From assembly GCA_945906935.1 (NCBI GenBank), contig CAMDSO010000001.1, positions 67,596-131,595 of the forward strand: 64,000 bases of DNA. The letters run 5' to 3'. Origin of the DNA: Bordetella parapertussis. GTDB lineage: Bacteria > Pseudomonadota > Gammaproteobacteria > Burkholderiales > SG8-41. Shown here one piece after another: positions 1-64,000 of this stretch (positions are counted from its first letter, which is position 1; each line of letters begins with the position of its first letter). The notes under the pieces were generated by a model. The model did not search any database, was not told where the DNA came from, and saw nothing but the letters and a program-made list of their open reading frames with translations. Position numbers and translations under genes: made by a program.

Positions 1-1195
<1,195 letters not shown>

Positions 1196-1314
1196 CCGTG
1201 CGCGTCTGCCAGGACCCCCAACGTATTGCCGTCAAACTACTGGAATTATGGGATAATTGCAAGCCGCGAGCACCCGTTTTTCCATCCTTTCATTGCCCAA
1301 TTTCGTCAGCCTTC

Positions 1315-1992
1315 ATGACTACACGAACCGATATTGAACAGGCCCGCTTCAACATGGTCGAGCAGCAGATCCGGCCTTGGGATGTGCTCGATACGCAGAT
1401 ACTTGATCTGCTCTTCGAGGTGCGCCGTGAGGAATTCGTGCTGCCGCAGCACCGTGGCCTGGCGTTTTTTGACATGGAAATTCCCCTGGTCGCCGGCGCC
1501 GCTGCAGATGAACAAATGCTGTCGCCGAAACTCGAGGCGCGCATGCTGCAGGAATTGACCGTCAAACCGACTGATCGCGTCCTCGAAATCGGCACTGGCA
1601 GCGGTTATATGACCGCTTTGCTGGCGCGCCGCGCCGCGCATGTGACGAGTATTGAGCTCAACCCTGCGTTTAGCGCAGAAGCCGCCGAACGACTCGCCGC
1701 GCACGATATTCGCAACGTCGCGCTTGAGGTTGGCGACGGTGCGCGTGGCTGGAGCCGCAACGCCCCCTATGACGTGATCGTATTGACGGGCTCGACACCG
1801 GTGCTCGACGAGAAATTTGAGGCCAGCCTGACTGCCGGCGGGCGCCTGCTCGCCATTGTTGGCGAAGAACCCGTCATGACGGCCTATCTGATCACCTGTG
1901 AAACGCCGGGTGTTTGCCATTCGACCGGCCTGTTCGAAACCTGCGTGCCGGCCTTGCGCAATGCACCCCAACCAGGGCGGTTCGTATTTTGA
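1315..1992 (+). CDS. Protein-L-isoaspartate O-methyltransferase family protein (pcm-like, TolC-linked)
   Basis: ATG at 1315 lies inside ORF 982..1992. It has the SAM-binding motif VLEIGTGSGYMTALLA. Length is 225 aa. It sits in the pcm-like/rhodanese/tolC arrangement. Confidence 0.8.
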   Translation: MTTRTDIEQARFNMVEQQIRPWDVLDTQILDLLFEVRREEFVLPQHRGLAFFDMEIPLVAGAAADEQMLSPKLEARMLQELTVKPTDRVLEIGTGSGYMTALLARRAAHVTSIELNPAFSAEAAERLAAHDIRNVALEVGDGARGWSRNAPYDVIVLTGSTPVLDEKFEASLTAGGRLLAIVGEEPVMTAYLITCETPGVCHSTGLFETCVPALRNAPQPGRFVF

Positions 1993-2315
1993 TCCAGCAG
2001 TTGCAGGCGACTGAACTACAAGAATGGCTGGCCGACACAACGCGCGAACAGCCGTTGGTGCTCGACGTGCGCGAGCCTTGGGAACACGAGATTTGCAACA
2101 TCGCCGGATCGCGCCTGTTACCGATGCAGGAGATCCCGGCGCGGGTGCAAGAACTACCGGTCGACACCGCTATCGTGGTGCTGTGTCATCACGGTATGCG
2201 CAGCCTGCAGGTTGCGCAGTTTCTCAAACAATCAGGGCTGGAACGCGTCTCCAATCTGAGCGGCGGTATTGCAGCGTGGGCGGCGCAGGTCGACCCCGAT
2301 ATGCCGCAGTATTAG
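1989..2315 (+). CDS. Rhodanese-domain sulfurtransferase (single domain)
   Basis: It is part of ORF 1914..2315. The active-site loop CHHGMRS (Cys-X5-Arg type) is followed by GGIAAW. The start is uncertain; I propose TTG at 1989, overlapping the upstream stop. Confidence 0.7.
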   Translation: MIQQLQATELQEWLADTTREQPLVLDVREPWEHEICNIAGSRLLPMQEIPARVQELPVDTAIVVLCHHGMRSLQVAQFLKQSGLERVSNLSGGIAAWAAQVDPDMPQY

Positions 2316-2319
2316 CCCC

Positions 2320-3654
2320 ATGCGCCCACTTCCAGTGCTGCGGATACTGGTCATTTTTCTCATCGGCGCGGCAACCGCCGATGCGACCGCCGCCGACTTG
2401 CTGTCTATCTATCGCGAAGCGCAAAAAGAAGACCCCGTCTTCGCCGCCGCACGCGCAAGCCTATCGGCCGGGCAGGAAAAACTACCGCAAGGTTTGTCGG
2501 GCCTGCTGCCGGCAGTGACGCTTTCGGGCAACACGCTCTACAACGACCGCGATCTGCAATTCCGCAACGGCGCGCCGGCCACCAATTCACGCTTCAACTC
2601 CAATGCGTTGAATGTCACCGCCACCCAACCGCTGTTTCGCCCGCAAAACTGGATCATCTACGAGCAGGCCAAAAACCAGCTGAGCCAGGCCGAAGCTTCT
2701 TTTGTGCAAGCCGGCCAGGAATTGATGATCCGCGTCGCCCAAGCCTACTTCGACGTGCTGCTCGCAGAAAATAACGTCGCGCTCGCGGCGGCGCAAAAAA
2801 CTGCTTATGCCGAACAGCTAGCGCAGGCCAAACGCAATTTCGAAGTCGGCACCGCCACCATCACCGACGCCAACGACGCACAGGCGCGCCACGATCTGGC
2901 GATAGCGCAGGAAATCGGCGCACAGAATGATCTGGAAGTAAAAAAACAGGCTTTGCGGCAGATTGTCGGCAGCATGCCGCCGCCGCTGGCGCGTATCAGC
3001 CGCGGCTTCAGCGCACAGCCGCCCATGCCGAACAACATGGAGGCGTGGGTAGCACAATCCGCCAGCGCCAGCCCGCAACTCAAAGTGGCGCAAATGACCT
3101 ATGAAGTGGCCGCCCAGGAAGTCGCAAAAAATCGCGGCGGCCACCTGCCCACACTCGATGCAGTGGCCAGCTACGCCGACACCAGTCAGGGCGCGGGCCT
3201 GCAGGGCGGCATCGGTTTTGACGGCACCACACGCTATATCGGCTTGCAACTCGCTGTACCGCTGTATCAGGGTGGGCTGGTCAATGCCAAGGTGCGCGAA
3301 GCCGCTGCAAATCAGGAAAAAGCGCGTCAGGATCTCGAAAATACACGCCGCACGGTGGCACAAAACACGCGCGCCGCCTTCCTCGGCGTGAGCAGCGGCG
3401 TCGCGCAAATCAATGCCCTGGAAGCGGCGTTGCGGTCATCGCAAAGCGCGCTCGATTCAACCAAACTGGGGCAGGAAGTCGGCGTCAGAACCCAGGTCGA
3501 TGTGCTCAACGCACAACAACAGCTGATATCGACGCGCCGCGATTACGCACAAGCCATCTACAACTACGCCATCAACGGGTTGAAACTCAAAGCCGCTGCC
3601 GGCACGCTCGCCGAAACCGACCTCGCCTACGTCAACCAGTGGCTGGACAACTAG
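2320..3654 (+). CDS. tolC: TolC-family outer membrane efflux/type I secretion channel
   Basis: Start chosen at MRPLPVLRILVIFLIGAATADA (signal peptide), followed by DLLSIYREAQKEDPVFAAARA. The protein has a two-repeat coiled/beta architecture and is ~444 aa. Confidence 0.88.
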   Translation: MRPLPVLRILVIFLIGAATADATAADLLSIYREAQKEDPVFAAARASLSAGQEKLPQGLSGLLPAVTLSGNTLYNDRDLQFRNGAPATNSRFNSNALNVTATQPLFRPQNWIIYEQAKNQLSQAEASFVQAGQELMIRVAQAYFDVLLAENNVALAAAQKTAYAEQLAQAKRNFEVGTATITDANDAQARHDLAIAQEIGAQNDLEVKKQALRQIVGSMPPPLARISRGFSAQPPMPNNMEAWVAQSASASPQLKVAQMTYEVAAQEVAKNRGGHLPTLDAVASYADTSQGAGLQGGIGFDGTTRYIGLQLAVPLYQGGLVNAKVREAAANQEKARQDLENTRRTVAQNTRAAFLGVSSGVAQINALEAALRSSQSALDSTKLGQEVGVRTQVDVLNAQQQLISTRRDYAQAIYNYAINGLKLKAAAGTLAETDLAYVNQWLDN

Positions 3655-4235
3655 GCCCCGTCGCAGCCGCGAAGACCGCGCTACGCCGCGAAATACTGGC
3701 GGCACGCGACGCGCTGCCGGCCACCGCACGAATCGCCGCCAGCAGCCACATCACGCAACAGATCGTCGCACTCGACGCCTGGAAAAATGCGCGCGTGGTC
3801 CTCGCCTACCTCAGCTTTGGCAGCGAATTCATCACCGATGAATTGATCCAACAGGCTGCGGCCGACGGCAAACAACTCGCCCTGCCGCGTGTCGATCGTG
3901 CCACCCGCAGGCTCGCCATCCACGCGGTGGCCGATACGGTCAACGACGTGCAGGCCGGCGTCTGGGGCATCCGCGAACCGCGCGCAGAGCAACCGCTGGT
4001 CGCGCTTGAAACCATTGATTTCGTATTGCTACCGGGCGTCGGCTTCACGCCGCGCGGCGCGCGCCTCGGTTATGGCGGCGGCTTTTACGACCGCCTGCTC
4101 GAGCACTTTGCCCAGCGTCCGCCGCTGGTCGCCGCGGCCTATGCGGTGCAGATTCGTGCCCAACTGCCGCTGGATAAACATGATCGTGGCGTTGATCTAG
4201 TCGTCACGGAAGAGACGGCGTATTGCTGCTGCTAA
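3639..4235 (+). CDS. 5-formyltetrahydrofolate cyclo-ligase
   Basis: It carries LRREILAARDAL, then REPR, then the GYGGGFYDR motif typical of MTHFS/YgfA. It overlaps the tolC 3' end by 16 nt. Confidence 0.85.
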   Translation: MAGQLGPVAAAKTALRREILAARDALPATARIAASSHITQQIVALDAWKNARVVLAYLSFGSEFITDELIQQAAADGKQLALPRVDRATRRLAIHAVADTVNDVQAGVWGIREPRAEQPLVALETIDFVLLPGVGFTPRGARLGYGGGFYDRLLEHFAQRPPLVAAAYAVQIRAQLPLDKHDRGVDLVVTEETAYCCC

Positions 4236-4355
4236 ATGACGGCGGCGGCCTCTGGTTTGCGCCGACGATCGAATGATCCGCAGACGGTGATCACGTAAAT
4301 TAACTGTGCCGCAGTTCGGTACGGTTTTGAAGCCGATCCGCAATGCTGCGGGGTG

Positions 4356-5603
4356 TCAACCGGGAACCTTGATCAAATCGAGTATCCGCTGCGTTGAGCC
4401 TGCATGCAGACGCACAAAGGCGCGGCCACTTTCCGCCATACGCTCAAACCGCGGCCGGTCGGCCAGCAATTGCCGCGCAGCAGCCAGCGCAGACGCTGCG
4501 CTATCGACCTGAATCGCCGCACCGGCGGCCACCGCAAATCGCACGGCCTCGGCAAAGTTGTAATCATGCGGTCCCACCACCACTGGCTTGCCCAGCGCGC
4601 AGGCCTCGATCAAGTTGTGCGCGCCATACGGCAGGAAACTGCCGCAGATGATGGCGATATCACAAGCGGCAAAATAGGCGGCCATCTCGCCCATGCTGTC
4701 ACCGAGCAAAACCCGGGTGCCGCTAGCCACAGGCTCTTCGCCACTGCGGCGCTGAAACGCAATCGCGTGCTGCGCGAGCAATGCCGCCACCGCATCGAAA
4801 CGCTGCGGGTGGCGCGGCACCATCAATATCAGCGGCGCGGCGCCATCGTTCGGCGGCAGTGCCTGCAGAAATAATTCCTCCTCGCCCTCGCGCGTACTCG
4901 CCAACAGCAGGACGGGGCGCGGCCCGTATTGCCTGCGCCACAGCGTGCCACGCGTAATCATGGTGGCGTCGGCTGACTGGTCAAATTTCAGATTACCGGT
5001 GATGTGTACGCCGCGCGCACCCAGCGCCTCCAGACGCGTTGCGTCATCGCGGCTTTGCGCCGCCACCGCCGTAAGCCCGCGCAATGCGGCGGCGGCGAGC
5101 GTGCCAAAACGACGGTAACGCCGGAGCGACTTGTCAGATAACCGCGCATTGACCAGATAAATAGGAATTGCGCACACGTTGCAAGCGCGGATCAAATTCG
5201 GCCAGATTTCCGTTTCCAGCAAAATTCCGCAGACCGGTTTGAAGTGCCGCAAAAACGCCGCTACGCCCGACGGAAAATCATAGGGCAGATAGCAACGCTC
5301 GACGCTCTCACCAAACAAACTGACACCGGTTTCGCGGCCAGTTGGCGTCATGTGCGTAAGCAGGATGCGATGCGCCGGATATTTGCGTTGCAGCGCCGCG
5401 ATCAAGGGTGCGGCCGCGCGCGTTTCACCCACCGACACGGCATGCACCCAGATCACCGGCGCATCGATAGAAAAATCGTAACGACCGAAGCGCTCCCTAA
5501 TATGCTGACGGTATGCCGGCTGGCGGCGCGCGCGCCAGTACAAATGCAGCAATGCCTGCGGCAACAACAACCACAGCAAAATACTGTAGGCCAAGCGCGC
5601 CAT
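4356..5603 (-). CDS. waaA: 3-deoxy-D-manno-octulosonic acid (Kdo) transferase
   Basis: Start chosen at MARLAYSILLWLLLP, the internal Met of ORF 4356..5888. It has the HAVSVGE motif and is 415 aa. Its ATG overlaps the waaC stop in TAATG. Confidence 0.92.
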   Translation of the reverse strand: MARLAYSILLWLLLPQALLHLYWRARRQPAYRQHIRERFGRYDFSIDAPVIWVHAVSVGETRAAAPLIAALQRKYPAHRILLTHMTPTGRETGVSLFGESVERCYLPYDFPSGVAAFLRHFKPVCGILLETEIWPNLIRACNVCAIPIYLVNARLSDKSLRRYRRFGTLAAAALRGLTAVAAQSRDDATRLEALGARGVHITGNLKFDQSADATMITRGTLWRRQYGPRPVLLLASTREGEEELFLQALPPNDGAAPLILMVPRHPQRFDAVAALLAQHAIAFQRRSGEEPVASGTRVLLGDSMGEMAAYFAACDIAIICGSFLPYGAHNLIEACALGKPVVVGPHDYNFAEAVRFAVAAGAAIQVDSAASALAAARQLLADRPRFERMAESGRAFVRLHAGSTQRILDLIKVPG

Positions 5604-6559
5604 TATGGGCAGACCTTCTCGAGTGCCATCAACACTTCCGCCACGGAGGGGACGCTGCCATTCGCCCCGACATTGCAGGCACGCACACCGCCGTAGAGGC
5701 CGGTAGCAGCCGGATCGGTACCCAGATAAATACCGACGGTCGGCACACCGAGTGCTGCCGCCAAATGGCTCAAGCCGGTATCCACCCCGATCACCGCTTG
5801 CGCGCCGGCAAACAAACCAGCAAGCGCACCAAAGTCGAGAGCCGGCGCTATCGTCGCCTCGCGCATGCGTGCCGCCAAGCGCATGCAACGCGCGTGCTCG
5901 CGCTCATTACCCCAGGTCAATATAGAAGCAATGTCCCGCTCATGCAGCGCAGCCGCCAGCGCCACCCAATGATCTTCCGGCCACAACTTGTAGTTCCCAC
6001 TGGTGGCGTGCAACAGAACCGCGTAGCGTGGATGGGCCAGCCAGTCAAAAGCACGCGGCGTGGCACTAATGCCGTACGCGCACGACCCCTGGAGCGTGTA
6101 GCCCAGGGCACTTGCTACGAGTAACCGATTACGTTCGACAGCATGCAAATGCCAACCGACACGGCAGCGATTTTGGTAAAAAAAACCAACCGGCTCACGC
6201 GCACTCTTGAAATCAAGCCCGTAGCGTGTGCCACGCGCGAAGAGCGCCAGTGCCGCGCTCTTAAACAAGCCTTGGGCATCGATCACTGCGTCATATGATT
6301 GCTCACGTAACCGTGCAACAAACCCGGCGATTTCGCGCCGCATAGCGGTGTGCCAGAAACTGCGCCGCCAGCGCCGAAACGCAACCGGGATCACCGCACT
6401 AACGCCTGCATGCAGTTGCGGTATCGCACTCAGCGATTCCTCGACCAGCCAGTCGATCTGCACTGCGGGCATGGCAGCGCGCATATCGCTGACGGCCGGC
6501 AACGCATGGATGACGTCGCCGAGCGACGAGGTCTTCACGAGCAAAACACGAGTAGCCAT
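5603..6559 (-). CDS. waaC: Lipopolysaccharide heptosyltransferase I (GT9)
   Basis: It begins MATRVLLVKTSSLGDVIHALPAV and contains DTGLSHLAAALGVP, both GT9 hallmarks. It is translationally coupled to waaA. Confidence 0.9.
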   Translation of the reverse strand: MATRVLLVKTSSLGDVIHALPAVSDMRAAMPAVQIDWLVEESLSAIPQLHAGVSAVIPVAFRRWRRSFWHTAMRREIAGFVARLREQSYDAVIDAQGLFKSAALALFARGTRYGLDFKSAREPVGFFYQNRCRVGWHLHAVERNRLLVASALGYTLQGSCAYGISATPRAFDWLAHPRYAVLLHATSGNYKLWPEDHWVALAAALHERDIASILTWGNEREHARCMRLAARMREATIAPALDFGALAGLFAGAQAVIGVDTGLSHLAAALGVPTVGIYLGTDPAATGLYGGVRACNVGANGSVPSVAEVLMALEKVCP

Positions 6560-6691
6560 CGAGGATGCCGCGGGGGCGGTTTATAACGCGCGTAGCCTAC
6601 ACGACATTGCCGTGTCCGCATAGAATATCGGTTAACTTGCCGTGCGCAACATTCTGCGCGCGGATCTTTCTTTTCCCAGGAGTGGATTGCT

Positions 6692-7747
6692 TTGATTTTA
6701 GTTACCGGAGGCGCCGGCTTCATTGGCTCGAACTTCATACTTGACTGGCTGGCGAACGAAACCGCGCCGGTGCTTAATCTCGACAAACTGACCTATGCCG
6801 GCAATCCCGGCAATCTGACCGCAGTCGAAAAAGATGCGCGCTACCGCTTCGTGCATGGCGACATCAACGACCGTGCGCTAGTCGAACAGCTGCTGCGTGA
6901 ACACCGCCCCAGCGCGATCGTGCATTTCGCCGCCGAAAGTCATGTCGATCGCTCGATTCACGGGCCCGGCGAATTCGTGCAAACCAATGTGGTTGGCACC
7001 TTCAATCTGCTCGAAGCAACGCGCGCCTGGCTGGGCGCCGTCAGCGCCGAAGAAAAATCGCGCTTTCGTTTTTTGCATGTTTCAACCGACGAGGTGTACG
7101 GTTCGCTGTCGGCGGACAGCGCGCCGGCCACCGAGATTTTTCCTTATGTGCCGAGCAGCCCGTATTCGGCGTCCAAAGCGGCGTCTGATCATCTGGTGCG
7201 CGCCTACTGCTGCACCTATCAGTTTCCCAGTCTCATCACCAACTGCTCGAACAATTACGGGCCGCGCCAGTTTCCTGAAAAGTTGATCCCGCTCATCACC
7301 TTAAATGCCTTGAACATGAAAGCGCTGCCGATTTACGGCGACGGCCTGAATATTCGCGACTGGCTCTACGTCGGCGATCATTGTTCGGCCTTGCGTGCCG
7401 TTCTCGCGCGCGGACGCATCGGTGAAACCTACAACGTCGGCGGCAACAGCGAAAAGACCAACCTCGAGGTGGTGAAAACCCTGTGCAATATCGTCGATGA
7501 ACTGCGCCCGGCGGCAACTCCACGAGCCTCCTTGCTGAACTTCGTCAAGGATCGGCCCGGACACGACCGGCGTTATGCCCTAGACGCCGGCAAACTCGCG
7601 CGCGAACTCGACTGGCAGCCGCAGGAAAAATTCGAAAGCGGCATGCGCAAAACGGTGAGCTGGTATCTCGACAATCCGCACTGGGTGGAGGAAGTCGTCA
7701 GCGGTGGATACCGCAACTGGCTGGACACCAACTACGCCGCACGCTGA
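6692..7747 (+). CDS. rfbB: dTDP-glucose 4,6-dehydratase
   Basis: TTG start with AGGAG 9 nt upstream. Motifs include [24 protein letters not shown] (YxxxK) and [14 protein letters not shown]. Confidence 0.95.
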
Positions 7748-8001
7748 GCGCCGACGCTGGAAATACCCGTAAACCCGGCGGCACTTTGGCAGTGCGACGC
7801 GCCTGCCGTAACACGCCTTATGCAGCCAGCTGCTTGACGCGATTTCTCACCATATCGCCCATAGCGCCTTGTAAAATAGTGGCCGCATTCGGCAAGGCCA
7901 GCACCTTGCAGCATTTCGGGCCGAAGCGGTAACGGGACAGGCATCGAGATAAGGCCATTGCGCAGCTAGTCCAATCATCAAACAACAATGGAATCACGCC
8001 C

Positions 8002-8868
8002 ATGAAAGGCATCATCCTCGCCGGCGGCAGCGGTACACGGTTGTATCCGATCACCCAGGCGGTGTCGAAGCAACTATTGCCGGTCTACGACAAGCCGATG
8101 ATTTATTACCCGCTGACCACCCTGATGATGGCGGGCATTCGTGATGTACTGATTATTTCCACCCCGCATGACCTGCCGCGCTTCGAACAATTACTCGGCG
8201 ACGGCGCGCAATGGGGCATTAATCTCGCCTACGCCGTGCAGGATGCGCCGCGCGGGCTGCCAGAAGCCTTCATCATCGGCGCACCGTTCATCGGCAACGA
8301 CCAATGCGCGCTGATGCTGGGTGACAATCTGTTCTTTGGTTATGAATTACCGCAGGATCTGCGTCAGGCGTCGGAAAACAAGACCGGCGCAACGGTGTTT
8401 GCCTATCAAGTCACCGACCCGGAACGGTACGGCGTGATCGAGTTCGATGCCCAGGGTCGCGCCATCAGCCTCGAAGAAAAACCGGCGCAGCCGAAATCGA
8501 AATTTGCCATACCCGGCCTGTATTTTTGCGATAACGAAGTGGTGGCCATCGCAAAGTCGCTAAAACCCTCGCCCCGTGGCGAACTCGAAATCGTCGATCT
8601 CCTGCTGCAGTATCTGGCAGCGGGCAAGCTGCAAGTCCAGATGATGGGACGCGGCCGTGCCTGGCTGGACACCGGCACGCCGGATTCGCTGCTGGAAGCC
8701 TCGCACTTCATCCAGACCATCGAAAAACGACAGGGCCTGAAAGTGGCGTGCCCGGAAGAAATTGCCTTTCGCATGGGCTATATCTCCGCAACGCAACTGC
8801 TCGCGCTGGCGCAACCGCTGACCAAGACCGCCTATGGTAAATACCTGCTGGATGTCGCTGCTGAATGA
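8002..8868 (+). CDS. rfbA: Glucose-1-phosphate thymidylyltransferase
   Basis: It begins [38 protein letters not shown] and is 288 aa. Confidence 0.95.
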
Positions 8869-8932
8869 GCGCGTTAACAGCTTCGGCCTGCGCGCGATTG
8901 CGTATCTCCACTCAGCGCGCGGCCTCTAAGCA

Positions 8933-9457
8933 ATGAGCGACGCCTCGCGTGCCGGCAAATGCTGGTATTTGATTTATGCCAAGCCGCGCCAGGAAAAAAC
9001 GGCGGTGAACAACCTGCTGCGACAGGCCTACGAAGTCTATTTCCCGCAAATCCAGGTCACACGCAACCGTAACAGTGTGCGCAAAGTGACTATCGAGCCG
9101 CTGTTCCCGCGCTATTTGTTCATCCGGCTCGATGCGCATACCGATAATTGGGCGCCGATCCGTTCAACCATGGGCGTCACCGCCTTGGTGCGTTTTGGCG
9201 CCGAACCGGCCCGTGTGCCGGACGCCTTCGTTGATTACCTGACGTCTCGTCAGAATGCCGAGGGCCTGCACGAGTGGGCGCAGCCCGCGTTGCAAATTGG
9301 CGCGCGCGCGCGCGTGGTCAGCGGACCGCTAGCGGGGTATGAAGGTATTTTGGTGGCCAAAAGCAGCCGCGAACGGGTCATCCTGCTGATGGACATGGTC
9401 GGCACCCAGGTTCGCACACAGCTAAGCCCCGACCAAATCGAACCCGTAGCTCACTGA
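8933..9457 (+). CDS. rfaH: RfaH-type NusG paralog (operon-specific transcription antiterminator)
   Basis: The NGN-like N-terminus reads WYLIYAKPRQEKTAVNNL...FPRYLFI. The C-terminal KOW-like segment reads VVSGPLAGYEGILVAKSSRERVILL. It is 174 aa and an ops-like element lies 750 nt downstream. Confidence 0.8.
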   Translation: MSDASRAGKCWYLIYAKPRQEKTAVNNLLRQAYEVYFPQIQVTRNRNSVRKVTIEPLFPRYLFIRLDAHTDNWAPIRSTMGVTALVRFGAEPARVPDAFVDYLTSRQNAEGLHEWAQPALQIGARARVVSGPLAGYEGILVAKSSRERVILLMDMVGTQVRTQLSPDQIEPVAH

Positions 9458-9482
9458 TTTTCTTGAAACACGTCCCTTAGTC

Positions 9483-9510
9483 TTGATCTATTGGGTTTTT
9501 CAGGTATAGT
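9483..9510 (+). promoter_or_regulatory. Putative sigma70 promoter (TTGATC, 16-nt spacer, TATAGT)
   Basis: Hexamers read directly from the sequence. The -10 ends 9 nt before the ATG at 9520, which implies a very short or absent leader. Confidence 0.3.
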
Positions 9511-9519
9511 GTTCATCAA

Positions 9520-10134
9520 ATGAACGCTATGCCCGACCCCGAAGAGAGCGTTACGCTGGAAATCCTTGATACCGTCCAGCGTAACGAACAGCTCAGCCAG
9601 AGACATCTGTCGCGCCAACTCGGCGTGGCGCTCGGGCTCGCTAACTCGTATCTGAAGCGTTGTGTGCGCAAAGGCTGGGTCAAGGTGCAGCAGGCGCCGG
9701 CCAACCGCTATTTGTATTACCTCACGCCGATGGGGTTTGCGGAGAAGAGCAGGCTGACGGCAGAGTATCTCAGCACCTCGCTGGGGTTTTATCGCGAAGC
9801 GGGCGACTCATGCGCACGGCTGCTTGATCAATGCGCGGCCAACCAGTGGCAGCGGATACTACTCTGCGGCGTTTCAGATCTTGCGGAAATTGCGACGTTG
9901 CGGGCGATGGAAAGCAATATCGCCATCGTTGGAATCTACGACCCAGCCAGTAACCGCCAGCAGTTTCTCGGCAAACCGGTTTGGCGTGAATTGCAGGAAA
10001 CCGATACGCACGACGTACGTATCTTGACTGAAATTGCGGCTCCACAAGAGCTATTAGCAGCCGTTACTTCAAGCGGGTCAACGGTTCCGATGCTTATACC
10101 CGATGTGCTGCGTCTGGAATCTGCGCAAAGTTAG
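9520..10134 (+). CDS. Winged-helix (MarR/EPS-regulator-like) transcriptional regulator with a C-terminal Rossmann-like domain
   Basis: The N-terminal wHTH reads LSQRHLSRQLGVALGLANSYLKRCVRKGWV. The C-terminal part, RILLCGVSDLAEIATLRAMESNIAIVGIYDP, resembles Rex and CoA-binding-type folds but has a degenerate glycine motif. Confidence 0.6.
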   Translation: MNAMPDPEESVTLEILDTVQRNEQLSQRHLSRQLGVALGLANSYLKRCVRKGWVKVQQAPANRYLYYLTPMGFAEKSRLTAEYLSTSLGFYREAGDSCARLLDQCAANQWQRILLCGVSDLAEIATLRAMESNIAIVGIYDPASNRQQFLGKPVWRELQETDTHDVRILTEIAAPQELLAAVTSSGSTVPMLIPDVLRLESAQS

Positions 10135-10202
10135 ACCGGCTTGCTCGCTAGAGTTTTGAACAAGCCACATTAGTAAAACCCATGCTGGATTTCCTCCGGT
10201 AG

Positions 10203-10214
10203 GGCGGTAGCATG
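10203..10214 (+). promoter_or_regulatory. ops (operon polarity suppressor)/JUMPStart-like element GGCGGTAGCATG
   Basis: It matches the enterobacterial ops consensus GGCGGTAGnnTG exactly. It is intergenic, on the coding strand, 34 nt upstream of the first gene of the O-polysaccharide operon. A partial repeat CCGGTAG sits immediately before it. The rfaH-like gene is adjacent. Confidence 0.7.
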
Positions 10215-10247
10215 TCAACGAAATGATTAACCATAGGAAAATCTAGG

Positions 10248-10886
10248 ATGCGTTTAGCAAAAAGAATGATCCGTGCGGCCATTAGGCGCACCCGAATGCT
10301 CTGGCAAAAGCGTAGCCCCCGCATGAACCCAGCGGACGCAAAACGACTTCACCTTGGGTGCGGAAATATCCGGCTAACCGGATTTTGCAACGTAGACATA
10401 CTCACCACATCCGCAGTCGACGTGGTGTCAGATATCTCCAAACTGGAGAACTTTTCTGACAATTCGATAGAACTTATCTATGCATGTCATGTTCTAGAGC
10501 ATTTTTCCCACGATGAAGCTGTCGATGTTCTACGGCGCTGGTTCGATGTATTAATGCCCGGCGGGCAACTACGTGTTTCAGTCCCAGACATTGATCGTAT
10601 CGTCAAGATTTACAGCGATAACTGGAAACATTTCCAAACGCCAGGGAATTCACCCTGGATCGGCCTGCTATATGGGGGGCAGGGCGATCCTTATGATTTT
10701 CACAAAACTGGTTTTAACTTTTGCTGGATGCAACATCTGCTCAAAAAAATAGGTTTCGAGGAAATAGAAGAGTACCCCCATGAACCACACTTCGTTGCCG
10801 GAGTGGCTGATGCCTCGCTCGCCAAAGAGCCTTTCGGGCGATATCTCTCACTGAACGTTATCGCCAAGAAGCCTGCACATGCCTAA
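10248..10886 (+). CDS. Class I SAM-dependent methyltransferase (Methyltransf_11-like)
   Basis: Motifs include LHLGCGN..., CHVLEHF and LMPGGQLRVSVPD. It is a paralog of the 16310..17038 product. Confidence 0.8.
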   Translation: MRLAKRMIRAAIRRTRMLWQKRSPRMNPADAKRLHLGCGNIRLTGFCNVDILTTSAVDVVSDISKLENFSDNSIELIYACHVLEHFSHDEAVDVLRRWFDVLMPGGQLRVSVPDIDRIVKIYSDNWKHFQTPGNSPWIGLLYGGQGDPYDFHKTGFNFCWMQHLLKKIGFEEIEEYPHEPHFVAGVADASLAKEPFGRYLSLNVIAKKPAHA

Positions 10887-11721
10887 GTTGGCCATGGTTG
10901 AAAGTACTGTAGTCGTACTCGAGGCGGGGCGTGCACATAAGCATTACTGGAGGGACGTCCTAAGTTATACGGACCTATTTTTCATGCTGGCGCAACGCGA
11001 CCTCGCGGTACGCTACAAGCAAACCACAATCGGTATCCTATGGGCCGTGCTGCGGCCAGTTCTGACCATGTTAGTCTTTACCTTTGTCTTTGGTCGCATC
11101 GCTAAATTGCCATCCGATGGGGTGCCCTACGCATTATTGGTTTTCTCGGGGATGATCCCTTGGTTTTTCTTCTCCTCATCAGTAAGCGAAAGTAGCAGCA
11201 GTCTAATTACCAATGCGAACCTACTCTCAAAAGTCTATTTCCCTCGAATTCTTGTTCCCGCCAGCACAATACTTGTAGCAGCAGTCGATTTACTTATAGG
11301 CATGGTATTACTAATATTGACCATGCTTTTCTTCAACATCTGGCCATCATGGAGAATGCTCACCATACCGATTTTTCTCACCACTGCATTCTCTGCCGCT
11401 CTCGGGCTTGGCTTGTGGTTTTCAGCTCTTAACGTGCGGTATCGCGATTTTCAATTTGTCGTGCCTTTCCTTCTGCAGTTCGGACTTTATCTCTCCCCGG
11501 TCGGATTCTCCAGTTCCGTAGTCCCGGAAAACTGGGCCTTGGTATACGCATTGAACCCAATGGTTGGCGTCATCGAAGGATTCCGTTGGGCGATCCTGGG
11601 AGAAAATTTCTCCCTGAGATGGGAGGTTCAACTCATTTCCGCATTTTTTTCGACATTCCTATTGGCTTCAGGCATTGCGTTTTTCCGCCGCTTTGAGCGC
11701 GATATGGCAGATATAATCTGA
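10879..11721 (+). CDS. wzm: O-polysaccharide ABC-2 exporter permease
   Basis: It has the ABC-2 signature DLAVRYKQTTIGILWAVLRP and six predicted TM segments. It overlaps the upstream gene by 8 nt and wzt by 1 nt. Confidence 0.9.
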   Translation: MPKLAMVESTVVVLEAGRAHKHYWRDVLSYTDLFFMLAQRDLAVRYKQTTIGILWAVLRPVLTMLVFTFVFGRIAKLPSDGVPYALLVFSGMIPWFFFSSSVSESSSSLITNANLLSKVYFPRILVPASTILVAAVDLLIGMVLLILTMLFFNIWPSWRMLTIPIFLTTAFSAALGLGLWFSALNVRYRDFQFVVPFLLQFGLYLSPVGFSSSVVPENWALVYALNPMVGVIEGFRWAILGENFSLRWEVQLISAFFSTFLLASGIAFFRRFERDMADII

Positions 11722-12977
11722 TGTCAGTCATCACTGTACAAGGTCTGTCGAAAAAATATCGCTTACGCCATGAGGCGCAGCGCTATCGCTCACTGCGCGA
11801 AGAAATAATGTCTGCTGTTCATAGCATGACATCGCTACGCTTAATGCGTCGCAGCACCACCTCAACTCAATCTAGCGAAGATTTTTGGGCTCTACGGGAC
11901 GTTAACTTCGAAGTTCATCAGGGCGATCGACTCGGCATTATCGGTCGCAATGGCGCGGGCAAATCCACACTGCTCAAAATTCTAAGTAGAATCACCGACC
12001 CGACCGATGGACGCATTGAAATCGCTGGACGAGTGTCAAGTTTGCTTGAGGTTGGAACCGGATTCCATCCCGAACTCTCCGGCCGGGAGAACATCTTCCT
12101 CAACGGCGCGATCCTTGGCATGAGAGCCAATGAAGTCAGGCAAAAGTTCGATCAGATCGTGGCGTTTGCCGAGGTTGAACGCTTCCTTGACACGCCCGTT
12201 AAACGCTACTCCTCCGGAATGTATGTGCGTCTCGCTTTTGCAGTGGCGGCACATCTGGAGCCGGATATCCTAGTGGTTGACGAAGTGCTGGCCGTTGGTG
12301 ACGCGCAGTTCCAGCAAAAATGCCTGGGCCGCATGGAAGAACTTTCTCGCTCCGGTAGAACGATACTTTTTGTGACGCACAATATGGATGCGATGCTTGC
12401 GTTGTGCAATCGCGGCCTGGTTCTTGAATCCGGCGCCGTCGTATATGACGGTGCGCCAATTGAAGCGCGTCAACATTATTTATCAAAAGTTTCAACTGCC
12501 GAGTACTCGGTTGCTCGTCATGCCGGGCGAGGCGGTAGCGGAGGCGCCTCCATTAAAACAGTCCGGGTAGACTCGGGCAAGAGTTTGTCTGAACCACTCA
12601 CCTCGGGCGATCAACTCTCTCTCTGCATGACCGCGAGCGTTGAGAGCGAATATCAGTCACGCAAAGAAATGCAAGTAGCTTTCGGCATCGATACGATCGA
12701 AGGGCAACGCCTCTATACTGTGATTTCTTCCTGGGATGGCATGTCAATTGAGGCGAATTCTGGCCGCATTGATGTTGCATGCGACATCGAAAGCATACCC
12801 TTGATTCCTGGGCGATACCTGATAAGTGCTACTGTACTTTTTCGTGGTGACACGCTAGACAGCGTGCAACATTGCGCAACTTTCGACGTGCTTCCAAGGC
12901 CGCGCAATGTACACGTCGAAAGAATGCATGGCTGGGGAGCGCTTGATTTACCATGTCACTTCAGAAACATAAAATGA
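11721..12977 (+). CDS. wzt: O-polysaccharide ABC exporter ATPase with a C-terminal glycan-binding (Wzt_C-like) domain
   Basis: Walker A is GRNGAGKST, the signature is YSSGM and Walker B is ILVVDE. About 160 extra C-terminal residues are beta-rich (..GRYLISATVLFRGDTLDSVQHCATFDV..), as in E. coli O9a Wzt. Confidence 0.9.
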   Translation: MSVITVQGLSKKYRLRHEAQRYRSLREEIMSAVHSMTSLRLMRRSTTSTQSSEDFWALRDVNFEVHQGDRLGIIGRNGAGKSTLLKILSRITDPTDGRIEIAGRVSSLLEVGTGFHPELSGRENIFLNGAILGMRANEVRQKFDQIVAFAEVERFLDTPVKRYSSGMYVRLAFAVAAHLEPDILVVDEVLAVGDAQFQQKCLGRMEELSRSGRTILFVTHNMDAMLALCNRGLVLESGAVVYDGAPIEARQHYLSKVSTAEYSVARHAGRGGSGGASIKTVRVDSGKSLSEPLTSGDQLSLCMTASVESEYQSRKEMQVAFGIDTIEGQRLYTVISSWDGMSIEANSGRIDVACDIESIPLIPGRYLISATVLFRGDTLDSVQHCATFDVLPRPRNVHVERMHGWGALDLPCHFRNIK

Positions 12978-12993
12978 AAGATAGTGAACGTCA

Positions 12994-13821
12994 ATGAAAC
13001 AATCAGACACGGCTACGGTGCGTAATCTTTATCTCGATCTGCTTAAACGTGCGCTGACAAACTGGATTCACGGCCACGAAGAGTTCGTCAGTGCGGCCCC
13101 GAACGGACTCAGCAAACTAATCGCAAATATGGTATTTCCTGCGGGTACGATGCTGGTGACCCCCCAGCGTTTCGATGAACAGAAACGAGAAAATGGCCAG
13201 GATTGGCCAGTTCCATTATTGGCCCACACGATGGTCGGCCTAAAACGTCTCGATAATCTACAGATGTGCATCGAAAATGTTATTACCGATGCAGTCCCCG
13301 GCGACCTCATAGAAACTGGCGTCTGGAAAGGAGGTTCGACTATTTTTATGCGTGGCGCGCTCAAAGCTTATGGCGATAGTAGCAGGCGAATTTGGGTTGC
13401 CGATTCTTTTCAGGGCTTACCCCCCCCCAATCCGAAAAAATATCCGGCGGACGATGGCGATATCCACCACACCATCGAAACTTTACGCGTAACAGAGGAA
13501 ATGGTTCGTCAAAACTTTGCCGCCTATGGGCTACTTGACGACAAAATAATGTTTCTCAAGGGTTGGTTTCGCGATACTTTACCTACAGCACCGATCGAAC
13601 ATCTAGCAGTAATCAGACTAGACGGTGACATGTATGAATCAACTATGGATGCACTGCAAAATCTCTACAAGAAGCTTAGCTTTGGAGGATATGTCATTGT
13701 AGACGACTACTGCATTGAGTCCTGCCGAAAAGCAATCACTGATTTCCGCATTGCCAATGACATAAAAGATGCAATCATAGATATTGACGGGACCGGAGTT
13801 TTTTGGCGGCGCGGCGCTTGA
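12994..13821 (+). CDS. TylF/macrocin-type sugar O-methyltransferase
   Basis: Motifs GDLIETGVWKGGS and IRLDGDMYESTMDAL are typical of the TylF/MycF family. It is 275 aa. Confidence 0.85.
   Translation: MKQSDTATVRNLYLDLLKRALTNWIHGHEEFVSAAPNGLSKLIANMVFPAGTMLVTPQRFDEQKRENGQDWPVPLLAHTMVGLKRLDNLQMCIENVITDAVPGDLIETGVWKGGSTIFMRGALKAYGDSSRRIWVADSFQGLPPPNPKKYPADDGDIHHTIETLRVTEEMVRQNFAAYGLLDDKIMFLKGWFRDTLPTAPIEHLAVIRLDGDMYESTMDALQNLYKKLSFGGYVIVDDYCIESCRKAITDFRIANDIKDAIIDIDGTGVFWRRGA
13420..13428 (+). repeat. C9 homopolymer inside the TylF-like methyltransferase (encodes PPP)
   Basis: Read directly: ...ggcttaCCCCCCCCCaatccgaaaaaa... Confidence 0.9.
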
Positions 13822-13822
13822 A

Positions 13823-14713
13823 ATGGCCGACGCGATCATCAACGATACACATCTTCCAGATAGTCGACCCCGCGGCATATTCGAGCGACCAATTACCAGT
13901 TTTGCATTAGATGCCCGGCTAATTGAATGGATCTTGGCCGACCCAGCAAATCCCTTAAATCGGATCGCACAGTCGGTCCCAGAGGGTGCTAGCGTCCTCG
14001 ATGTTGGCGCCGGGAATGGAATCTTGGCACGCCTATTGAAGGCTACGGGTCGCAAAGTAATCCTTGACGCCGTTGAGCCAGACCCAGCGGCACGAGAGTT
14101 TTCGAAAACATTGTATCGCGAGATGTACGCCTTCAGCCTGGAGGCATTTCTTGAGACCGCACTTATGCATCCCCACCGTTACGACGTCATCGTCATGGCC
14201 GATGTCATCGAGCACTTGGCAAATCCAGAGCCTCACCTCACTGCATTAAAGGCGCTCCTCAATAAAGGAGGAATTATTGCCTTGAGTACACCAAACATTG
14301 CCTTTGCAAGCGTCCGGCTTAGTTTACTTGAGGGTCGATTCGATTACGTCGACTCCGGCATCCTCGAACGTACGCACCTGCGGTTTTATACAAAAAAAAC
14401 CTTGCAACACTTATTCGCCACCGTTAATTTGTATCCAATTTCAGAATACCATTGCCTGCGTAACCCATTAGCCACAGAAATTTCAATCGACAAATCTTCT
14501 CTATCGATTTTGTTATTAGCGCGGATCAATCGAGATGCTCTTGCATTCGTTTATCAGTTTCTATTTATCCTAGCCCCCTTGCCCGGCTCAAAGACAGCGA
14601 TAATCCAACTAGGATCACGAGGGCCATATCTGCCGCTCAATTACGTTTTTCGTAATTTTCACGGTGCGCGGTTAATGTTAACCCGTCAATTGCGCAAATG
14701 GTTTGGGCGATGA
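13823..14713 (+). CDS. Class I SAM-dependent methyltransferase (Methyltransf_23-like)
   Basis: ATG chosen 2 nt after the upstream stop. Motifs include VLDVGAGNGILA and DVIVMADVIEHLANP. Confidence 0.75.
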   Translation: MADAIINDTHLPDSRPRGIFERPITSFALDARLIEWILADPANPLNRIAQSVPEGASVLDVGAGNGILARLLKATGRKVILDAVEPDPAAREFSKTLYREMYAFSLEAFLETALMHPHRYDVIVMADVIEHLANPEPHLTALKALLNKGGIIALSTPNIAFASVRLSLLEGRFDYVDSGILERTHLRFYTKKTLQHLFATVNLYPISEYHCLRNPLATEISIDKSSLSILLLARINRDALAFVYQFLFILAPLPGSKTAIIQLGSRGPYLPLNYVFRNFHGARLMLTRQLRKWFGR

Positions 14714-16317
14714 AAAACCCGCGCGTATCTGTCTGCATCCCGGCCTTCCGTCAGCCGGCATTGGTAAAACGGGCGGTTGCTTCAGTGTTCTCGCAAACTT
14801 TCCAGGATTTTGAGATAGTCATTACCGACGATAGTGAATTCGACGAAGTCGCCGAGGCTATTTCGGCCTGGCATGGTGACCCCCGTTTAGTCTATCGCCG
14901 CAATTCGACCCGGTTAGGCTCCCCCGAAAACTGGAACGCTTCGATGCGATTAGCGCGTTCTGAACTTATTAAATTTCTCCATCATGACGACTGGTTTTCA
15001 CAAAACAACGCGCTCGAACGCTTTGTTGCTGTCATGGATGCTAATCCACACATCAATTTTTCTTTTTCTGCGTGCAACGCCTGCGAAGATGATGGTCAGC
15101 TGATCTTTGTGCACAAACCTCAAGCGGCACAGATTAAGTTGCTGCGAAAGCATCCATGGGCATTACAGTTTGGTAATTTTATTGGTGCCCCAAGCGTTAC
15201 GATTTTTCGCCGCCAGACTGACTTCCAGTTCGACAGTCGCTTGCGTTGGGTAGTAGATATTGATGGATATCTCAAACTTTTAGGTGGCTGCCCACAATTC
15301 GTTTTTTTAGCAGAACCCTTAGTTTGCATTTCTGCAAATGGAGCACACCAGGTCACCCGCAGCGTCGCCGCGGATTCCGCATCCAGAATCCTGGAGCATC
15401 TTCACCTTTACGCAATACATACGCCGCCTAATTTAAAAGGACGCATCAAGGGTTTTTTGTTTATTTACCGTTTACTTGCTGGCAGTAGAAACATCGAGTT
15501 AACAGCCACCACTGTTGGACAGGGCGCTCGATGCCGATCGCATGAAGAGAAAATTGCCTTTTTAACCTTGCGAGTTAAATCAACACTGGCAACCTTTTTG
15601 GTCAACGCAATAAAAAAGGTTCGAAATATCTTCGCCAGCCGCAAAACATTGTGTCTCCCTAGTTATGCTCAATGCGGTGAAGACATGATCGTCAACTTTC
15701 TGTTTATGTGGTTGGGCGGCGATAAGATAACGTACTTAGACATTGGGGCACACCACCCGACCTTACTCAGCAATACCTATCATTTTTACCGGGCTGGGCA
15801 TCGCGGTGTGTTAATTGAACCTGACGCAGACCTGTGTCAAGCAATAGAAAAAAAACGCCCCGAAGATAAAGTGCTGAACCTAGCCGTCAGTCCTGATGGT
15901 GATGCAATGATACCTATGTACGTAATGACATCGCGCACGTTAAATACGCTAGACAAAAATCAGGCCAAAGCTTTACAGGTGTCTGGTCACGAGAAAATCG
16001 AGGCAGTACGCGAAGTTAGGAATATTGGAATTAACCTGATACTCGCCGAATACTTTTCATCCGCCGCACCAGATTTCGTTTCAATCGATATCGAGGGCCT
16101 TGATTTCCCTATTCTTCAAGCGTGGGATTTCAATCGCTTTCGACCCAAGGTTTTTTGCGTCGAAACTCTTACCTACACACGGGACAATTCCGAGCGCAAA
16201 TTAACCGAAATCATTGACCTGATGATATCGCGGCGCTATCGGATTTATGCCGATACATTTATAAATACTATTTTTGTCTGCGAAGATGCCTGGAAAAAAA
16301 GGCCACTCTATGCCTAG
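14710..16317 (+). CDS. Bifunctional protein: N-terminal GT2 glycosyltransferase fused to a C-terminal FkbM-family methyltransferase
   Basis: The N-terminus VSVCIPAFRQPALVKRAVASVFSQTFQDFEIVITDDS is a GT2 (GT-A) fold. The C-terminus has YLDIGAHHPTLLSNTY and FVSIDIEGLDFPILQ, which are FkbM hallmarks. Confidence 0.8.
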   Translation: MKNPRVSVCIPAFRQPALVKRAVASVFSQTFQDFEIVITDDSEFDEVAEAISAWHGDPRLVYRRNSTRLGSPENWNASMRLARSELIKFLHHDDWFSQNNALERFVAVMDANPHINFSFSACNACEDDGQLIFVHKPQAAQIKLLRKHPWALQFGNFIGAPSVTIFRRQTDFQFDSRLRWVVDIDGYLKLLGGCPQFVFLAEPLVCISANGAHQVTRSVAADSASRILEHLHLYAIHTPPNLKGRIKGFLFIYRLLAGSRNIELTATTVGQGARCRSHEEKIAFLTLRVKSTLATFLVNAIKKVRNIFASRKTLCLPSYAQCGEDMIVNFLFMWLGGDKITYLDIGAHHPTLLSNTYHFYRAGHRGVLIEPDADLCQAIEKKRPEDKVLNLAVSPDGDAMIPMYVMTSRTLNTLDKNQAKALQVSGHEKIEAVREVRNIGINLILAEYFSSAAPDFVSIDIEGLDFPILQAWDFNRFRPKVFCVETLTYTRDNSERKLTEIIDLMISRRYRIYADTFINTIFVCEDAWKKRPLYA

Positions 16318-17038
16318 CGACCGAACGATCGAACCCAAAATACCCACACGACTGCACCTTGGCTGTGGCACCCGCTATATCGAAGGTTATGTCAACATTG
16401 ATCACCCACCGAGCGAACACACAGTACAAGACAAGCTAGTTGCCGATCGCTACGCCGACATAACGACACTAGTTTATCCTGCAGGAAGTCTGGAGGAAAT
16501 TCGCTTGCATCACGTTTTTGAACACTTCCCACGTCAAATCGCACTCGCCCTGCTTTGTCGCTGGGCAGATTGGCTGCGCCCTGGCGGCATTCTTCGCATT
16601 GAGACCCCCGATGTCATGGGCAGCGCTTGGTCGCTGGTTCTGCCGTGGACATCGAAGGCAAAAAAGCAACAGGTCGTTCGCCATTTGTTTGGCTCGCATG
16701 AAGCGGCGTGGGCCGCACACTGGGATGGTTGGTATGAAGATCGTTTTCGGGAAACGCTTTCGTCCTTCGGGTTTTCAAAATTTAAGTTTGATAATACTCA
16801 CTGGGGTGCACTTCATAATATTGAGGTTATCGCGACACGCGGGGCACAAACTTTTTCCTTCAATCAATATGAGGGCATAGTTAATCGTTTACTCATATCC
16901 AGCCTCGTCACACATTCCTCGAAACGCTCCAAGAATGACATCGCTGATTCCGAGAAGGCAATGCTTAATGTCTGGTTGCGGGAATGGAAATCTGCTTATT
17001 TCGTACAACCGTGTGCTGCAGTCACAAAAAATACTTAA
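16310..17038 (+). CDS. Class I SAM-dependent methyltransferase
   Basis: Motifs include LHLGCGTRYIEGYVNID, HHVFEHF and LRPGGILRIETPD. The chosen ATG overlaps the upstream stop by 8 nt. Confidence 0.7.
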   Translation: MPSDRTIEPKIPTRLHLGCGTRYIEGYVNIDHPPSEHTVQDKLVADRYADITTLVYPAGSLEEIRLHHVFEHFPRQIALALLCRWADWLRPGGILRIETPDVMGSAWSLVLPWTSKAKKQQVVRHLFGSHEAAWAAHWDGWYEDRFRETLSSFGFSKFKFDNTHWGALHNIEVIATRGAQTFSFNQYEGIVNRLLISSLVTHSSKRSKNDIADSEKAMLNVWLREWKSAYFVQPCAAVTKNT

Positions 17039-17070
17039 TTCCGCGAATGACATTACGCTAACCAATCCGA

Positions 17071-18057
17071 ATGAATGCTAACAAGGTATCTGTCGTCTTG
17101 CCAGTCTATAAAGGTGAGTCAACCCTGGAGAAAGCCCTCGATTCTCTTATTGATCCGACCCTTAAAGACCTTGAGATACTAGTCCTCGACGACGGGTCAC
17201 CTGACAGATCTCGCCAACTCGCCGAACGTTTTGCAGCCAAGTCGTTCCCGACCATTGTACGGATTTATTCCCACCCCAACCAAGGGCTCGCAGCCACCCT
17301 GAACCGCGGTCTCTCTTTAGCGAAGGGCGAGTTTATAGCTCGTCAGGATCAGGACGATATCGTATTGCCAGGCCGCCTTTACAAACAGCTTGCATTTCTC
17401 GAGTCGCACCCCGATGTGGCGATAGTTGGCACTTGGGCCCATATCTATGATGGCGATATTCCAAGTAAGCGCTATCACCGCCACCCCGCCGCCGATGATG
17501 CGCTCCGCCTAGAGTTATTATTCGACAATCCATTCGTTCACTCGTCTGTAATGATGCGTGCCAATGTTGTACGAGAACTGGGCGGCTATTGCGAGGATCT
17601 GGACCGACAGCCGCCTGAAGACTATGAATTATGGTCCCGCATCGCCCGCCGGCATCGGGTTGCCAATATCCCGGAAGTCTTGACAATCTATCGCGAGATA
17701 TCCGGCAGCATGTCACGCCTTGGCGATAATCCTTTTCAGAATAATGTTGTAAGAATATCCTCCGAAAACTTGGCTCACGTTCTCGAACCCGACTTTTCGC
17801 TGCGCGACTGCCTAGAACTTGCCAAGTGTCACCACGGACTGCCCTTCGAGGGGGGCCTCTCGCGGCAAAAAGCTCACTGCATGCTTGAGGCGGCAGCATC
17901 CAGTGTTGGCGGCATACCGAAAAATTGGTCGGAAGAATTTCGCTGGTCGCACGCTCGTATGCATCGGCAGATCGATTCGCGCTTCCTAAAAAGGCGGATT
18001 CCCACACCTTTACTTGGGCTAGCTCGATGGCTCAAGCGGATTTTACGAAGCTCATGA
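17071..18057 (+). CDS. GT2 family glycosyltransferase
   Basis: Motifs include VSVVLPVYKGESTLEKALDSL, LVLDDGSPD and RQDQDD (DXD-like). Confidence 0.85.
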   Translation: MNANKVSVVLPVYKGESTLEKALDSLIDPTLKDLEILVLDDGSPDRSRQLAERFAAKSFPTIVRIYSHPNQGLAATLNRGLSLAKGEFIARQDQDDIVLPGRLYKQLAFLESHPDVAIVGTWAHIYDGDIPSKRYHRHPAADDALRLELLFDNPFVHSSVMMRANVVRELGGYCEDLDRQPPEDYELWSRIARRHRVANIPEVLTIYREISGSMSRLGDNPFQNNVVRISSENLAHVLEPDFSLRDCLELAKCHHGLPFEGGLSRQKAHCMLEAAASSVGGIPKNWSEEFRWSHARMHRQIDSRFLKRRIPTPLLGLARWLKRILRSS

Positions 18058-19016
18058 ACAACAAAACAACACGCATGTTACGCACCCTCGTCGTGGGGGG
18101 CGGCGGCTTTATCGGCAGTCACCTCGTTCATTTGATGGCAGAGGTTGGGGGGCGTGAGCTTATTGTACTTGGCCGTCGGCCGGCGCCACGTTTTGCGTTG
18201 CCTAAGGTCGTTCGTTACGTAGCTGGTGACGTTAACAATGCTGAATTACTGTCTTCAATCCTGGTGGACTGCGAGGAGGTAATCGATCTCGCCTATGCCA
18301 GCGTACCAAAAACCAGTTTTGACGATCCGATCAATGACGTCCTTGAAAACCTCCCACCCAGCGTGCGACTCCTGCAAGCGTGCGCGCGCGTTCCTCTCAA
18401 AAAAATGCTAATCGTTTCTTCAGGCGGCACCGTTTATGGAAATGCTAGCGCTCTGCCTATAGACGAAACTTATCCTACAAATCCGATCTCCCCATACGGC
18501 ATCACCAAGCTTGCTGTAGAAAAGTATGCGCTGCTATTTCACGGGCTCGAAGGTTTGCCGGTAGTGATTGTGCGCCCAGGAAATCCGTATGGCCCCAACC
18601 AACTGGGCCTAATTGATCAAGGATTTATTGGTGCGGCAATGAGCGCCGTATTACACAGGAAGCGCATTGTAGTCTTTGGCGAGCGTGGCACCGTACGCGA
18701 TTACCTCTACATCCACGATCTATCTCGTGGTTTGCTGGCCGCGTTAAATCACGGCAAACTTGGACAAATTTATAACATCGGGACGGGGTTCGGACACGAT
18801 AACCTGGCCGTGCTTGATACGCTAGGTCACATTGTCCGTAGAGATGGCTTTTCTGTTGACTGGGAGACTCGTCCAGCCCGCAGCTTCGATGTTGCGGCAA
18901 ACGTTCTCAGCCCAAAACGCTTGACCGATATCTCCGGCTGGCGACCACAGATCGATTTGTCTCGTGGACTTGAGATGAGTTGGTCGCGGGCTCGACATTT
19001 AGTGGAAAGATCTTGA
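18054..19016 (+). CDS. NAD-dependent epimerase/dehydratase (extended SDR; GalE- or WbpK/WbpV-like)
   Basis: ATG in an ATGA overlap with the upstream stop. Motifs include VVGGGGFIGSHLV and the catalytic YGITK. Confidence 0.85.
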   Translation: MNNKTTRMLRTLVVGGGGFIGSHLVHLMAEVGGRELIVLGRRPAPRFALPKVVRYVAGDVNNAELLSSILVDCEEVIDLAYASVPKTSFDDPINDVLENLPPSVRLLQACARVPLKKMLIVSSGGTVYGNASALPIDETYPTNPISPYGITKLAVEKYALLFHGLEGLPVVIVRPGNPYGPNQLGLIDQGFIGAAMSAVLHRKRIVVFGERGTVRDYLYIHDLSRGLLAALNHGKLGQIYNIGTGFGHDNLAVLDTLGHIVRRDGFSVDWETRPARSFDVAANVLSPKRLTDISGWRPQIDLSRGLEMSWSRARHLVERS

Positions 19017-20344
19017 ATATATTGTTTTGTGTTGAGTTTTACTTTCCTAGCGTGGGTGGAGCACAGGAGGTTGTAAGACAAATCGCTGAGCGCCTTGCTG
19101 CACGCGGACACCAAGTCACGGTTGCAACCACAAAAATAGCGACGCGACAATCAAGTCATCATCGCGGAGTCGACATCACCGAATTTGAGGTCCAGGGAAA
19201 CTTGGTTCGTGGAATGACGGGCGAAATCGACCGTTACCGTAGCTTGTTAACCAACAGTGGTTTTGAGATTGTATTTTTTTACGCGGCGCAGCAATGGACG
19301 TTTGATGCCGCGTGGCCCGTTATCGACGCAATGCAGGCGCGAAAAGTCTTGGTACCCTGCGGGTATTCTGGACTCCTCAGGCCCGCCTATCAGGATTACT
19401 TTAAGGCGTTACCAGAAGTTCTCAAACGCATGGATACCATTATTTATCACGCAGATAGCTATCGCGATGCCAATCTCGCCCGCGAGTTGGGTTTGACAAA
19501 TAGCGTATTCATACCAAATGCGGCTGATGGCGAAGAGTTTGAAATCAATCGAGATATAAGCTTCCGCGCACGAATAGGTGCGAAAGAGAAAGATTTTGTA
19601 GTCCTTACGGTCGGCACAATAACTGGCATGAAAGGCCATTTGGAGTTGGCTCAAGCGTTTGCACAAATTGCGTTGCAAGACCCACAGCGCCGGGCCATCC
19701 TATTACTTAATGGCAATCATCCGGAAAACTTGGGATCGCGGTCCGGTGTGATCCGTAATCTGTTCGGATTAATCAAGGAGTACGGCCCCGTTTACTCGAT
19801 TAAACATCTGCTTAAGAAAATGTTACGCCGTTGCGGGCTGCGAGTGGGGAGCGCAGCATCGGTTAATGATTGGGCGGAAAGAGCTAATAAACTAACGGAT
19901 GGAAAAAATCAGGTATTTGTAGTTGATTTGCCAAGAACTGAGCTTATTCAGGCTTATCTCAATGCAGATTTGTTCGTATTTGCCTCAAACGTTGAGTACT
20001 CGCCTTTAGTTCTTTTCGAAGCCTGTGCTGCGGGACTGCCTTTCCTGACGGCTCCAGTAGGTAATGCCGCTGAAATAGTCAACTGGACTGGTGGCGGCGA
20101 ACTCTGTCCCGCAAATCTCGATGAGATGGGTTACACCCGCGTCGATCCTGACGTACTTGCTACGCACATTGAAGCACTGGCGGAAAACCCTATGCGTCTG
20201 CAACAACTAGGCCGTCAAGGACTTAAAGCAAGCCGCAATCGCTATAACTGGGCAACAATCGCAGGCGAATACGAAAAAGCTCTTTTGCGTCTAATGCCAG
20301 AAAAGGAAGACCGACATTGCCTATTGGCGAAAGCCATAGAATGA
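18980..20344 (+). CDS. GT4 (GT-B) family glycosyltransferase
   Basis: The N-terminus FPSVGGAQEVVRQIAERLAARGHQVTV and the C-terminal E..PLVLFEACAAGLPFL motif support the call. The start is uncertain; ATG at 18980 overlaps the upstream gene by 37 nt. Confidence 0.8.
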   Translation: MVAGSTFSGKILNILFCVEFYFPSVGGAQEVVRQIAERLAARGHQVTVATTKIATRQSSHHRGVDITEFEVQGNLVRGMTGEIDRYRSLLTNSGFEIVFFYAAQQWTFDAAWPVIDAMQARKVLVPCGYSGLLRPAYQDYFKALPEVLKRMDTIIYHADSYRDANLARELGLTNSVFIPNAADGEEFEINRDISFRARIGAKEKDFVVLTVGTITGMKGHLELAQAFAQIALQDPQRRAILLLNGNHPENLGSRSGVIRNLFGLIKEYGPVYSIKHLLKKMLRRCGLRVGSAASVNDWAERANKLTDGKNQVFVVDLPRTELIQAYLNADLFVFASNVEYSPLVLFEACAAGLPFLTAPVGNAAEIVNWTGGGELCPANLDEMGYTRVDPDVLATHIEALAENPMRLQQLGRQGLKASRNRYNWATIAGEYEKALLRLMPEKEDRHCLLAKAIE

Positions 20345-21213
20345 ACAAAGTGGTTGTCCGTCTATCGGGCGGACTTGGCAATCAAATGTTCCAGTATGCT
20401 GCCGCACGTTCAGTAGCTCTTCGTGAAGATGTTCCGCTGCATCTAGATCTATCTTGGTTTGGAACGGATCCAGCGCGTCAGTTTGCCTTGTCGCATTTCA
20501 ATATTGAAGCGTCTACATCAGCGGATACGCCGGTTTCCAAAAACAGTCTGCTCGCGCGGATTGGGCGGCGGATCAAGCGTAGCGTAGGGATGCCGGAATA
20601 TGGATTGCGGGTATTCACCGAAAAATCGTTTCGATACGACCCTGCCATTCAAAACGCGCACGCCCCGGTCTATCTAGATGGCCATTTTCAAAGCGAAAAA
20701 TACTTCTTACCGATGCATCAACAGATTTCTTCGGACTTTACGATTCGGAACGAGCCCCATCAGAATACAAAAGATATTCTCTCCAAAATTAAAGCGACTG
20801 ATTCGATTTGCATACATATACGTCGGGGGGACTACGTTAGCAATCCCCAGACTAATGCGTATCATGGAACCTGCTCCTTTGACTACTATCACGCCGGATT
20901 AGATATCGTCTGTCGAGGGTTAAAACGCCCACATTGCTTTCTATTCTCTGATGAGCCCACTTGGGTACGCGATAATTTTCACTTAGATCTGCCCGTTACA
21001 GTGGTCGATATTCATAGTGCGCAAGAAGCACATGAGGATCTACGATTGATGTCCGCATGTCGGCGGTTTGTGATAGCCAATAGCTCATTAAGCTGGTGGG
21101 GAGCATGGCTTGCCTCCGGGAGTGACAAATATGTGGTTGCTCCAAAGCGCTGGTTTAATGGCGGTCGCCACGACACCTGCGATCTAATCCCCCACGGCTG
21201 GGTGCAGGTTTAA
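20341..21213 (+). CDS. GT11 family alpha-1,2-fucosyltransferase-like glycosyltransferase
   Basis: GGLGNQMFQYAAA and HIRRGDYV are the two signature GT11 motifs. The start is in an ATGA overlap with the upstream stop. Confidence 0.85.
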   Translation: MNKVVVRLSGGLGNQMFQYAAARSVALREDVPLHLDLSWFGTDPARQFALSHFNIEASTSADTPVSKNSLLARIGRRIKRSVGMPEYGLRVFTEKSFRYDPAIQNAHAPVYLDGHFQSEKYFLPMHQQISSDFTIRNEPHQNTKDILSKIKATDSICIHIRRGDYVSNPQTNAYHGTCSFDYYHAGLDIVCRGLKRPHCFLFSDEPTWVRDNFHLDLPVTVVDIHSAQEAHEDLRLMSACRRFVIANSSLSWWGAWLASGSDKYVVAPKRWFNGGRHDTCDLIPHGWVQV

Positions 21214-21709
21214 GAATGACCACTGTCGTTATTATTAAGACTTACGTATTTTATAATATCTCCAGCAAGCAGCAAAAAACGAAGAGCGCTTTTGAGCGCC
21301 CCAAGGGGCGTTGCACATGACCGTGCACGGTTCGCTCAAGCCATTAGGGCAAGCAGTCGGCAAGTGCGTCGTTCTTAAGCCATACTTGTTGCCAAATCCA
21401 TCTTCAGTTGGACTACGCAGCAGCGTTGGTCGTACTGGCACCAATTGCCGCTCATCAAGCTTAGCTAAACGCCCTAGCCCTTTGAATGCTTGCGGGGTAT
21501 CAATGCAGTCTTCATCTTGCAGACTGTTCCCCGGGCGAGCATGCGCCACGCCGTCAATCGACACTTTGTTGCTTTACACAGCTACTATTGCATAGCGAAA
21601 AATTCGCCAACATAATCAATGCGGAAACAATTCTTCAGATGCTCAAAAGTCGTCATTTCTTACGCAACTATTAATAAGATGGCATGCCCCTTCGCTAAAA
21701 TCTGACCCT

Positions 21710-22510
21710 ATGGTGACATTTTCCGTAATTCTTTGTGTGAACAGAACTAACCCCTGGCTTGCTGCCGCGATCAAAAGTGTCAGGGAACAGGATGATCCTA
21801 ACTTTGAATTTCTAATTGCCGCAAATTCCTGCACCGATTCACTCTGGGAGGAACTAGGGTTTCTCGTTAAGGGAGATAACAGGGTCCGCCTGTATCGGAC
21901 CAGCATTGGTCAACTAGCCTTTAACCTAAACTTTCTGGCAGACAAGGCGACGGGGGATTACCTTATTCGAATGGATGCCGATGATATTTGCGAACTTCAC
22001 AGACTTCGAACTCTGCGCAGCGCCCTGTCAACGGACCCCGTCGATGTTCTTGGCTCGGCCGTAGTTCTCATTGACGAACAGGACAAGATAACCGGACGCA
22101 TGAATTTTCCACTGATGGAGGAAGACGTCCTACGAGCACTCGTCACTCGAACGGCCTTCTGCCACCCAGCAGTCGCCATACGCAGGCAGTTCTTACTCGA
22201 TATCCGCGGCTACCTCGGTGGATTTTTGTCGGAAGACACTGATTTATGGCTGCGGATGCGGCGAGCAGGCGGACATTTTCGCAATCTTCCTGAGCCTTTG
22301 CTGCGTTACCGTATTCATGCCCAACAGTCGACGAGTGCGCGAGTCGGCTATGCTGAGGTAGCATCCCATTGGCTACGTGAATTTTTGCTAAACCCGAGCC
22401 TATATACGCTCCGGGGATTGGGTTTGGCTCTAGTCAAATGCATTGCCGCACCATGGCTTCCACGGAGCCGAAGCTACCAGGCGAATCAAAAGTCAGTGCG
22501 CGACATTTGA
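21710..22510 (+). CDS. GT2 family glycosyltransferase
   Basis: Motifs include FSVILCVNRTNPWLAAAIKSV and DYLIRMDADD. Confidence 0.8.
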   Translation: MVTFSVILCVNRTNPWLAAAIKSVREQDDPNFEFLIAANSCTDSLWEELGFLVKGDNRVRLYRTSIGQLAFNLNFLADKATGDYLIRMDADDICELHRLRTLRSALSTDPVDVLGSAVVLIDEQDKITGRMNFPLMEEDVLRALVTRTAFCHPAVAIRRQFLLDIRGYLGGFLSEDTDLWLRMRRAGGHFRNLPEPLLRYRIHAQQSTSARVGYAEVASHWLREFLLNPSLYTLRGLGLALVKCIAAPWLPRSRSYQANQKSVRDI

Positions 22511-22538
22511 TACCGCGCACCTTCGCCAAAAAATTCCG

Positions 22539-23681
22539 ATGAAAAACCCCGTAACTCCCCGAAAAATCCTGTATTTCTCCCCCGTTGACTGGGCTTTTTG
22601 CATTCATCATTTGGCAGTCGCTCGCGCCGCCCGCGAAGCCGGCCATGACGTTGTGGTAGTGACGCGGGTGGTCGAACATGCCGATCCAATTCTTGCTGCC
22701 GGACTTCGTTTGATTCCGCTGGAAATATCCCGGGACGGCATAGCGCCATTGCGGGAACTTCGTACCTTGTTTCGGCTATACAAAATATACCGAAAGGAAC
22801 GTCCGGATTTAGCCCATCATTTCGCAATCAAGCCAATGCTCTACGGATCCATTGCATCATCCCTTGCAAGGGTGCCGGCGACCATCAATGGACTTATTGG
22901 TTTGGGCTTTGTTTTCACTTCTAAGCGCCTGTTGGCACGACTGCTGCGGCCGGTAGTGATATTTGCAATGCGAATTTTTCTCAACCGGCAGAATAGCCGC
23001 ATGACTTTTCAAAACTCGGATGATTTGCGAATGCTCACGGCCGGACGAATTGTAGACCCCGCAAAAGCACGCCTGATCCTGGGCTCGGGCGTCAATGTCG
23101 AGGCTTTTACACCGAGCGCCGAACCAGCCGGCGACGTAACGGTCGTCATGCCGGCACGCCTGCTGTGGGACAAAGGCGTTGATGAATTCGTCAGTGCGGC
23201 ACGCATTCTCAAAGCACGCGGCGTAGAGGCACGTTTCGCTCTTGTCGGCGACCGCGACGCTCAAAATCCGGCAACCGTCCCACAGGCTAGCCTCGACAAA
23301 TGGCGTGACGAGGGAACGGTCGAGCTGTGGGGATGGCGAAACGATATGGCCCAAGTCTATCGAGAATGCCATATTGTTTGCCTGCCGTCATACCGTGAAG
23401 GATTTCCCATGGTATTACTTGAAGCCGCCGCTTGTGGCCGCCCCCTAGTCAGTACAGATGTGGAAGGTTGCCGCGAGGCCGTCGCACATAATCGCAGCGG
23501 ATTGCTTGTGCCCGCACGGGACGCCACAGCCCTTGCCGAGGCACTAGCGGACCTCATCAAAAGTCCAGCCAAGCGTGCGGCCTTTGGGGCAAACGCTCGG
23601 GCAATCGTTGTAAAGGAGTTCTCCCTTCCGGTGGTCATTGATCGCACATTCGCGGTGTATCGGGAAGTTCTGCCGGCATGA
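22539..23681 (+). CDS. GT4 (GT-B) family glycosyltransferase
   Basis: Start chosen at MKNPVTPRKILYFSP. The C-terminal segment SYREGFPMVLLEAAACGRPLVSTDVEG is the EX7E region. Confidence 0.85.
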   Translation: MKNPVTPRKILYFSPVDWAFCIHHLAVARAAREAGHDVVVVTRVVEHADPILAAGLRLIPLEISRDGIAPLRELRTLFRLYKIYRKERPDLAHHFAIKPMLYGSIASSLARVPATINGLIGLGFVFTSKRLLARLLRPVVIFAMRIFLNRQNSRMTFQNSDDLRMLTAGRIVDPAKARLILGSGVNVEAFTPSAEPAGDVTVVMPARLLWDKGVDEFVSAARILKARGVEARFALVGDRDAQNPATVPQASLDKWRDEGTVELWGWRNDMAQVYRECHIVCLPSYREGFPMVLLEAAACGRPLVSTDVEGCREAVAHNRSGLLVPARDATALAEALADLIKSPAKRAAFGANARAIVVKEFSLPVVIDRTFAVYREVLPA

Positions 23682-23754
23682 ACAGCGGCATGTCCAAGCG
23701 CCGTCCGATGTTATGATAAGCCTTTACGTTTTTACGTTGTAACCAAAATCGTCG

Positions 23755-24750
23755 ATGTTGGCGTCTGTTACCTCAGTCGCAATTCCTGCGCTACTCGCAT
23801 TAGTCATGGCCGCACTCACCGTTGCAGGCCTGCTGCGCAGTCGCGCCGCCTCGCGGGTAATCGATCTGCCGAATCACCGCTCGCTGCACGTCGCGCCGAC
23901 CCCGCGGATCGGTGGTATTGGCATACTGACTGGCATAGCAGCCGGCTGCCTCTACGCAGGAAGCGCAACGAATATCCTTGTAACGGCCGGCCTTGTTTTA
24001 TTAATCGGCATTTCCATCCTTGACGACCTCTACAACCTCAGTGTGGTGTGGCGCATGCTGGCCCACCTGACCAGCGCCGGCCTCGCCGCAACAGCTTTTC
24101 TCTACGATGCGTACGGCGGCTGGGTGGTCGTCATCGCAACGCTGGCGATAACCTGGATGATCAACCTCTACAATTTCATGGATGGCTCAGATGGCCTGGC
24201 CGGAGGCATGGCGGTGTTTGGGTTTGGCAGTTACGGCATTGCCGCCTTTTGCATGCAGGACCTCGCCTTGGCAGCGGTCACCCTGTCGATCGCAGGCGCT
24301 GCGGCTGGGTTTCTCTTTTTTAACTTTCCGCCGGCGCGCGTCTTCATGGGCGACGCCGGCGCCATTCCCCTGGGCTTCCTCGCTGCGGTCTGCGGTATTG
24401 CGGGCTGGCAACGCGACACTTGGCCGTTATGGTTTGGTGTCGTGGTCTTTTCGCCTTTCATCGTCGACGCAACCTTAACACTGCTGCGACGCCTGGCCCG
24501 CGGCGCCAAAGTGTGGGAGGCGCACCGTGAACATTATTATCAGCGTCTGGTACAGACAGGCTGGGGCCACCGCAAAACATTATTGGCGGAATTCATGCTG
24601 ATGACTGTCGTCTGTAGCGCTGCCTTGGCAGGACTGCGACTCCCCACCGAGATGCAGGCAGTTTTAGTCGCTGGTATTTCAGCGCTATTTATCCTCCTGA
24701 TCACTCTTCTCGAACGCAAGCTCGGCGCCAACGCAACTCCCCATGTTTAA
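23755..24750 (+). CDS. Polyprenyl-phosphate HexNAc-1-phosphate transferase (WecA/WbpL, MraY-like family)
   Basis: Motifs include the NLYNFMDGSDGLAGG loop and FMGDAGAIPLGF. The protein is polytopic. Confidence 0.88.
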   Translation: MLASVTSVAIPALLALVMAALTVAGLLRSRAASRVIDLPNHRSLHVAPTPRIGGIGILTGIAAGCLYAGSATNILVTAGLVLLIGISILDDLYNLSVVWRMLAHLTSAGLAATAFLYDAYGGWVVVIATLAITWMINLYNFMDGSDGLAGGMAVFGFGSYGIAAFCMQDLALAAVTLSIAGAAAGFLFFNFPPARVFMGDAGAIPLGFLAAVCGIAGWQRDTWPLWFGVVVFSPFIVDATLTLLRRLARGAKVWEAHREHYYQRLVQTGWGHRKTLLAEFMLMTVVCSAALAGLRLPTEMQAVLVAGISALFILLITLLERKLGANATPHV

Positions 24751-26560
24751 TATCCACCCGCGCACAGCGATGGCTTTCGCACACGATGTGGTAGCGGCAA
24801 TCCTCGCGTGGGTAATCGCGTTCTGGCTGCGCTTCAATCTCGACATTCCATCGATCTTCGTAAGACCTTTGATCGAATCACTGTTGTGGGTGATTCCGCT
24901 GCAGGCGGTTGTATTCTGGCGCTTCGGTTTATACCGCGGCATCTGGCGTTTCGCCAGCCTGCCCGATCTAAAACGCATACTAATCGCCATCGGCATCACG
25001 ACACTGGCGATACCGGCCGCAGTCGTCATGCTGCAATTGCAAGTACCACGGTCGGTGATGGTGCTCGATCCGCTGCTGCTTGCCCTGATCATGGGGGGCA
25101 GCCGGGTCGCCTATCGCATGTGGAAAGAACGCAGCCTCCACACCCTGACAGACGGCGAACGCGAGCCCGTCATTGTCATTGGCGCCGAAGAGGCGACCGT
25201 CAGCCTGCTCAAAGACCTTGCGCGCAGCCCGCAATGGCGCGTCGCCGCCGTATTCGATGACGATCCGGCGAACATTGGCCGCCAGCTGCAAGGCGTGCCC
25301 ATCGTCGGACGCCTCGATGAACTGGCGGGCATGCGTGAGCGCCTGAGCGTTTATCACGCCATCATTGCCATGCCGGCGGCGACCCATACGGCGCGCCGGC
25401 GCGCGGTCGATATTTGTCGTACTGCAGGCCTCAAAGTGATGACGGTGCCTTCCTATGACGATCTGGTTAGCGGCAAAGTAACCGTATCCCAAATACGCCA
25501 CGTCGAACTCGACGATCTGCTCGGGCGCGACCCGGTCGTCCTTGATGCCAGCGGATTAACCGGCTGGATTGGTAATCGCACCGCGATGGTTACCGGCGCC
25601 GGCGGATCGATTGGTTCAGAGTTATGCCGTCAAATCGCACGTTTCAAACCCCGCCGCCTCATCCTGTTCGAAGCTAGCGAACTGGCACTCTACGCGCTCG
25701 AACAGGAGTTTCAACGCCAATTCCCCGGAATTCCCCTGACCTGCGCGATCGGCGACATCAAGGATGCGGCGCGCGTCCGACAAGTCATGGCGACTCACCG
25801 GCCCTCTGTGCTCTTCCACGCCGCCGCTTATAAGCATGTGCCGTTGATGGAAACCGACAATCCCTGGCAAGCGGTACGCAATAACGTTGCCGGAACACAC
25901 GTTGTCGCCAGTCTCGCCATCGAGCTTGGCGTGGAAAAATTCGTGCTCATATCAACCGACAAGGCGATTAATCCGACCAATGTCATGGGGGCAACGAAGC
26001 GCCTTGCAGAATTGGTCTGCCAAACTCTGCAACAGCCAACCGGCACGCGCTTTGTGATGGTGCGCTTCGGCAACGTGTTGGGCAGCACGGGCAGTGTGAT
26101 TCCAAAGTTCCGCGAACAGATTGCAGCCGGCGGGCCCATCACCGTCACCCACCCTGAAATCCGCCGCTACTTCATGTCGATTCCGGAGGCCGCTCAACTG
26201 GTGATGCAGGCGGGGCTAATGGGACGAGGGGGTGAAATCTTCGTGCTCGACATGGGTGAACCCGTGCTCATCGTTGACCTTGCCCGTGACCTGATCCGGC
26301 TTTCGGGCTTCAGCGAAGGCGAAATCAAGATTGCATACACCGGCCTGCGCCCTGGCGAAAAACTATACGAAGAGTTACTCGCAGACAACGAAACCACGCT
26401 ACCGACACCACACCCGAAATTACGCATCGCACAAGCAACCCAGGCAGATACTGCATGGTTATCGCGCCTGCTGGCGTGGTTGTCCTCAGAACAGCCACAG
26501 AGCGACGATACTGTGCGAGACGCGCTCGAGCGCTGGGTTCCAGAGTACCGCAAGCCGTGA
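24743..26560 (+). CDS. Membrane-anchored UDP-HexNAc 4,6-dehydratase (WbpM/CapD/PglF family)
   Basis: It has N-terminal TM helices and a first Rossmann domain, then VTGAGGSIGSEL, STDKAINPTNVMGATKR and FGNVLGSTGSV. Confidence 0.9.
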   Translation: MFNIHPRTAMAFAHDVVAAILAWVIAFWLRFNLDIPSIFVRPLIESLLWVIPLQAVVFWRFGLYRGIWRFASLPDLKRILIAIGITTLAIPAAVVMLQLQVPRSVMVLDPLLLALIMGGSRVAYRMWKERSLHTLTDGEREPVIVIGAEEATVSLLKDLARSPQWRVAAVFDDDPANIGRQLQGVPIVGRLDELAGMRERLSVYHAIIAMPAATHTARRRAVDICRTAGLKVMTVPSYDDLVSGKVTVSQIRHVELDDLLGRDPVVLDASGLTGWIGNRTAMVTGAGGSIGSELCRQIARFKPRRLILFEASELALYALEQEFQRQFPGIPLTCAIGDIKDAARVRQVMATHRPSVLFHAAAYKHVPLMETDNPWQAVRNNVAGTHVVASLAIELGVEKFVLISTDKAINPTNVMGATKRLAELVCQTLQQPTGTRFVMVRFGNVLGSTGSVIPKFREQIAAGGPITVTHPEIRRYFMSIPEAAQLVMQAGLMGRGGEIFVLDMGEPVLIVDLARDLIRLSGFSEGEIKIAYTGLRPGEKLYEELLADNETTLPTPHPKLRIAQATQADTAWLSRLLAWLSSEQPQSDDTVRDALERWVPEYRKP

Positions 26561-26622
26561 TGAAAGCAGACATGGGATACACCCGCAATCAGTGCGACAT
26601 CCAACGAATTTAGAATTCGTCG

Positions 26623-27900
26623 ATGCGCCTCGATCATCTCTCACAAACATCAACGCGAGCCGCCCGTAGCTGCGCCATAGCGCTGGGCTTTTCAATACCG
26701 GTCTCGGTTGCGCTCGATAACCTGCTGCTCGCCGCCGTATTACTGTTGTGGCTGGCCAGCGGGCAATTTCGCGAAAAGCTCGTCGTCATCACGGATACGC
26801 CAGTCGTGAAGGCGGCACTGGGTCTTTTCATGCTGCTCGCAGCGGGCATCATGTGGAGTACGCATCCCGCAGAGGGCGCGCACATACTCGGCAAATACGC
26901 TGACCTTGCGTTTGTACCGATTTTCATCACCCTGTTTCGGGCCGAGGAAGACCGTCGCCGTGCCGGCCTGTTTTTGCTCGCAGCACTGCTGCTAACTTTG
27001 CTCTTATCCTACCTAAACTGGGCGGGCGCAGTGCAGCACCGCTATCTGGTGACAGACCCGGCCAACCAGCCAAACGTGTTCAAGCTCTATCTCACCCAAA
27101 GCATACTGATGGCATGCGGCGCGTATTGGTTGGCATTACTTGCAATTCACGCATGCTCGCTACGCTCGCGTTTACTTTGGACGACACTCGCCGCACTCGC
27201 CATCGTCAACGTAACGCTTATGCTGTCCGGTCGCAGCGGACAAATCATACTGGCGGCACTGGCGGTATACCTATGTTTTTCGGTATGGCGCTGGCGTGGC
27301 ATATTGCTAGCTACAGGATGCGGTCTAATCGGTGTAGCAGTTTTGATCTTTACCCTTGCCTCGCCAGAAAGCGGGTTTGCCGGCGGCAATATTGAACCGG
27401 CTTCAGGACAGCGGGACGGTCGTCTCAGTGCGGTTATCAAAGATTACAAAGTCTGGCAACAAGGCGGCGCATCGAACACCTCGACCGGCCAACGTCTTGA
27501 CTTTGCGACCAACAGTATCGCCATCGTATCAGCGCATCCCATTATCGGGGTTGGCACCGGCGGCTTCGCCGCTGCCTACGCACAGCAGGTCGATGGTTTG
27601 GGCATAGAGGCAACCGTTAACCCGCATAATGAATACCTGAATCTCGCCGTTCAGCTCGGCATTTTGGGCCTGCTGATGCCAGCGCTCTTGTTTCTGGTGG
27701 TATGGCAGCAGGCCAAGGGGTTGCCTGGCCCGCTGGAACGGGACCTCGCGCGTGGACTCGCCATCGCTTTTGCCGTGGGCTGCCTCTTTAATTCGATGTT
27801 GATGGATCATGTCGAGGGCTTGTTATTCGCCTGGTGCCTCGGCGTTTTGTTTGGTGGCTACATGCCGCCGCGAAAACCTGAAGTAATAACGACCACATGA
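26623..27900 (+). CDS. O-antigen ligase family protein (Wzy_C domain)
   Basis: It is polytopic with a large periplasmic loop and has NPHNEYLNLAVQLGILGL, a WaaL-type motif. Confidence 0.8.
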   Translation: MRLDHLSQTSTRAARSCAIALGFSIPVSVALDNLLLAAVLLLWLASGQFREKLVVITDTPVVKAALGLFMLLAAGIMWSTHPAEGAHILGKYADLAFVPIFITLFRAEEDRRRAGLFLLAALLLTLLLSYLNWAGAVQHRYLVTDPANQPNVFKLYLTQSILMACGAYWLALLAIHACSLRSRLLWTTLAALAIVNVTLMLSGRSGQIILAALAVYLCFSVWRWRGILLATGCGLIGVAVLIFTLASPESGFAGGNIEPASGQRDGRLSAVIKDYKVWQQGGASNTSTGQRLDFATNSIAIVSAHPIIGVGTGGFAAAYAQQVDGLGIEATVNPHNEYLNLAVQLGILGLLMPALLFLVVWQQAKGLPGPLERDLARGLAIAFAVGCLFNSMLMDHVEGLLFAWCLGVLFGGYMPPRKPEVITTT

Positions 27901-28658
27901 CCCTCTCCGTCATCATCATCACCAAAAACGAGGCGGACGTCATCGAACGCTGCCTGCGCTCGGTGGCCTGGGCCGACGAGATCATCGTCGTCGATGGCAA
28001 CAGCAGCGACGACACTGCGGCGCTGGCGCGCAGCCTCGGCGCGAAGGTCGACAACGCCCCCGACTGGCCCGGCTTCGGTCCGCAAAAAAATCGCGCCCTC
28101 GCGCTGGCGACTGGCGACTGGGTGCTGTCGCTTGATGCCGACGAATGGGTGACACCGGAACTGCGCGAGGAAATCGCGCAAGCCATCGCCGCCGCCGACC
28201 GCCTGCCAGCCTACCGCCTGCCGCGGCTGTCGAGTTATTGCGGCCGCACCATGCATCACTCGGGCTGGTGGCCCGATCATGTGACACGACTCTTTCAACG
28301 CGGCGTAGCGCGTTTTTCCGACGACCTCGTGCATGAAAAACTGCTGGTCGATGGCGTCACCGGATCACTGCGCCAACCCTTGCGTCACGAAGCAATCCGC
28401 GATCTCGACGATGCACTGGCCAAGATGACCGCCTACTCCACTGCGGGTGCGGCCATGATGCATGCACGCGGCAAATCGTCTTCGCTCACCTCGGCGATCC
28501 TGCACGGTCTGTGGACTTTTATCCGCACCTATGTGCTGCGCGCCGGCTTTCTCGACGGCCGCGAAGGCTTCATGCTGGCGGTCTCCAATGCCGAGGGCAC
28601 CTACTACCGCTATCTGAAACTGATGCGGCTTAATGAACGCCGGCCGCGGCCCAAGTAA
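27897..28658 (+). CDS. GT2 glycosyltransferase, LPS core type (WaaE/KdtX-like)
   Basis: Motifs include LSVIIITKNEADVIERCLRSVAWADEIIVVDGNSSDDT and SLDADE. Confidence 0.85.
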   Translation: MTLSVIIITKNEADVIERCLRSVAWADEIIVVDGNSSDDTAALARSLGAKVDNAPDWPGFGPQKNRALALATGDWVLSLDADEWVTPELREEIAQAIAAADRLPAYRLPRLSSYCGRTMHHSGWWPDHVTRLFQRGVARFSDDLVHEKLLVDGVTGSLRQPLRHEAIRDLDDALAKMTAYSTAGAAMMHARGKSSSLTSAILHGLWTFIRTYVLRAGFLDGREGFMLAVSNAEGTYYRYLKLMRLNERRPRPK

Positions 28659-29468
28659 GTGAAAACTGCGGTCATCGTCACCACCTATAACCGCCCCGAC
28701 GCACTGGCGGCGGTTCTAACCGGCTATCGCGCGCAAAGCAGCCAGGACTTCGAACTGCTGGTGGCCGACGACGGCTCGACGGAGGCTACCCGCACCGTCG
28801 TCGATGATTGCCGCCGGCACGCCGGCTTTGCCGTCCATCATGTGTGGCACGAAGACCAGGGCTTTCGCGCCGCCGCCATCCGCAATCGCGCAGTGGCGGC
28901 GAGCAGCGCCGATTACGTTATCTTCACCGACGGCGATTGCGTGCCGGCCGCTGATTTCGTCGCCCGTCATCAGCAGCTCGCCGAGCGCGGTTGGTTTGTC
29001 GCTGGCAACCGTATTTTGCTCGGTGCCGGATTCACCCTGCGAGCGCTGACCGCTGCACTGCCGCTACATACCTATGGCTCGCTCGAGTGGTTATCGGCGT
29101 GGCTACAGCGCGACGTCAACCGTCTGCTGCCTTTGCTACGTCTAGGCGACGGCCACTGGCGCCACTCGGCACCGCAGCGCTGGGCGGGCGTTAAAACCTG
29201 CAACCTCGCCGTCTGGCGCGATGATCTCGCCCACATCAATGGTCTCGATGAAGCGTACGCAGGCTGGGGCCTTGAGGACAGCGATCTCGTCATCCGGCTC
29301 TTGCATGCCGGCGTGCGACACAAGAACGGACGCTTCGCCACGCCCGTGTTTCATCTGTGGCACGCCGAAAACGATCGCAGCCGGCTGGCGGCAAACCAGC
29401 GGCGGCTCGAGGCGCTGTTGCAATCCGACCGCGTGCGTGCCGAACGCGGGCTCGATCAATACGCATGA
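28659..29468 (+). CDS. GT2 glycosyltransferase with a galactosyltransferase-like C-terminal region
   Basis: GTG start directly after the upstream stop. Motifs include AVIVTTYNRPDAL, LVADDGS, FTDGDC and GWGLEDSDL. Confidence 0.8.
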   Translation: MKTAVIVTTYNRPDALAAVLTGYRAQSSQDFELLVADDGSTEATRTVVDDCRRHAGFAVHHVWHEDQGFRAAAIRNRAVAASSADYVIFTDGDCVPAADFVARHQQLAERGWFVAGNRILLGAGFTLRALTAALPLHTYGSLEWLSAWLQRDVNRLLPLLRLGDGHWRHSAPQRWAGVKTCNLAVWRDDLAHINGLDEAYAGWGLEDSDLVIRLLHAGVRHKNGRFATPVFHLWHAENDRSRLAANQRRLEALLQSDRVRAERGLDQYA

Positions 29469-30571
29469 AAGCCCCACGCGGTATTTTGGTGGTGGTGACG
29501 CGCCGCATTGGTGACGTCTTGCTCGCCACCCCGGTCATCCGCTCATTACGCCGACACTGGCCGGATGCGGCGATCGACGTGTTGGTCTTCGGCGGCACTG
29601 AAGGCGTGCTCGCTGGCAATCCGGATATCAGGCAAGTGCTGACCATCGCCGAACGGCCGAACGCCCGCACCCATCTGCGACTGGCGATGCGCCTCTGGCG
29701 CCATTACGAGTTGTCAATTTCGCTGGTGCCGAGCGACCGCCCGACGCTCTACGCCTGGCTGGCTGGACGCCTGTCTTGCGGACTGGTTGTCGACACGCCA
29801 AAACACCGCTGGAAGAAATGGCTGCTCGGTCGCTGCAGGCCCTATGACAACGCCAACACGCACACGGTGAATGTTTATTTACGCACGCTCGAGTTGCTCG
29901 ACGTCAAAAGTCTGCCGCGGGTGATTGCCGGAGGCAGCGCAAACGACGCGGCACGGGCACAACAAAAACTGCACGAGGCCGGCGTTCACGGCGCATTCGC
30001 CGTAATACATCCCTCGCCCAAGTTCCCCTACAAAAGCTGGACGCTCGACGGCTGGCGGGAGACGGGGCGATGGCTCGCAGCGCAAGGTTTGCACGTCGTT
30101 CTAACCGGCGGGCCCGACCCCGATGAACGCGCCTGTGTGGCGGCGATCGCACAGGCCCTGCCCGGAGCGCTCGACCTCTCCGGGCAGCTAAGCCTGGCCG
30201 AAACCGCCGGCCTACTCGCACAGTGCAGCCTCTACATCGGTCCTGACACTGCGATTACCCATCTGGCCGCGGCCCTCGATGTGCCGGTAGTCACTTTGTT
30301 TGGCCCCAGCGATCCCGTGAAATGGGGACCGTGGCCGGCACAACCAAGCGGCCGCGACAATCCATGGCGGCGCCACGGTTCACAGCGCGCCGGCAAAATA
30401 TTTTTATTGCAGGGCAGCGGCCTTTGCGTACCGTGCCTGCACGAAGGCTGCGCACGCCACATCAACAGCCTCAGCGATTGTCTGCAACAACTGCCCGCCG
30501 CGCGCGTGATTGCCGCGGCGGCCGCTCTTTTGAAGGAATATCCTGCAGCCACCCCGTTGTTAACAGCGTGA
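29465..30571 (+). CDS. GT9 heptosyltransferase (heptosyltransferase III-like)
   Basis: The ATG is in an ATGA overlap with the upstream stop. Motifs include ILVVVTRRIGDVLLATPVIRSL, GPDTAITHLAAALDVP and the C-terminal CVPCLHEGC cysteine motif. Confidence 0.85.
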   Translation: MKAPRGILVVVTRRIGDVLLATPVIRSLRRHWPDAAIDVLVFGGTEGVLAGNPDIRQVLTIAERPNARTHLRLAMRLWRHYELSISLVPSDRPTLYAWLAGRLSCGLVVDTPKHRWKKWLLGRCRPYDNANTHTVNVYLRTLELLDVKSLPRVIAGGSANDAARAQQKLHEAGVHGAFAVIHPSPKFPYKSWTLDGWRETGRWLAAQGLHVVLTGGPDPDERACVAAIAQALPGALDLSGQLSLAETAGLLAQCSLYIGPDTAITHLAAALDVPVVTLFGPSDPVKWGPWPAQPSGRDNPWRRHGSQRAGKIFLLQGSGLCVPCLHEGCARHINSLSDCLQQLPAARVIAAAAALLKEYPAATPLLTA

Positions 30572-30591
30572 TCCTCAGAGAAAGTTAACCA

Positions 30592-31464
30592 TTGAATTCC
30601 GTACATCAGGGCGTCGCACGATACGTTGAAACCTGCCCGGTCGGCTGTGCCGCCGGGTTAACGAGCACCGCTGTCGTGCTGCCGGAAGGGCCGCTGCTCG
30701 CATGTGGCGCCTGCGGACAGTTGATCAGCCAGATTAGCGAAGCGGACTATCTGCAGTCGATGCAGGCGTTTAACGATGCCGGCTTCAACCTGCCCGACGA
30801 ACGTGCGGCGCAACGCCGGGCGCGTCACTCGGCACGGCGGCTGGCCCGCATCCGCGCGCTGCTCGGCGGACGTCTCGACCGCCGAGCGCGCATCATCGAT
30901 GTCGGTTGTTCACGCGGTGATTTTGTCGCTGCCGCTACCGGCGCCGGCTTTGAAGCCGAAGGCGTGGAGCCGGCGCCGCACATTGCCGCCGCCGCGCGCG
31001 CCGCTGGCCGTCGCGTGCATACGGGCCTGCTCGAAGAACAACATTTCGACGATGCACAGTTCGATGCGGTCAGCCTGTTCGAAGTGGTTGAACATTTGCG
31101 CGAGCCGTTGGCGCTGCTGCAGGAATGCAAACGCAATTTGCGGCCGGGCGGCATCATGCTGATCAGCACCGGCAATGCGGCCAGTTGGACTGCGCGCGTC
31201 ATGAAGGAACGCTGGGATTATTTCCAGACACGCAAGGACGCCGGACACATCAGCTTTTTTAACCCGCACTCGATTGGCCTCCTGGCCAAACGCGCCGGCT
31301 TCGAACTCGCCGCGGTCAGAACCAGCCGTGTGCGCTTCGCTGAAAAAAGCGATTTGCCCGCGCCCGTCTATGCAGCGGCCAAGCTGGCCGCCGAGGCACT
31401 GGCGTTACCGGCGCGGTTGTGTGGCCAGGGCCACGATATGCTGGCCTATCTGCGCAAGCGCTAA
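30592..31464 (+). CDS. Class I SAM-dependent methyltransferase with an N-terminal four-Cys segment
   Basis: It has CPVGC...CGAC, then IIDVGCSRGDF and FEVVEHLREP. The non-ATG (TTG) start is uncertain. Confidence 0.72.
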   Translation: MNSVHQGVARYVETCPVGCAAGLTSTAVVLPEGPLLACGACGQLISQISEADYLQSMQAFNDAGFNLPDERAAQRRARHSARRLARIRALLGGRLDRRARIIDVGCSRGDFVAAATGAGFEAEGVEPAPHIAAAARAAGRRVHTGLLEEQHFDDAQFDAVSLFEVVEHLREPLALLQECKRNLRPGGIMLISTGNAASWTARVMKERWDYFQTRKDAGHISFFNPHSIGLLAKRAGFELAAVRTSRVRFAEKSDLPAPVYAAAKLAAEALALPARLCGQGHDMLAYLRKR

Positions 31465-31509
31465 GTGCAGCGCCGGGTGCGTTCGCGCCCGTTCCTACAG
31501 ACCGCCGGT

Positions 31510-32400
31510 TCAGGCGGCCTTCTCCACCACATAGAGCACAGAATTGTCGGCAATACCGGCGCGGGCGAACACCGCCGAGCCAAAGTGCGCGCGGTCGAGT
31601 GCGCGCACCTGAAATCCGGCATCCGCGAGACGTGACACCAGATCACGCTTGCCATAAAGGCGCAGATGATCATCCTGCCCGTGATATTTCCAGCGTAAGG
31701 CCGGCGTATTCACCGCGGGATCTTCTTGTGTGTCATCAACCCCCTCGATCAGCGGCACCATGACGATGCCGCAACCGCCCGGTCGCAGTATGCGAAAGAG
31801 TTCGCGCATCGCGGCCCTGTCATCGGGCACATGTTCGAGTATGTGCGAACACATGAACAGATCAACCGAGTTGTCCGCATACAGCGGCATGTTCGAAATA
31901 TCAACCTGGTCATCGACGTTCGGGCGGAAATAATCTGCGGTCCGGTATTCAATATTCGGAAACGTCCGCAACAGGCGCGAGAGTGCCAGCGATGGCGCAA
32001 AGTCAATGAAGCGGTATTGGCGGCCGGCCGCGAGTGCCGCCAGGCGGCCGCGCAAAAAGAGTGCGTATAAACGCTCGCGGTCAGAAGCGTCACAGGCGGG
32101 GCATGAATACGCTGACAGATTCAGCGTTTCAAACCGCTCGATCGGATACACAAAACCCATTTCACGCAGCTTGCGCGGAAACGATTTGTAGATCGGATAA
32201 AAATGTTTGAGGCCGCCGCTGCAAACCGGGCACTCATACGCATTGCCGCCGTAGAACGGCGTTTTTAGCCAACGGACAAATGCCTTCTTGAAATCCTTGA
32301 CCTTGTAACCTTTGTAGCGTGCGAGCACTGGACGTCCTTGACAGGCGGATGATAACTGCGAGTATACCGCGTGCTTATTGCGCCACTGCGCAGGCGGCAC
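31510..32400 (-). CDS. Class I SAM-dependent methyltransferase with an N-terminal CxxC...CxxC zinc-ribbon-like segment
   Basis: It has ECPVCSG...SCPACDAS, then CSHILEHVPDD and LRPGGCGIVMVP. It is the last gene of the minus-strand operon. Confidence 0.75.
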   Translation of the reverse strand: MPPAQWRNKHAVYSQLSSACQGRPVLARYKGYKVKDFKKAFVRWLKTPFYGGNAYECPVCSGGLKHFYPIYKSFPRKLREMGFVYPIERFETLNLSAYSCPACDASDRERLYALFLRGRLAALAAGRQYRFIDFAPSLALSRLLRTFPNIEYRTADYFRPNVDDQVDISNMPLYADNSVDLFMCSHILEHVPDDRAAMRELFRILRPGGCGIVMVPLIEGVDDTQEDPAVNTPALRWKYHGQDDHLRLYGKRDLVSRLADAGFQVRALDRAHFGSAVFARAGIADNSVLYVVEKAA

Positions 32401-33778
32401 CGCGGCAGAGCAAATAGAGGCTATTGGCCGCCAGTTTATAGTGCTTGAAAGTGCGGCCCAGACGTGGATCTTCTTCGTATGCGATTACAAACCCGGACTC
32501 CCATTCCGTCGGAGCCCGTTTCAACGCCAGCGCAGGATATATAGAAGAGTCGATATAACCGGCGACGCTCATGCCGCTGGCGCTCACATCATTGACATAA
32601 AGCGGATGGCCTGCGGTTAACGTAATAATCTCACGTGCCGCCTGTGCATAGTTCTCACCACGGTAATCATGCTGGTAATACGGAAACAAAAACGCCAGAA
32701 ATATCACCTTGAAGGCCAGCATACCAACCAGCCAGCGTCGCACCTTGCCGATCACCGCTTCGCCTGAACGCCACAGGACCACCGCAGCCGCCAGCGCAAA
32801 CAGCGGATAAATCGGCAGCAGATAGCGTATACCGCTGGTCGGCGCCAACCAGTAAGGCAAATAGCACAACAGCGCCATCGCCAGGGCGACCGCCAGCACC
32901 GGCTCGGCGGTCAGGGCGATGCGACGACGCCATGCGTAAAATATCGCCAACGGCAGTACCGGCAACATCCGTAATATCGATTCCGCCGGGAAGCCGATCA
33001 ACTGGCGCAAATAAGCAGCCCCACTTTCCGGCATCAATTTGGCAACGACCTCAGCAAACATGCGCGGACCTTGGCCGCTGTTAGCAGGCACCCAATGCAA
33101 CCAAGCCAGCGGTGCCATTAAAGCGGCCACATGCATGGCAATCGAAAAACGGCCAAGCAGTAGGCGACGTCCGGAACTCGTAAATAACAGCACGAACACT
33201 GCGGAGACATAGAACACGTACGCGGTAAAAGCCTTGCTCATGAAGGCACAGGTCAACGCAAGGACAGCGGCCGCCAGTAACGCTGGTCGATCTTCTGCAC
33301 AGGCGATCCACAACGCGGCAATCGCAGCGAAAATAAACATCGCAAACAAGGGGTCCACATAGGCCAGCCAGCCGCGATACAGCGCCACATCAGCCATTGT
33401 CAGATAAACCAGCGCGGCAAACCACGCCAGACCACGGTCACGCAACAGGCGCAATACCAGCCAACCCAGTATCGCAGCCGTCGCCAACGTAGCGCCTATC
33501 GTGATGGCGCGTGCCACCGGCAACATGAATGGCCAGCCAACCAACGATGCGAAGGGGATGATGAGCCAGGTATAGAAGGGGTTATGCTGCAGATTCCCCC
33601 CATACATATGCTGCCGGACCCAGTCGCCGTTCTGCCACATCTCGAGCGCAGAAATCGGAAATATCGCTTCCTCGCCAACGTAATAAAACGCCAGGGCAGG
33701 CGCATAAGCCACTGCCGCGATGATCACGAGCCAGCGCAGGCGGGGCGTTAACAGCGGGTAAGCGTCAGAAGTATTCAC
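32375..33778 (-). CDS. GT-C fold polyprenyl-phosphate-sugar-dependent glycosyltransferase (ArnT/PMT_2-like)
   Basis: It is 467 aa and highly hydrophobic, with about 11-12 TM segments. The first periplasmic loop has an acidic motif (YYVGEEAIFP). It sits in an operon with an ArnC-like GT2 and a small 4-TM protein. Confidence 0.78.
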   Translation of the reverse strand: MNTSDAYPLLTPRLRWLVIIAAVAYAPALAFYYVGEEAIFPISALEMWQNGDWVRQHMYGGNLQHNPFYTWLIIPFASLVGWPFMLPVARAITIGATLATAAILGWLVLRLLRDRGLAWFAALVYLTMADVALYRGWLAYVDPLFAMFIFAAIAALWIACAEDRPALLAAAVLALTCAFMSKAFTAYVFYVSAVFVLLFTSSGRRLLLGRFSIAMHVAALMAPLAWLHWVPANSGQGPRMFAEVVAKLMPESGAAYLRQLIGFPAESILRMLPVLPLAIFYAWRRRIALTAEPVLAVALAMALLCYLPYWLAPTSGIRYLLPIYPLFALAAAVVLWRSGEAVIGKVRRWLVGMLAFKVIFLAFLFPYYQHDYRGENYAQAAREIITLTAGHPLYVNDVSASGMSVAGYIDSSIYPALALKRAPTEWESGFVIAYEEDPRLGRTFKHYKLAANSLYLLCRGAACAVAQ

Positions 33779-33811
33779 GTCAATGTCGGATTTGTGGAAA
33801 GCATGGTCACA

Positions 33812-35038
33812 TTAATCGGGCATATAAAGCCCGGCTGGAATTTTAGTGGTCGGTGCTGAGGCGAGCTGATATCCATCGTCCGCCCAGAAGCGCGCAAAAA
33901 TCCGCGCATAGCAAGCGGGCAACGCATGATGCTCATCGACAAACTCCGCCGCAATACAGCCGTAACGCTCCGATTGACCGGCGTCGAGAATAACAGCATT
34001 GGCCTTTTGCGCCCACGCCGCGAGGTCGCGCTTGGTTTGCATGAGCAATGGCGCGAGGCGGGGTGAAGCCAGAAAAGCCCGCTCCATGCCCGGCAACAAC
34101 GGCGGAAGAATCAACAGCAAGCGGCCGCCAGCTGCGCGCTGATCCTGCGCGAGCCGTGTTAAACGCTCAAGCAACTGCGGTTGCGGCACACCACCCGCCT
34201 TGATCAAATCAATAGCGTATTTTGAACTGGGCACCACCGCACTACCGATCAAAGTCTCGACCCGTTGCACAGGCACAGGCTCAAGATTGGCAAAGGTTGC
34301 GCTGCCATCGTAGCGAAAGCCCGTACAGGTACCGCGAAAAATAGTATCGAAGTCACGCGCCGGCGTGCCATCAGGGCAGCGATAAATCTCGCCGCCGGCG
34401 CCGAAGAACAGCGCCTGAAAGGCCGCGGCAGGCGCCGGGCCTCGGACAATCTGCACAAGGCTGGAAAATAAATTTTTGACGCGCGGCAGGGATAGCGCGT
34501 CCTGCAGTTGCTGCGTCAATCGTATCTCGCCGCCCACTTGGGGCGTATGAGCATCAGGAGCGGCAACCATGACCGTTCCCGCTAAGGCAGGCGGACGAAA
34601 CACGAAGCCGAGCGCCCAATCAAGCGGCAACAGCATCAGCTTCCATTGCCCGGGATAAGACCGCACCATGAACTCAGCCTCAGCGAGGGAGACGGGCAAT
34701 TCATTGCCGGTCTGCGAAAAATTGTAGATCGACACGCCCGGCGGAAAGATCTCCTGCGTAATGCCCATTGCGGTCGATGACCCAAACACGACGGTATTGA
34801 TCTCCGGCAACCGATCAAACAGCCGCGCTGATTTAAACGGGCGGTTGGCCGACAGCGGCGGCGCATAAGTGATGCCGCGCGTTTCCTGCTGCCAGCGGCT
34901 GGCTTCGAGCACCACCGCCACTCCGCCCAAGCTGCGTAAGCCGAACAGATAATTGAGCACAACCACCGGCAGCAGTATGGCCAGACAGGCGACGGCAAAA
35001 ATCATCACATAGCGGCGGTGTATGGGCTGTTGGTTCAT
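33812..35038 (-). CDS. DltD/AlgJ-like SGNH-type O-acyltransferase partner, N-terminally membrane anchored
   Basis: It has a single N-terminal TM helix, a block-I-like VVFGSSTAMG and a C-terminal DEHH (DxxH) motif. Its ATG overlaps the MBOAT stop in TGATG. Confidence 0.55.
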   Translation of the reverse strand: MNQQPIHRRYVMIFAVACLAILLPVVVLNYLFGLRSLGGVAVVLEASRWQQETRGITYAPPLSANRPFKSARLFDRLPEINTVVFGSSTAMGITQEIFPPGVSIYNFSQTGNELPVSLAEAEFMVRSYPGQWKLMLLPLDWALGFVFRPPALAGTVMVAAPDAHTPQVGGEIRLTQQLQDALSLPRVKNLFSSLVQIVRGPAPAAAFQALFFGAGGEIYRCPDGTPARDFDTIFRGTCTGFRYDGSATFANLEPVPVQRVETLIGSAVVPSSKYAIDLIKAGGVPQPQLLERLTRLAQDQRAAGGRLLLILPPLLPGMERAFLASPRLAPLLMQTKRDLAAWAQKANAVILDAGQSERYGCIAAEFVDEHHALPACYARIFARFWADDGYQLASAPTTKIPAGLYMPD

Positions 35039-36594
35039 CAGAACTGGAAATACAAAAATTCGGACTGCTGGTGCAGATTAAAAATCGCCAGTATCAGCAG
35101 TGCGGCGGCAATCAGCGCATAGATGGGACGCGGCGACCACTTGAGCCGGCCTTCGGTAGTATCGGCCGGCAACATCAACGCCGGCCGGCACGCTGACATA
35201 AACTGCTGCGTGTTGGGCGCAAACCAAACCACCAGCAGGAGCACCCAGATCCAGTTGATAAGCCCACCGGTGACGAGATCACGCGTCTCGCCAAACATCA
35301 CACCGTGTGCGGCCAGCCATGCCCCAAGGACGCCCCACTTCGGCAGCCAGAAATCGGGCAGCACCAGTCCGTTGGCGCCGGCCATCGCCTTGAGCATGAG
35401 CATCGCCGCGTCGAGATCAGGCGCGCGAAACACCACCCACGCCACCACCACCGCGACAAAAGTCAGCAGGATACTGCAGGCGCGGCCGACAACACTGGAT
35501 GCCTGCGGGACCTGCCCCAACCGCAGGCGCAACAACTGCCAACCATGATTAATGGCGAGATAAGCGCCGTGCAGCGCACCCCACAGCACAAAGGTCCAGC
35601 CGGCGCCATGCCACAAGCCACCGAGCACCATGGTGATCAGCAGATTCAGATAACGACGCGCCGGCCCCTTACGGTTACCGCCAAGGGGCACATAGAGGTA
35701 GTCGCGCAAAAAGCGCGACAGCGTCATGTGCCAGCGCCGCCAGAACTCGATGATATTGACCGCACGGTAGGGCGAATGAAAATTCAACGGCAGCGTCACG
35801 CCAAAAAGGCGTGAGAGGCCGATCGCCATATCCGAGTAGCCGGAGAAATCGAAATACAACTGAAAGGTATAAGCGAGTGCACCCGCCCAGGCTTCGAGTG
35901 CGCCCAGCGGAACCCCCGAGGCGGCGGCATCGAACACCGGCCGCGCATAGCCGCCCATCGGATCGGCCAGCATGATTTTCTTGAACAGGCCGATGGCAAA
36001 GATAGTGAGGCCGACTGCAGCGTTTTCGTAACTGAAGCGATAGGTCTCGGCACGCCGAAACTGCGGCATCATTTCCGCGTGATGCAACACCGGTCCGGCG
36101 ATCAGATGTGGAAAATAAGTGACGAACAAACCATAGTGTATGAAGTTGTATTCGCGCACCTTGCCGGCATATACATCGGCAAGAAACGCAATCTGGGTGA
36201 AGGTGAAAAATGAAATCCCCAGCGGCAGGATGATTTCACCTAGGGATAAGCCGCCACCGGTCAGGTGGTTGAAACTACCAAGAAAAAAATTCGCATACTT
36301 GAAGTACGCCAGCAGCAAGAGGTTGGCGCTGATCGCCGCGATCAGCCATCCTTTGGCACGCGCCTGTGCGTGCACAGCGACCGCTCGACCGATGCCAGCG
36401 CCAAAATAAAAATTGCAGACGATGGAAGCCACCAGCAGTCCGAGGTAGGCGGGGTTCCACCAGCCATAAAAGAACAGCGAGGCGGCGGTCAACCACGCCG
36501 CCGCCAGTTGCGTCGAGATCCGCGCCAGCAAAAAAAATCCTGCCAGTGTGAGCGGCAGAAAAACGAAGATGAAAGCGTTTGAATTAAACAGCAT
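35038..36594 (-). CDS. MBOAT family membrane O-acyltransferase (AlgI/DltB/PatA-like)
   Basis: It begins MLFNSNAFIFVFLP. Motifs include WRRWHMTLSRFLRDYLYVPLGGNR and LWHGAGWTFVLWGALHG, which carries the invariant His. Confidence 0.9.
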   Translation of the reverse strand: MLFNSNAFIFVFLPLTLAGFFLLARISTQLAAAWLTAASLFFYGWWNPAYLGLLVASIVCNFYFGAGIGRAVAVHAQARAKGWLIAAISANLLLLAYFKYANFFLGSFNHLTGGGLSLGEIILPLGISFFTFTQIAFLADVYAGKVREYNFIHYGLFVTYFPHLIAGPVLHHAEMMPQFRRAETYRFSYENAAVGLTIFAIGLFKKIMLADPMGGYARPVFDAAASGVPLGALEAWAGALAYTFQLYFDFSGYSDMAIGLSRLFGVTLPLNFHSPYRAVNIIEFWRRWHMTLSRFLRDYLYVPLGGNRKGPARRYLNLLITMVLGGLWHGAGWTFVLWGALHGAYLAINHGWQLLRLRLGQVPQASSVVGRACSILLTFVAVVVAWVVFRAPDLDAAMLMLKAMAGANGLVLPDFWLPKWGVLGAWLAAHGVMFGETRDLVTGGLINWIWVLLLVVWFAPNTQQFMSACRPALMLPADTTEGRLKWSPRPIYALIAAALLILAIFNLHQQSEFLYFQF

Positions 36595-36638
36595 GGCGGT
36601 GCGTCGGCGTCCTTCCGGCGGCGGAAGGCGCGTGCAGC

Positions 36639-37793
36639 TTAAGTGGCGCCGGTGCCACGCGCTGCGTAAAAGCCTTTGACCGTATCAATCACCGCGTCGA
36701 CTTCCGCATCCGTGATGCCGTAATACAGCGGCAACCGCAACAAGCGTGCGCTCAGATCATCGGTGACCGTGAAGCTGCCGCTGGCGCGGCCCCAGCGCAT
36801 GCCACCGGGGGATGAATGCAGTGGCACATAGTGCGAAACCGACAGCATGTCGCTTGCCTTGAGATGCGCCGCCAGCGCTATGCGCGTGTCCAGCGAGTCG
36901 GGCAGCACGTAGAAAATATGCGCATTGCCGACGCGATCCGGATAAGCCGCGCGCGGCAGTTCAAACACACCGCTCGCCGCCAGCGCCGACAGCCCGGCGT
37001 AATAGCGCGCCCAAAGTGCGCGTCGGCGCGCGATGACTTCGTCGCCATGCGCGAGCTGGCCTTCGAGGAAGGCGGCCACCAGTTCGCTCGGCAAAAACGA
37101 CGAGCCGATATCAACCCAGGTGTACTTATCGACCTCACCGCGCAAAAAGCGGCTGCGGTTGGTGCCTTTTTCACGAATGATTTCGGCGCGTTCGGTCAGG
37201 CGCTCATCGTTGATGAGCAAGGCGCCGCCCTCGCCGCTGATCAGATTCTTGGTCTCATGAAAGCTGATGCAGCCGAGGTGCCCGATGGTGCCGAGATTGC
37301 GTCCCTTGTAGGTCGCCAGCAGCGCCTGCGCCGCATCTTCGATCACCAACAAATGATGTTTGGCGGCGATCGCCATGATCGCATCCATATCGCAGCCGAC
37401 ACCGGCGTAATGCACCACAGCGATGGCCTTGGTGCGTGGCGTAATCGCCGCCTCGATCAAGCGCTCGTCGAGATTGACGTTGTCGGCACGCACGTCGACA
37501 AACACCGGCACCGCGCCGCGCAGCGCAAACGCGTTGGCTGTCGAGACAAAGGTGTAGGAAGGCATGATGACTTCGTCGCCCGGCGCCAGATCACACAGCA
37601 TGGCCGCCATTTCCAAGGCACCGGTGCAGGAGTGTGTAAGCAGCGCGCGCTTGCAGCCGAGGCGCTCTTCGAGCCATTGCTGGCAGCGTTTGGTGTAATA
37701 ACCATCGCCGGACAAATGGCCGCGCGCGAGCGCATCGGCGATATTGGCCAGTTCGGTGCCGACGGCAGTGGGTTTGTTAAAGGGTATTTTCAT
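36639..37793 (-). CDS. wecE: dTDP-4-amino-4,6-dideoxyhexose (4-keto-6-deoxyglucose) aminotransferase, WecE/RffA-like
   Basis: MKIPFNKPTAVGTEL, RCQQWLEERLG, EVIMPSYTFVSTANAF, SFHETKN (PLP Lys) and REKGTNRS are collinear with my recollection of E. coli WecE. An alternative GTG start lies at 37805. Confidence 0.9.
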   Translation of the reverse strand: MKIPFNKPTAVGTELANIADALARGHLSGDGYYTKRCQQWLEERLGCKRALLTHSCTGALEMAAMLCDLAPGDEVIMPSYTFVSTANAFALRGAVPVFVDVRADNVNLDERLIEAAITPRTKAIAVVHYAGVGCDMDAIMAIAAKHHLLVIEDAAQALLATYKGRNLGTIGHLGCISFHETKNLISGEGGALLINDERLTERAEIIREKGTNRSRFLRGEVDKYTWVDIGSSFLPSELVAAFLEGQLAHGDEVIARRRALWARYYAGLSALAASGVFELPRAAYPDRVGNAHIFYVLPDSLDTRIALAAHLKASDMLSVSHYVPLHSSPGGMRWGRASGSFTVTDDLSARLLRLPLYYGITDAEVDAVIDTVKGFYAARGTGAT

Positions 37794-37797
37794 GATT

Positions 37798-38670
37798 TCA
37801 TGCACTACGTTGGGCGATGAGCAGGCGGGAACCGCCGGCGGGGAAACGCATGCCGCAGCGGATCAGCATACGCTCGCAGGTCAAGACGGCGGCGAGCAGG
37901 CCGTTGGTGATAGCGCCGACCCGTAACTCGGCGAGCACGTCATAGTCTTTCACCGGCGCGGGGCGGGCGCGCCGCGACAACAGCATCAGCGGCAGCAACA
38001 GCGACACAAACGATGTGGACATCATGATTTCGAATCCGGCCCCGGTGATTTTTTCTGCAATTTCAGCGCCACCATAGCGCCGCACATGATGCGCGTGTTC
38101 GTCGTAACGGCTCCACAGAAAGCGGTGCTGCGGCACCGTCACGAGCAAGCCGCCGCCGGGCCGTAACGCCCGCAACGCCTGTGCCAGCACGCCGCGGTCG
38201 TCTTCAATGTGTTCCAGCACGTCGAACATACCGATGATATCAAAGTGGGCGCTGAACGGGATGGCGCGCGCATCCATTTGCAGCAAGGTCGCCTGCGGTA
38301 CACGGCTGGCGGCAAACGGCAGGCCGCGGCTGGAAATTTCGCTCGCGTGCAAACGTAAATCGGGGCGTCCGGCGGCGACCCCGGCGAGCACATAACCGGT
38401 ACCACAGCCTATTTCAAGATAATCGCGGGCTGCGGGGAAATAGCGCTGCAGCGCCCACAACAACAAGGCATTGCGCGCCCGAAACCAGTAATTGCCAGAT
38501 TCGAGCTGGAACAACTCTTCGAAATAGCGGTCGTCGTAGCCGTCGTTATCCACCGCCAGCGGCGGCGCAAAGGCGGGAAAGCCGTCGATCAACGCGGGCG
38601 CATGGCCGCAGGCCTCACAATGCCAGTTCTCCGCGCGTATTTCCGCCGCACAGCGCAGGCATAGCCTCAA
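37798..38670 (-). CDS. Class I SAM-dependent methyltransferase with an N-terminal zinc ribbon
   Basis: It has CLRCAAEIRAENWHCEACGH, then YLEIGCGTGYV and MFDVLEHIEDD. Confidence 0.8.
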   Translation of the reverse strand: MRLCLRCAAEIRAENWHCEACGHAPALIDGFPAFAPPLAVDNDGYDDRYFEELFQLESGNYWFRARNALLLWALQRYFPAARDYLEIGCGTGYVLAGVAAGRPDLRLHASEISSRGLPFAASRVPQATLLQMDARAIPFSAHFDIIGMFDVLEHIEDDRGVLAQALRALRPGGGLLVTVPQHRFLWSRYDEHAHHVRRYGGAEIAEKITGAGFEIMMSTSFVSLLLPLMLLSRRARPAPVKDYDVLAELRVGAITNGLLAAVLTCERMLIRCGMRFPAGGSRLLIAQRSA

Positions 38671-39029
38671 CCCTGACTCCCGACGATGATGCCCAGCACC
38701 ACCAGGGCGGCACCGGCGATCTTCAGCGGCGTAATCGCCTCATTAAAGAACACGCCGCTCAACACCATGACAAGCACGAAAGCCAGCGTGGTAAACGGAT
38801 ACGCATGCGACAGCGGCAGCTTGGTCATCGCCGCCATCCAGGTCACCGAGGCCAGCAGCGCAGCGGCGAGGCCGGAGAGTATCCACGGGTTGAGCATCAG
38901 ACGCGCCAGGAATTCGATTTTCTGCGCGGCTTCGTCAGGCAGCGCACCAGCGGCGAGCACCTGCCATTTAATAACAATCTGTCCGTAGACGGTCAGCAAC
39001 ACCGTGCACAACACATAAACATAGCTCAT
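38667..39029 (-). CDS. Small 4-TM EamA/SMR-like membrane protein (ArnE/ArnF-like candidate flippase subunit)
   Basis: It is 120 aa with four hydrophobic segments. It overlaps both neighbours by 4 nt. Confidence 0.65.
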   Translation of the reverse strand: MSYVYVLCTVLLTVYGQIVIKWQVLAAGALPDEAAQKIEFLARLMLNPWILSGLAAALLASVTWMAAMTKLPLSHAYPFTTLAFVLVMVLSGVFFNEAITPLKIAGAALVVLGIIVGSQG

Positions 39030-39700
39030 GGCACCACCCGATGATAAATATCGACCGGCTTGCGAAAACGGAAGCCCAGCGAAGAGTAGAGATTGATCAC
39101 CGCGATATTCACAAACGAAATCGAACTACGCACTTCCGTCTGCCCCGCGGCGAACAGGTGGCGGCAAACCGCGCTCCAAAAATACTTCGCCAGACCGCGG
39201 CCGCGGTGCGTCTCACCCATCGCATGCAACACCAGACTACCGCCATTATGCGCAATAAAACCCGCCACCGCGCCGCCATAGAACAAGCCGAAGACGCGGC
39301 CTTCGGCGTGCAATTGGCACAGCCAGTTTTCATAGCGACGGTCGGCGCGCGCGGCGGCTATATTGAAATCACGGTGAAAACGGCCGTGTAAAAAAGCGCT
39401 GCGGCAGATCGCCGCCAGCGGCTCAAGCGCGACCGTTTTGCTGAAAGTCACCTGCGGGTCGTCAAAGCAGGCGAGCTTGTCGGCGCTGCACCAGGGTTCG
39501 ATCAGCGTGTCGCAGTAGTAGAAGCCCGCCTCATGCAAGAACCGCTTATCGGCCAGCGGATCGACCTTGGCGGTGTAATGCCCGGGGCGCAGCAGTGCGG
39601 CGGCCACGGATTGTGGATCTGGATTGACGATCTCGTAACAATCGATGCCGAAGGCCGCGCCGTCCCACGGCACCGGCTTGATGGGCGCCGGCTCAGTCAT
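39026..39700 (-). CDS. wecD: GNAT acetyltransferase, WecD/RffC-like (dTDP-4-amino-4,6-dideoxyhexose N-acetyltransferase)
   Basis: Start chosen at MTEPAPIKP, giving 224 aa. The GNAT core reads HRGRGLAKYFW....NIAVINLYSSLGFRF. It is operonic with wecE. Confidence 0.68.
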   Translation of the reverse strand: MTEPAPIKPVPWDGAAFGIDCYEIVNPDPQSVAAALLRPGHYTAKVDPLADKRFLHEAGFYYCDTLIEPWCSADKLACFDDPQVTFSKTVALEPLAAICRSAFLHGRFHRDFNIAAARADRRYENWLCQLHAEGRVFGLFYGGAVAGFIAHNGGSLVLHAMGETHRGRGLAKYFWSAVCRHLFAAGQTEVRSSISFVNIAVINLYSSLGFRFRKPVDIYHRVVP

Positions 39701-40619
39701 CAAAAGTCGTATGGTTGATGACGTAGAGCGGGCGGCACTTGGTCTCGTCATAGGTCTTGCCGAGATAGATACCGAGGATGCCGAGTATCGCCACGATCAC
39801 CCCGCCCATGAAGTAAATCGACACGATCAGACTGCTCCAGCCGGTCACCGGCGAGCCGTGAAACAGCGCCAGGAAAAGTATATAGAGGCCGTATAAGAAC
39901 GCGCAGGTGGCAATGAAAAAACCAAGCCGCACAGCGATCCGCAGCGGCTTGTCGGAATACGCAATGATGGTTTCAGCACCCAGCCGCCACAGCTTGCCGA
40001 AGGTATAGCTCGAGTCGCCGGCAAAGCGCTCGTCATGCTGCACGTCTATGCTGGTAAACGGGAACCCCATCCAGTTGATGAGGCTGCCGAAAAACCGCGA
40101 GCGCTCGCGCATATTGCGGTAATTGTTGATGACCTTGCGCGACAGTATGCGGAAATTGCCGGCCTGCGGATCGTAGTTCATGTCGGCCAGCCAGCTAAAC
40201 ACGCTGTAGTAAAGCCATGAGGAAAAACGCTTGAGCAGCGGATCACTGCGCTTGCCGCGCCGCGCCACCACGATCTCGTGGCCTTCCTGCGCTTTCGCGT
40301 ACAAACGCGGAATCTCCTCGGGCCGGTCCTGCAGGTCGCAATCCATCACCACCACCCAGTCGCCATTGCAACGGTCGAGCCCGGCGGTAATGCCGTAATG
40401 CTGGCCGAAATTGCGGCTGAACTGTATGCCTTTGACCCGCGGATCACGTTGCGCCAGTTCGACGATCAGCGGCCACGAGCGATCACCACCGCAGTCTTCA
40501 ACCAGCATGATTTCGAAGTCGGCCGTCAGCGGCTCCAGTGCCGCCTTCAACCGACGATAGAGTTCCTCGAGGCAGGACTCGGCATGATAGACGGGAACGA
40601 CGACTGAAATATGGGCCAT
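39693..40619 (-). CDS. GT2 polyprenyl-phosphate glycosyltransferase (ArnC/GtrB/DPM1-like)
   Basis: Motifs include ISVVVPVYHAESCLEELYRRL, VEDCGGDRS, MDCDLQD and FRILSRKV. Two C-terminal TM helices are present, as in ArnC/GtrB. Confidence 0.88.
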   Translation of the reverse strand: MAHISVVVPVYHAESCLEELYRRLKAALEPLTADFEIMLVEDCGGDRSWPLIVELAQRDPRVKGIQFSRNFGQHYGITAGLDRCNGDWVVVMDCDLQDRPEEIPRLYAKAQEGHEIVVARRGKRSDPLLKRFSSWLYYSVFSWLADMNYDPQAGNFRILSRKVINNYRNMRERSRFFGSLINWMGFPFTSIDVQHDERFAGDSSYTFGKLWRLGAETIIAYSDKPLRIAVRLGFFIATCAFLYGLYILFLALFHGSPVTGWSSLIVSIYFMGGVIVAILGILGIYLGKTYDETKCRPLYVINHTTFDD

Positions 40620-40637
40620 GTCGATGACGCGATAATG

Positions 40638-42395
40638 CTACGCCTTGTCCTTTTCCTGCAGCTTGAACTGAATATTGTAGAGCCGCGCATAGATGCCACC
40701 CTGTGCCAGCAACGCGGCATGGTCGCCAGTCTCGGCAATCCGACCGCCATCGAGCACGACAATGCGTCCGGCTTTTTCAATGGTCGACAGGCGGTGTGCG
40801 ATGACGATGGTGGTGCGCCCCTGCATCAGCATGTCGAGTGCTGCCTGCACGTGGCGTTCTGATTCGGAATCGAGCGCCGAGGTCGCCTCGTCGAGTATCA
40901 GCACCGGCGCGTTTTTCAGCAGGGCGCGCGCAATCGCCAAACGTTGACGCTGCCCGCCGGAGAGCTTGACACCGTTCTCACCGACCGTGGTTTGCAAACC
41001 CTGCGGCATCTGGCGGATGAATTCCATCGCGTGCGCAGCCTCCGCCGCCGCCACGATCTCCGCTTCACCAGTGTCACGCATCACGCCATAGGCGATGTTG
41101 GCGGCGACGCTATCATTGAAGAGCACCACATCCTGGCTCACCAAGGCAATATTGGCGCGCAAACTCTCCAAGGTCAGTGTTTCCACGTCGACGCCGTCGA
41201 GCAATATGCGTCCGGCAGTCGGGCGGTAAAAATGCGGCACCAGATTAGCCAGTGTGGTCTTGCCGCTGCCAGAACTGCCGACCAGGGCTACCGTCTCGCC
41301 CGGATTGATGTTGAGCGAAATGCCGTCGAGCGCCAGACGCTCGGGCACGCCGTAATGAAAACTGACATTCTCGAAACGGATGTCGCCGCGGGCACGCGCA
41401 ATTGAGGTGACGCCAGGGTCTTTTTCTCCGGCTTGCTCGATCAACTTAAACACCGATTCAGCCGCGGCCAAACCACGCTGCAATGGCTCGGTAACGCCGG
41501 TAATACGCTTGAGCGGGGACGTCAGCATCAACATCGCCGTAATGAAGGACACGAATTCGCCCACCGTGGCGCGGTTGCCGCCGGCCTGACCGGTGGCGAA
41601 ATAAATGATGGCGGCGAGCGCAATACCGGCGAGCAACTGCACCAGCGGCACGCTGGCCGCCGCCGCCGCGGTCTGCTTCATCATCGATGCGCGCACGCTT
41701 TCGGTCTTCTCGGCAAAGCGCATCGCTTCGTAACGCTGCCCGCCGAACAGTTTGACCACCTTGTGACCTTCGATGGCCTCCTGCAGCACCTGCGTCACAT
41801 CCCCCATCGCCGCCTGTACGGAGCGGCTGGAGGTGCGCAGGCGGATACTCGCCATACGCACGACGCCGACAATCAGCGGCGCTATCACCAGCGCCAACAG
41901 GGTGAGCTTCCAGTTGAGCCACAACATCCACGCCAGCAATCCGATCAGCGCCACGGCATCGCGAAAAATCACTGTCAGCACGCTGGTCGCCGCCGCCGTC
42001 ACCTGGGTAACGTCAAAGGTCAGTTTGGAGATCAGGTTGCCGCTGGCCTGATCATCATAATGCGCGGCCGGCAGCGTCAGCAGTTTGTCGAACATGACGC
42101 GGCGCAAATCCATAACGAGGCGGTTGCCGACCCAGTTGATCGAATAAGTGCCCATATATTCGGCACCGCCGCGCACCACAATCAATGCGAGGATATAGAG
42201 CGGCATCCGGTGCACCAGCGTTTCATCGCGGTTAACAAAAGTGCCGTCGAGCAGTGGCTGCAGCAGCGCCGGCAAAGCCGGTTCGGTCAACGCAACAATC
42301 ACCATGCCGAGCAGGGCCATCGCAAAAACACGCCAATAGGGCATAACGTAGCGCAACAGGCGCACGTAGAGTTCAGAACTGGTCATATTTCGCAT
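40638..42395 (-). CDS. msbA: Lipid A-core flippase ABC transporter (permease-ATPase fusion)
   Basis: It has a six-TM N-terminal domain. Walker A is GSSGSGKTT, the signature is LSGGQRQR and Walker B is ILILDEATSALD. The start is either MRNMTSSELY (42395) or MTSSELY (42386). The longer ORF start at 42443 lies inside a terminator hairpin. Confidence 0.88.
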   Translation of the reverse strand: MRNMTSSELYVRLLRYVMPYWRVFAMALLGMVIVALTEPALPALLQPLLDGTFVNRDETLVHRMPLYILALIVVRGGAEYMGTYSINWVGNRLVMDLRRVMFDKLLTLPAAHYDDQASGNLISKLTFDVTQVTAAATSVLTVIFRDAVALIGLLAWMLWLNWKLTLLALVIAPLIVGVVRMASIRLRTSSRSVQAAMGDVTQVLQEAIEGHKVVKLFGGQRYEAMRFAEKTESVRASMMKQTAAAAASVPLVQLLAGIALAAIIYFATGQAGGNRATVGEFVSFITAMLMLTSPLKRITGVTEPLQRGLAAAESVFKLIEQAGEKDPGVTSIARARGDIRFENVSFHYGVPERLALDGISLNINPGETVALVGSSGSGKTTLANLVPHFYRPTAGRILLDGVDVETLTLESLRANIALVSQDVVLFNDSVAANIAYGVMRDTGEAEIVAAAEAAHAMEFIRQMPQGLQTTVGENGVKLSGGQRQRLAIARALLKNAPVLILDEATSALDSESERHVQAALDMLMQGRTTIVIAHRLSTIEKAGRIVVLDGGRIAETGDHAALLAQGGIYARLYNIQFKLQEKDKA

Positions 42396-42423
42396 GGGCA
42401 CCACAATAACAAAATTGCCCTCT

Positions 42424-42460
42424 AAAAGAAAACGCCGCCGCACTTGCGTGGGGCGGCGTT
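42424..42460 (-). terminator. Rho-independent terminator after the TonB-dependent receptor gene
   Basis: The minus strand reads AACGCCGCC-ccacgcaagtgc-GGCGGCGTT followed by TTCTTTT. That is a 9-bp GC stem plus a U-tract. Confidence 0.65.
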
Positions 42461-42477
42461 ACTTAAAAGCTTAAGCG

Positions 42478-44343
42478 CTATTTTGTTTGGTAGGCCAGCC
42501 AAACAAAGAAGTTACTCCGCGGGGTGTTATAAAACTGTGCCAGCTCATATTGGCGGTCGAAAACGTTGTTCAGGCGCCCATTAATAGACCAGTCTTTTGA
42601 TACGGCATAGCCTGCCGTCAGGTTAACCAGGCCATAGCCATGCATCTTCGACGCCGCCGCCTCTGTCGTGGAGTCGTAGCGATAACCACTGCCGGCAACC
42701 TCGGCACCAATACTCCATGGACCAATACGTCGTTTGGCGACGAGGCTGCCGAATTGGTTGGCACGACGACGAAGCATTAGGTTATTAGCTTCGTTACGGG
42801 CTTCCTGGATGGTCGCTTTTACCTGTAACTGCCACTCCGCCCACTGGCCTGAATAAGAGAATTCATAGCCTTTGATTTTGGCGTTATCCAGATTAATGGT
42901 TGTTGAATCAAACGTAACCGGATCGGTATAGATCGTGATCAGATCGGCTATTTTGTTTTCAAACGCTGTCACGGCAAACGTCTGGTTAGAAAACTTCAGA
43001 TCCGCACCGATCTCTCGGCTACGTGAGCGCTCCGGACGCACATTGGGATTTTGTATCCATTGCAATCCGGGGTTAGTCGGAAAATACAAGTCGTTAAAAC
43101 TCGGCGCACGAAAAGCGGTGCCAGCGGATGCCCTGACTTTGATGACCGGAGCGAACTGGTAGCTATAACCAATCGCCCCGGTATTGTGCAGGCCATACTG
43201 GTTACTATCATCGCGGCGGCCATTAACCTGAAAACCGTTTTTGCCGATCGCCCCATGATAGCCACCAAATGCGCTGACTGTATCTCGGTTATTTTTGGTG
43301 TACTGGGTTGAGTCGCTCGCCACCCGTTGCGCGAGATAGTCCATCCCCGCCAGCAAAGTACCGCTTTCGAACTGAATATCGTTTTGCCAGGTGGCCTGAT
43401 GCTGGTCCGTCTGGAAGTAACTCGGAAATGCGCCGGTTGTCGCCAAAATATCCCGCGTGGTGCCCAGCCTAAACAAGCTGTTCCACTGTGTGGTGAGACG
43501 ATTTCGGCTGTAGCCGGAAAAAGCATTCAGCGTTTGTCGATTGACATCATCGGTGGTCGGTCCCAGGTCCAAGTGGGTCACCCCTTCACTCTGAAAAAGG
43601 GTTAACCCGACTTCATTTGCGCTATTGATGTGCTGAACAATACGCCCGGAGAAATTAGAGTTGCGGTAGGCCTCATTGCCGGCCTTATATTGATTGAATG
43701 GGATCTCGGGGCGCGTCGTATTGAACCCCCTGCTTTCGAGCGTGCCAATACTAAAATTGATTTCGGTATCCTCTACGCGACGTCCGAATGCATAGCTCGC
43801 CTCTCGCGTACCATAAGTCCCGGCGCCGATCTTCGCGGTTGTTCCAAGGCCGGATTTTGTAAAAATCTGAATCACCCCGCCTATCGCGCCCGAACCATAC
43901 AAGCCGCTGAGGGCTCCAGCTACAATTTCGATCCGCTCAATCTGGGCAAGCGGAATATTTTCAAATGCCACCGAACCGTCAGTGGCTGACCCCAGCCGCA
44001 AACCATCAACCAGCACGACGGTATGCCCCCCTTGTGTACCGCGAATCGACACCGCAACTGGCTGCCCCATACCCGAGCTGGTTACTGCCACGCCGCCTTG
44101 CATCTGAAGCAGTTCGGCCAGCGTTTGCTGACCACTACGTGCAATATCTTCGGCCGTGATCACCGTGACGTTCTGGTTGATCGTCGAGCGCTTTTCGGGG
44201 ATGCGGGTCGCCGTGACAACCACTTCGTCGACCATCGCGACCTGCAACGGTGATTGCGCCCATGCGCGCGAAAAAACAATACACATCCCGACAGCCGATA
44301 CCCCGGCCACCAGTCTCCTACGGACTACCTGGTTGAACAACAT
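42478..44343 (-). CDS. btuB: TonB-dependent outer membrane receptor, BtuB-like (cobalamin/corrinoid)
   Basis: Start chosen at MLFNQVVRRRLVAGVSAVGMCIVFSRAWA (signal peptide). The TonB box is DEVVVTATR and the plug reads IERIEIVAGALSGLYGSGAIGGVIQI. It ends in a C-terminal aromatic beta-strand. A cobalamin riboswitch lies upstream. Confidence 0.88.
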   Translation of the reverse strand: MLFNQVVRRRLVAGVSAVGMCIVFSRAWAQSPLQVAMVDEVVVTATRIPEKRSTINQNVTVITAEDIARSGQQTLAELLQMQGGVAVTSSGMGQPVAVSIRGTQGGHTVVLVDGLRLGSATDGSVAFENIPLAQIERIEIVAGALSGLYGSGAIGGVIQIFTKSGLGTTAKIGAGTYGTREASYAFGRRVEDTEINFSIGTLESRGFNTTRPEIPFNQYKAGNEAYRNSNFSGRIVQHINSANEVGLTLFQSEGVTHLDLGPTTDDVNRQTLNAFSGYSRNRLTTQWNSLFRLGTTRDILATTGAFPSYFQTDQHQATWQNDIQFESGTLLAGMDYLAQRVASDSTQYTKNNRDTVSAFGGYHGAIGKNGFQVNGRRDDSNQYGLHNTGAIGYSYQFAPVIKVRASAGTAFRAPSFNDLYFPTNPGLQWIQNPNVRPERSRSREIGADLKFSNQTFAVTAFENKIADLITIYTDPVTFDSTTINLDNAKIKGYEFSYSGQWAEWQLQVKATIQEARNEANNLMLRRRANQFGSLVAKRRIGPWSIGAEVAGSGYRYDSTTEAAASKMHGYGLVNLTAGYAVSKDWSINGRLNNVFDRQYELAQFYNTPRSNFFVWLAYQTK

Positions 44344-44489
44344 GACATTCCCTTTGATTAACGCACGCCCTCCGCGTACGGATTGATCGCACGAGAAAAT
44401 GCATAGGGAATTGATTCGGATCGCCACTGGCACCTGAACACCGCATCCCCGCAGCATTTCCTCACCTGTGGTTCGAGGCCGGTCTACGG

Positions 44490-44690
44490 GCTGGCGAGAT
44501 TTGACGCGCCGCCTTCCCGGGCTTTGCAGGCCCAGTGGCTATGTGGCGCGCCCACGCTCGATCACCGTTGCGGGGGCAGCACAAGAATAGGCGGCAAAAC
44601 CCGGATCAAGATCCGCATTTCACCCGCCGCACTTGTTTCCCGATTATCCCTTGCCGAGGAATTCGGCATGGGCACCTGGAACCTTGTCAC
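44490..44690 (-). promoter_or_regulatory. Cobalamin (B12) riboswitch
   Basis: The minus strand contains ...aggtgcc...GGGAtaatcGGGAAacaagtgcggcGGGTGAAAtgc...GCTGCCCCCGCAACGGTGA...AGCCACTGGGcctgcaaagCCCGGGAAGGC... These are the conserved blocks of RF00174-type elements. It lies in the 5' leader of the btuB-like gene. Confidence 0.85.
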
Positions 44691-44917
44691 CGCCCAACTG
44701 CATTGGGCAACGACCGCCGCAGTCTAACCGAAGCGGCTGCAACGCGGTTGCCGCATATCAAATGAATCGCCGGAAAAGCTGTCGGCCGAACGCACCAACA
44801 GCGTCGCAGATTTACGACACTGAGGCGAGTTTCCACCGCCTGGATCGGCACGAAGTGGTGGCTTACTCGGGTCGCGAGTTATAATATCAAAACACACTCA
44901 ATAGATTTCGTTACATA

Positions 44918-44947
44918 TTGACTTAACAGGTTTTTAAAAACTATAGT
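44918..44947 (+). promoter_or_regulatory. Putative sigma70 promoter (TTGACT, 18-nt spacer, TATAGT)
   Basis: Hexamers read directly from an AT-rich stretch. The -10 ends 7 nt before the ATG at 44955. Confidence 0.35.
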
Positions 44948-44954
44948 GTGGCCT

Positions 44955-45155
44955 ATGGAAGCTGAATTGCGCACGCTCGAAGACAAGGTTGATCAAGTCG
45001 CGGCACTCTGCCAGCGGCTGCGTGCGGATAATCACGATCTGCGCCAGCAACTTGCCACCGCCTTGCATGAGAAAAAACAGCTGGCCGAAAAAATGGGCGC
45101 GGCGTCGGCTCGCTTGGAAGCGCTGTTGACACAAATTCCTGCCGACGAAGCATGA
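44955..45155 (+). CDS. Small coiled-coil protein upstream of zapA (ZapB-like / TIGR02449-type)
   Basis: It is 66 aa and fully heptad-like (MEAELRTLEDKVDQVAALCQRLRADNHDLRQQL...). Its stop is in an ATGA overlap with the zapA start. Confidence 0.6.
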   Translation: MEAELRTLEDKVDQVAALCQRLRADNHDLRQQLATALHEKKQLAEKMGAASARLEALLTQIPADEA

Positions 45156-45460
45156 GCGCCGAACCCACGGGCATGCAAATCAGCATCATGGGACGCGAAT
45201 TTCGCGTTGCCTGCGCGCCGGAAGAACAGAAATCGCTGCAAGAGGCGGTCGATTACCTCAATCGCAAAATGCAGGACATCAAGGATCAAGGTAAGGTTAA
45301 CGGCATCGACCGTATCGCCATCATGGCGGCCCTGAACATATCACATGAGTTCCTGACGGCGCGGTTCGGTGGCTCGGATGTCTCGGAATACAAGCGTAGA
45401 ATGAATCAAATCGGTATGACCCTCGATCAGGCCATGGCCGATCAGGAAAAATTGTTTTAG
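45152..45460 (+). CDS. zapA: Cell division protein ZapA
   Basis: The segment ISIMGREFRVACAPEEQKSLQEAVDYLNRKMQDIK...RIAIMAALNISHEF is typical of ZapA. It is 102 aa and is followed by 6S RNA, as in many proteobacteria. Confidence 0.88.
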   Translation: MSAEPTGMQISIMGREFRVACAPEEQKSLQEAVDYLNRKMQDIKDQGKVNGIDRIAIMAALNISHEFLTARFGGSDVSEYKRRMNQIGMTLDQAMADQEKLF

Positions 45461-45508
45461 CAGTAACCACTATCAAGCCGGCGGCGATGTCTGCGGTCCG
45501 GCGTAACG

Positions 45509-45690
45509 TAATCCCCTGCGGTGTTCGTCAGAGCCTTTAATTCTTTGAACCGATAATTTGCTAACTGGTTGCGGACCTCAGCGGTGCTGTTGTGAACTTC
45601 CCTCGCGGAAGAGCCTGATGCGCCCGGAAAGCGACCCCTTGAACCTTCGGTTCAGGAAGCGGGCTCAACGGCATCTGCGGGGGACCTCAT
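45509..45690 (+). ncRNA. ssrS: 6S RNA
   Basis: It occupies the conserved position 3' of zapA. The 5' arm atcccctgcggtgttcgtcagagcc can pair with the 3' arm ggctcaacggcatctgcgggggac. The segment cccttgaaccttcggttcaggaagc resembles the E. coli ccuugaaccaaggguucaaggg region. The ends are approximate. Confidence 0.8.
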
Positions 45691-45694
45691 TAGG

Positions 45695-45719
45695 ATGCGG
45701 CATGCGCCGCATTTTTTTT
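45695..45719 (+). terminator. Rho-independent terminator of 6S RNA
   Basis: The stem is tgcggc-atgc-gccgca, followed by T8. Confidence 0.8.
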
Positions 45720-45774
45720 GTGGATTTTTTGCGTATTTTTTGTTGATCTAACAACGCGAAACCAAGGAAACCCC

Positions 45775-46230
45775 ATGCGTTACTGGCTGATGAAATCAGA
45801 GCCGTCAGAATTCAGCATCGATGATTTTGCCGGTGCCCCTGGCAAATCAACTTCGTGGTTCGGCGTACGCAACTATATGGCGCGTAACTTCATGCGCGAC
45901 CAGATGCAGCTTGGCGATCAGGCGTTCTTTTATCATTCGAGCTGCGCAGTACCGGGCATCGCCGGCATCGTCGAAATCTGCAAGCTCGCCCATCCCGACC
46001 TCACCCAATTCGACCCGGAAGGCAAATACTTCGACCCCAAAGCCACCGCAGAAAAACCGCGCTGGTTCAATGTCGACGTCAAGCTGGTGAAAAAAACCCG
46101 TCTGCTGCCACTGTCCGAACTGCGCGCGCAACCCAAACTCGCCGGTATGCAGATCCTGCAACGCGGCAACCGGCTATCGATCACGCCGGTCGACGCGGCT
46201 GACTGGAAACTCATCAAGGGCCTGCTCTGA
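45775..46230 (+). CDS. EVE (PUA-like) domain protein
   Basis: It begins MRYWLMKSEPSEFSIDDF and contains WFGVRNYMARNFMRDQMQLGDQAFFYHS. AAGGAAA lies 6 nt upstream of the start. It is 151 aa. Confidence 0.85.
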   Translation: MRYWLMKSEPSEFSIDDFAGAPGKSTSWFGVRNYMARNFMRDQMQLGDQAFFYHSSCAVPGIAGIVEICKLAHPDLTQFDPEGKYFDPKATAEKPRWFNVDVKLVKKTRLLPLSELRAQPKLAGMQILQRGNRLSITPVDAADWKLIKGLL

Positions 46231-46294
46231 ACACGGCGTCACGTTCCGCCTTCATCTCCCCGCGATAAACCATTCCCAACCAAGGACCCCCACC

Positions 46295-47290
46295 ATGGCC
46301 ATCCCAAGAACCATCGACACCCACGCCCATTACTTCCCTGAGTCCTATATCAAGCTGATCGCCGAACACGGCAAACGCGTCGGCACTACCGTCACCACCG
46401 ACGACAAGGGCATCACCTTCATCCAGGTCGGCCTGCATCTGCGCACCGGCCCGATCACGCGCCTGTTCATTGATCTCGATGCGCGCATTGCGGACATGGA
46501 CCGGCGCGGCGTCGGCATGCACGCGCTATCGCTAACCCAGCCAATGGTCTACTGGGCCTATGACGAACTGGCCGCCGAGCTGTGCCGCGCGTTTAACGAC
46601 TCGATCAGCGCCGCCCACCTCGCGCATCCCGACCGCTTCATTGGCTTTGCCTGTTTGCCGTTTCAAAATGCGCAGCTCGCCCTCGAAGAAATCGAACGCG
46701 CCGCCAAGCTGCCCGGCGTCAAGGGCGTCTACATGGCCACTGCCGTACGCGACAAGGAACTCTCCGACCCGAGCTTCTTCCCGGTCTACGAGCGCATCGC
46801 CGAACTCGGACTGCCAATCTTCCTGCACCCGATGATGATCAACAACGAGCGCTTGAAGCAGTTCTATCTGATCAACCTCTGCGGCAATCCGTTCGACACC
46901 GCCATCGCCGCCTCGCACCTGATCTTCGGCGGCGTGCTCGACGCCTTCCCGACACTCGAAGTCAGCCTGCCGCACGCCGGCGGTGTGCTGCCGATTCTGC
47001 GCGGCCGTCTCGATCGCGGCTTTCATGTGCGCAGCGAATGCAAAACGATTCCACGCCCGCCCAGCGAATATTTGAAGCGCTTCACCTATGACACCATCAG
47101 CTACAACGAAGACCTGATGGACGATCTGATCAAGCTCGTCGGCATTGATCGCATCATGATGGGCAGCGATTTCTGCTTCGACATCGCCTACGAAGAACCG
47201 GTCAAATTTGTCAACGGCATGAAGTCACTGGACGACGTGCAGCGCGAAAAAATTCTCTGGGGCAACGCGGCGCGTTATCTCAAGCTCTAA
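46295..47290 (+). CDS. Amidohydrolase_2 family protein (ACMSD/gamma-resorcylate decarboxylase-like)
   Basis: It has IDTHAHYFPESY (HxH metal site) and MMGSDFCFD (C-terminal Asp). Confidence 0.82.
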   Translation: MAIPRTIDTHAHYFPESYIKLIAEHGKRVGTTVTTDDKGITFIQVGLHLRTGPITRLFIDLDARIADMDRRGVGMHALSLTQPMVYWAYDELAAELCRAFNDSISAAHLAHPDRFIGFACLPFQNAQLALEEIERAAKLPGVKGVYMATAVRDKELSDPSFFPVYERIAELGLPIFLHPMMINNERLKQFYLINLCGNPFDTAIAASHLIFGGVLDAFPTLEVSLPHAGGVLPILRGRLDRGFHVRSECKTIPRPPSEYLKRFTYDTISYNEDLMDDLIKLVGIDRIMMGSDFCFDIAYEEPVKFVNGMKSLDDVQREKILWGNAARYLKL

Positions 47291-47307
47291 GCCGGTTCAA
47301 TATTGAA

Positions 47308-47338
47308 ACGCGCCGCCGGCGATCTGCGGGCGGCGCGT
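47308..47338. terminator. GC-rich hairpin between convergent genes (candidate bidirectional terminator)
   Basis: The stem is acgcgccgcc-(11 nt)-ggcggcgcgt, a 10-bp perfect stem. There is only a weak U-tract (tttcaat) on the minus-strand side. Confidence 0.45.
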
Positions 47339-47347
47339 CAGACGCGC

Positions 47348-48325
47348 TTACGGCGCAGCGAGACCGGCGGCCTTGAGCGCCCTGCCGATATTCGCAATCT
47401 CGGCTTTCATCAGCAAGGTCAGGTCATCCGGTGAACCGGGTGCGGCTTCTATGCCGGCCTGCAGAAACAATGCGTCGACCTCGGCCGACTGCAAGGCGCG
47501 CACGACTTCGCGGTTCAACCGCGTCACGATCGCCGCCGGCGTTTTGGCCGGCGCAAAAAGCGCGTGCAACGATTCCGAGGCGAACCCCGGCACGCCGGAA
47601 TCAGCAATCGTCGGTAACCCCGGCACGATTGCCGACGGCCGCGCGCTGCCGGTGGCGAGCGCCCGCAGACGCCCCGACTTCACATGCGATGCGGCACCGC
47701 TCGGTGTGGCAAAAATCGCCTGCACCTCACCGCTCATTACTGCGGTCATGGCAGGCCCGGTGCCCTTATACGGAATGCGTACGATATTCACACCAGCCAT
47801 GTGATTGAACAAAACCGCAGCAATGAAATTCGAGCTGCCCGTTCCGCCCACCGAGTAATTCATTTCGCCCGGCTTGGCGCGCGCCAGTGCGATCAACTGC
47901 CGCACGTTTTTCACCGGCAATGACGGATGCACCACCAGTAGGGTGGGAGAACGGTCGAGCAGCGTGATCGGCGCAAAATCGCCCACCGGATCGTAATTGA
48001 CTTTTTCCAGCAGGGGACCGATCCAATGTGCGCCGCCAGTCACCAGCAAGGTGTAACCATCGGGCGGTGCTTTCGCGACCAGATCGGCGAGCAGTGCGGT
48101 CGGCCGGTTATCCACCACCACCTGCTGACCCAGCGAAGCAGAAATTACCCGCGCGATGACCCGCGCGGGATAGTCATTGCCCCCACCCGCCGGAGAAGTC
48201 ACCACACGGATGGCTTTGAACGGGTATTCCTGCGCCTGCGAGACGCCTATGCCCGTCCCGCACAGAGCAGACGCCAGCAAGCTGGCGCTGAAATATTCTT
48301 CTAGCTTCGTGGCGTGGCTGCTCAT
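47348..48325 (-). CDS. Bug/TctC family tripartite tricarboxylate transporter substrate-binding protein
   Basis: It has a signal peptide, EYPFKAIRVV and IPYKGTGPAMTAV. Confidence 0.9.
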   Translation of the reverse strand: MSSHATKLEEYFSASLLASALCGTGIGVSQAQEYPFKAIRVVTSPAGGGNDYPARVIARVISASLGQQVVVDNRPTALLADLVAKAPPDGYTLLVTGGAHWIGPLLEKVNYDPVGDFAPITLLDRSPTLLVVHPSLPVKNVRQLIALARAKPGEMNYSVGGTGSSNFIAAVLFNHMAGVNIVRIPYKGTGPAMTAVMSGEVQAIFATPSGAASHVKSGRLRALATGSARPSAIVPGLPTIADSGVPGFASESLHALFAPAKTPAAIVTRLNREVVRALQSAEVDALFLQAGIEAAPGSPDDLTLLMKAEIANIGRALKAAGLAAP

Positions 48326-48343
48326 CGGATTACGCCCACCGCG

Positions 48344-48925
48344 CTATTTCAGCGCCGCCTGCAGCTCCTTAGCACCCACCACGTAACACAGCGTCGGCAG
48401 AATATTTTTGATCGTGAACGTATGGTTTTCGATGGTGTTGCTGGCGCAGGCATCGCCGACCAGAAACACGCGATAACCCATGTCGCTGGCGTGACGCGCA
48501 GTCGCCTCCACCACATAGTTGGTCCACAGCCCGACCAGAATAATCGTGTTGACGTCGGCGTTCTGCAACGCTTGATCGAGATTGGTGGTTAAGAACGGAT
48601 CGACGCAGGTCTTGTTCAGCACCAGCTCGGTCTTCAGCGGCTTGACGCGCGGATCAATCGCCGCCCCCTTGGTACCGATGATGAGCTGGCGCTTCTTGCG
48701 CAAGCCATCCCACAGCGGATTGTCACGCGGCAGATCAAGAAAATCCGCCCGCACCGAAGCGGTGATATGAATCACATTGGCCTTGCGACTGCGCGCGGTT
48801 TTCAGCACCGCAGCCATGTTCTCCATGATGCGGTTTTCCTTCAGCCCGGGGGTGATGTCGACCAGATCCTTTTGCACGTCGAGCAATAGCAAAGCGGTGC
48901 GTTTAGCGTCAATTTTCAGTTTCAT
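48344..48925 (-). CDS. Isochorismatase-family cysteine hydrolase
   Basis: Start chosen at MKLKIDAKRTALLLLDVQKD. It has ILVGLWTNYVVEATARHA, where the usual Cys position needs checking. It is 193 aa. Confidence 0.8.
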   Translation of the reverse strand: MKLKIDAKRTALLLLDVQKDLVDITPGLKENRIMENMAAVLKTARSRKANVIHITASVRADFLDLPRDNPLWDGLRKKRQLIIGTKGAAIDPRVKPLKTELVLNKTCVDPFLTTNLDQALQNADVNTIILVGLWTNYVVEATARHASDMGYRVFLVGDACASNTIENHTFTIKNILPTLCYVVGAKELQAALK

Positions 48926-48972
48926 CAGCGTCCTCTTTCGTCGTCTGTTAAAGCTCGCGCCAGCAGCGCGCC

Positions 48973-49944
48973 CTAGTTGGTTTGTTTGCCCTTCAGGCCG
49001 GCAGCTTCGACCACCCCGCCCCAAGTCGCCAGTTCGCGCCGCAACAGTACGGTGAATTCCTCAGGCGTCGAACCGATCGCCTCGACCGCGATGTCGTTCA
49101 GGCGATCGCGCACCTGCGGCTGTTTTAACGCCTGCAGCAGGGTGCTGTTGAGCTTCATGATGATGGCGCGTGGCGTATCTTTGGCCACCAGCGGTCCGTA
49201 CCAGCCGGCGGTGTTGAATTGATAGCCGCTCTCCGCGATCGTCGGCAGCTCGGGCATGAGCGCCGAACGTTTTTCACCGCCCAGCGCAATAGCGCGCAAA
49301 CGCCCGCCCTTCACCTGCGGCAGTGCCGCCGACAACCCGTTGAACATCATATCGACCTCCCCGGCCAGCAGCGCCGTCATGCCGGGCCCCGCGCCTTTGT
49401 ATGGGACATGCGTGATCTTTACCCCGGCGGTGAGGTTGAAGAGCTCGCCCGCCATATGAATACCAACACCGGTGCCGCCCGACGCGAAGTTGAGTTTGCC
49501 CGGCTGCGCCTTCGCCAGGGCGACGAGTTCCTTGACCGTTTTCGCAGCAACGTTCGGATGGACTAGTAATACATAGGGTGCCGCCGCCGCCAGCGAAACC
49601 GGCGCGAAATCCTTGAGCGTGTCGTAGGGCGTTGAGATATTGATCTGCGGCACGATCACCAGCGGCCCGGAAAACCCCAACAGAACGGTATAGCCGTCGG
49701 GTAATGCCTTGGCCGCCATCTCGGTACCGATCTGCCCGGCGGCACCGGCACGGTTGTCGATAACCATCGGTTGACCCAGTGCCTCCGACCACGCTGGCGC
49801 CAGAATGCGTGCGATGACGTCCACTGGCCCGCTGGCCGATGAGGGCGCAATCACCCGGATTGGTTTGTTCGGATATTGCTGCGCGGCGGCCGGCGCCAGC
49901 GGCAAGAGTGCTACAAGCAGACATGCCAACGGTATGGTTTTCAT
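48973..49944 (-). CDS. Bug/TctC family substrate-binding protein, translationally coupled to cofC
   Basis: It has the signal peptide MKTIPLACLLVALLPLAPAAA, QYPNKPIRVIAP and VPYKGAGPGMTALL. Its start is in an ATGA overlap with the cofC stop, with GGAGG 8 nt upstream. Confidence 0.9.
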   Translation of the reverse strand: MKTIPLACLLVALLPLAPAAAQQYPNKPIRVIAPSSASGPVDVIARILAPAWSEALGQPMVIDNRAGAAGQIGTEMAAKALPDGYTVLLGFSGPLVIVPQINISTPYDTLKDFAPVSLAAAAPYVLLVHPNVAAKTVKELVALAKAQPGKLNFASGGTGVGIHMAGELFNLTAGVKITHVPYKGAGPGMTALLAGEVDMMFNGLSAALPQVKGGRLRAIALGGEKRSALMPELPTIAESGYQFNTAGWYGPLVAKDTPRAIIMKLNSTLLQALKQPQVRDRLNDIAVEAIGSTPEEFTVLLRRELATWGGVVEAAGLKGKQTN

Positions 49945-50612
49945 TTTCCTGCCTCCACTGTTTGACGCACATCAACCGCCATCATTGCGCGCGGAATTCT
50001 AGCATCGGGGTGTGCCCGCCACGCGGCGTAATCCTGCGGCGTATCGAGATCGAAAGCGAGTTCCGGCGGCGCCTCACAAACACTGTGATAACCAGCCTGC
50101 GCAAATGCAGCGAGATGACGCGCACGGCTATCAAGCCCGAAGTGAAACAGTTCCCACGCGCCGGCGGGCATGGCCAGCGCATTGGTGCCGCTACCAGCGC
50201 GATCGGCCGCCAGCACAATGTGTTCTGCCATCGTTGCCTGCGCAGTGAACGCATCCAGCGCCGGCGCCGACAGGCGCGGCAGATCACAAGCCAGCACCAG
50301 CAAGCGCTGCGCGCCGCGCCGCGCCAACGCCTGCGCACCCAGCCTTAACGCGGCATTGAGATCACCGCCAGCCGCCTCCCGCATGGTCAGCGCACCGGCC
50401 GCCTCCGCACAGGCCAGCGCCTCAGCACAAGGGCTGACCACCAAACATTGCGCAAGATCGCCCTGCCACGCCGCGATCACTTCCAGCGTATGCGTCAGCA
50501 AATGATGGTTGAGGGCAGCGCGCGCCGGCGCGTCAAGCACCGCCGCCAGTCTCGACTTGCCGATGGCAATACCGTGCACCGGCAGCAACGTCCACCACGC
50601 CTTTGTCATCAC
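49941..50612 (-). CDS. cofC: 2-phospho-L-lactate (or PEP/3-PG) guanylyltransferase CofC/FbiD
   Basis: Motifs include LLPVHGIAIGKSRLA, LACDLPRL, DRAGSGTNAL and DLDTPQDY. Confidence 0.82.
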   Translation of the reverse strand: MMTKAWWTLLPVHGIAIGKSRLAAVLDAPARAALNHHLLTHTLEVIAAWQGDLAQCLVVSPCAEALACAEAAGALTMREAAGGDLNAALRLGAQALARRGAQRLLVLACDLPRLSAPALDAFTAQATMAEHIVLAADRAGSGTNALAMPAGAWELFHFGLDSRARHLAAFAQAGYHSVCEAPPELAFDLDTPQDYAAWRAHPDARIPRAMMAVDVRQTVEAGK

Positions 50613-51559
50613 CGGCGCTCCGCTGCCAGCCGGCGCACATAGGCGACCAGCGTCGCCGCGAGTCGCGCACTGTACGCGGGGTTGCGCATGATGGTATCGG
50701 TGACCAAGACGCCGCGCCCCATCTTCTCGATGGTCGTTTGCAACTTCGCATCGGCGTCATCGATCACCCAGCCGTCGACCAAGCCGCCGTAGTGGCGCGC
50801 AATGCCGGCGGCACTGGCATCGAGCTTGAGCTCACGCATCATTTTTGCCGCCGGCCCCTTGAGCGCTGCGCCAGCGACGATCGGCGACACCGCGACCACC
50901 GGAAAATCGCGCCGCCGCAACCATGCCCGTATCCCCGGCACAGCCAGTATCGGCGCGACGCTGACAAACGGATTCGATGGACACAACACCAGCCCGCTGA
51001 CGCGACCACTTTGCATCAAGGCCTGCAATGCGGGTGCCGGTCTGGCCGCGCGACTACCGGCAAAACGAAATCCCTGCACACGCGGCCGACAGCGTTCACG
51101 CACAAAATAATCCTGAAACGCGAGCTCGCCTGTTGCCGTGATGACGCGCGTGCGCACCGGCGCGTCGCTCATCGGCAGCAGCGCATGCCGCACACCAAGA
51201 CGCCGCGCCAGCATGGCGGTGACCGCAGACAACGTCGAGCCGGCGCGCAACGCCTCTGTGCGCAGCACATGCACCGCGAGATCGCGGTCGCCGAGATTGA
51301 ACCAGTCGCTGCCGCCGAGTTCTTTCAACGCCGTCATGAACTGCCAGCTTTCATCGCGCCGCCCCCAGCCGGTCTCTGGATTGTTGAGGCCGGCCAGCGT
51401 GTACATCACCGTATCAAGGTCCGGCGAGACATGCAGGCCGAGATGTTCAAAATCATCCCCCGTGTTCACGACGACCGATAATTGCGCCGGCTTCAATACC
51501 GCAGCAAGGCCCACCGCCAGGCGCGCACCGCCCACCCCTCCCGCAAGCGCCACCATCAT
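50609..51559 (-). CDS. cofD: 2-phospho-L-lactate transferase CofD/FbiA
   Basis: Motifs include VALAGGVGGARL, NTGDDFEHLGLHVSPDLDTVMYTLAG and GDRDLAVH. It overlaps neighbours on both sides by 4 nt. Confidence 0.9.
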   Translation of the reverse strand: MMVALAGGVGGARLAVGLAAVLKPAQLSVVVNTGDDFEHLGLHVSPDLDTVMYTLAGLNNPETGWGRRDESWQFMTALKELGGSDWFNLGDRDLAVHVLRTEALRAGSTLSAVTAMLARRLGVRHALLPMSDAPVRTRVITATGELAFQDYFVRERCRPRVQGFRFAGSRAARPAPALQALMQSGRVSGLVLCPSNPFVSVAPILAVPGIRAWLRRRDFPVVAVSPIVAGAALKGPAAKMMRELKLDASAAGIARHYGGLVDGWVIDDADAKLQTTIEKMGRGVLVTDTIMRNPAYSARLAATLVAYVRRLAAERR

Positions 51560-52320
51560 CGGAATAAATCCTCCGCCGCCGGCCGCAACAACTCGCGCGC
51601 CGTGCTCTCGCGCAAGGCATACGGAAAGCCGCGCACCAGCACCGCTGGACAGCCCTCGGCAGCCTGTCCCATCAACAGCGAAGCGGCGGCTGCCAGCTCA
51701 TCCGCCGCCGCGACCTGGGTGACCTGCAAGGCGCGGCCCTCGCGGTCACTCTGCCCGCGCAGATCAACCAGTGCCGGCACACCGGCCACCCCGATCGCGG
51801 TGCCGGTCACGCCCTGACGCCAGGCACGGCCAAAACTATCGTTGATGACAACCCCGATGCGTGCACCGCACAGCGCCTCGATCTGCTGGCGCAAATGGCG
51901 TGCCGACGCGTCGGGATCTTCGGGCAGCAACAGCACGCTGTGTTGCGTCTCGGCGGCGGGCACATTCGACTGATCGATACCGGCGCTGGCCATGATGCAA
52001 CCGAGACGATGTTCGACAATCAACACATTCGGTTTGGCCCGCAACACCGTCAGCGATTCGCGCAGCATGCAATCGACCAGTCGCGCGTCCTTGTGCGTGA
52101 GCGCAGCGAGTTCCAGTGCTCGCGCCGACGGCGTGATGTCGTCGAGACAGAGGAGACGCGCCTCGGCCTTCGAGATGATTTTTTGCGCAATGACCAGTAT
52201 GTCACCCTCGACGGGCGTCAAACCGCCGCGCGTCAGCGCCGCCAGCAACAGAGCGGCGAGATCATCACCGGCCTTGATTTCTGGCAAGCCGTCGAGCGCC
52301 AGCAATCTCATTTCACGCAT
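51556..52320 (-). CDS. cofE: Coenzyme F420-0:L-glutamate ligase CofE
   Basis: Motifs include DGDILVIAQKIISKAE, ASAGIDQSN and INDSFGRAWR. Confidence 0.88.
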   Translation of the reverse strand: MREMRLLALDGLPEIKAGDDLAALLLAALTRGGLTPVEGDILVIAQKIISKAEARLLCLDDITPSARALELAALTHKDARLVDCMLRESLTVLRAKPNVLIVEHRLGCIMASAGIDQSNVPAAETQHSVLLLPEDPDASARHLRQQIEALCGARIGVVINDSFGRAWRQGVTGTAIGVAGVPALVDLRGQSDREGRALQVTQVAAADELAAAASLLMGQAAEGCPAVLVRGFPYALRESTARELLRPAAEDLFR

Positions 52321-52335
52321 CGCGCCGCCGGCGGT

Positions 52336-53028
52336 TCAATCGCGTGGCACGCCGGTGATACGGATGCCGGCACCGGGCACCTTGTAGCGCTGGTTGATTG
52401 CAATCAACACCGAGGTCAAGGCCTCGGCCGCCGCTGAATTGACCAGCGTGCCGGCGTGCCAGCCCTGCATACCGGCGTCGCGCGCCAGCCCGATCACCGT
52501 TTCGCGCGCAGCAATGTCATCGCCACAGACCAGCACGTCGCAATCAACGTCATGTGCGAGATCCTTGAGATGAGCGGCGGAAACGTTTTGAAACGCCGAC
52601 ACCACTTTCACCCCCTCGCCCAAGGCGCGCTGCAAAGCAGCCACCGCCGAACCTGCCGTTGGCAATTGCACCCGGCTGACTTTGGGCGGCACCAAGGGTA
52701 CCGTCACATCAATCAGAATTTTTCCGGCGAGCTGTTCACGCAAAGCGAGGGCGGTCGCCTGCTGTGCAGCAAACGGCACCGCCAGCACGACGATGCCCTG
52801 CGCCGCCGCCTCCATGTTCGAGCCGCCGCGCAATGCACCGCGCGCGCCGAGCAGGGCGTTAAAGGTCTGCGCCGCCTGCTGTGCCTTGTCGGCATCGCGT
52901 GAACCAATGATCACATCATGACCGGCCGCCGCCCAGCGCAGCGCCAGACCGCCGCCCTCGTCTCCGCTGCCACCGATCACGCCAATAGAAATTTTCACCG
53001 TGCTTGTCGCCATCATCTTCCTTGCCAT
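52336..53028 (-). CDS. npdG: NADPH-dependent F420 reductase (Fno/NpdG)
   Basis: The segment ISIGVIGGSGDEGGGLALRWAAAGHDVIIGSRD matches the NpdG N-terminus. It is ~230 aa. Confidence 0.85.
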   Translation of the reverse strand: MARKMMATSTVKISIGVIGGSGDEGGGLALRWAAAGHDVIIGSRDADKAQQAAQTFNALLGARGALRGGSNMEAAAQGIVVLAVPFAAQQATALALREQLAGKILIDVTVPLVPPKVSRVQLPTAGSAVAALQRALGEGVKVVSAFQNVSAAHLKDLAHDVDCDVLVCGDDIAARETVIGLARDAGMQGWHAGTLVNSAAAEALTSVLIAINQRYKVPGAGIRITGVPRD

Positions 53029-53080
53029 CGAAATTTTGTTTCTGTTTACTGATGCTGTGTGCTTGCGCTCTCTACAAAGG

Positions 53081-55444
53081 CTAGGCCGCCGCGGTGAAGC
53101 GACGACGCAGCGGCATCCCTAGCGTCGGCAGCGCGGCCAGGGCGGCGGCCTCGTAGGAGGCTTGCACACGCGCCGCCGCCGGCACACCGTAGAGCGTGGT
53201 GCGCTGCTCAGGTCTGCGGCCGCAGGCACGGATCAGTTCATCCATCGCCTGCGGCGCCATTTCCTGACCGTGCTGGGTGCCGGCGGCGTGTGAAATGGTT
53301 TCGTTCATCAGCGTGCCGCCCAGATCATTGGCGCCGGCCGCCAGACAGGCGGCCACACCGGCCTCACCCATCTTCACCCACGAGACCTGGATGTTGGTCA
53401 GCAACGGGCTGAGCGCCAGTCGCGCCACCGCGTGCATCAACACCGCCTCACGAAACGTCGGCCCCTTGCGCGCGCCGCCGCGCCGGTAGACCGGCGCCTC
53501 CATGTGCACGAAGGGCAGTGGCACCAGTTCGGTAAAGCCCTGCGTTTTTTCCTGCAGCGTACGAATGCGCAGCAAATGCCGCGCCCAATGCCGCGGCGCC
53601 TCAACATGCCCGAACATGATGGTGGCGGTTGAGCGCAAGCCAAGCGCGTGCGCGGTTTGCATGATGTCCAACCATTCCGCGGTGGTGACCTTGCCCGGAC
53701 AAATCCGCGCGCGGATTTCATCATCGAGAATCTCGGCCGCGGTGCCCGGCAGTGTATTGAGTCCGGCTTGCATCAATTGCTGCAGAAAAACGCGCACTGT
53801 CAGGCCCAGGGTCTCTGCACCATGCGCGACTTCCAGCGGCGTAAACGCGTGCACATGCATCTGCGGCGCGGCGCGCTTGACCGCACGCACGATCTCAAGA
53901 TAAGTGTCGCCAGTGTAATCGGGGTGTATGCCACCCTGCATGCAGACTTCGGTAGCGCCGCGCGCCCACGCCTCATCGACGCGGCGTTCGATTTCGCCCA
54001 GCGGCAAATCATAGGGTGTGCCGCGCAACGCAGCGGCATGTGTGCCCTTGGAAAAAGCACAGAAGGTGCAACGATAGGTGCAGATATTGGTGTAGTTGAT
54101 ATTGCGATTGACCACATAGCGCACGGTGTCGCCGACCGTTGCATGGCGCAGCGCGTCGGCTTCCGCGCAAACAAAATGAAACGCATCGCCGCGACTGGCG
54201 AAGAGACTTTCGATCTCAGCCTCGGCGAGCGTCGCACCGTCGCGTGCACGCGCCACAATTTCACGCAGCGCGGGTGCGACCCCGCCGCCATGCGTGAGCG
54301 CCGGTGGTGCGACCACCAGCCCCGGTGACCACACGCCTTCGCGCGCATAACCTTCAGCGTCGCTGGCGCGCAGCACAGCAGTGGCAATCGCCGGCGCGTG
54401 CCACTGCACGGCCGCACGGCAATAGGCGGGATAACTGGGCAGACGCTCCTGCAGCAGCTTGCCGCGTGCTGCCGTAATAACACGCAAGCGTGCAAGCGCC
54501 GGCCACGGCGCTTCCGGATTGACGTGATCCGGCGTGACCGGCGAAATGCCGCCCCAATCGTTGATGCCGGCGTCGATCAATTCACCGCAATCATCACCGC
54601 TCAAATTAGGCGGTGCCTGAATGTTCATCTGCGCCCCGAGCAACAGACGCGCCACCGCGATGGTCCACAACAATTCCTCACGCGGCGCATCGGCCACCGC
54701 CGCCATGCGGGTGCCGGCTTTGGCGCGAAAGTTCTGGACAATGACTTCCTGTACATGGCCATACTGCGCGTGCACTTCGCGTATGGCCAGCAGGGTCTCA
54801 ATCCGTTCGGCGCGCGTCTCACCGATGCCGATCAACAGCCCCGTGGTAAACGGCACGCTCAATTCACCCGCCATGCGTAAGGTCTCAAGTCGTAGTGCCG
54901 GCTGTTTATCCGGCGAGCCGAAGTGCGGGCCGCCACGTTCGCACAAACGCCCGGCCATGCTCTCCAGCATCAAACCCTGCGACGCCGATACCGCACGCAG
55001 GCGCGCGATATCGTGCCGCGACATCACGCCGGGATTCACATGCGGCAGCAAACCGGTTTCCTCGCGCACCAGCGCACACATCGCAACCAGATAATCGATG
55101 GTGTTCGCGTAGCCGAGTGCGGCGAGTTCATCGCGGGCGGCTTTGTAACGCCGCTCGGGCTTGTCACCCAGCGTAAAGAGCGCCTCGTGGCAGCCCGCCT
55201 CGCGACCCGCGCGGGCCACTGCCAACACCTCGTCGGCGGTCAAATAAGCCTGGCGCCCGGGCTGCGGTGCGATTGCAAAAGTGCAGTAGTGACAAGAGTC
55301 GCGACACAGCCGCGTCAGCGGAATAAACACCTTGCGTGAATACGAAACGACGGCGCCGTGATTAGCGTCACGCAGCGCCGCCGCCCGCGGCATCAGATCG
55401 GCGGCCCGCGCGTCGATATAACCTGCGATGTCAGCTTCGCTCAA
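53081..55444 (-). CDS. fbiC: Bifunctional FO synthase FbiC (CofG-CofH fusion; 7,8-didemethyl-8-hydroxy-5-deazariboflavin synthase)
   Basis: It has two radical-SAM CxxxCxxC sites, CRDSCHYC and CTYRCTFC. It is 787 aa. Confidence 0.92.
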   Translation of the reverse strand: MSEADIAGYIDARAADLMPRAAALRDANHGAVVSYSRKVFIPLTRLCRDSCHYCTFAIAPQPGRQAYLTADEVLAVARAGREAGCHEALFTLGDKPERRYKAARDELAALGYANTIDYLVAMCALVREETGLLPHVNPGVMSRHDIARLRAVSASQGLMLESMAGRLCERGGPHFGSPDKQPALRLETLRMAGELSVPFTTGLLIGIGETRAERIETLLAIREVHAQYGHVQEVIVQNFRAKAGTRMAAVADAPREELLWTIAVARLLLGAQMNIQAPPNLSGDDCGELIDAGINDWGGISPVTPDHVNPEAPWPALARLRVITAARGKLLQERLPSYPAYCRAAVQWHAPAIATAVLRASDAEGYAREGVWSPGLVVAPPALTHGGGVAPALREIVARARDGATLAEAEIESLFASRGDAFHFVCAEADALRHATVGDTVRYVVNRNINYTNICTYRCTFCAFSKGTHAAALRGTPYDLPLGEIERRVDEAWARGATEVCMQGGIHPDYTGDTYLEIVRAVKRAAPQMHVHAFTPLEVAHGAETLGLTVRVFLQQLMQAGLNTLPGTAAEILDDEIRARICPGKVTTAEWLDIMQTAHALGLRSTATIMFGHVEAPRHWARHLLRIRTLQEKTQGFTELVPLPFVHMEAPVYRRGGARKGPTFREAVLMHAVARLALSPLLTNIQVSWVKMGEAGVAACLAAGANDLGGTLMNETISHAAGTQHGQEMAPQAMDELIRACGRRPEQRTTLYGVPAAARVQASYEAAALAALPTLGMPLRRRFTAAA

Positions 55445-55509
55445 TCGATCACCAGAACAATCCCCGCTCCACGATGAAGGCGGCAGAGGGGTATGGAAGG
55501 AAATGCCTG

Positions 55510-56469
55510 TTACTGTTTGACACCGGTCGCCTTAACCACATCGGCCCACGTTTTCATGTCCTGCTCGAGCATCTGCTGCATCGCTTCGGGCGAGAGCTTC
55601 ATCGCTTCGGCGGCATTGGCGGCGAAAATTTCACGCGACTTCGGTGCCTCAACCGCTTTGGCAATTTCCGCATTGAGCTGCTCGATGAGATTACGCGGCG
55701 TATTGGCCGGCGCAAAAATCCCGGCGATCACCGCGGCATCTACACCCCGCACGGTTTCACCCAGCGCCGGAATCTCCGGAAACGCCGCAACGCGCTTGTC
55801 TGCGGTGATGCCGATGGCAATCAACCGTTTGCTACGCACGTATTCAATCGCCGCCGGGATCGTGTTGACGATCAGCGACAACTCTCCGGTGAGTAACGAC
55901 ACCGTCGAGGTCGTACCGCCTTTGTAATTGACCATTTCGAGATTGATGCCGGCGCGCATGCGGAATTTCTCTGCGGCCATGTGCGTGACGGTGCCCACAC
56001 CCGAATTACCGCAGGTGATACCCGGATTTTTCTTCGCCAGCGCAATCAGTTCTTTAGCCGACTTCACCCCCAGCGAAGGATGCGCCACCATGATCAGCGG
56101 GGACGTCGAGACTGGCGCCACCGCCATCAAATCACGCTGCGGGTTGTACGAGAGTTTGGAATACAGCGACGGCGTGATGGCATGCGTCGACATATCGGTA
56201 AACAACAGCGTATAGCCATCGGCTGCCGACTTGGCGACGAGTTCGGCCGCAATGGTGGTGCCTGCGCCCGGCCGGTTTTCAACGATCACCTGCTGACCAA
56301 GACTCTTCGTCAATTCCGCCGCCGTGATGCGCGAAAAGGTATCGGTCGCGCCGCCAGTGGCAAACGCCACCACGAGGCGTACCGGCTTGGCCGGATAAGT
56401 CTGCGCCTGCACTGCCGTGCCCAGGGTGGCCGCGACTGCCGCACTCATCAACGCTATCGTCTTATGCAT
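55510..56469 (-). CDS. Bug/TctC family substrate-binding protein
   Basis: It has a signal peptide, TYPAKPVRLVVAF and VNYKGG. Confidence 0.9.
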   Translation of the reverse strand: MHKTIALMSAAVAATLGTAVQAQTYPAKPVRLVVAFATGGATDTFSRITAAELTKSLGQQVIVENRPGAGTTIAAELVAKSAADGYTLLFTDMSTHAITPSLYSKLSYNPQRDLMAVAPVSTSPLIMVAHPSLGVKSAKELIALAKKNPGITCGNSGVGTVTHMAAEKFRMRAGINLEMVNYKGGTTSTVSLLTGELSLIVNTIPAAIEYVRSKRLIAIGITADKRVAAFPEIPALGETVRGVDAAVIAGIFAPANTPRNLIEQLNAEIAKAVEAPKSREIFAANAAEAMKLSPEAMQQMLEQDMKTWADVVKATGVKQ

Positions 56470-56509
56470 GCTCCGTCTCCTCCGGTTGCTGCAGGTTTTG
56501 AATCAGGCG

Positions 56510-57463
56510 TTATTGTTTTATAAAAGCCGGCACCACGTCGCGCACAAAGGTTTCCATCTGTTCGACCTGATCGGTACCGGCAATGCGGATGCACAGATCG
56601 GTCACGCCCGCCGCCTCGTAGAGCTTCAGCGTTTCAATCACCTTGGCGACCGGCCCTAACCCCATCAGCCCGCGGTAATTGACACCACCGCCGTAATATT
56701 CGGCCAGAAACTTCGCCGTATCGGCTTCGGCTTTGGCCACATCGTTTTCAATGCGCACCGTCGTATACACGCACATCGGAAAATCAGGCAGCGAACGATT
56801 CTGTTTCAGCAGCGCTTCGTTACACAGTTCGCGCAGCTTGCGGCAATCGTCATCGGTCAGATAAGTGGCGATAATGCCGTCGCCGAGACGCGCAAAGCGG
56901 TCGATCTGCGCCGGGATAAATTCGCCACGATTGCCCGCCGTCATCAGCACGGGAGGGCCAGCCTCATTCCACGGCAGCGGACCGATGGTGTGATCGGTCA
57001 GTTTGAAATCGCTGCCTTGATAGGTCACCGGCTCGCCGCTCCACAACATGCGCCAGACAGTGACATGTTCTTCGAGATCTTTGACACGCCGCTTGTGCAC
57101 GCGGCCGCAGGCCTCCCATTCGCGCTCGATAGCCGGCAACTTCCAGCCGACCCCAAGGCCCAGCACCAGCCGGCCCTGCGAAATCTGATCAATGTTGGCG
57201 AGCGCACCAGCGAGCACCGTCGGCTGACGCAAGGCCGGCAGCAAAATCGCCGTGCCCAAACGTGCACGCTTGGTCATTGCCGCGACATACGCCAGGGTGG
57301 TCAGCGGATCGAGCCGCGGTTTGGCGACGATGGAATCGCCGACCCAGACATCCATGCCTGCTTCATCAGCCATGCGCGCGATGGTCCAGCACTGCTCGAC
57401 CGGCGGACGCCGCGCGGATTGAATCACTACACCCCGATGGGGCAACAACACGCCTAATCTCAT
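56510..57463 (-). CDS. Luciferase-like monooxygenase (LLM) class oxidoreductase, probably F420-dependent
   Basis: It has a TIM-barrel LLM pattern (..LGTAILLPALRQPTVLAGALANIDQISQGRLVLGLGVGW..). It lies next to the F420 biosynthesis genes. Confidence 0.8.
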   Translation of the reverse strand: MRLGVLLPHRGVVIQSARRPPVEQCWTIARMADEAGMDVWVGDSIVAKPRLDPLTTLAYVAAMTKRARLGTAILLPALRQPTVLAGALANIDQISQGRLVLGLGVGWKLPAIEREWEACGRVHKRRVKDLEEHVTVWRMLWSGEPVTYQGSDFKLTDHTIGPLPWNEAGPPVLMTAGNRGEFIPAQIDRFARLGDGIIATYLTDDDCRKLRELCNEALLKQNRSLPDFPMCVYTTVRIENDVAKAEADTAKFLAEYYGGGVNYRGLMGLGPVAKVIETLKLYEAAGVTDLCIRIAGTDQVEQMETFVRDVVPAFIKQ

Positions 57464-57545
57464 TTAAATCTCCCCCTGATTCTGTAATGCCATTTTGTCG
57501 GAGCCTCGTTCACTCATTGTGTTGAGAAACACGCGCAGCCGCATC

Positions 57546-58769
57546 CTAAACCACGCCATCCGCTTTGAGTTTAGCAATTTCAGCATCGCTCTTCTTCAGC
57601 GACTGGCGCAGGATTTCATCGGTGTGCTGGCCCAGCGCAGGTGGCGGCACCTCATGCTTGATCGGCGTGCCGGAAAAGCGCATCGGACTCGCCACCAGCG
57701 AGACCTTGCCGGCCACCGCATGCGGCAATTCGATTTTCATACCGCGCGCGATCACCTGCGGTTCTTCGAACACCTGTTGCAGATTGTTGATCGGACCGTT
57801 GGCAACGCCCGCGTCGTCAAGTAGCTTGACCCACTCCTTGGTCGTGCGTTTGGCGAACAACGCATTGAGCAGCGCGGTGATTTCGGCGCGGTTCTGTACG
57901 CGCGCCGCATTGGTCGAGAATTTCAGATCGGTCGTGAGCTCCATGCAACCGGCGACTTCGCAAAACTTCTTGAACAGGTTGTCGTTGCCGCAGGCCAGAA
58001 TGATCGCCCCATCGGCGGTATTGAAAGTTTGATACGGCACGATGTTCGGATGCGCATTGCCGATGCGCTCGGGCGACACACCGGTGGCCAGATAATTCAT
58101 GCCCTGATTGGCCAGATACGCCACCGTGGTGTCGAGCAGCGCGACGTCGATCCACTGGCCCTTGCCGGTGACGGCACGATTGGCGAGTGCGGCGCAGATC
58201 GCAATCGTCGCGTACATGCCAGTGGTCAGATCAATGATCGGCACACCGCAACGCTGCGGCCCGCCACCGGGCACGCTATCGGGCTCGCCCGTGATGCTCA
58301 TCATGCCACCCATGCCCTGCGCCATGAAATCGTAGCCGGGACGGTCTTTGTAGGGGCCGGTCTGGCCGAAGCCGGTGACCGAGCAATAAATCAAACCCGG
58401 ATTGATTTTGGCGAGGTCTTCATAACCAAGACCATAACGCGCCAGATCACCGACCTTGTAGTTTTCGAGCAGCACGTCGCACTCCGCGGCGAGCTCGCGC
58501 ACCAGTTGCTGGCCCTCGGGCTTGGTGAGATTGACCGTGATCGAACGCTTGCCACGATTGGCGGCGCAGAAGTACGCCGACTCGCGGGTCTCGTTGCCGT
58601 TCTCGTCTTTCAGAAACGGCGGCGCATACGCGCGCGAATCATCGCCTTTGACTGGGCGCTCAACCTTGATCACATCGGCGCCGAGATCGGCCAGATTCTG
58701 CGCGGCCCACGGAGCGGCCAGCACACGCGACATGTCGAGAACTTTGATATGGGATAACGGGCCAGACAT
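57546..58769 (-). CDS. Family III CoA-transferase (CaiB/BaiF/Frc-like)
   Basis: It has IKVLDMSRVLAAPWAAQNLADLGADVIKVERP and the catalytic Asp region. Confidence 0.9.
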   Translation of the reverse strand: MSGPLSHIKVLDMSRVLAAPWAAQNLADLGADVIKVERPVKGDDSRAYAPPFLKDENGNETRESAYFCAANRGKRSITVNLTKPEGQQLVRELAAECDVLLENYKVGDLARYGLGYEDLAKINPGLIYCSVTGFGQTGPYKDRPGYDFMAQGMGGMMSITGEPDSVPGGGPQRCGVPIIDLTTGMYATIAICAALANRAVTGKGQWIDVALLDTTVAYLANQGMNYLATGVSPERIGNAHPNIVPYQTFNTADGAIILACGNDNLFKKFCEVAGCMELTTDLKFSTNAARVQNRAEITALLNALFAKRTTKEWVKLLDDAGVANGPINNLQQVFEEPQVIARGMKIELPHAVAGKVSLVASPMRFSGTPIKHEVPPPALGQHTDEILRQSLKKSDAEIAKLKADGVV

Positions 58770-58853
58770 TTTTCTTCCTTATTGAGCAGTCGAAATTAAG
58801 CGATATGCGCGCGGCACCTCAAGCGTGCCGCCTCACACCTCACTCCTTACGCC

Positions 58854-59636
58854 TTACTTGCCTTTGAAAACAGGCTTGGTTTTGTTGATGAACGCATCGT
58901 AACCGATGCGATAGTCTTCGGTTTTGAAATAGTCGAAGTTGGCGTTGATCTCAACGGCGGTCAACGGCGTCGCCTGCGGCGTCAAGCGGCGGATAAACTG
59001 TTTATGCCAACGCGCCACCAAGGGCGCGCCGTCAGCGATACGCCGCGCGGTTGCATAGGCTTCGTCGATCACCTTGTCGTCGGCTACCACTCGCGTCAGC
59101 AAGCCTTTGGCAAACGCCTCGTCAGCGCGCCACATGCGCCCCTCGATCAAAATCTCCGCGGCAACCGCACGCCCCGCCACCGCGATCAATCCGGCGAGTT
59201 CGCCATAGGCCAATGCAAAGCCGAGGCGGTTGATCGGCACGCCAAGCCGCGCAGACACACCGGCAATGCGCAAATCACAGCAGCACGCCAATTCAAGTCC
59301 GCCGCCGGCGCAAGCACCTTTGATCAAGGCAACGGTCGGATGCCGGCATTCGGCCAGCGCCTTCAAGGCAGTGGCGACGGTTTCAAGATGATAGGTCTTG
59401 CCCTGCTCGACGTTGTTGCGCTGCATGGCAAACTCGGCAATATCAGCACCCGCCGCAAACGCCTCATCCCCGGCGCCGCGCAGCACGATACAACGCAGGC
59501 TGTCATCCGCAGACAATTCATGCATCACGCGCGCGAGCTCGCGCCACATCGCAACGGTTAACGCGTTGAGCTTGGCGGGGTTGTTGATGGCAACGGTGGC
59601 AATGACGCCGTCGCGCGTGAGGTCGATTGAGGACAA
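58854..59636 (-). CDS. Enoyl-CoA hydratase/isomerase (crotonase) family protein
   Basis: Motifs include VLRGAGDEAFAAGADI and GACAGGGLELACCCDLRIA. Confidence 0.9.
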   Translation of the reverse strand: MSSIDLTRDGVIATVAINNPAKLNALTVAMWRELARVMHELSADDSLRCIVLRGAGDEAFAAGADIAEFAMQRNNVEQGKTYHLETVATALKALAECRHPTVALIKGACAGGGLELACCCDLRIAGVSARLGVPINRLGFALAYGELAGLIAVAGRAVAAEILIEGRMWRADEAFAKGLLTRVVADDKVIDEAYATARRIADGAPLVARWHKQFIRRLTPQATPLTAVEINANFDYFKTEDYRIGYDAFINKTKPVFKGK

Positions 59637-59939
59637 GGCGGGTTCCTGAAAGAAGAATCATTTTAGCCCGCGACCGCACGCCCTTGCCATTGAGAAATCG
59701 ACGTGCCGATTTGCAAACCATACCTGCATCGCAGGCGACCGTTGGCAGCGGCTGCTATCCACAGGCGCCTGGAAATAATCCCGGACCGGGGATAAAACAA
59801 GCGGCGCTGATTCCCCGGTTTTTCTTTGCGTTTCGAACATTGTGCAAACGGCGGTTGGGTCCGGTAGACTCACGCGCCTTTGCCGAGACTCTACAAGCAG
59901 TGAGCGACGGTTGATTTTAAATCTTGAGGGGAGTGTTGC

Positions 59940-60761
59940 ATGGGTTTCTACCGTTTCGAAAACTTGAAGTCGTTTCACTTCAATCCCCACCTTTCTTCAA
60001 CCCAAGGCCCCATTATCGAGGGGGAATATATGTATTTCCGGCGCGTCACCAAGCCGGCGGGCGGCAAAGGCCGGCTACACTACCACCCGAATGAATTCAT
60101 GGCCTTTTTGCTTGAAGGAAAAATTAGCGCGGTCGTCGGCAAGGGTCTCAAGAACGTGCGGCCTGGAACCCTGATACACATCCCGTCAAATGCCCGCCAT
60201 CGGTTTATCGCCCGTGAAGACCTGAAATATCTCTACGTTAAGGATCGCACCTGGACCATGATCGGTGCAGCGGCAGATGAAGCGTTGCCGGAACGCGCAC
60301 GTTCGGCAATCGAAGTGGCAAAAGACATCAAGGCTGGTATCTATCCTGGCGGCAAAAAAGCACCCGAAAAATCGCAGGCCATCATCGAGGGCCTCGGCAA
60401 CTGCTTCTATCCGTTAATCGATAAGCTCGATGCCCCTGCCGCCTCAGGACACTGTGAACGCTGGACCGAGGGTGCGAACCTGGCATTCGGCTTTATCGAA
60501 TCGCCGCCCGGCCACAAAACCGCAGAGAAAAAGGCCGCGCATGAAATTTTTGCGTATGTCATCAGCGGCATGCTGGACGCGCAGGTGGGCCGCAAAAAGC
60601 ATCGGGCGAAGGCCGGTGATGTTATCCACATAGCGCGCAATATGTCCTACCACCTCGACGTTTATGGCAGGCACCCGGTGCGTTACGCCGCAGTCCGTTC
60701 CACCGAACGGCTCGAGGCGGCTGTCGCAAAAAACGGCGCCTCAGACAACTGGCGCGGCTGA
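59940..60761 (+). CDS. Bicupin protein (metal-binding cupin)
   Basis: The first cupin has HYHPNE...GTLIHIPSNARH (an HxH..E..H pattern). The second cupin has HEIFAYVISG...GDVIHIARN. Confidence 0.65.
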   Translation: MGFYRFENLKSFHFNPHLSSTQGPIIEGEYMYFRRVTKPAGGKGRLHYHPNEFMAFLLEGKISAVVGKGLKNVRPGTLIHIPSNARHRFIAREDLKYLYVKDRTWTMIGAAADEALPERARSAIEVAKDIKAGIYPGGKKAPEKSQAIIEGLGNCFYPLIDKLDAPAASGHCERWTEGANLAFGFIESPPGHKTAEKKAAHEIFAYVISGMLDAQVGRKKHRAKAGDVIHIARNMSYHLDVYGRHPVRYAAVRSTERLEAAVAKNGASDNWRG

Positions 60762-60777
60762 TCGCGGACGGAATCTC

Positions 60778-61749
60778 ATGAGCCCAGTCGCGTCGTTCTG
60801 CCTCGTCGCCGCACTGCTGCTGCCAGCGGCACTCAGCCATGCTCAAACCATGAGCTATCCGACAAAACCAGTGCGCATCATCGTCGCGACACCGCCCGGC
60901 GGCCCCTACGACGAAACCGCGCGCGCCATCGGCCCGCGCCTTACTGCGATATGGGGTCAGCAGGTAATCGTTGATAACCGGCCAGGCGCGGCCAACATCA
61001 TCGGCGCCACCACCGCCGCAAAATCCCCGCCCGATGGCTATACGTTTTTTCTTGCCAATGTTGCCTCCCAGGCCATCACCCCGGCGTTGCGAAAAAATCT
61101 TCCTTATGACCCGCAGCGCGACTTCGCACCGGTGACACTGATGCTATCCTCGCCCTTGGTCATCGTCGTGCATCCGTCGATGCCCGCAAAAACAATTCGT
61201 GACCTGGTAAATCTGGCCCGCGCCAGACCCGGCAGCCTGAATTACGCCTCGGCGGGTGTTGGCAATTTGCAGCATCTGGCGATGGAAATGCTGCAATCGG
61301 CTGCCGCCATTCGCATGAACCATGTACCCTACAAAGGTTCGGCACACGCTTCGGTGGATCTCATCGCCGGTCACGTCGATTTGATGTTCGCCAACATTGC
61401 CGGTGCCATGGTCCATATCAAGGGTAACCGTATTCGCGCTATCGCCGTTTCGGCGGCGAAGGGCTCCACACTGCTGCCCGATCTACCGGCCGTAGCAACA
61501 ACCTATCCCCAATTTGACGTTACAACATGGATGGCCCTGCTGGCGCCGGCAGGCACACCGCGCGATATCATCAACAAAGTTGGCGCAGACGTGAACCGCG
61601 TGCTCAAGTCATCGGAGATGCAGGAACGCTTTGTCAGTCTTGGCCAGGAAGTGATCGCCGGCCCGCCCGAACAGGTGACCGAATACGCCCGCAGGGATGG
61701 CGCGCGTTACGCGGCGATCATACGAGAAATAAACCTGGCTCCCGAATAA
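60778..61749 (+). CDS. Bug/TctC family substrate-binding protein
   Basis: Start chosen at MSPVASFCLVAALLLPAALSHA (signal peptide). It has SYPTKPVRIIVAT and VPYKGS. Confidence 0.9.
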   Translation: MSPVASFCLVAALLLPAALSHAQTMSYPTKPVRIIVATPPGGPYDETARAIGPRLTAIWGQQVIVDNRPGAANIIGATTAAKSPPDGYTFFLANVASQAITPALRKNLPYDPQRDFAPVTLMLSSPLVIVVHPSMPAKTIRDLVNLARARPGSLNYASAGVGNLQHLAMEMLQSAAAIRMNHVPYKGSAHASVDLIAGHVDLMFANIAGAMVHIKGNRIRAIAVSAAKGSTLLPDLPAVATTYPQFDVTTWMALLAPAGTPRDIINKVGADVNRVLKSSEMQERFVSLGQEVIAGPPEQVTEYARRDGARYAAIIREINLAPE

Positions 61750-61785
61750 AAGCGCGTGCCGTGCGACAGGCGGCCTCTGGATAGC

Positions 61786-62964
61786 CTAGCCTGCTCGCAA
61801 CAACTTGTCTTCAAACCAGTTGCCGATTTCACCCACTGCCAGCGACATATAATCACGCTGACAGTGCTGGCCGCCGCCTTCTTCTTTAGTGAATATGCGC
61901 AAGGTCTTGTCTGCGGAACCGGCAGCATCGTAGAGCGCCTGCGCGTCGGCCAGCGGTACCTGCTCGTCATCGGCACCGTGCAGGATCAGAAACGGGCAGC
62001 GCATTTTCTGCACCACGCCATCGTGACGGTAATCGGCAAGTTTTTGCAAAGCGGCATCCATGCTGCACACCCCAAGCACCCAGGTGATATGGTGTCCTGG
62101 CACTGACATCGAGGCATTAAATGCCGCTTCAATGCGGCGTTTCCAGGTGGCGTGGTAATCCCAGATTGCACCCCACGCCACACATGCAGCAAAGCGCGGC
62201 TCCATGGACGCGCAACGTGGTGCGTAATAACCGCCCAGACTGCTGGCCAGGACACCGATTTTCCCACCGTCCACATCATTACGTGTTTCGAGATAATCGA
62301 TACAAGCAGAGCCGGCCACGTCGTAGTCGTAGCGCAAATAGTGGCCGCGCAAGCGGATCGATTCACCACTGCCCGGGCCATCAACAATCAGGCATGAAAT
62401 GCCGCGTTTAACGAATTCGGCCACGCCACGCATGTATTCGAGTTCTTTGGTGATATCAAGGCCGTCGAAAAAAACGACGCAGGGCGCGCGCTTTGCGCCA
62501 GTATTTTGCGCTTTCACGAAATAAGCCGGCAGACCGGCCGCTTCGTACGGAACTTCAACGATTTCGATATGCACATCCGATAGCTCGATGTAGCGGTGAA
62601 AACATTCGATCGAGGTCTGGAACGCTGCAAGCGCCGCCGCGTCCTTCGGCAGGCGAAACCGTTCTGCCATCTGGTAGTAGCGGCAGGCACGCAGATACGC
62701 CTGCGCAGCAGCAAAGCGATAACGACCGGCGTCCCAGCGCTGCGCCAGCGCACGCACACCGGCCGCGACGGTCGAGCAGGCGTCAAACCATGCGGCATCG
62801 TCTTGTACCGTAGCCGCGTTGAGCAAACGTCCGATCTTGTGTACCTCACCGAGGTCGGTCCCACCCCACTGCGCGGTGCCCAGCATGCTTAAAAAAGCTG
62901 CAGACCAGCGGTAGTTGCCGGGGAAATACATGAAATAGCCTGGCTCTTGCTTGGCCGCATTCAT
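61786..62964 (-). CDS. Alpha/beta hydrolase (FrsA / dihydroxypseudooxynicotine-hydrolase-like C-C or ester hydrolase)
   Basis: It has the nucleophile elbow ASSLGG and the downstream segment LILHGADDEQV. It is 392 aa with an N-terminal helical cap. Confidence 0.72.
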   Translation of the reverse strand: MNAAKQEPGYFMYFPGNYRWSAAFLSMLGTAQWGGTDLGEVHKIGRLLNAATVQDDAAWFDACSTVAAGVRALAQRWDAGRYRFAAAQAYLRACRYYQMAERFRLPKDAAALAAFQTSIECFHRYIELSDVHIEIVEVPYEAAGLPAYFVKAQNTGAKRAPCVVFFDGLDITKELEYMRGVAEFVKRGISCLIVDGPGSGESIRLRGHYLRYDYDVAGSACIDYLETRNDVDGGKIGVLASSLGGYYAPRCASMEPRFAACVAWGAIWDYHATWKRRIEAAFNASMSVPGHHITWVLGVCSMDAALQKLADYRHDGVVQKMRCPFLILHGADDEQVPLADAQALYDAAGSADKTLRIFTKEEGGGQHCQRDYMSLAVGEIGNWFEDKLLRAG

Positions 62965-62979
62965 AGAGTCATCCGTTTT

Positions 62980-63990
62980 TCATTCGGCCTGGATCTGGGC
63001 AGCCTTGATGACTTTGGCCCATTTAACCGTTTCGTTTTTCAAAAATTCCCGGAACTCTTCGGGCCCCAGTCCGGCGATGTCATAGCCTTCCTTGACAAGC
63101 TGTTCGCGCAGTTCTGACTTCAGCACCCGGCGCGTGATTTCATCATGGAGCTTAAGGATGATTTCGCGCGGCGTATTCGCCGGCGCCATGATGCCATTCC
63201 AGTTGTTTGATTCAAAACCAGGCACGCCAGCCTCCGACACCGTTGGCACATCCGGTAGCAACGACGAGCGCTGGCGCCCATTGATACCAAGCACCCGTAT
63301 GCGGCCGTTTTTCATGAGTGGAACGGCGAGCGGGATCGAGAACGTTCTCAGGTCGATCTGCCCGGCAAGCATATCGTTGGTTGCCTGCGCCGTCCCCTTG
63401 TAAGGGATGTGATTCATCTTCGTGCCGGCCAGCGTATTGAAGAGCTCGATCGTCAGGTGACCGACGGTGCCGATTCCGGGCGAGCCGTAGGTAAGCTTGC
63501 CGGGCTGGGCTTTGAGCAAGGCGATCAATTCGCGCACCGTTTTCGCCGGCACGCTTGGGTGTATCGCCACAACGCTGGTTGTATACGTGACCAGAATCAC
63601 CGGCTCAAGCTGACGCACAGGGTCATAGGGCATTTTGGCGTGGAGGCTTGGCGCGATCGTCAACGGACCCGGATTGGCGCCGAGCAGGGTATACCCATCG
63701 GGCGCGGCCTTGGCAACCGCTTCAGTACCGAGCATCCCCCCCGCGGCGGGCCGGTTATCAATAACCACCGGCTGACCCCAGGCTTCGCTCAGCTTTTGTC
63801 CGACCATACGCGCATTCAAATCAGTCGGACCGCCGGCCACGAAGGGAACAACGATACGAATTACCTTGCCAGGATAACTTTGTGCACCCGCCACCGCAGG
63901 CAAGAATGCACCAATAAAAAGAAACGACCGTGGCCAGTGGCACATTCCGGTTGCGGTCAGCGATTTCGACCAATTTGCGATTGCCCGCAT
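62980..63990 (-). CDS. Bug/TctC family substrate-binding protein
   Basis: It has SYPGKVIRIVVPF and IPYKGT. The start is uncertain: 63990, or the internal Met at 63945. Confidence 0.85.
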   Translation of the reverse strand: MRAIANWSKSLTATGMCHWPRSFLFIGAFLPAVAGAQSYPGKVIRIVVPFVAGGPTDLNARMVGQKLSEAWGQPVVIDNRPAAGGMLGTEAVAKAAPDGYTLLGANPGPLTIAPSLHAKMPYDPVRQLEPVILVTYTTSVVAIHPSVPAKTVRELIALLKAQPGKLTYGSPGIGTVGHLTIELFNTLAGTKMNHIPYKGTAQATNDMLAGQIDLRTFSIPLAVPLMKNGRIRVLGINGRQRSSLLPDVPTVSEAGVPGFESNNWNGIMAPANTPREIILKLHDEITRRVLKSELREQLVKEGYDIAGLGPEEFREFLKNETVKWAKVIKAAQIQAE

Positions 63991-64000
63991 AGAAAGATTT

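Follow-up and report, generated by a model that had tools for sequence, protein, structure and literature searches.

A putative Arn/Gtr-type relay for a 4-acylamido-4,6-dideoxyhexose, built on a five-gene donor cassette, in an uncultured betaproteobacterium

A run of ten minus-strand open reading frames in an uncultured betaproteobacterium (31510-42395 in the ORF list of the window, the whole 64,000-nucleotide stretch analysed here) is judged, with fair confidence, to encode an Arn/Gtr-type three-component relay that would add a dTDP-derived 4-acylamido-4,6-dideoxyhexose to a conserved LPS acceptor, either core or lipid A. The functional unit is predicted to be a mobile five-gene donor cassette combined with an exchangeable transferase, here an ArnT-fold GT-C glycosyltransferase, and the cluster is most likely a variation on a known surface-decoration scheme. 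The central idea of the original prediction, that WecE/WecD chemistry is wired to an ArnC, ArnE/F and ArnT-type relay, agrees with all computational tests run. The ten ORFs were all present at the expected coordinates (Table 1), and the gene identities proposed for them were broadly borne out by Pfam, NCBIfam, alignments and structure matches.

In the proposed pathway, RmlA and RmlB would make dTDP-4-keto-6-deoxy-D-glucose and WecE would aminate it at C4, most likely to dTDP-Fuc4N, with the Qui4N epimer as the alternative and the stereochemistry putative. The WecD-like GNAT would N-acetylate the amine ("N-capping", analogous to ArnA formylation), and the methyltransferase MT1 would place a methyl group on the sugar at a putative site. 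The ArnC-like GT2 would transfer the sugar to undecaprenyl phosphate (Und-P), the ArnE/F-like 120-aa protein would flip the Und-P-sugar to the periplasmic face, and the GT-C would pass the sugar to an envelope glycan flipped by MsbA. Where present, as here, an MBOAT and a DltD/SGNH-like protein may then O-acylate the decorated glycan in the periplasm. The delivered 4-amino-4,6-dideoxyhexose is probably N-acetylated, and also methylated and O-acetylated.

Table 1. Features of the predicted relay, its donor supply and its 5' boundary
Feature	Coordinates	Strand	Remarks
rmlB	6692-7747	+	TIGR01181 477 bits, above cut-off
rmlA	8002-8868	+	TIGR01207 489 bits, above cut-off
MT2, second class I methyltransferase	31510..32400	-	CxxC...CxxC; Methyltransf_23/11; start 32400 (GTG) or 32328
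GT-C, ArnT-fold glycosyltransferase, 467 aa	32375..33778	-	about 11 TM and a small C-terminal periplasmic domain
p408, 408-aa N-terminally anchored periplasmic protein, DltD/SGNH-like	33812..35038	-	weak structure matches
MBOAT membrane acyltransferase	35038..36594	-	PF03062 111.6 bits
WecE, PLP-dependent dTDP-4-keto-6-deoxy-D-glucose 4-aminotransferase	36639..37793	-	NF008687, TIGR02379
MT1, class I SAM methyltransferase	37798..38670	-	N-terminal CxxC...CxxC zinc ribbon; Methyltransf_23/11/12/25
120-aa membrane protein, EamA/DMT half-transporter, ArnE/ArnF-like	38667..39029	-	PF00892; about four TM segments
WecD-like two-domain GNAT N-acetyltransferase, 224 aa	39026..39700	-	GNAT Pfam; ATG at 39700
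GT2, polyprenyl-phosphate glycosyltransferase, ArnC/GtrB/DPMS type	39693..40619	-	PF00535
msbA, lipid A-core flippase (ABC exporter)	40638..42395	-	start ATG 42395 (or ATG 42386)
Intrinsic-terminator-like hairpin	42424..42460	-	9-bp G+C stem, one mismatch, GCAA loop, then GUUUUCUUUU

The ten genes are tightly packed. With the most likely start chosen for each gene, on which these figures depend, neighbouring genes are separated by 18, 4, 44 or 33 nt or overlap by 8, 4, 4, 1 or 26 nt, which is exactly the range given in the original prediction (overlaps of 1-26 nt, gaps of at most 44 nt). With spacing as the sole basis, the genes may be co-transcribed. At the 5' end, the hairpin separates the btuB stop from the msbA start, and its RNA fold reaches -23.8 kcal/mol (z = -4.0 against shuffles); a simple terminator scan missed it, and it was spotted by reading the sequence and by RNA folding. 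Standing after the upstream btuB, it puts msbA at the head of a separate unit, whose 5' boundary falls there. A longer msbA ORF with a GTG start (42443) was rejected because that start falls inside the hairpin, and the end coordinate proposed earlier corresponds to the correct msbA ATG.

About 85 related loci were compared, 80 of them from a genome scan, and 41 GT-C loci had enough flanking sequence for gene content to be counted; the close relatives are without exception uncultured metagenome-assembled genomes (MAGs). The arrangement is very unlikely to be fortuitous, as the same genes occur together in dozens of independent MAGs down to 45-55% protein identity. Its conserved core consists of five genes that form a donor cassette with overlaps of 4-8 nt: GT2 (in 40 of the 41 well-flanked loci), N-capping enzyme (GNAT in 35), 120-aa flippase (33), MT1 (33) and WecE (38). 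This cassette recurs in three other contexts at 55-72% identity, where it adjoins unrelated polytopic membrane proteins, the Gtr pattern. The ten-gene operon first put forward as the functional unit did not hold up in this comparison: msbA is tied to the cassette in only 24/41 loci, always in the same-strand arrangement, and MT2 has homologues in only six close relatives (2/41 well-flanked loci). Both are lineage-specific additions. The window's MsbA scores 758.7 bits with TIGR02203 (cut-off 602) and carries ABC_membrane and ABC_tran Pfam domains.

The donor sugar is suggested by the biosynthetic genes. WecE exceeds both of its equivalog model cut-offs (NF008687, 581.8 against 375 bits; TIGR02379, 560 against 435 bits) and shares 58% identity with E. 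coli WecE across 377 aa. Its substrate is proposed to come from rmlB and rmlA; rmlC and rmlD were absent from the window in a tblastn search that used RfbC and RfbD of E. coli, and in a Polaromonas locus rmlC/A/D/B adjoin the donor cassette. The WecD-like label of the GNAT draws on family-level matches. A family profile aligns with E. coli WecD over residues 1-211 (hhalign probability 89.9%, E 1.7e-6; both proteins have 224 aa), and 16 of 21 family members weakly match the WecD model NF008212, which points to a remote full-length homologue of WecD. The window's GNAT itself matches no WecD model even at E <= 1, its GNAT Pfam matches fall at about residues 130-230 when the longer 241-aa ORF is taken, and PDB searches with it or with its family profile did not find WecD. 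MT1, which may O- or N-methylate the sugar, has only generic PDB relatives, and 46-47 of 47 homologues retain its four zinc-ribbon cysteines. It is absent from seven Gallionella-type loci and stays with GT2, flippase and aminotransferase in Polaromonas (L088) and in loci L090 and L092. This flippase neighbour is a core member of the cassette rather than an optional extra.

What fills the slot between GT2 and flippase is variable: among 42 loci it holds a GNAT in 37 and a methyltransferase in three and is empty in two. Locus L092 has an ArnA/Fmt-type formyltransferase instead of the GNAT, a direct mirror of Arn logic. In the Arn pathway, ArnC accepts just the N-acylated donor for transfer to Und-P, and ArnD deformylates it later (PMC12690121); swappable amine-modifying enzymes fit this rule. 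A few loci keep GT2, flippase, MT1 and GT-C but lack the GNAT (L076, L082) or WecE (L074, L076), so sugars other than this one can probably be handled by the relay.

The loading and flipping steps resemble their Arn counterparts. GT2 is 32% identical to E. coli ArnC over its full length, including the C-terminal TM helices, which also appear as hydrophobic helices in hydropathy; its DXD motif (DCDLQD) is conserved, and it scores 185 bits with the NCBIfam ArnC model and 228 bits with the PgfS model, both under cut-off. It is predicted to load the sugar onto Und-P, and it may be specific for a dTDP-sugar donor, a property not readable from sequence. The 120-aa protein, also with about four TM segments by hydropathy, matches PF00892 (31.6 bits, cut-off 28.2) and, below cut-off, ArnF (49 bits) and ArnE (32 bits); with these matches, a GtrA type was rejected. 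In every case its gene directly follows the N-capping gene, overlapping it by 4 nt. It would flip the Und-P-linked sugar, probably as a homodimer.

The GT-C has no Pfam match of its own, although PF13231, PF03901 or PF02366 is found in some homologues, and its assignment comes from fold and profile comparisons. Its AlphaFold model (pLDDT 83.4, pTM 0.87) finds ArnT (5ezm/5f15) as best Foldseek match over the full length (E 4e-7, TM 0.68-0.70). The family profile aligns with E. coli ArnT over residues 35-200 (hhalign probability 96.8%, E 2.4e-10), and an invariant GEE aligns with the PDE of ArnT. The GT-C would accordingly be placed as an enzyme that moves sugar from Und-P to an acceptor in the periplasm.

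On balance, that acceptor would be a conserved position on lipid A-core, taking core and lipid A jointly. The GT-C module neighbours genes for a WaaL-like ligase and a heptosyltransferase III-like GT9 as well as core GT2 genes, and these neighbours are kept at 45-55% identity in MAGs with Burkholderiales, Nitrosomonadales and Gallionella labels. The module also lies in native-GC DNA (about 60%), apart from an O-antigen island of 47-50% GC. This conserved setting favours a conserved acceptor. A possible, though rather unlikely, alternative is that the same relay serves another acceptor after export, as in Gtr-type serotype conversion: an O-polysaccharide side branch or cap, or an Und-PP-linked or secreted polymer. 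The O-antigen cluster of the window has Wzm/Wzt and appears ABC-transporter-made, like systems with documented periplasmic three-component branching (PMC11127046; PMC4878081). Pairing of the cassette with unrelated polytopic membrane proteins elsewhere is a hallmark of acceptor-specific Gtr enzymes, and the Polaromonas cassette sits in an O-antigen-like context, next to an AT3-SGNH O-acetyltransferase. In Xanthomonas, wxc region 3 is needed for a dTDP-Fuc3NAc-derived O-antigen side branch and comprises an aminotransferase, a glycosyltransferase and an acetyltransferase/isomerase, together with two membrane-associated products that carry the annotations sugar transferase and sugar translocase (PMC4878081, PMC12573098). 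Together, the Polaromonas context and this ABC-pathway analogue mean that the acceptor could be the O-polysaccharide. However, O-antigen structures and loci are hypervariable while the GT-C neighbours are constant, the GC contents are separate, and the best structural match of the GT-C is a lipid A transferase. The Xanthomonas genes (wxcK-O) are the closest precedent, making a Fuc3NAc side branch on an ABC-pathway O-antigen; the original statement that no characterised system with this combination was known therefore overstated its novelty.

The charge of the residue depends on whether the N-acyl group is kept. Transient N-acetylation, with an unlinked deacetylase freeing the 4-amino group on lipid A, would follow the Arn analogy strictly, and both the formyltransferase that can stand in for the GNAT and the methyltransferase that replaces it in three loci, leaving a basic (methylated) amine, would suit it. 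The positively charged lipid A sugar would then lower binding of cationic peptides and metals. We consider this improbable: single-sequence tblastn, of limited sensitivity, found no ArnD (PF01522-type) or YdjC/NaxD-like homologue in the window, nor any at up to 10 kb from the GT-C in the 80 related loci of the genome scan, and with no linked deacetylase the residue probably stays neutral. The same regions also lack the ECA assembly genes for WecF, WzxE, WzyE and WecG.

It is also quite improbable that two unrelated pathways lie side by side, the relay handling a common UDP-sugar (Glc, GlcNAc or similar) while WecE, GNAT and MT1 make a dTDP-sugar for a cytoplasmic glycosyltransferase of the adjacent core/O-antigen genes. 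GT2 does score best against PgfS/GtrB-like models, loci L074 and L076 keep GT2, flippase and GT-C without WecE, and several cytoplasmic GT2/GT4 genes adjoin. Nevertheless, the GNAT gene is inserted between those of GT2 and flippase, overlapping them by 8 and 4 nt, with MT1 and WecE immediately after. Four genomic contexts that differ in their neighbours preserve this interleaving, and no cytoplasmic GT accompanies the block. That the GT-C is a PMT-like protein O-glycosyltransferase for periplasmic or outer-membrane proteins is highly improbable, because, although the annotation of some homologues reads dolichyl-phosphate-mannose-protein mannosyltransferase or GT39, or they have PF02366 or PF13231 domains, the Pmt1-Pmt2 structure ranks only 34th in Foldseek (E about 1, 256 aligned columns), ArnT is best by fold and profile, and the module is syntenic with LPS core genes and msbA.

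The single relay for the dTDP-derived sugar may be accompanied by O-acylation. MBOAT scores 178 bits with the DltB model, below the 375 cut-off, and its gene overlaps that of the 408-aa protein by 1 nt. The latter has no Pfam, NCBIfam or PDB sequence match; its AlphaFold model (pLDDT 75.7) is closest in Foldseek to DltD (7dxm, E 1.7e-3, probability 0.98, TM 0.34-0.37), followed by SGNH esterases and PatB, and its invariant residues are Ser88 in GSST, D368-x-H370-H371 and four Cys. These weak matches (TM about 0.35) suggest that it may be the transferase/esterase half of the pair. Both proteins occur together in 31 loci and MBOAT alone in only one, and the pair is missing from about nine, which is consistent with an optional two-component system for periplasmic O-acyl(acetyl)ation with a putative acyl donor. 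AT3-SGNH O-acetyltransferases are a class acting on O-antigens, and in Polaromonas such an enzyme adjoins the donor cassette, so that O-acylation is a companion there too.

The ten minus-strand genes that run from msbA through the glycosyltransferase GT2, a GNAT-family protein, a 120-aa flippase, a Zn-ribbon methyltransferase (MT1), WecE, an MBOAT protein, a 408-aa DltD/SGNH-like candidate (p408), a 467-aa GT-C and a second Zn-ribbon methyltransferase (MT2) are all present as the original prediction described, with spacing inside the range that it gave. At the likeliest starts, four junctions are gaps (18, 4, 44 and 33 nt) and five are overlaps (8, 4, 4, 1 and 26 nt). The placement of msbA at the head is borne out by a strong terminator-like hairpin (-23.8 kcal/mol, z = -4.0), after which comes GUUUUCUUUU; it separates the btuB stop codon from the msbA ATG, so msbA leads a unit of its own. 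A longer GTG-initiated reading frame for msbA was discarded as an artefact, given this hairpin upstream of the ATG. A simple promoter and terminator scan, which also overlooked the btuB terminator, returned no msbA promoter, and folding of the 3' end of the unit gave hairpins without a U tract. Downstream, on the convergent plus strand, lies a core/O-antigen region with a methyltransferase, a heptosyltransferase III-like GT9, two GT2s, a WaaL-like Wzy_C protein, a WbpM-like dehydratase and a WecA-like transferase. The third class I methyltransferase (MT3), beside the heptosyltransferase III-like gene, is conserved in about 30 related loci, which suggests that some core component is methylated independently of the donor cassette described below.

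Coordinates of features in the window and in related loci (L-numbers)
Feature	Location	Position	Strand	Remark
TPP riboswitch	window	1109-1229	-	62 bits
rmlB and rmlA	window	6692-8868	+	
RfaH gene	window	8933-9457		after rmlBA
Low-GC island	window	~10200-21200	+	GC 0.47-0.50 against ~0.60
SDR gene matched by ArnA	window	18072-18638		unrelated to ArnA
MT3, third class I methyltransferase	window	30592-31464	+	convergent with unit
Ten-gene unit	window	31510-42395	-	msbA ATG at 42395
Hairpin	window	42424-42460		between btuB stop and msbA ATG
Longer msbA frame (GTG)	window	from 42443	-	rejected
BtuB-like TonB-dependent receptor	window	42478-44457	-	upstream of msbA; insulated by terminator 42424-42460
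Cobalamin riboswitch	window	44460-44694	-	97 bits; precedes BtuB-like receptor
6S/SsrS RNA gene	window	45510-45687	+	84 bits
Methyltransferase (~255 aa) in GNAT slot	L016	~3890-4670		
Methyltransferase (~255 aa) in GNAT slot	L025	~2790-3549		
Methyltransferase (~255 aa) in GNAT slot	L053	~3350-4180		
693-aa membrane protein	L088	1895-3976	-	Polaromonas
621-aa membrane protein	L090	5124-6989	+	JGI contig
Fmt/ArnA-type formyltransferase in slot	L092	4987-5868		GCA_947085625.1
682-aa membrane protein	L092	8249-10297	+	GCA_947085625.1

MsbA and WecE both exceed the cut-offs of their models. MsbA scored 758.7 bits against 602 (TIGR02203) and carries PF00664 and PF00005 as a fused half-transporter; WecE scored 581.8 against 375 (NF008687) and 560 against 435 (TIGR02379), contains PF01041, and shows 58% identity to E. 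coli WecE over 377 aa and 32% to ArnB by tblastn. GT2 matches PF00535 and has the GT-A domain, DXD motif and C-terminal TM helices of polyprenyl-phosphate enzymes (ArnC/GtrB/DPMS type), with a conserved DCDLQD and hydrophobic peaks at 234-282. It matched the ArnC and PgfS models below their cut-offs (184.8 bits against 529 for ArnC model NF007986) and is thus no ArnC equivalog; its 32% identity to ArnC extends over residues 4-303, TM region included. Residues 40-46, which fall in the part of GT-A enzymes that binds the nucleotide, read VEDCGGD throughout the GT2 family, against IDDGSSD in ArnC, a difference that might bear on dTDP as against UDP recognition. The flippase, encoded by a single gene, passes the EamA profile PF00892 (31.6 bits against 28.2), falls below the ArnF (49.2 bits, cut-off 99) and ArnE (31.7, cut-off 92) models and gave no match to the GtrA profile PF04138 at E <= 0.01; its sequence places it in the same superfamily as ArnE/ArnF.

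The GNAT was predicted to be WecD-like, and this is plausible for the family, although the protein stays under every WecD threshold. Its family profile aligned with E. coli WecD along the full length in hhalign (probability 89.9%, E 1.7e-6) over 194 columns that cover residues 1-211 of either protein; both have 224 aa and probably share a two-domain layout. The window protein had no match to the WecD models NF008212 and TIGR02382 at E <= 1, and the weak matches of 16 of 21 family members to NF008212 (best E 3.8e-7) are well under equivalog level; WecD was also absent from the results when the PDB was searched with the family profile. MT1 and MT2 are class I methyltransferases. For MT1 and MTx, a methyltransferase that replaces the GNAT in some loci, PDB and family searches returned generic class I methyltransferases only and pointed to no particular substrate; the many weak matches included sugar N,N-dimethyltransferases as well as O-methyltransferases. 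The hydropathy of the unit's proteins is consistent with their predicted topologies.

Profile classification thus confirmed PF00535, PF00892, PF01041 and, for the MBOAT protein, PF03062 (111.6 bits, cut-off 27), but the 467-aa GT-C, like p408, had no Pfam or NCBIfam match. Sequence searches of the PDB yielded no specific match for the GT-C and p408 profiles, nor for the GNAT, whether run as a single sequence or as a profile, so fold or profile-profile comparison was needed. The AlphaFold model of the GT-C is confident (pLDDT 83, pTM 0.87), and its best Foldseek matches in the PDB are the ArnT structures 5ezm and 5f15 of Cupriavidus metallidurans (E 4e-7, TM 0.68-0.70), followed by ALG12, OST/PglB and arabinosyltransferases. 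A protein O-mannosyltransferase, which would have spoken against the proposed pathway, was rejected for the GT-C, with Pmt1-Pmt2 at rank 34 and ArnT on top. The family profile aligned with the catalytic N-terminal module of E. coli ArnT in hhalign (probability 96.8%, E 2.4e-10), residues 31-152 of ArnT matched the window GT-C in tblastn (E 4e-7), and an invariant G35-E36-E37 aligns with P-D-E of ArnT. The GT-C therefore combines sequence and fold features of ArnT/GT83 enzymes: GT-C fold, N-terminal acidic motif of the first periplasmic loop and ArnT homology. It belongs to a distinct family of moderate size, with 193 clusters (50% identity, E <= 1e-30) among 1.84 billion representatives.

The MBOAT protein and p408 resemble the paired O-acyltransferases PatA/PatB, AlgI/AlgJ-AlgX and DltB/DltD, in that an MBOAT is translationally coupled to an anchored SGNH/DltD-like candidate; the single N-terminal TM segment of p408 is the anchor. 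The p408 model (pLDDT 76, with 40-60 over residues 150-250) is weaker than that of the GT-C, and its best Foldseek match is DltD 7dxm (E 1.7e-3, probability 0.98, TM just 0.34-0.37), followed by SGNH esterases and PatB. Four cysteines are invariant, as are S88 (GSST) and, towards the C-terminus, D368/H370/H371 (D-x-H-H); together with the modelled fold, this makes a DltD/SGNH-like assignment plausible. Unlike the partners of known two-component O-acyltransferases, p408 falls outside every existing family profile searched. A Dlt system is not indicated: the MBOAT protein scored 177.9 bits against a DltB cut-off of 375, and in contrast to Dlt-type pairs, the genes called within 10 kb encode neither the AMP-binding Pfam domain of DltA nor the PP-binding one of DltC.

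The neighbourhood survey that the original prediction called for drew on 80 related loci from a genome scan, all of them in MAGs labelled mostly Burkholderiales, Nitrosomonadales, Gallionella and Betaproteobacteria; the labels Streptomyces, Chitinophaga and Bordetella parapertussis were judged implausible and disregarded. The exact window protein occurred on metagenome contigs only. Among the 41 loci with enough flanking DNA, GT2 was found in 40, WecE in 38, the GNAT in 35, and the flippase and MT1 in 33 each. The MBOAT protein and p408 occurred together in 31 (one without the other in 1), a WaaL-like ligase in 25, msbA in 24 and MT2 in 2. Two arrangements were seen: all genes co-linear behind msbA as in the window, and, in Gallionella-type loci, GT2-GNAT-flippase inverted with msbA absent. 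When the search started from MT1, GT2-GNAT-flippase-MT1-WecE emerged as a self-contained cassette, found again at 55-72% identity in very different gene contexts. The ten genes are co-linear as predicted, but the boundaries proposed for the unit need amending in view of this five-gene cassette.

What surrounds the cassette varies. In Polaromonas sp. (L088) it adjoins rmlC/A/D/B and an AT3-SGNH O-acetyltransferase, in a JGI contig (L090) it comes after a 621-aa membrane protein, and in GCA_947085625.1 (L092) a 682-aa protein with 13 TM segments follows the aminotransferase. The polytopic proteins beside the cassette in these three loci are unrelated to one another and to the window's GT-C, and gave no class from Pfam, BLASTP or hhalign; they are candidates for novel acceptor-specific transferases. 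The MBOAT/p408 pair is absent from about 9 of the 41 well-flanked loci and is therefore an optional accessory. In Polaromonas, the AT3-SGNH enzyme, of the kind fused in OafA/OafB, takes the equivalent position, and this placement supports O-acetylation as a recurring companion of the cassette.

The slot between GT2 and the flippase is the variable part of the cassette itself. Of 42 GT-C loci, 37 have a GNAT there and 3 a class I methyltransferase, while in 2 the slot is empty. In the three loci with a methyltransferase (L016, L025 and L053), the GNAT is replaced while WecE and MT1 are retained, which hints, as far as gene content goes, at an N-methylated (basic) sugar variant. In L092 an Fmt/ArnA-type formyltransferase occupies the slot. 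The called gene is only the part matching Fmt/ArnA residues 100-285, and there is a stop codon within the 250 bp before it, so a frameshift or assembly error may be involved. A TylC3-like sugar C-methyltransferase (PF08421/PF08484) also lies near the cassette in this locus. In the Arn pathway, ArnC accepts only the N-formylated sugar (PMC12690121). By analogy, a similar N-capping rule would apply here, because GNAT and formyltransferase interchange in one slot, and this swap is the strongest comparative argument for it.

Precursor supply appears to be encoded in the same window, where rmlB and rmlA are present while rmlC and rmlD are absent throughout the 64 kb, so that the pair looks like a dedicated source of dTDP-4-keto-6-deoxyglucose for WecE. 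An RfaH gene and a MarR-type EPS regulator come after rmlBA. An enterobacterial common antigen (ECA) locus, in which WecE and WecD would have their usual role, was rejected: tblastn of the window and of up to 10 kb around the GT-C of each of the 80 related loci found no WecF, WzxE, WzyE, WecG, WzzE or WecC, in agreement with the original prediction for the first three. The same searches found no ArnD, full ArnA or YdjC-type (NaxD/LgmC-like) gene, so the lack of a deacetylase was likewise upheld. The one ArnA match in the window is just an unrelated SDR, and a complete Arn pathway, which would include the ArnA decarboxylase/formyltransferase and ArnD, is not represented. A low-GC island of the window encodes an O-antigen cluster of the ABC-transporter type, in which Wzm/Wzt are joined by a TylF-like O-methyltransferase and other methyltransferases, by GT2/GT4/GT11 glycosyltransferases and by an SDR; its low GC suggests horizontal acquisition. 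The island's first gene is preceded, at a distance of 38 nt, by an ops-like GGCGGTAG. Another GGCGGTAG, inside the GNAT gene, was put down to chance (4 matches against 1.6 expected).

The most economical reading of these data is a three-component glycosylation system of the Arn/Gtr type. Judged by homology, by gene order and by what is known of Arn, Gtr and ECA, WecE would aminate the dTDP-4-keto sugar, the N-capping enzyme (in this unit the WecD-like GNAT) would block the amine, and MT1 would methylate the sugar. GT2 would then load it onto undecaprenyl phosphate, the ArnE/F-like protein would flip it, the ArnT-fold GT-C would transfer it in the periplasm, and the MBOAT/SGNH pair would O-acylate the product. 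Lipid A-core is the favoured acceptor, with rather better than even prospects, because the GT-C family is syntenic with a WaaL-like ligase and core glycosyltransferases in MAGs labelled Burkholderiales, Nitrosomonadales and Gallionella alike, and because it lies in native 60% GC DNA and not in the 47-50% GC O-antigen island. That the sugar is instead a side branch of O-antigen is a distinctly weaker possibility, for which the island in the window and the O-antigen acceptor of the Xanthomonas system discussed below can be set beside the synteny and GC content. With lipid A-core as acceptor, a fuller scheme can be drawn, though we regard it as unlikely: an ArnT-like enzyme would place a neutral, fully capped 4-amino-4,6-dideoxyhexose on a lipid A phosphate or the inner core, with periplasmic O-acylation of LPS by an MBOAT and DltD-like pair not recognised before to follow. 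As part of the same doubtful scheme, the caps would be N-acetyl, O- or N-methyl and O-acetyl, the N-capping enzyme of a mobile cassette (acetyl, formyl, methyl) might tune charge, and the modification might form a new class, widespread in environmental iron-oxidising and nitrifying Betaproteobacteria.

Among known systems, Arn (PmrHFIJKLM) has the same order of chemistry: 4-aminotransferase, N-acylation, GT2 acting on undecaprenyl phosphate, small DMT/EamA flippase and periplasmic GT-C. GT2 is 32% identical to ArnC, the flippase weakly matches ArnF/ArnE models, the GT-C is nearest ArnT by fold and profile, and a related locus even has an ArnA/Fmt-type formyltransferase. In contrast to Arn, the precursor here would be dTDP-4-keto-6-deoxyglucose and not a UDP-4-keto-pentose, UDP-GlcA decarboxylase domain and ArnD deformylase are absent, a GNAT stands in place of the formyltransferase, there is one flippase gene and not two, a methyltransferase and the MBOAT/SGNH pair are added, and all scores against Arn equivalogs are under cut-off. 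Francisella FlmF2/FlmK/NaxD and Bordetella LgmA/B/C also use ArnC-like and ArnT-like enzymes to relay an N-acetylated amino sugar on undecaprenyl phosphate to lipid A, where they place GalN or GlcN; they start from UDP-HexNAc and require a YdjC-family deacetylase, whereas no YdjC-type gene was found here and the predicted sugar is a 6-deoxy 4-amino hexose. With ECA the unit shares WecE as an equivalog (58% identity) and a GNAT of WecD's length and, probably, its layout, but the WecA-G assembly line is missing from the window and the 80 related loci. Gtr glucosylation, Klebsiella gmlABC and Citrobacter pentofuranose systems combine a conserved Pren-P GT2 and small flippase with exchangeable, unrelated transferases (PMC11127046), and the same pattern of a conserved donor module is seen in L088, L090, L092 and the window. 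Unlike Gtr, the flippase here is of EamA/ArnE-F and not GtrA type, the module encodes three dedicated donor-tailoring enzymes, and in the betaproteobacterial lineage the cassette is chromosomal and conserved, not phage-borne.

The nearest characterised analogue is wxc region 3 of Xanthomonas (X. campestris/X. hortorum), compared here by published description. WxcL was reportedly found to be GtrB-like, and WxcN GtrA-like, by Vorholter et al. in 2001. The region comprises an aminotransferase (wxcK), a glycosyltransferase (wxcL), an acetyltransferase/isomerase (wxcM), a small membrane protein (wxcN) and an annotated sugar translocase (wxcO) (PMC12573098), and mutants of wxcK and wxcN lose the dTDP-Fuc3NAc-derived O-antigen branch and keep the main chain (PMC4878081). 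As predicted for the unit, a linked aminotransferase and acetyltransferase make a dTDP-derived N-acetylated amino-6-deoxyhexose, and the branch needs wxcN (PMC4878081). However, the chemistry is 3-amino (FdtB-type, with isomerase) and not 4-amino (WecE/WecD-type), the acceptor is a variable O-antigen, and neither a conserved methyltransferase nor an MBOAT pair is reported. The original prediction knew of no characterised system with this combination, and no paper describing it was found in the literature searched, the coverage of which was incomplete, but novelty was overstated because so close an analogue exists. The core logic of its interpretation is supported; it is the unit boundaries and the novelty claim that need amending.

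What would be new, then, is the modular five-gene cassette with its swappable N-capping enzyme, an obligatory methyltransferase, an unannotated and predicted DltD-like partner of an MBOAT, and possibly a neutral lipid A/core decoration in environmental Betaproteobacteria. No concept is overturned, as the scheme follows Arn and Gtr logic and Xanthomonas has a close analogue. If true, the model would bring dTDP-derived 4-amino-4,6-dideoxyhexoses into lipid-carrier (three-component) glycosylation, where support for this class of nucleotide sugars has so far been genetic only (Xanthomonas Fuc3NAc). It would also define a portable five-gene donor cassette with exchangeable amine-capping enzymes and acceptor-specific transferases, useful for annotating thousands of "hypothetical" LPS genes of environmental Betaproteobacteria and for glycoengineering, and a first function for two unannotated families, the 408-aa DltD-like protein and the ArnT-like GT-C.

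Elsewhere in the window, a 6S/SsrS RNA gene and a TPP riboswitch were each detected above the Rfam gathering score.

Follow-up and report, generated by a model that had tools for sequence, protein, structure and literature searches.

A gene for a periplasmic binding protein of the Bug (TctC) family that overlaps cofC, the last gene of an F420 biosynthesis block, raises the question of whether synthesis of this cofactor is functionally tied to carboxylate uptake. Such a tie, extended to an isochorismatase-like hydrolase encoded just downstream, had been proposed in the initial annotation of the locus. A link of this kind would have offered a lead on what F420 does in Proteobacteria or on where its side-chain precursor comes from, and our literature search returned no paper meaningfully connecting F420 with TTT/Bug proteins. 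Here we examine the locus in its window, the whole 64,000-nt stretch of DNA that was analysed, and across 159 genomes of one family of uncultured Burkholderiales. For the Bug and hydrolase genes, little of that prospect survives the comparison across genomes. The junction between cofC and the Bug gene is probably the right-hand edge of a present-or-absent block in a conserved backbone and not a sign of shared function, and the LLM-class oxidoreductase that heads the F420 block makes a stronger candidate for a function that depends on F420 in this lineage.

The gene run and the cofC/Bug1 junction

Profile matches agree with the gene identities proposed earlier for cofC, two Bug genes and the hydrolase (Table 1). 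The cofC product scores above the TIGR03552 equivalog cut-off and is encoded inside an F420 gene cluster, with cofD, cofE, npdG and fbiC, all above their NCBIfam cut-offs, directly upstream; it is thus assigned to the CofC/FbiD family. Bug1 and Bug2 both exceed the PF03401 gathering cut-off of 27 and belong to the Bug/TctC family, and the hydrolase belongs to the PF00857 superfamily.

Table 1. Features of the gene run and its flanks, in window positions
Feature	Position	Strand	Profile match or detail
Amidohydro_2, ACMSD-like metal-dependent decarboxylase	46295..47290	+ (convergent)	PF04909, 135 bits
GC-rich hairpin	47307..47339	.	between the convergent Bug2 and decarboxylase genes; -32.6 kcal/mol, z -2.6
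Bug2, second TctC/Bug binding protein	47348..48325	-	PF03401, 191 bits
Isochorismatase-family protein, 193 aa	48344..48925	-	PF00857, 131 bits (cut-off 27); ATG at 48925
Bug1, TctC/Bug periplasmic solute-binding protein	48973..49944	-	PF03401, 230 bits
cofC/Bug1 junction	49941..49956	-	GGAGG 49956-49952, 7-nt spacer, ATGA; Bug1 ATG 49944-49942 over cofC TGA 49943-49941
cofC (2-phospho-L-lactate guanylyltransferase family)	49941..50612	-	TIGR03552, 115.7 bits (cut-off 105); PF01983
fbiC (cofGH), npdG (Fno), cofE, cofD	50609..55444	-	NF006687 1126, TIGR01915 202, TIGR01916 283, TIGR01819 305 bits
Bug0	55510-56469	-	PF03401
LLM-class oxidoreductase	56510-57463	-	PF00296
Family III CoA-transferase and enoyl-CoA hydratase	57546..59636	-	PF02515, 443 bits; PF00378, 165 bits

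Direct reading of the sequence confirmed that the cofC stop and the Bug1 start share an ATGA (49941-49944, minus strand), and that a GGAGG lies upstream of it, separated by a spacer of 7 nt rather than the 8 nt first reported. A stop/start overlap preceded by a Shine-Dalgarno sequence that lies within the upstream gene is the layout expected of translational coupling, which this arrangement would therefore suit. The CofC profile match stops at residue 201 of 223, and the C-terminal tail of about 22 residues spans the ribosome-binding site of Bug1. The gaps of 47 nt between Bug1 and the hydrolase gene and 18 nt between the latter and Bug2 were likewise recovered, so that cofC, Bug1, the hydrolase gene and Bug2 form a tightly spaced run on one strand.

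The absence of a terminator between these genes, also noted earlier, held in our scan, which returned 9 terminator-like sites where chance alone would give 10.9, none of them in an intergenic gap; folding of the three junctions gave energies no lower than those of shuffled sequence (z = 0.07, 0.10 and 1.37). With scan matches at chance level and none intergenic, an internal terminator or promoter in the run was discarded. The hairpin beyond Bug2, by comparison, was equalled by 0 of 200 shuffles and is likely the end of the transcription unit. An Rfam search of the window returned only cobalamin and TPP riboswitches and 6S RNA, with no regulatory RNA near the junction, and no tRNAs were found in the window. 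On this reading of the sequence, co-transcription of cofC with Bug1, the hydrolase gene and Bug2 is likely in the window's clade.

Among relatives, the ATGA overlap is kept in four congeners (G001, G008, G013 and G024) whose cofC genes are 60-95% identical. The cofC-Bug1 spacing is -4 nt in five genomes and +18 and +31 nt in two others, and it is 74-222 nt where cofD is the gene before Bug1; the overlap is thus limited to one subclade, outside of which the gap is 18 to 222 nt. Furthermore, a GGAGGCAGG motif is found upstream of Bug1 in most loci examined, some without cofC among them. In the window's subclade, the cofC frame appears to have grown across Bug1's own ribosome-binding site as far as the ATGA overlap, so that Bug1, the hydrolase gene and Bug2 are probably transcribed together with the F420 genes from upstream promoters, in a unit that would end at the hairpin. 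We read this co-expression as a by-product of position. Nevertheless, a tight same-strand run and an ATGA kept at cofC identities down to 60% could reflect selection for co-expression.

A present-or-absent F420 block in a conserved backbone

Synteny maps of about 60 loci, drawn from a set in which many genomes are incomplete MAGs and single absences uncertain, revealed a backbone kept across the family and consisting of the CoA-transferase, Bug1, ACMSD-like decarboxylase, EVE, zapA and btuB genes. Its fuller order is enoyl-CoA hydratase, CoA-transferase, (Bug0), Bug1, decarboxylase, EVE, zapA, 6S RNA, btuB and an msbA-like ABC transporter, with the CoA-transferase and hydratase genes as the upstream edge. 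The genes LLM-Bug0-fbiC-npdG-cofE-cofD-cofC come and go as one block upstream of Bug1, and the hydrolase gene, with or without Bug2, constitutes a second variable block downstream of it. Four states of the locus were found, namely the full F420 block, LLM-cofE-cofD only, LLM only, and no block. Bug1 holds the same place in all four, between the CoA-transferase and decarboxylase/EVE/zapA, and the CoA-transferase directly abuts Bug1 in genomes that lack F420 genes. The most constant partner of Bug1 is the decarboxylase gene, which adjoins it in genera with and without F420. Bug2 is variable, being missing or replaced in many relatives. The GC3 of the F420 genes (0.67-0.75) equals that of the flanks, which rules out a recent horizontal insertion aimed at this site and argues for old residence.

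The prediction that the linkage would be conserved in related F420-encoding betaproteobacteria holds within the family, where cofC is adjacent to Bug1 in six genera and about 25 genomes. Taken in a single genome, a Bug gene beside cofC is unremarkable, because Bug ORFs, about 593 of them, occupy 13.4% of the bases of the 4.6-Mb genome, so that roughly one gene in eight would have a Bug gene downstream. This saturation is what favours pure chance adjacency with no shared history, a reading that is barely tenable and that the synteny maps refute: the same Bug1 orthologue follows cofC throughout those 25 or so genomes, so the adjacency is inherited. Linkage specific to the Bug-hydrolase pair was also dropped, as F420-positive genera keep cofC-Bug1 without the hydrolase.

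Inheritance of the arrangement did not extend to the functional tie of F420 synthesis with carboxylate uptake and the hydrolase, against which the distribution of the genes speaks in both directions. Eleven of the 23 hydrolase-bearing genomes lack cofD, and all ten of these that were searched for cofH lack it as well; they include genomes that are 91-100% complete, such as G126 (100%), G072 (98%) and G140 (95%). Bug1, the hydrolase and the decarboxylase occupy the same chromosomal site in genomes without the F420 pathway. Conversely, a Bug1-like gene is missing from 12 of the 55 genomes with cofD, and in G139 cofC is followed directly by the hydrolase gene, without Bug1. On the Bug1 tree, F420-adjacent and F420-less contexts are interleaved, the F420-adjacent state flipping at least 6-7 times (at least seven changes, six of them forced by well-supported branches). 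Scores for Bug1 form a continuum from 332 to 460 bits, so that a score threshold is fuzzy and orthology was judged by position and tree.

Two observations count on the other side. Bug1-like presence is statistically associated with cofD (odds ratio 8, p 2e-8), a value that ignores phylogeny and rests on a threshold admitting close paralogues; for the hydrolase the association is weaker (odds ratio 2.4, p 0.06). Also, in two genera (g37 and g8) Bug1 has other genes downstream and has kept its place beside cofC across the break in synteny, which counts against our reading. In the 159-genome set, co-occurrence of F420 genes with Bug1 or the hydrolase does not appear to go beyond shared ancestry. 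The association between the LLM gene and cofD, used as an internal positive control, is of a different order, cofD being present in 42 of 45 LLM-bearing genomes (odds ratio 109), and the LLM gene is the only neighbour whose presence tracks the F420 genes. The top NCBIfam matches of its product are F420-dependent LLM families, all under their cut-offs. We therefore favour the view that the Bug and hydrolase genes belong to an older neighbourhood that survives without F420, their link with F420 looking like one of shared location.

The reduced locus state bears on a further proposal, in which Bug1 would act as receptor for Fo or F420 from outside the cell, the glutamyl tail being the part that bears carboxylates. 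Such a role would account for the variants with only cofE and cofD, and indeed five genomes have LLM-cofE-cofD-Bug1 at the site with neither fbiC nor cofC in the cluster. We consider such cofactor salvage highly improbable: fbiC was found elsewhere in the genome in all four of these that were searched, so these are not Fo auxotrophs, cofC is likewise elsewhere in two, and Bug1 orthologues are kept in genomes without any F420 enzymes.

Binding proteins, hydrolase and decarboxylase

By eye, the N-terminus of Bug1 has a textbook hydrophobic stretch and a putative signal peptide, MKTIPLACLLVALLPLAPAAA, ending before QQ (AAA/QQ); that of Bug2 is less typical of an export signal. The nearest solved structure to Bug1 is 2dvz (E 1e-64), which we take to be Bordetella BugE crystallised with glutamate, and comparisons with the structures of BugE, Bug27, TphC and BugD gave E values of 1e-65 to 1e-52. 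In the tree, the Bug1 orthologues form a clade distinct from the genome's own paralogues (SH-aLRT 100). No cognate TctA or TctB is encoded near Bug1 or Bug2, and none of the 8-9 TctA matches in the genome lies on the window's contig, which makes both proteins orphan Bugs. To our knowledge, there is no denser Bug expansion than that in this family of uncultured Burkholderiales, which is notable on that account.

The resemblance to 2dvz, together with adjacency to and overlap with cofC, is what favours the proposal that Bug1 and Bug2 take up precursors of the F420 side chain (lactate, glycerate, PEP-like acids or glutamate), one of which the hydrolase would release. Lactate, glycerate, PEP-like acids and glutamate are, however, central metabolites that are already produced inside the cell. 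Bug1 and the hydrolase persist in genomes without cofC, cofD and cofH, whereas the F420 clusters of 12 family genomes and of other orders do without Bug1 and the hydrolase, and Bug1 is one among about 593 paralogues. Precursor supply is accordingly a very unlikely explanation.

The hydrolase departs from its superfamily at the catalytic site. Alignment to 3kl2, 6xix and 6xj4 revealed that the catalytic Asp16 and Lys105 are present and that the nucleophile Cys is replaced by Val138, in the motif GLWTNYVVEAT; the corresponding segments are TNcCVEsT in 3kl2 and TEvCVqtS in 6xix, with Ser in the otherwise identical chain of 6xj4. Thirteen orthologues all carry this Val, as do 14 of 15 distant homologues examined, the remaining open frame giving no motif match. 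The protein thus lacks the Asp-Lys-Cys triad of the cysteine-hydrolase branch, and the NCBI label "cysteine hydrolase" is untenable for these orthologues. Nor does it resemble a true isochorismatase of the EntB/PhzD type, since it scores only 24-28 bits against isochorismatase and isochorismate-lyase structures and the neighbourhood contains no ent, dhb or phz genes.

Homologues sharing 48-65% identity with the hydrolase were found in Alpha-, Gamma- and Deltaproteobacteria and in Rokubacteria, and those examined retain the Val. Next to the Alpha- and Gammaproteobacterial homologues that were checked lies a gene for a DctP-type TRAP binding protein, joined in four cases by one for a family III CoA-transferase; no F420 genes adjoin any of them, and six of nine such genomes lack cofD. 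These pairings, like the Val in place of the nucleophile, stand against a tie between the hydrolase and F420. The recurrence of this Cys-less subfamily beside family III CoA-transferases and beside carboxylate-binding proteins of both TTT and TRAP transporters, which are unrelated to each other, points to an uncharacterised organic-acid pathway, for which Hoeflea poritis E7-10 provides a cultured entry point.

The convergent decarboxylase can be aligned over its whole length with human ACMSD (4igm; E 2e-49), and the metal-ligand motifs of ACMSD (HxH, H, H, D) and the GR arginine appear, from the alignment, to line up. It has no match to an NCBIfam equivalog, and no kynurenine-pathway or nitrobenzoate-pathway genes were found near it. 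Bug1, the hydrolase and the decarboxylase most likely serve the uptake and breakdown of an organic acid. Bug1 would bind the acid in the periplasm and pass it to one of the 8-9 shared TctA/B carriers, after which the CoA-transferase, hydratase, hydrolase and decarboxylase would process it.

An organic-acid role invites the broader suggestion that the whole run, from hydratase, CoA-transferase, LLM, Bug0 and the F420 genes to Bug1, the hydrolase and Bug2, together with the decarboxylase, is one pathway for an imported acid, in which the LLM enzyme would draw at one step on F420H2 that Fno recharges, and F420 would be synthesised along with the pathway as needed. The short gaps on one strand with no terminator before the end of Bug2, the F420-type family matches of the LLM protein and its occurrence with cofD, the position of the F420 block in mid-backbone operon in six genera and the conservation of the ATGA overlap within the subclade are all consistent with this. 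In addition, a review states that the role of F420 in Proteobacteria is unknown and that no F420 reductase other than Fno has been found in Betaproteobacteria (PMC8498797). We nevertheless regard a single pathway as unlikely. Bug1, hydrolase and decarboxylase genes are intact in many genomes that lack both F420 and LLM, so that any F420 step is dispensable for those genes, and the distant hydrolases have TRAP binding proteins and CoA-transferases, but no F420 genes, as neighbours. A narrower version, which we hold to be quite doubtful, is that the F420 block was recruited into and retained in an organic-acid catabolic operon, and that in F420-positive strains the LLM enzyme uses F420H2 on a compound delivered by Bug0 or Bug1 and processed by the Cys-less hydrolase and the ACMSD-like decarboxylase. 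If this is true, free-living Betaproteobacteria would have a first defined physiological role for F420, whose synthesis would be co-induced with the pathway.

Relation to known systems

The decarboxylase has a full-length alignment with ACMSD and the motifs noted above in common with the ACMSD-type Amidohydro_2 enzymes (ACMSD, LigW, gamma-resorcylate decarboxylase and IDCase), but at only 171.5 bits it is not close to human ACMSD. The hydrolase shares the PF00857 fold and the Asp and Lys residues with the isochorismatase-like superfamily (biuret hydrolase, CSHase and PncA; EntB and PhzD). Its nearest structures by sequence are the cysteine-hydrolase-type 3kl2 and 6xix, and it is remote from the EntB/PhzD-type enzymes; it differs from the superfamily as a distinct subfamily, marked by GLWTN[YF]VVEAT and by a Cys that is invariant at the second position past the Lys.

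Bug1 and Bug2 resemble the orphan Bug/TctC proteins (TTT family) of Bordetella, Cupriavidus and Rhodoplanes in their PF03401 domain and, most plainly for Bug1, an apparent signal peptide. There, as here, tctA and tctB are not adjacent, each gene adjoins an enzyme gene, and the family has undergone a massive lineage-specific expansion (PMC5994714). The published record is 434 genes in 8.2 Mb, over 6% of coding sequences (PMC5994714), and the density here, with 13% of bases, is roughly twice that. Unlike the published orphan Bugs, Bug1 is a stable single-copy orthologue that lies between the CoA-transferase and the ACMSD-like decarboxylase family-wide.

Finally, the F420 genes agree with the Proteobacterial clusters of Paraburkholderia rhizoxinica, Oligotropha and Paracoccus in having a fused FbiC, a single-domain CofE without the nitroreductase domain, and Fno as the sole F420 reductase found (PMC8498797). 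They differ from those clusters in that the block starts with an LLM oxidoreductase and a Bug gene, sits inside a catabolic-looking operon, and has a last F420 gene that overlaps a Bug gene.

The cofC-Bug1 junction

Twelve consecutive genes, all on the minus strand (47348-59636), lead from an enoyl-CoA hydratase gene through the F420 genes, all five of which exceeded their NCBIfam cut-offs, to Bug2, one of three genes (Bug0, Bug1 and Bug2) for TctC/Bug periplasmic solute-binding proteins. The cofC-Bug1 junction is real, and the initial annotation described it accurately: the stop codon of cofC overlaps the start codon of Bug1 in ATGA, with GGAGG seven bases upstream (8 nt in that annotation), and gaps of 47 nt and 18 nt separate Bug1 from ISO, the isochorismatase-family hydrolase gene, and ISO from Bug2. 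The run is free of predicted terminators before the end of Bug2, as reported there for the genes from cofC onwards; terminator-like sites occurred in the window at chance frequency, none of them intergenic, and folding of the gene junctions gave no significant structure. A strong hairpin does lie 3' of Bug2, facing the convergent gene.

Features of the window
Feature	Coordinates	Strand	Remark
TPP riboswitch	1109-1229	-
Cobalamin riboswitch	44460-44694	-	upstream of btuB-like TonB receptor
6S RNA	45510-45687	+	adjoins zapA and EVE gene
ACMSD-like Amidohydro_2 gene	46295-47290	+	convergent to Bug2
Hairpin	47307-47339		3' of Bug2
Bug2	47348-48325	-	Bug/TctC
ISO	48344-48925	-	isochorismatase family
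Bug1	48973-49944	-	Bug/TctC
cofC	49941-50612	-
cofD	50609-51559	-
cofE	51556-52320	-
npdG/Fno	52336-53028	-
fbiC	53081-55444	-
Bug0	55510-56469	-	Bug/TctC
LLM-class oxidoreductase (LLM)	56510-57463	-	first in F420 block
Family III CoA-transferase	57546-58769	-
Enoyl-CoA hydratase	58854-59636	-
Bug/TctC ORF	60664-61749
Bug/TctC ORF	62980-63990

In the genome, an uncultured Burkholderiales MAG (G000; 4.64 Mb, 259 contigs), ~593 Bug/TctC ORFs account for 13.4% of the bases, so that a Bug gene is expected downstream of any gene about one time in eight and cofC-Bug adjacency in a single genome means little. TctA genes number only 8-9, with none on the window's contig. First-look counts of Bug candidates in relatives reached about 1000.

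Backbone and variable slot across the family

Synteny maps were drawn for loci of relatives, the GTDB family comprising 159 genomes, mostly incomplete MAGs, in 13 genera; neighbouring genes were assigned from their similarity to proteins of the window, with Pfam used in addition at selected loci, and the zapA-EVE-btuB string served as synteny marker throughout. In congeners, cofC-Bug1-ISO-Bug2 and the convergent decarboxylase gene recur at cofC identities of only 60-95%, and the ATGA overlap, intact in all four examined, is conserved within one subclade. ISO orthologues (23 genomes, four genera) sit in a constant backbone: hydratase, CoA-transferase, a variable slot, (Bug0), Bug1, ISO, (Bug2), convergent decarboxylase, EVE, zapA, btuB and ABC. 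The slot holds the full LLM-Bug0-fbiC-npdG-cofE-cofD-cofC block, only LLM-(Bug0)-cofE-cofD, LLM alone, or nothing. Where only LLM-(Bug0)-cofE-cofD is present, fbiC lies elsewhere in all four genomes searched and cofC in two of these; at L034, L038, L039, L040 and L066, loci of this form, fbiC (and cofC where seen) is on another contig, so the F420 pathway is split over two loci in some relatives. Genus g1 has an additional cluster type, cofE-cofD-cofC-fbiC, with a cofC only ~30% identical.

F420 genes and the Bug1/ISO site are doubly dissociated. cofD, which 55 of the 159 genomes carry, was absent genome-wide together with cofH from 10 of the 17 ISO-bearing genomes tested (completeness among them 100, 98 and 95%). 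Conversely, F420-positive genomes of four further genera (g36, g37, g3 and g4) and of g8 carry the full block followed by a Bug1 orthologue without ISO; cofC-Bug1 adjacency is therefore family-wide, with ISO and Bug2 variable. In genomes lacking both F420 genes and ISO, Bug1 still lies directly between the CoA-transferase and decarboxylase/EVE/zapA genes. Bug1 thus belongs to the backbone, and the F420 block, present in some genomes and absent from others, abuts it with its right edge. Recurrence of the junction in congeners would by itself favour the proposed linkage, but the wider survey shows the site kept without F420 genes.

The most constant Bug1 neighbour is the Amidohydro_2 gene, conserved family-wide more strongly than the F420 genes, at 0.74-0.95 of self score against 0.3-0.6 for cofC; it aligns with ACMSD at the motifs that bear metal ligands and GR arginine in that enzyme. 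Three public MAG records with this Burkholderiales-type locus (L112, L113 and L120) are titled Chitinophaga pinensis, uncultured Streptomyces sp. and Rhodospirillaceae bacterium, and are probably mislabelled submissions.

A maximum-likelihood tree was computed for 48 Bug1 orthologues against an outgroup of four paralogues from the window's genome. The orthologue clade had an SH-aLRT of 100, and F420-adjacent and F420-less contexts were interleaved, with at least seven changes of adjacency state, six of which well-supported branches make unavoidable. Co-occurrence with cofD, in tests that ignore phylogenetic kinship, gave an odds ratio of 2.4 (p 0.06) for ISO and of 8 for Bug1-like genes, the latter at a threshold that admits close paralogues and with 17 of 43 joint positives from genus g37. 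For LLM, the internal positive control for a gene truly tied to F420 in this data set, it was 109 under the same disregard of kinship, cofD being found in 42 of the 45 family genomes with an LLM orthologue (at least 73% identity). LLM, whose best NCBIfam match, TIGR03619, falls below cut-off, is the strongest candidate that this lineage of Betaproteobacteria offers for an F420-dependent enzyme.

The isochorismatase-family hydrolase

ISO aligns with cysteine-hydrolase structures and keeps Asp16 and Lys105, with Val138, invariant in orthologues, where the nucleophile Cys is expected; it is therefore not a cysteine hydrolase, despite the NCBI naming of orthologues. Nor is it close to the EntB/PhzD isochorismatases. 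In 6xj4, a chain that matches 6xix everywhere else in the aligned region, the equivalent position is Ser. Cys107, two residues past the Lys, is invariant.

Homologues at 48-65% identity occur in Alphaproteobacteria (including the cultured Hoeflea poritis E7-10), one Gammaproteobacterium, one Deltaproteobacterium and Rokubacteria/Methylomirabilia; 14 of the 15 distant homologues examined carry GLWTN[YF]VVEAT or a near variant, the other being an open frame without a motif match. Those checked in Alpha- and Gammaproteobacteria (L131, L133, L135, L136, L137 and L146 among the loci of this type) adjoin a DctP-type TRAP solute-binding protein gene, four of them also a family III CoA-transferase gene, and have no flanking Bug or F420 genes; cofD was not found in six of nine genomes with such distant homologues. 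These neighbourhoods make a carboxylate-binding protein, of the transporter family favoured by the lineage, and a CoA-transferase the recurrent partners of ISO. ISO belongs to a Cys-less isochorismatase-like subfamily, marked by GLWTN[YF]VVEAT and spread over several phyla, partnered by a TTT binding protein in Betaproteobacteria and by TRAP DctP in the Alpha- and Gammaproteobacteria checked.

Position, function and known systems

The initial annotation's proposal that F420 synthesis is functionally tied to carboxylate uptake and a hydrolase fails comparative testing, given the double dissociation and the interleaved Bug1 tree; the cofC-Bug1-ISO linkage probably reflects shared location, not shared function. 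Precursor supply or cofactor salvage are very improbable. A looser functional tie through LLM, in which one branch of a common catabolic island would depend on F420, would suit the LLM-cofD association and is unlikely given that the slot may be empty. With shared location as the preferred reading, Bug1 would be the periplasmic receptor of an organic acid, passing it to a shared TctA/B carrier for processing by the CoA-transferase, hydratase, ISO and ACMSD-like decarboxylase. In the window's clade, Bug1, ISO and Bug2 are probably transcribed by read-through from promoters that precede the F420 block, because the cofC frame appears to have extended over Bug1's ancestral ribosome-binding site; GGAGGCAGG also precedes Bug1 in several loci without cofC.

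A literature search brought up no paper connecting F420 clusters with Bug proteins. What remains of value at the locus is the association of LLM with F420, the module around the Cys-less hydrolase and the extreme Bug density. The components of the junction are of known kinds: proteobacterial F420 clusters with Fno as sole reductase have been described, their physiological role being stated as unknown (PMC8498797), and orphan Bug genes adjoining enzyme genes are well known, as are Bug expansions confined to particular lineages (PMC5994714). Rhodoplanes sp. Z2-YC6860, with 434 Bug genes in 8.2 Mb (>6% of coding sequences), was published as unprecedented (PMC5994714); the Bug density of the present genome is about twice as high.

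What the first reader, a model, noticed from the sequence alone, without database searches (positions are those of the whole stretch)
49941..55444. Complete coenzyme F420 biosynthesis operon (fbiC-fno-cofE-cofD-cofC) in a Bug-rich, Burkholderiales-like genome
Seen in the sequence: a fused CofG/CofH FO synthase with two CxxxCxxC radical-SAM sites is followed by an Fno/NpdG reductase, CofE, CofD and CofC. The last three junctions are 4-nt overlaps. Established knowledge: F420 is classically a cofactor of archaea and actinobacteria. Production by some Proteobacteria has been shown only recently. The head-group precursor differs between lineages: 2-phospholactate, PEP-derived dehydro-F420, or 3-phosphoglycerate in a Burkholderia-related endosymbiont. 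CofE here is the short ligase-only form (254 aa) without the FbiB nitroreductase-like C-domain, which bears on whether a PEP route is possible. Inference: the organism makes an F420-type cofactor whose exact structure cannot be read from the sequence.
Basis: partly seen in the sequence, partly recalled or inferred. Interest (0 to 1): 0.6.

Follow-up and report, generated by a model that had tools for sequence, protein, structure and literature searches.

The report
F420 cofactor operon in uncultured Burkholderiales
An uncultured Burkholderiales bacterium carries an intact five-gene set for making and recharging the redox cofactor F420, an ordinary new example of a known proteobacterial operon that probably makes the classical lactyl form rather than the rare 3-phosphoglycerate form.

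Summary
On the minus strand, 49941-55444 encodes FbiC, Fno, CofE, CofD and CofC. Each matches its NCBIfam equivalog model over full length and above the curated cut-off. The catalytic residues I could check are present.

CofC has Gly159, Leu85, Leu89 and Ser141 where the 3-phosphoglycerate enzyme of Mycetohabitans has Ser162, Met91, Cys95 and His145. It also falls outside that enzyme's position in a CofC tree. 3PG-F420 is therefore unlikely.

No dehydro-F420 reductase (FbiB C-domain or FbiE) is found in this genome or in 28 of 30 related CofE-bearing genomes. Two other Burkholderiales families keep an fbiE-like gene between cofE and cofD. Whether 2-phospholactate or PEP is the donor stays open. 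This is a known gap for such operons.

CofE occurs in about 6% of sampled Burkholderiales genomes and about half the species of this genus.

The operon sits in a conserved 12-gene same-strand cluster. One member, a luciferase-like oxidoreductase, has orthologues only in CofE-positive genomes. It is the best candidate user of F420.

Verdict: real, ordinary, a new member of a known kind.

The parts
53081..55444 (-). fbiC: fused CofG/CofH FO synthase, 787 aa, TTG start
   Evidence: NF006687 scores 1125.8 bits (cut-off 1018). The CofG domain covers aa 34-357 and the CofH domain aa 408-753. CxxxCxxC motifs start at aa 47 and aa 455.
52336..53028 (-). fno/npdG: NADPH-dependent F420 reductase, 230 aa
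   Evidence: TIGR01915 equivalog scores 202.2 bits (cut-off 149.8) over model positions 2-220 of 220. PF03807 also matches.
51556..52320 (-). cofE: single-domain F420-0:gamma-glutamyl ligase, 254 aa, no nitroreductase domain
   Evidence: TIGR01916 scores 283.5 bits (cut-off 180.65) over model positions 1-244 of 244. The best PDB match is A. fulgidus CofE 2PHN (E 1e-52, full length). The FbiB-type model NF009810 falls below its cut-off.
50609..51559 (-). cofD: phospho-C3-acid transferase, 316 aa; its ATG overlaps the cofE stop (ATGA)
   Evidence: TIGR01819 scores 305.1 bits (cut-off 257.45). D35 and D47 align with the metal ligands D45 and D57 of M. smegmatis FbiA. Matches to M. mazei CofD 3C3D (194 bits) and FbiA 6UVX (185 bits) are about equal.
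49941..50612 (-). cofC: C3-acid guanylyltransferase, 223 aa from GTG or 222 aa from ATG 50609; start overlaps the cofD stop
   Evidence: TIGR03552 scores 115.7 bits (cut-off 105). K19, D110, T143, S162, D188 and D190 are conserved. L85, L89, S141 and G159 sit where the 3-PG enzyme 7P97 has M91, C95, H145 and S162.
48973..49944 (-). Bug/TctC periplasmic binding protein, 323 aa, start overlaps the cofC stop (context, not biosynthetic)
   Evidence: PF03401 matches at E 4e-68. The junction is an ATGA overlap with GGAGG 8 nt upstream. The gene holds this position in same-genus and other-genus loci.
48344..48925 (-). isochorismatase-family hydrolase (context; start approximate)
   Evidence: PF00857 matches at E 9e-38. 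It is conserved downstream of the Bug gene in G008 and G024 (88-95% identity) and in L003.
47348..48325 (-). second downstream Bug/TctC protein (context)
   Evidence: PF03401 matches at E 3e-56. An 86% identical copy holds the same place in G008.
55510..56469 (-). Bug/TctC protein directly upstream of fbiC (context)
   Evidence: PF03401 matches at E 1e-61. It is conserved between the LLM gene and fbiC in L005, L007, L008, L009, G008, G024, G035 and G254.
56510..57463 (-). luciferase-like (LLM) oxidoreductase, 317 aa: best candidate F420-dependent enzyme
   Evidence: The top NCBIfam hits are F420-type LLM families (TIGR03619, 141 bits, below the 166.9 cut-off). Orthologues of at least 74% identity occur in 10 of the 61 genomes searched (own genome included). 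All 10 are among the 23 CofE-positive genomes and carry the LLM gene on the cofE contig. None occurs in the 38 CofE-negative genomes, Fisher p 1.3e-5.
57546..58769 (-). family III CoA-transferase (context)
   Evidence: PF02515 matches at E 1e-132. Copies of 94-96% identity hold the same place in G008 and G024, and a 76% copy in L008.
58854..59636 (-). enoyl-CoA hydratase/crotonase (context; first gene of the same-strand cluster)
   Evidence: PF00378 matches at E 2.5e-48. Copies of 87-92% identity hold the same place in G008 and G024.

Best explanation
This is a functional F420 biosynthesis and reduction operon of the stand-alone-CofE proteobacterial type.

Inferred pathway (from family membership and established biochemistry, none of it assayed here):
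- FbiC makes the deazaflavin head group FO from tyrosine and 5-amino-6-ribitylamino-uracil.
- CofC activates a phosphorylated C3 acid with GTP.
- CofD transfers that acid to FO.
- CofE adds the gamma-glutamyl tail.
- Fno reduces the finished cofactor with NADPH.

The C3 acid is most likely 2-phospho-L-lactate or PEP, giving classical lactyl-F420 or its dehydro precursor. It is unlikely to be 3-phosphoglycerate.

The lineage has no recognisable dehydro-F420 reductase. Either it has a source of 2-PL, or an unrelated enzyme reduces dehydro-F420.

The genome has few recognisable F420-dependent enzymes. The cofactor probably serves mainly the co-inherited LLM oxidoreductase in the same conserved cluster. 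That cluster also holds a CoA-transferase, a crotonase, Bug binding proteins and an isochorismatase-like hydrolase.
For: Intactness:
- All five proteins pass equivalog cut-offs with full-length coverage.
- FbiC has both radical-SAM cysteine motifs.
- CofC keeps K19, D110, T143, S162, D188 and D190. These are invariant or nearly invariant in the first 39-sequence alignment and conserved in at least 98 of the 117 sequences of the larger one.
- CofD keeps the FbiA metal ligands.
- CofE aligns end to end with solved CofE.
- The operon is conserved with intact frames at 79-98% identity in other species of the genus.

Not the 3-PG type:
- The profile and MAFFT alignments agree with the residue numbers published in PMC8764529. 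They put window G159 opposite Ser162 of 7P97 and Gly163 of Mtb-FbiD.
- They put L85, L89 and S141 opposite M91, C95 and H145.
- Only 7P97 has Ser in that column among 117 sequences. The 19 further Burkholderiales CofCs all have Gly there.
- In the ML tree the window sits in a Burkholderiales-MAG clade (30 rows, SH-aLRT 91), apart from 7P97.

No FbiE:
- TIGR03553 scores at best 18.6 bits in this 97.5%-complete genome.
- Nothing scores above 60 bits in 28 of 30 CofE-positive relatives. G248 and G308 have 138-140-bit hits between cofE and cofD.

Clients:
- Five LLM-family ORFs were found; two of them, this window's LLM and one on contig C25, best match the F420-type family TIGR03619 (141 and 165 bits) but fall below its 166.9-bit cut-off.
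- No PF04075 hit was found, and no TIGR03618 hit reaches its cut-off.
- The LLM orthologue is strictly linked to CofE.
Against:
- CofC assays cannot tell 2-PL from PEP, and the cognate CofD also selects the intermediate (PMC8764529). No CofD residues diagnostic for that choice are known.
- 7P97 is the best PDB match of this CofC (58.5 bits alone, 168.6 bits with a profile, against 129 for Mtb-FbiD). Overall similarity therefore does not separate the two types; only the pocket residues and the tree do.
- The position of 7P97 in the tree is weakly supported.
- The PF04075 search did not ring in any control genome, so that absence is not proven.
- The LLM scores below the TIGR03619 cut-off.
Confidence: 0.85

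Rival explanations
1. PEP route with an unrecognised reductase, or dehydro-F420 as the end product. CofC and CofD would use PEP as in mycobacteria. A non-homologous enzyme, possibly the co-clustered LLM, would reduce dehydro-F420-0, or the cell would tolerate the dehydro form. This is a sub-case of the main explanation rather than a contradiction of it.
For: - PEP is abundant, whereas no 2-PL-forming enzyme is known in any organism (PMC6450877, PMC8498797).
- Sister Burkholderiales operons keep an fbiE-like gene between cofE and cofD. The PEP route therefore exists in the order, and this operon type may derive from one that had it.
- An LLM orthologue is tightly linked to the operon.
Against: - No FbiE-like protein scores above 60 bits in this lineage.
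- The LLM orthologue is missing from G005, a 98%-complete genome with a window-type CofD (68% identity). It is also missing from most carriers of the second operon type, so it is not a universal biosynthetic partner.
- Dehydro-F420 is reported to be less stable (PMC8764529).
- CofCs of other Gram-negative bacteria preferred 2-PL in vitro.
Confidence: 0.3
2. 3PG-F420 producer like the Burkholderia-related fungal endosymbiont Mycetohabitans.
For: - The host is in the same order.
- CofE is stand-alone and no dehydro-F420 reductase is present. This is the metabolic background proposed to favour the switch to 3-PG.
- 7P97 is the top PDB match of this CofC.
Against: - Gly159 sits at the diagnostic Ser/Thr position, and Leu, Leu and Ser sit at the M91, C95 and H145 positions.
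- In the published mutagenesis, S162 mutants other than S162T lost the 3-PG preference.
- The window is not grouped with 7P97 in the tree.
- Identity to 7P97 is below 35%.
Confidence: 0.05
3. Decaying or non-functional operon, or FO-only production (for example as a photolyase antenna) with the tail genes inactive.
For: - The distribution is patchy (about half the species of the genus).
- In-frame TAG stops occur in the cofD of two other species, G017 and G003.
- The genome has very few recognisable F420-dependent enzymes.
Against: - All five frames are open, full length and above equivalog cut-offs, with catalytic residues intact.
- The genes are translationally coupled.
- The operon is conserved with its neighbours across genera at 63-98% identity.
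Confidence: 0.03

Closest known systems
Proteobacterial F420 clusters with stand-alone CofE (Paracoccus denitrificans, Oligotropha carboxidovorans; Ney et al. 2017 as cited in PMC8498797; CofC assays in PMC8764529)
   Same: The host is Gram-negative. FbiC is fused, CofE is single-domain, Fno is the F420 reductase and CofC carries Gly at the diagnostic site. The source of the C3 donor is unresolved and few client enzymes are known.
   Different: The gene order here is fbiC-fno-cofE-cofD-cofC. Most alpha- and gammaproteobacterial loci retrieved have fno-cofE-cofD-cofC-fbiC. Here the operon is embedded in a conserved LLM, Bug and CoA-transferase cluster. The host is an uncultured Burkholderiales family.
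Mycetohabitans (Paraburkholderia) rhizoxinica / sp. B3 3PG-F420 pathway (Braga 2019; Hasan 2022, PDB 7P97)
   Same: The order is the same (Burkholderiales). CofE is stand-alone and no dehydro-F420 reductase is present. Its CofC is the nearest solved structure by sequence.
   Different: The window's CofC has G159, L85, L89 and S141 instead of S162, M91, C95 and H145, and it is placed elsewhere in the tree. No ABC exporter lies next to the operon.
Thermomicrobium roseum / mycobacterial PEP route with FbiE or the FbiB C-domain
   Same: The FbiC, CofC/FbiD, CofD/FbiA and CofE/FbiB-N chemistry is the same. Two other Burkholderiales families (G248, G308) carry this variant, with an fbiE-like gene between cofE and cofD.
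   Different: Here cofE and cofD overlap by ATGA, leaving no room for fbiE. No FbiE-like gene is found anywhere in the genome.
Archaeal CofC/CofD/CofE 2-PL route
   Same: CofE is single-domain and is closest to A. fulgidus CofE. CofD scores slightly higher against M. mazei CofD than against FbiA.
   Different: FbiC is fused rather than split into CofG and CofH. Fno sits inside the operon and the host is bacterial. The 2-PL source is unknown in both cases.

Membership tests
F420 biosynthesis pathway (FbiC, CofC, CofD, CofE) plus Fno | FO synthase with both CofG and CofH radical-SAM domains, each with a CxxxCxxC cluster motif | tested here: met
   NF006687 scores 1125.8 bits against a cut-off of 1018. 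TIGR03550 covers aa 34-357 and TIGR03551 covers aa 408-753. The motifs start at aa 47 and aa 455.
F420 biosynthesis pathway (FbiC, CofC, CofD, CofE) plus Fno | CofC guanylyltransferase with the three Mg-binding Asp residues, the conserved Lys and the carboxylate-binding Ser | tested here: met
   TIGR03552 scores 115.7 bits against a cut-off of 105. D110, D188, D190, K19, T143 and S162 are conserved and align to D116, D188 and D190 of Mtb-FbiD and to K26 and S165 of 7P97.
F420 biosynthesis pathway (FbiC, CofC, CofD, CofE) plus Fno | CofD/FbiA transferase with the two metal-ligand Asp residues | tested here: met
   TIGR01819 scores 305.1 bits against a cut-off of 257.45. D35 and D47 align with FbiA D45 and D57.
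F420 biosynthesis pathway (FbiC, CofC, CofD, CofE) plus Fno | CofE gamma-glutamyl ligase, full length | tested here: met
   TIGR01916 scores 283.5 bits against a cut-off of 180.65 over positions 1-244 of 244. 2PHN aligns over residues 5-254. Individual Mn ligands were not checked.
F420 biosynthesis pathway (FbiC, CofC, CofD, CofE) plus Fno | NADPH:F420 oxidoreductase (Fno/NpdG) | tested here: met
   TIGR01915 scores 202.2 bits against a cut-off of 149.8.
F420 biosynthesis pathway (FbiC, CofC, CofD, CofE) plus Fno | The organism actually produces a deazaflavin | not testable with these tools
   The organism is uncultured, known only from a metagenome-type assembly.
3PG-F420 pathway (Mycetohabitans type) | Ser or Thr at the CofC position equivalent to Mrhiz-CofC S162 | tested here: not met
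   The window has Gly159. The column holds Gly in 105 of 117 sequences, and only 7P97 has Ser.
3PG-F420 pathway (Mycetohabitans type) | Supporting pocket residues M91, C95 and H145 | tested here: not met
   The window has L85, L89 and S141.
3PG-F420 pathway (Mycetohabitans type) | CofC belongs to the Mycetohabitans clade | tested here: not met
   ML tree of 117 CofCs. The window sits in a Burkholderiales-MAG clade (SH-aLRT 91). 7P97 sits elsewhere on a long, weakly supported branch.
3PG-F420 pathway (Mycetohabitans type) | Cognate CofD prefers the 3-PG-derived intermediate GPPG | not testable with these tools
   No diagnostic CofD residues are published. No Mycetohabitans CofD sequence was fetched.
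PEP / dehydro-F420 route (mycobacteria, Thermomicrobia) | Dehydro-F420-0 reductase: FbiB C-terminal nitroreductase domain or stand-alone FbiE | tested here: not met
   TIGR03553 scores at best 18.6 bits in this genome, and both hits are generic nitroreductases on other contigs. The feature is absent in 28 of 30 related carriers and present (138-140 bits) in G248 and G308.
PEP / dehydro-F420 route (mycobacteria, Thermomicrobia) | The CofC/CofD pair selects PEP/EPPG | not testable with these tools
   This requires a coupled enzyme assay with the cognate pair (PMC8764529).
2-PL route (archaeal type) | Single-domain CofE and a CofC pocket of the 2-PL/PEP type | tested here: met
   
2-PL route (archaeal type) | A cellular source of 2-phospho-L-lactate | not testable with these tools
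   The enzyme (CofB) is unidentified in any organism (PMC8498797). A literature search from 2021 onward found no report of it.

The most novel reading that the evidence does not exclude
The 12-gene cluster may be a self-contained, horizontally exchanged module that carries a cofactor together with its client enzyme. In this uncultured Burkholderiales family the whole F420 pathway would be kept mainly to serve one strictly co-inherited LLM oxidoreductase. That enzyme would act with a CoA-transferase, a crotonase and an isochorismatase-like hydrolase on a carboxylate captured by the Bug proteins. Because the lineage has no FbiE, it would also need an undiscovered 2-PL source or a non-homologous dehydro-F420 reductase. 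This would give a concrete physiological role for F420 in Proteobacteria.
Probability: 0.3. Interest if true: 0.55.

Novelty: new member of a known kind. Interest (0 to 1): 0.3.

Why it matters
The role of F420 in Proteobacteria is a stated open question (PMC8498797). So is the way bacteria without FbiB-C or FbiE obtain a saturated lactyl side chain (PMC6450877, PMC8764529). This locus does not answer either question.

It does add three things:
- A Burkholderiales lineage, in the same order as the 3PG-F420 producers, keeps the ancestral Gly pocket.
- FbiE-bearing and FbiE-less operons coexist in the order, and two operon types coexist in one genus.
- An LLM orthologue was found only where the F420 genes are, which makes it a tractable first enzyme to test.

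As an operon it is ordinary.

Tried and rejected
No expression or read support, and no information on the environment, could be obtained.
- Ney et al. 2017 (PMC5315465) and Braga et al. 2020 (PMC7267189) are not held. What I say about them comes from the review PMC8498797 and from Hasan 2022.
- The single-sequence HMMER alignment to 7P97 placed Ser162 opposite Phe. I rejected that placement. The profile alignment, the MAFFT alignment and the conserved G-x-x-S spacing all put it opposite Gly159.
- I considered the adjacent LLM as a substitute dehydro-F420 reductase. It is not supported as a general solution. The orthologue is missing from G005, a 98%-complete carrier with a window-type CofD (68% identity). 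Of the seven carriers of the second operon type, only G032 has it.
- I considered recent transfer from a high-GC donor. The operon's GC is 64.3% against 58.9% for the genome, within the top 4.5% of long ORFs. GC3 is typical, so the result is inconclusive.
- Promoter and terminator scans found nothing above the shuffled background and no terminator between the cluster genes. No riboswitch lies near the operon.
- The PF04075 (Ddn-type) search found nothing, but it also rang in no control genome, so that absence is not shown.
- I did not fetch Mycetohabitans CofD for a CofD tree. No diagnostic CofD residues are known, so the cost was not justified.

Full report
**Observation.** Five consecutive minus-strand ORFs occupy exactly 49941-55444. 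Pfam and NCBIfam identify them as follows.
- FbiC: NF006687, 1125.8 bits against a cut-off of 1018. The CofG domain covers aa 34-357 and the CofH domain aa 408-753.
- Fno/NpdG: TIGR01915, 202.2 against 149.8.
- CofE: TIGR01916, 283.5 against 180.65, model positions 1-244 of 244.
- CofD: TIGR01819, 305.1 against 257.45.
- CofC: TIGR03552, 115.7 against 105.

FbiC has CxxxCxxC motifs starting at residues 47 and 455.

The junctions are a 52-nt gap, a 15-nt gap, an ATGA overlap (cofE/cofD) and a GTGA overlap (cofD/cofC; 1 nt if the ATG that homologues use is the start).

**Are the enzymes intact?** In an alignment of 39 CofC homologues, K19, R21, D110, G159, S162, H166, D188 and D190 are invariant. 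A profile search of the PDB aligns these to published functional residues of Mtb-FbiD (D116, G163, S166, D188, D190) and Mycetohabitans CofC (K26, D116, S165, D191, D193). I checked the chain numbering against the residue numbers given in PMC8764529.

CofD keeps D35 and D47, the counterparts of the FbiA metal ligands D45 and D57. CofE aligns over its whole length with A. fulgidus CofE (2PHN, E 1e-52).

The same operon, with open frames, occurs at 97-98% identity (G001) and 79-86% (G008, G024) for fno, cofE and cofD in other species of the genus; cofC is more divergent there (94% and 62-65%). A pseudo-operon is very unlikely.

**Which side chain?** Hasan et al. (PMC8764529) showed that Ser162 of the Mycetohabitans CofC is the diagnostic residue for 3-PG activation. 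It is Gly163 in Mtb-FbiD. M91, C95 and H145 contribute.

The first single-sequence HMMER alignment misplaced a gap and put Ser162 opposite a Phe. The profile alignment and a MAFFT alignment of 117 sequences both put it opposite Gly159. That placement preserves the G/S-x-x-S spacing. The window has L85, L89, S141 and G159 where 7P97 has M91, C95, H145 and S162.

Only 7P97 carries Ser in that column. Nineteen further CofCs from CofE-bearing Burkholderiales genomes all have Gly.

In a maximum-likelihood tree the window's CofC lies in a clade of Burkholderiales-MAG sequences (30 rows, SH-aLRT 91). That clade nests with Anaerolineales and alphaproteobacterial sequences. 7P97 and Mtb-FbiD lie elsewhere, and 7P97 is only weakly placed.

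7P97 is nevertheless the best-scoring solved structure for this CofC. Overall similarity is therefore no guide here; the pocket residues are. I conclude that 3PG-F420 is unlikely.

**PEP or 2-PL?** The FbiB C-terminal/FbiE model (TIGR03553) finds only two generic nitroreductases at 17-19 bits, on other contigs of this 97.5%-complete genome. Among 30 CofE-positive relatives, 28 have nothing above 60 bits.

Two genomes from other families, G248 and G308, have a 138-140-bit FbiE-like gene exactly between cofE and cofD. In the window those two genes overlap by ATGA. The order thus holds both FbiE-bearing (PEP-route) and FbiE-less operons.

For the FbiE-less type the literature leaves the donor open (PMC6450877, PMC8498797, PMC8764529). 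CofC assays do not separate 2-PL from PEP, the cognate CofD co-selects the intermediate, and no 2-PL-forming enzyme is known. A literature search from 2021 onward found no report of one. I cannot go further with sequence alone.

**Distribution.** CofE is found in the following fractions:
- 15 of 29 species of the window's genus;
- 4 of 8 other genera of its family;
- 18 of 299 high-quality genomes and 10 of 144 genera sampled across the order.

The closest CofD relatives (65-67% identity) are Burkholderiales or Betaproteobacteria MAGs. Hundreds of more distant relatives occur in alpha- and gammaproteobacterial, acidobacterial and Chloroflexi MAGs.

Within the genus there are two operon types. 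One is the window type, with CofD at 66% identity or more. The other has CofD at 53-57% identity and, where I read the locus (G017, G020), a different gene order. Other genera of the family also carry CofCs only 25-27% identical to the window's. This points to repeated transfer or replacement.

The operon's GC is high for the genome (64.3% against 58.9%), but GC3 is typical, so composition is not informative.

**Context and likely use.** The operon is the core of a 12-gene same-strand cluster. The order is crotonase, family III CoA-transferase, LLM oxidoreductase, Bug, fbiC-fno-cofE-cofD-cofC, Bug, isochorismatase-like hydrolase, Bug. The whole cluster is conserved in G008 and G024. The core from the LLM gene to the first downstream Bug gene is conserved in other genera and in MAG loci L005 and L008; L003, L007 and L009 hold as much of it as their contigs reach.

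Orthologues of the LLM (74% identity or more) occur in 10 of the 61 genomes searched (own genome included). All 10 are among the 23 CofE-positive genomes, and in each the LLM gene lies on the cofE contig. None of the 38 CofE-negative genomes has one (Fisher p 1.3e-5). G032 has the LLM next to the other operon type, and G148 has it next to fno with no fbiC detected in the 20 kb read.

The genome otherwise has few recognisable F420 clients. It has one further near-cut-off F420-type LLM on contig C25 and no TIGR03618-class enzyme above its cut-off. A PF04075 search found nothing, although that search also rang in no control genome.

The adjacent LLM is therefore the best candidate user of the cofactor. 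It is not a universal biosynthetic partner. It is missing from G005, a 98%-complete carrier with a window-type CofD (68% identity), and from six of the seven carriers of the second operon type.

**Comparison and verdict.** This is a stand-alone-CofE proteobacterial F420 operon. The same kind is reported for Paracoccus and Oligotropha and predicted for Betaproteobacteria (PMC8498797). It differs from the Mycetohabitans 3PG system in the CofC pocket. It differs from the mycobacterial and Thermomicrobia route in lacking a dehydro-F420 reductase.

It is a new member of a known kind. Its modest interest lies in the conserved link between the LLM and the F420 genes and in the side-by-side occurrence of FbiE-bearing and FbiE-less operons in one order. 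Earlier notes of this scan on similar operons reached the same ordinary verdict. I treat them as leads only.

Noticed in passing
G060:C1:124985-126435 (loci L105, L127): A 0.9-Mb, single-contig, 100%-complete Burkholderiales genome, the size of an endosymbiont's, still carries fno, cofE, cofD and cofC. Its CofC has Gly at the 3-PG diagnostic site. F420 genes retained in so reduced a genome would be worth a look of their own.
   Followed up: partly
L118 (G248:C4) about 10103-10648; L119 (G308:C12): Two other Burkholderiales families carry an FbiE-like nitroreductase gene (138-140 bits to TIGR03553) between cofE and cofD. Their order is fbiC, LLM, fno, cofE, fbiE, cofD. This is the PEP-route variant within the same order.
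   Followed up: partly
L121 (G017:C3), L122 (G020:C7); also G003, G016, G025: Species of the window's own genus carry a second F420 operon type, with CofD at 53-57% identity and, in G017 and G020, a different gene order. The cofD of G017 and of G003 each has one in-frame TAG, which may mean decay or a sequencing error.
   Followed up: partly
window 47348-49944 and 55510-59636: The Bug gene is translationally coupled to cofC. The crotonase, CoA-transferase, LLM and Bug genes upstream of fbiC are conserved with the operon across genera. The whole looks like one catabolic module for an imported carboxylate.
   Followed up: partly
genome contig C25:30362-31261: A second LLM scores 165.0 bits against TIGR03619, just under the 166.9 cut-off. 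It is another possible F420-dependent enzyme. Its neighbourhood was not examined.
   Followed up: no
window 44460-44694 (-) and 45510-45687 (+): A cobalamin riboswitch (97 bits) lies upstream of the TonB-dependent receptor at 42478-44457. A 6S RNA gene (84 bits) lies just before the EVE-domain gene.
   Followed up: no
window about 10000-22000: A 12-kb stretch has GC of 0.47-0.51 against about 0.59-0.62 in the flanks. It is packed with same-strand ORFs and may be a horizontally acquired island, for example for surface polysaccharide.
   Followed up: no
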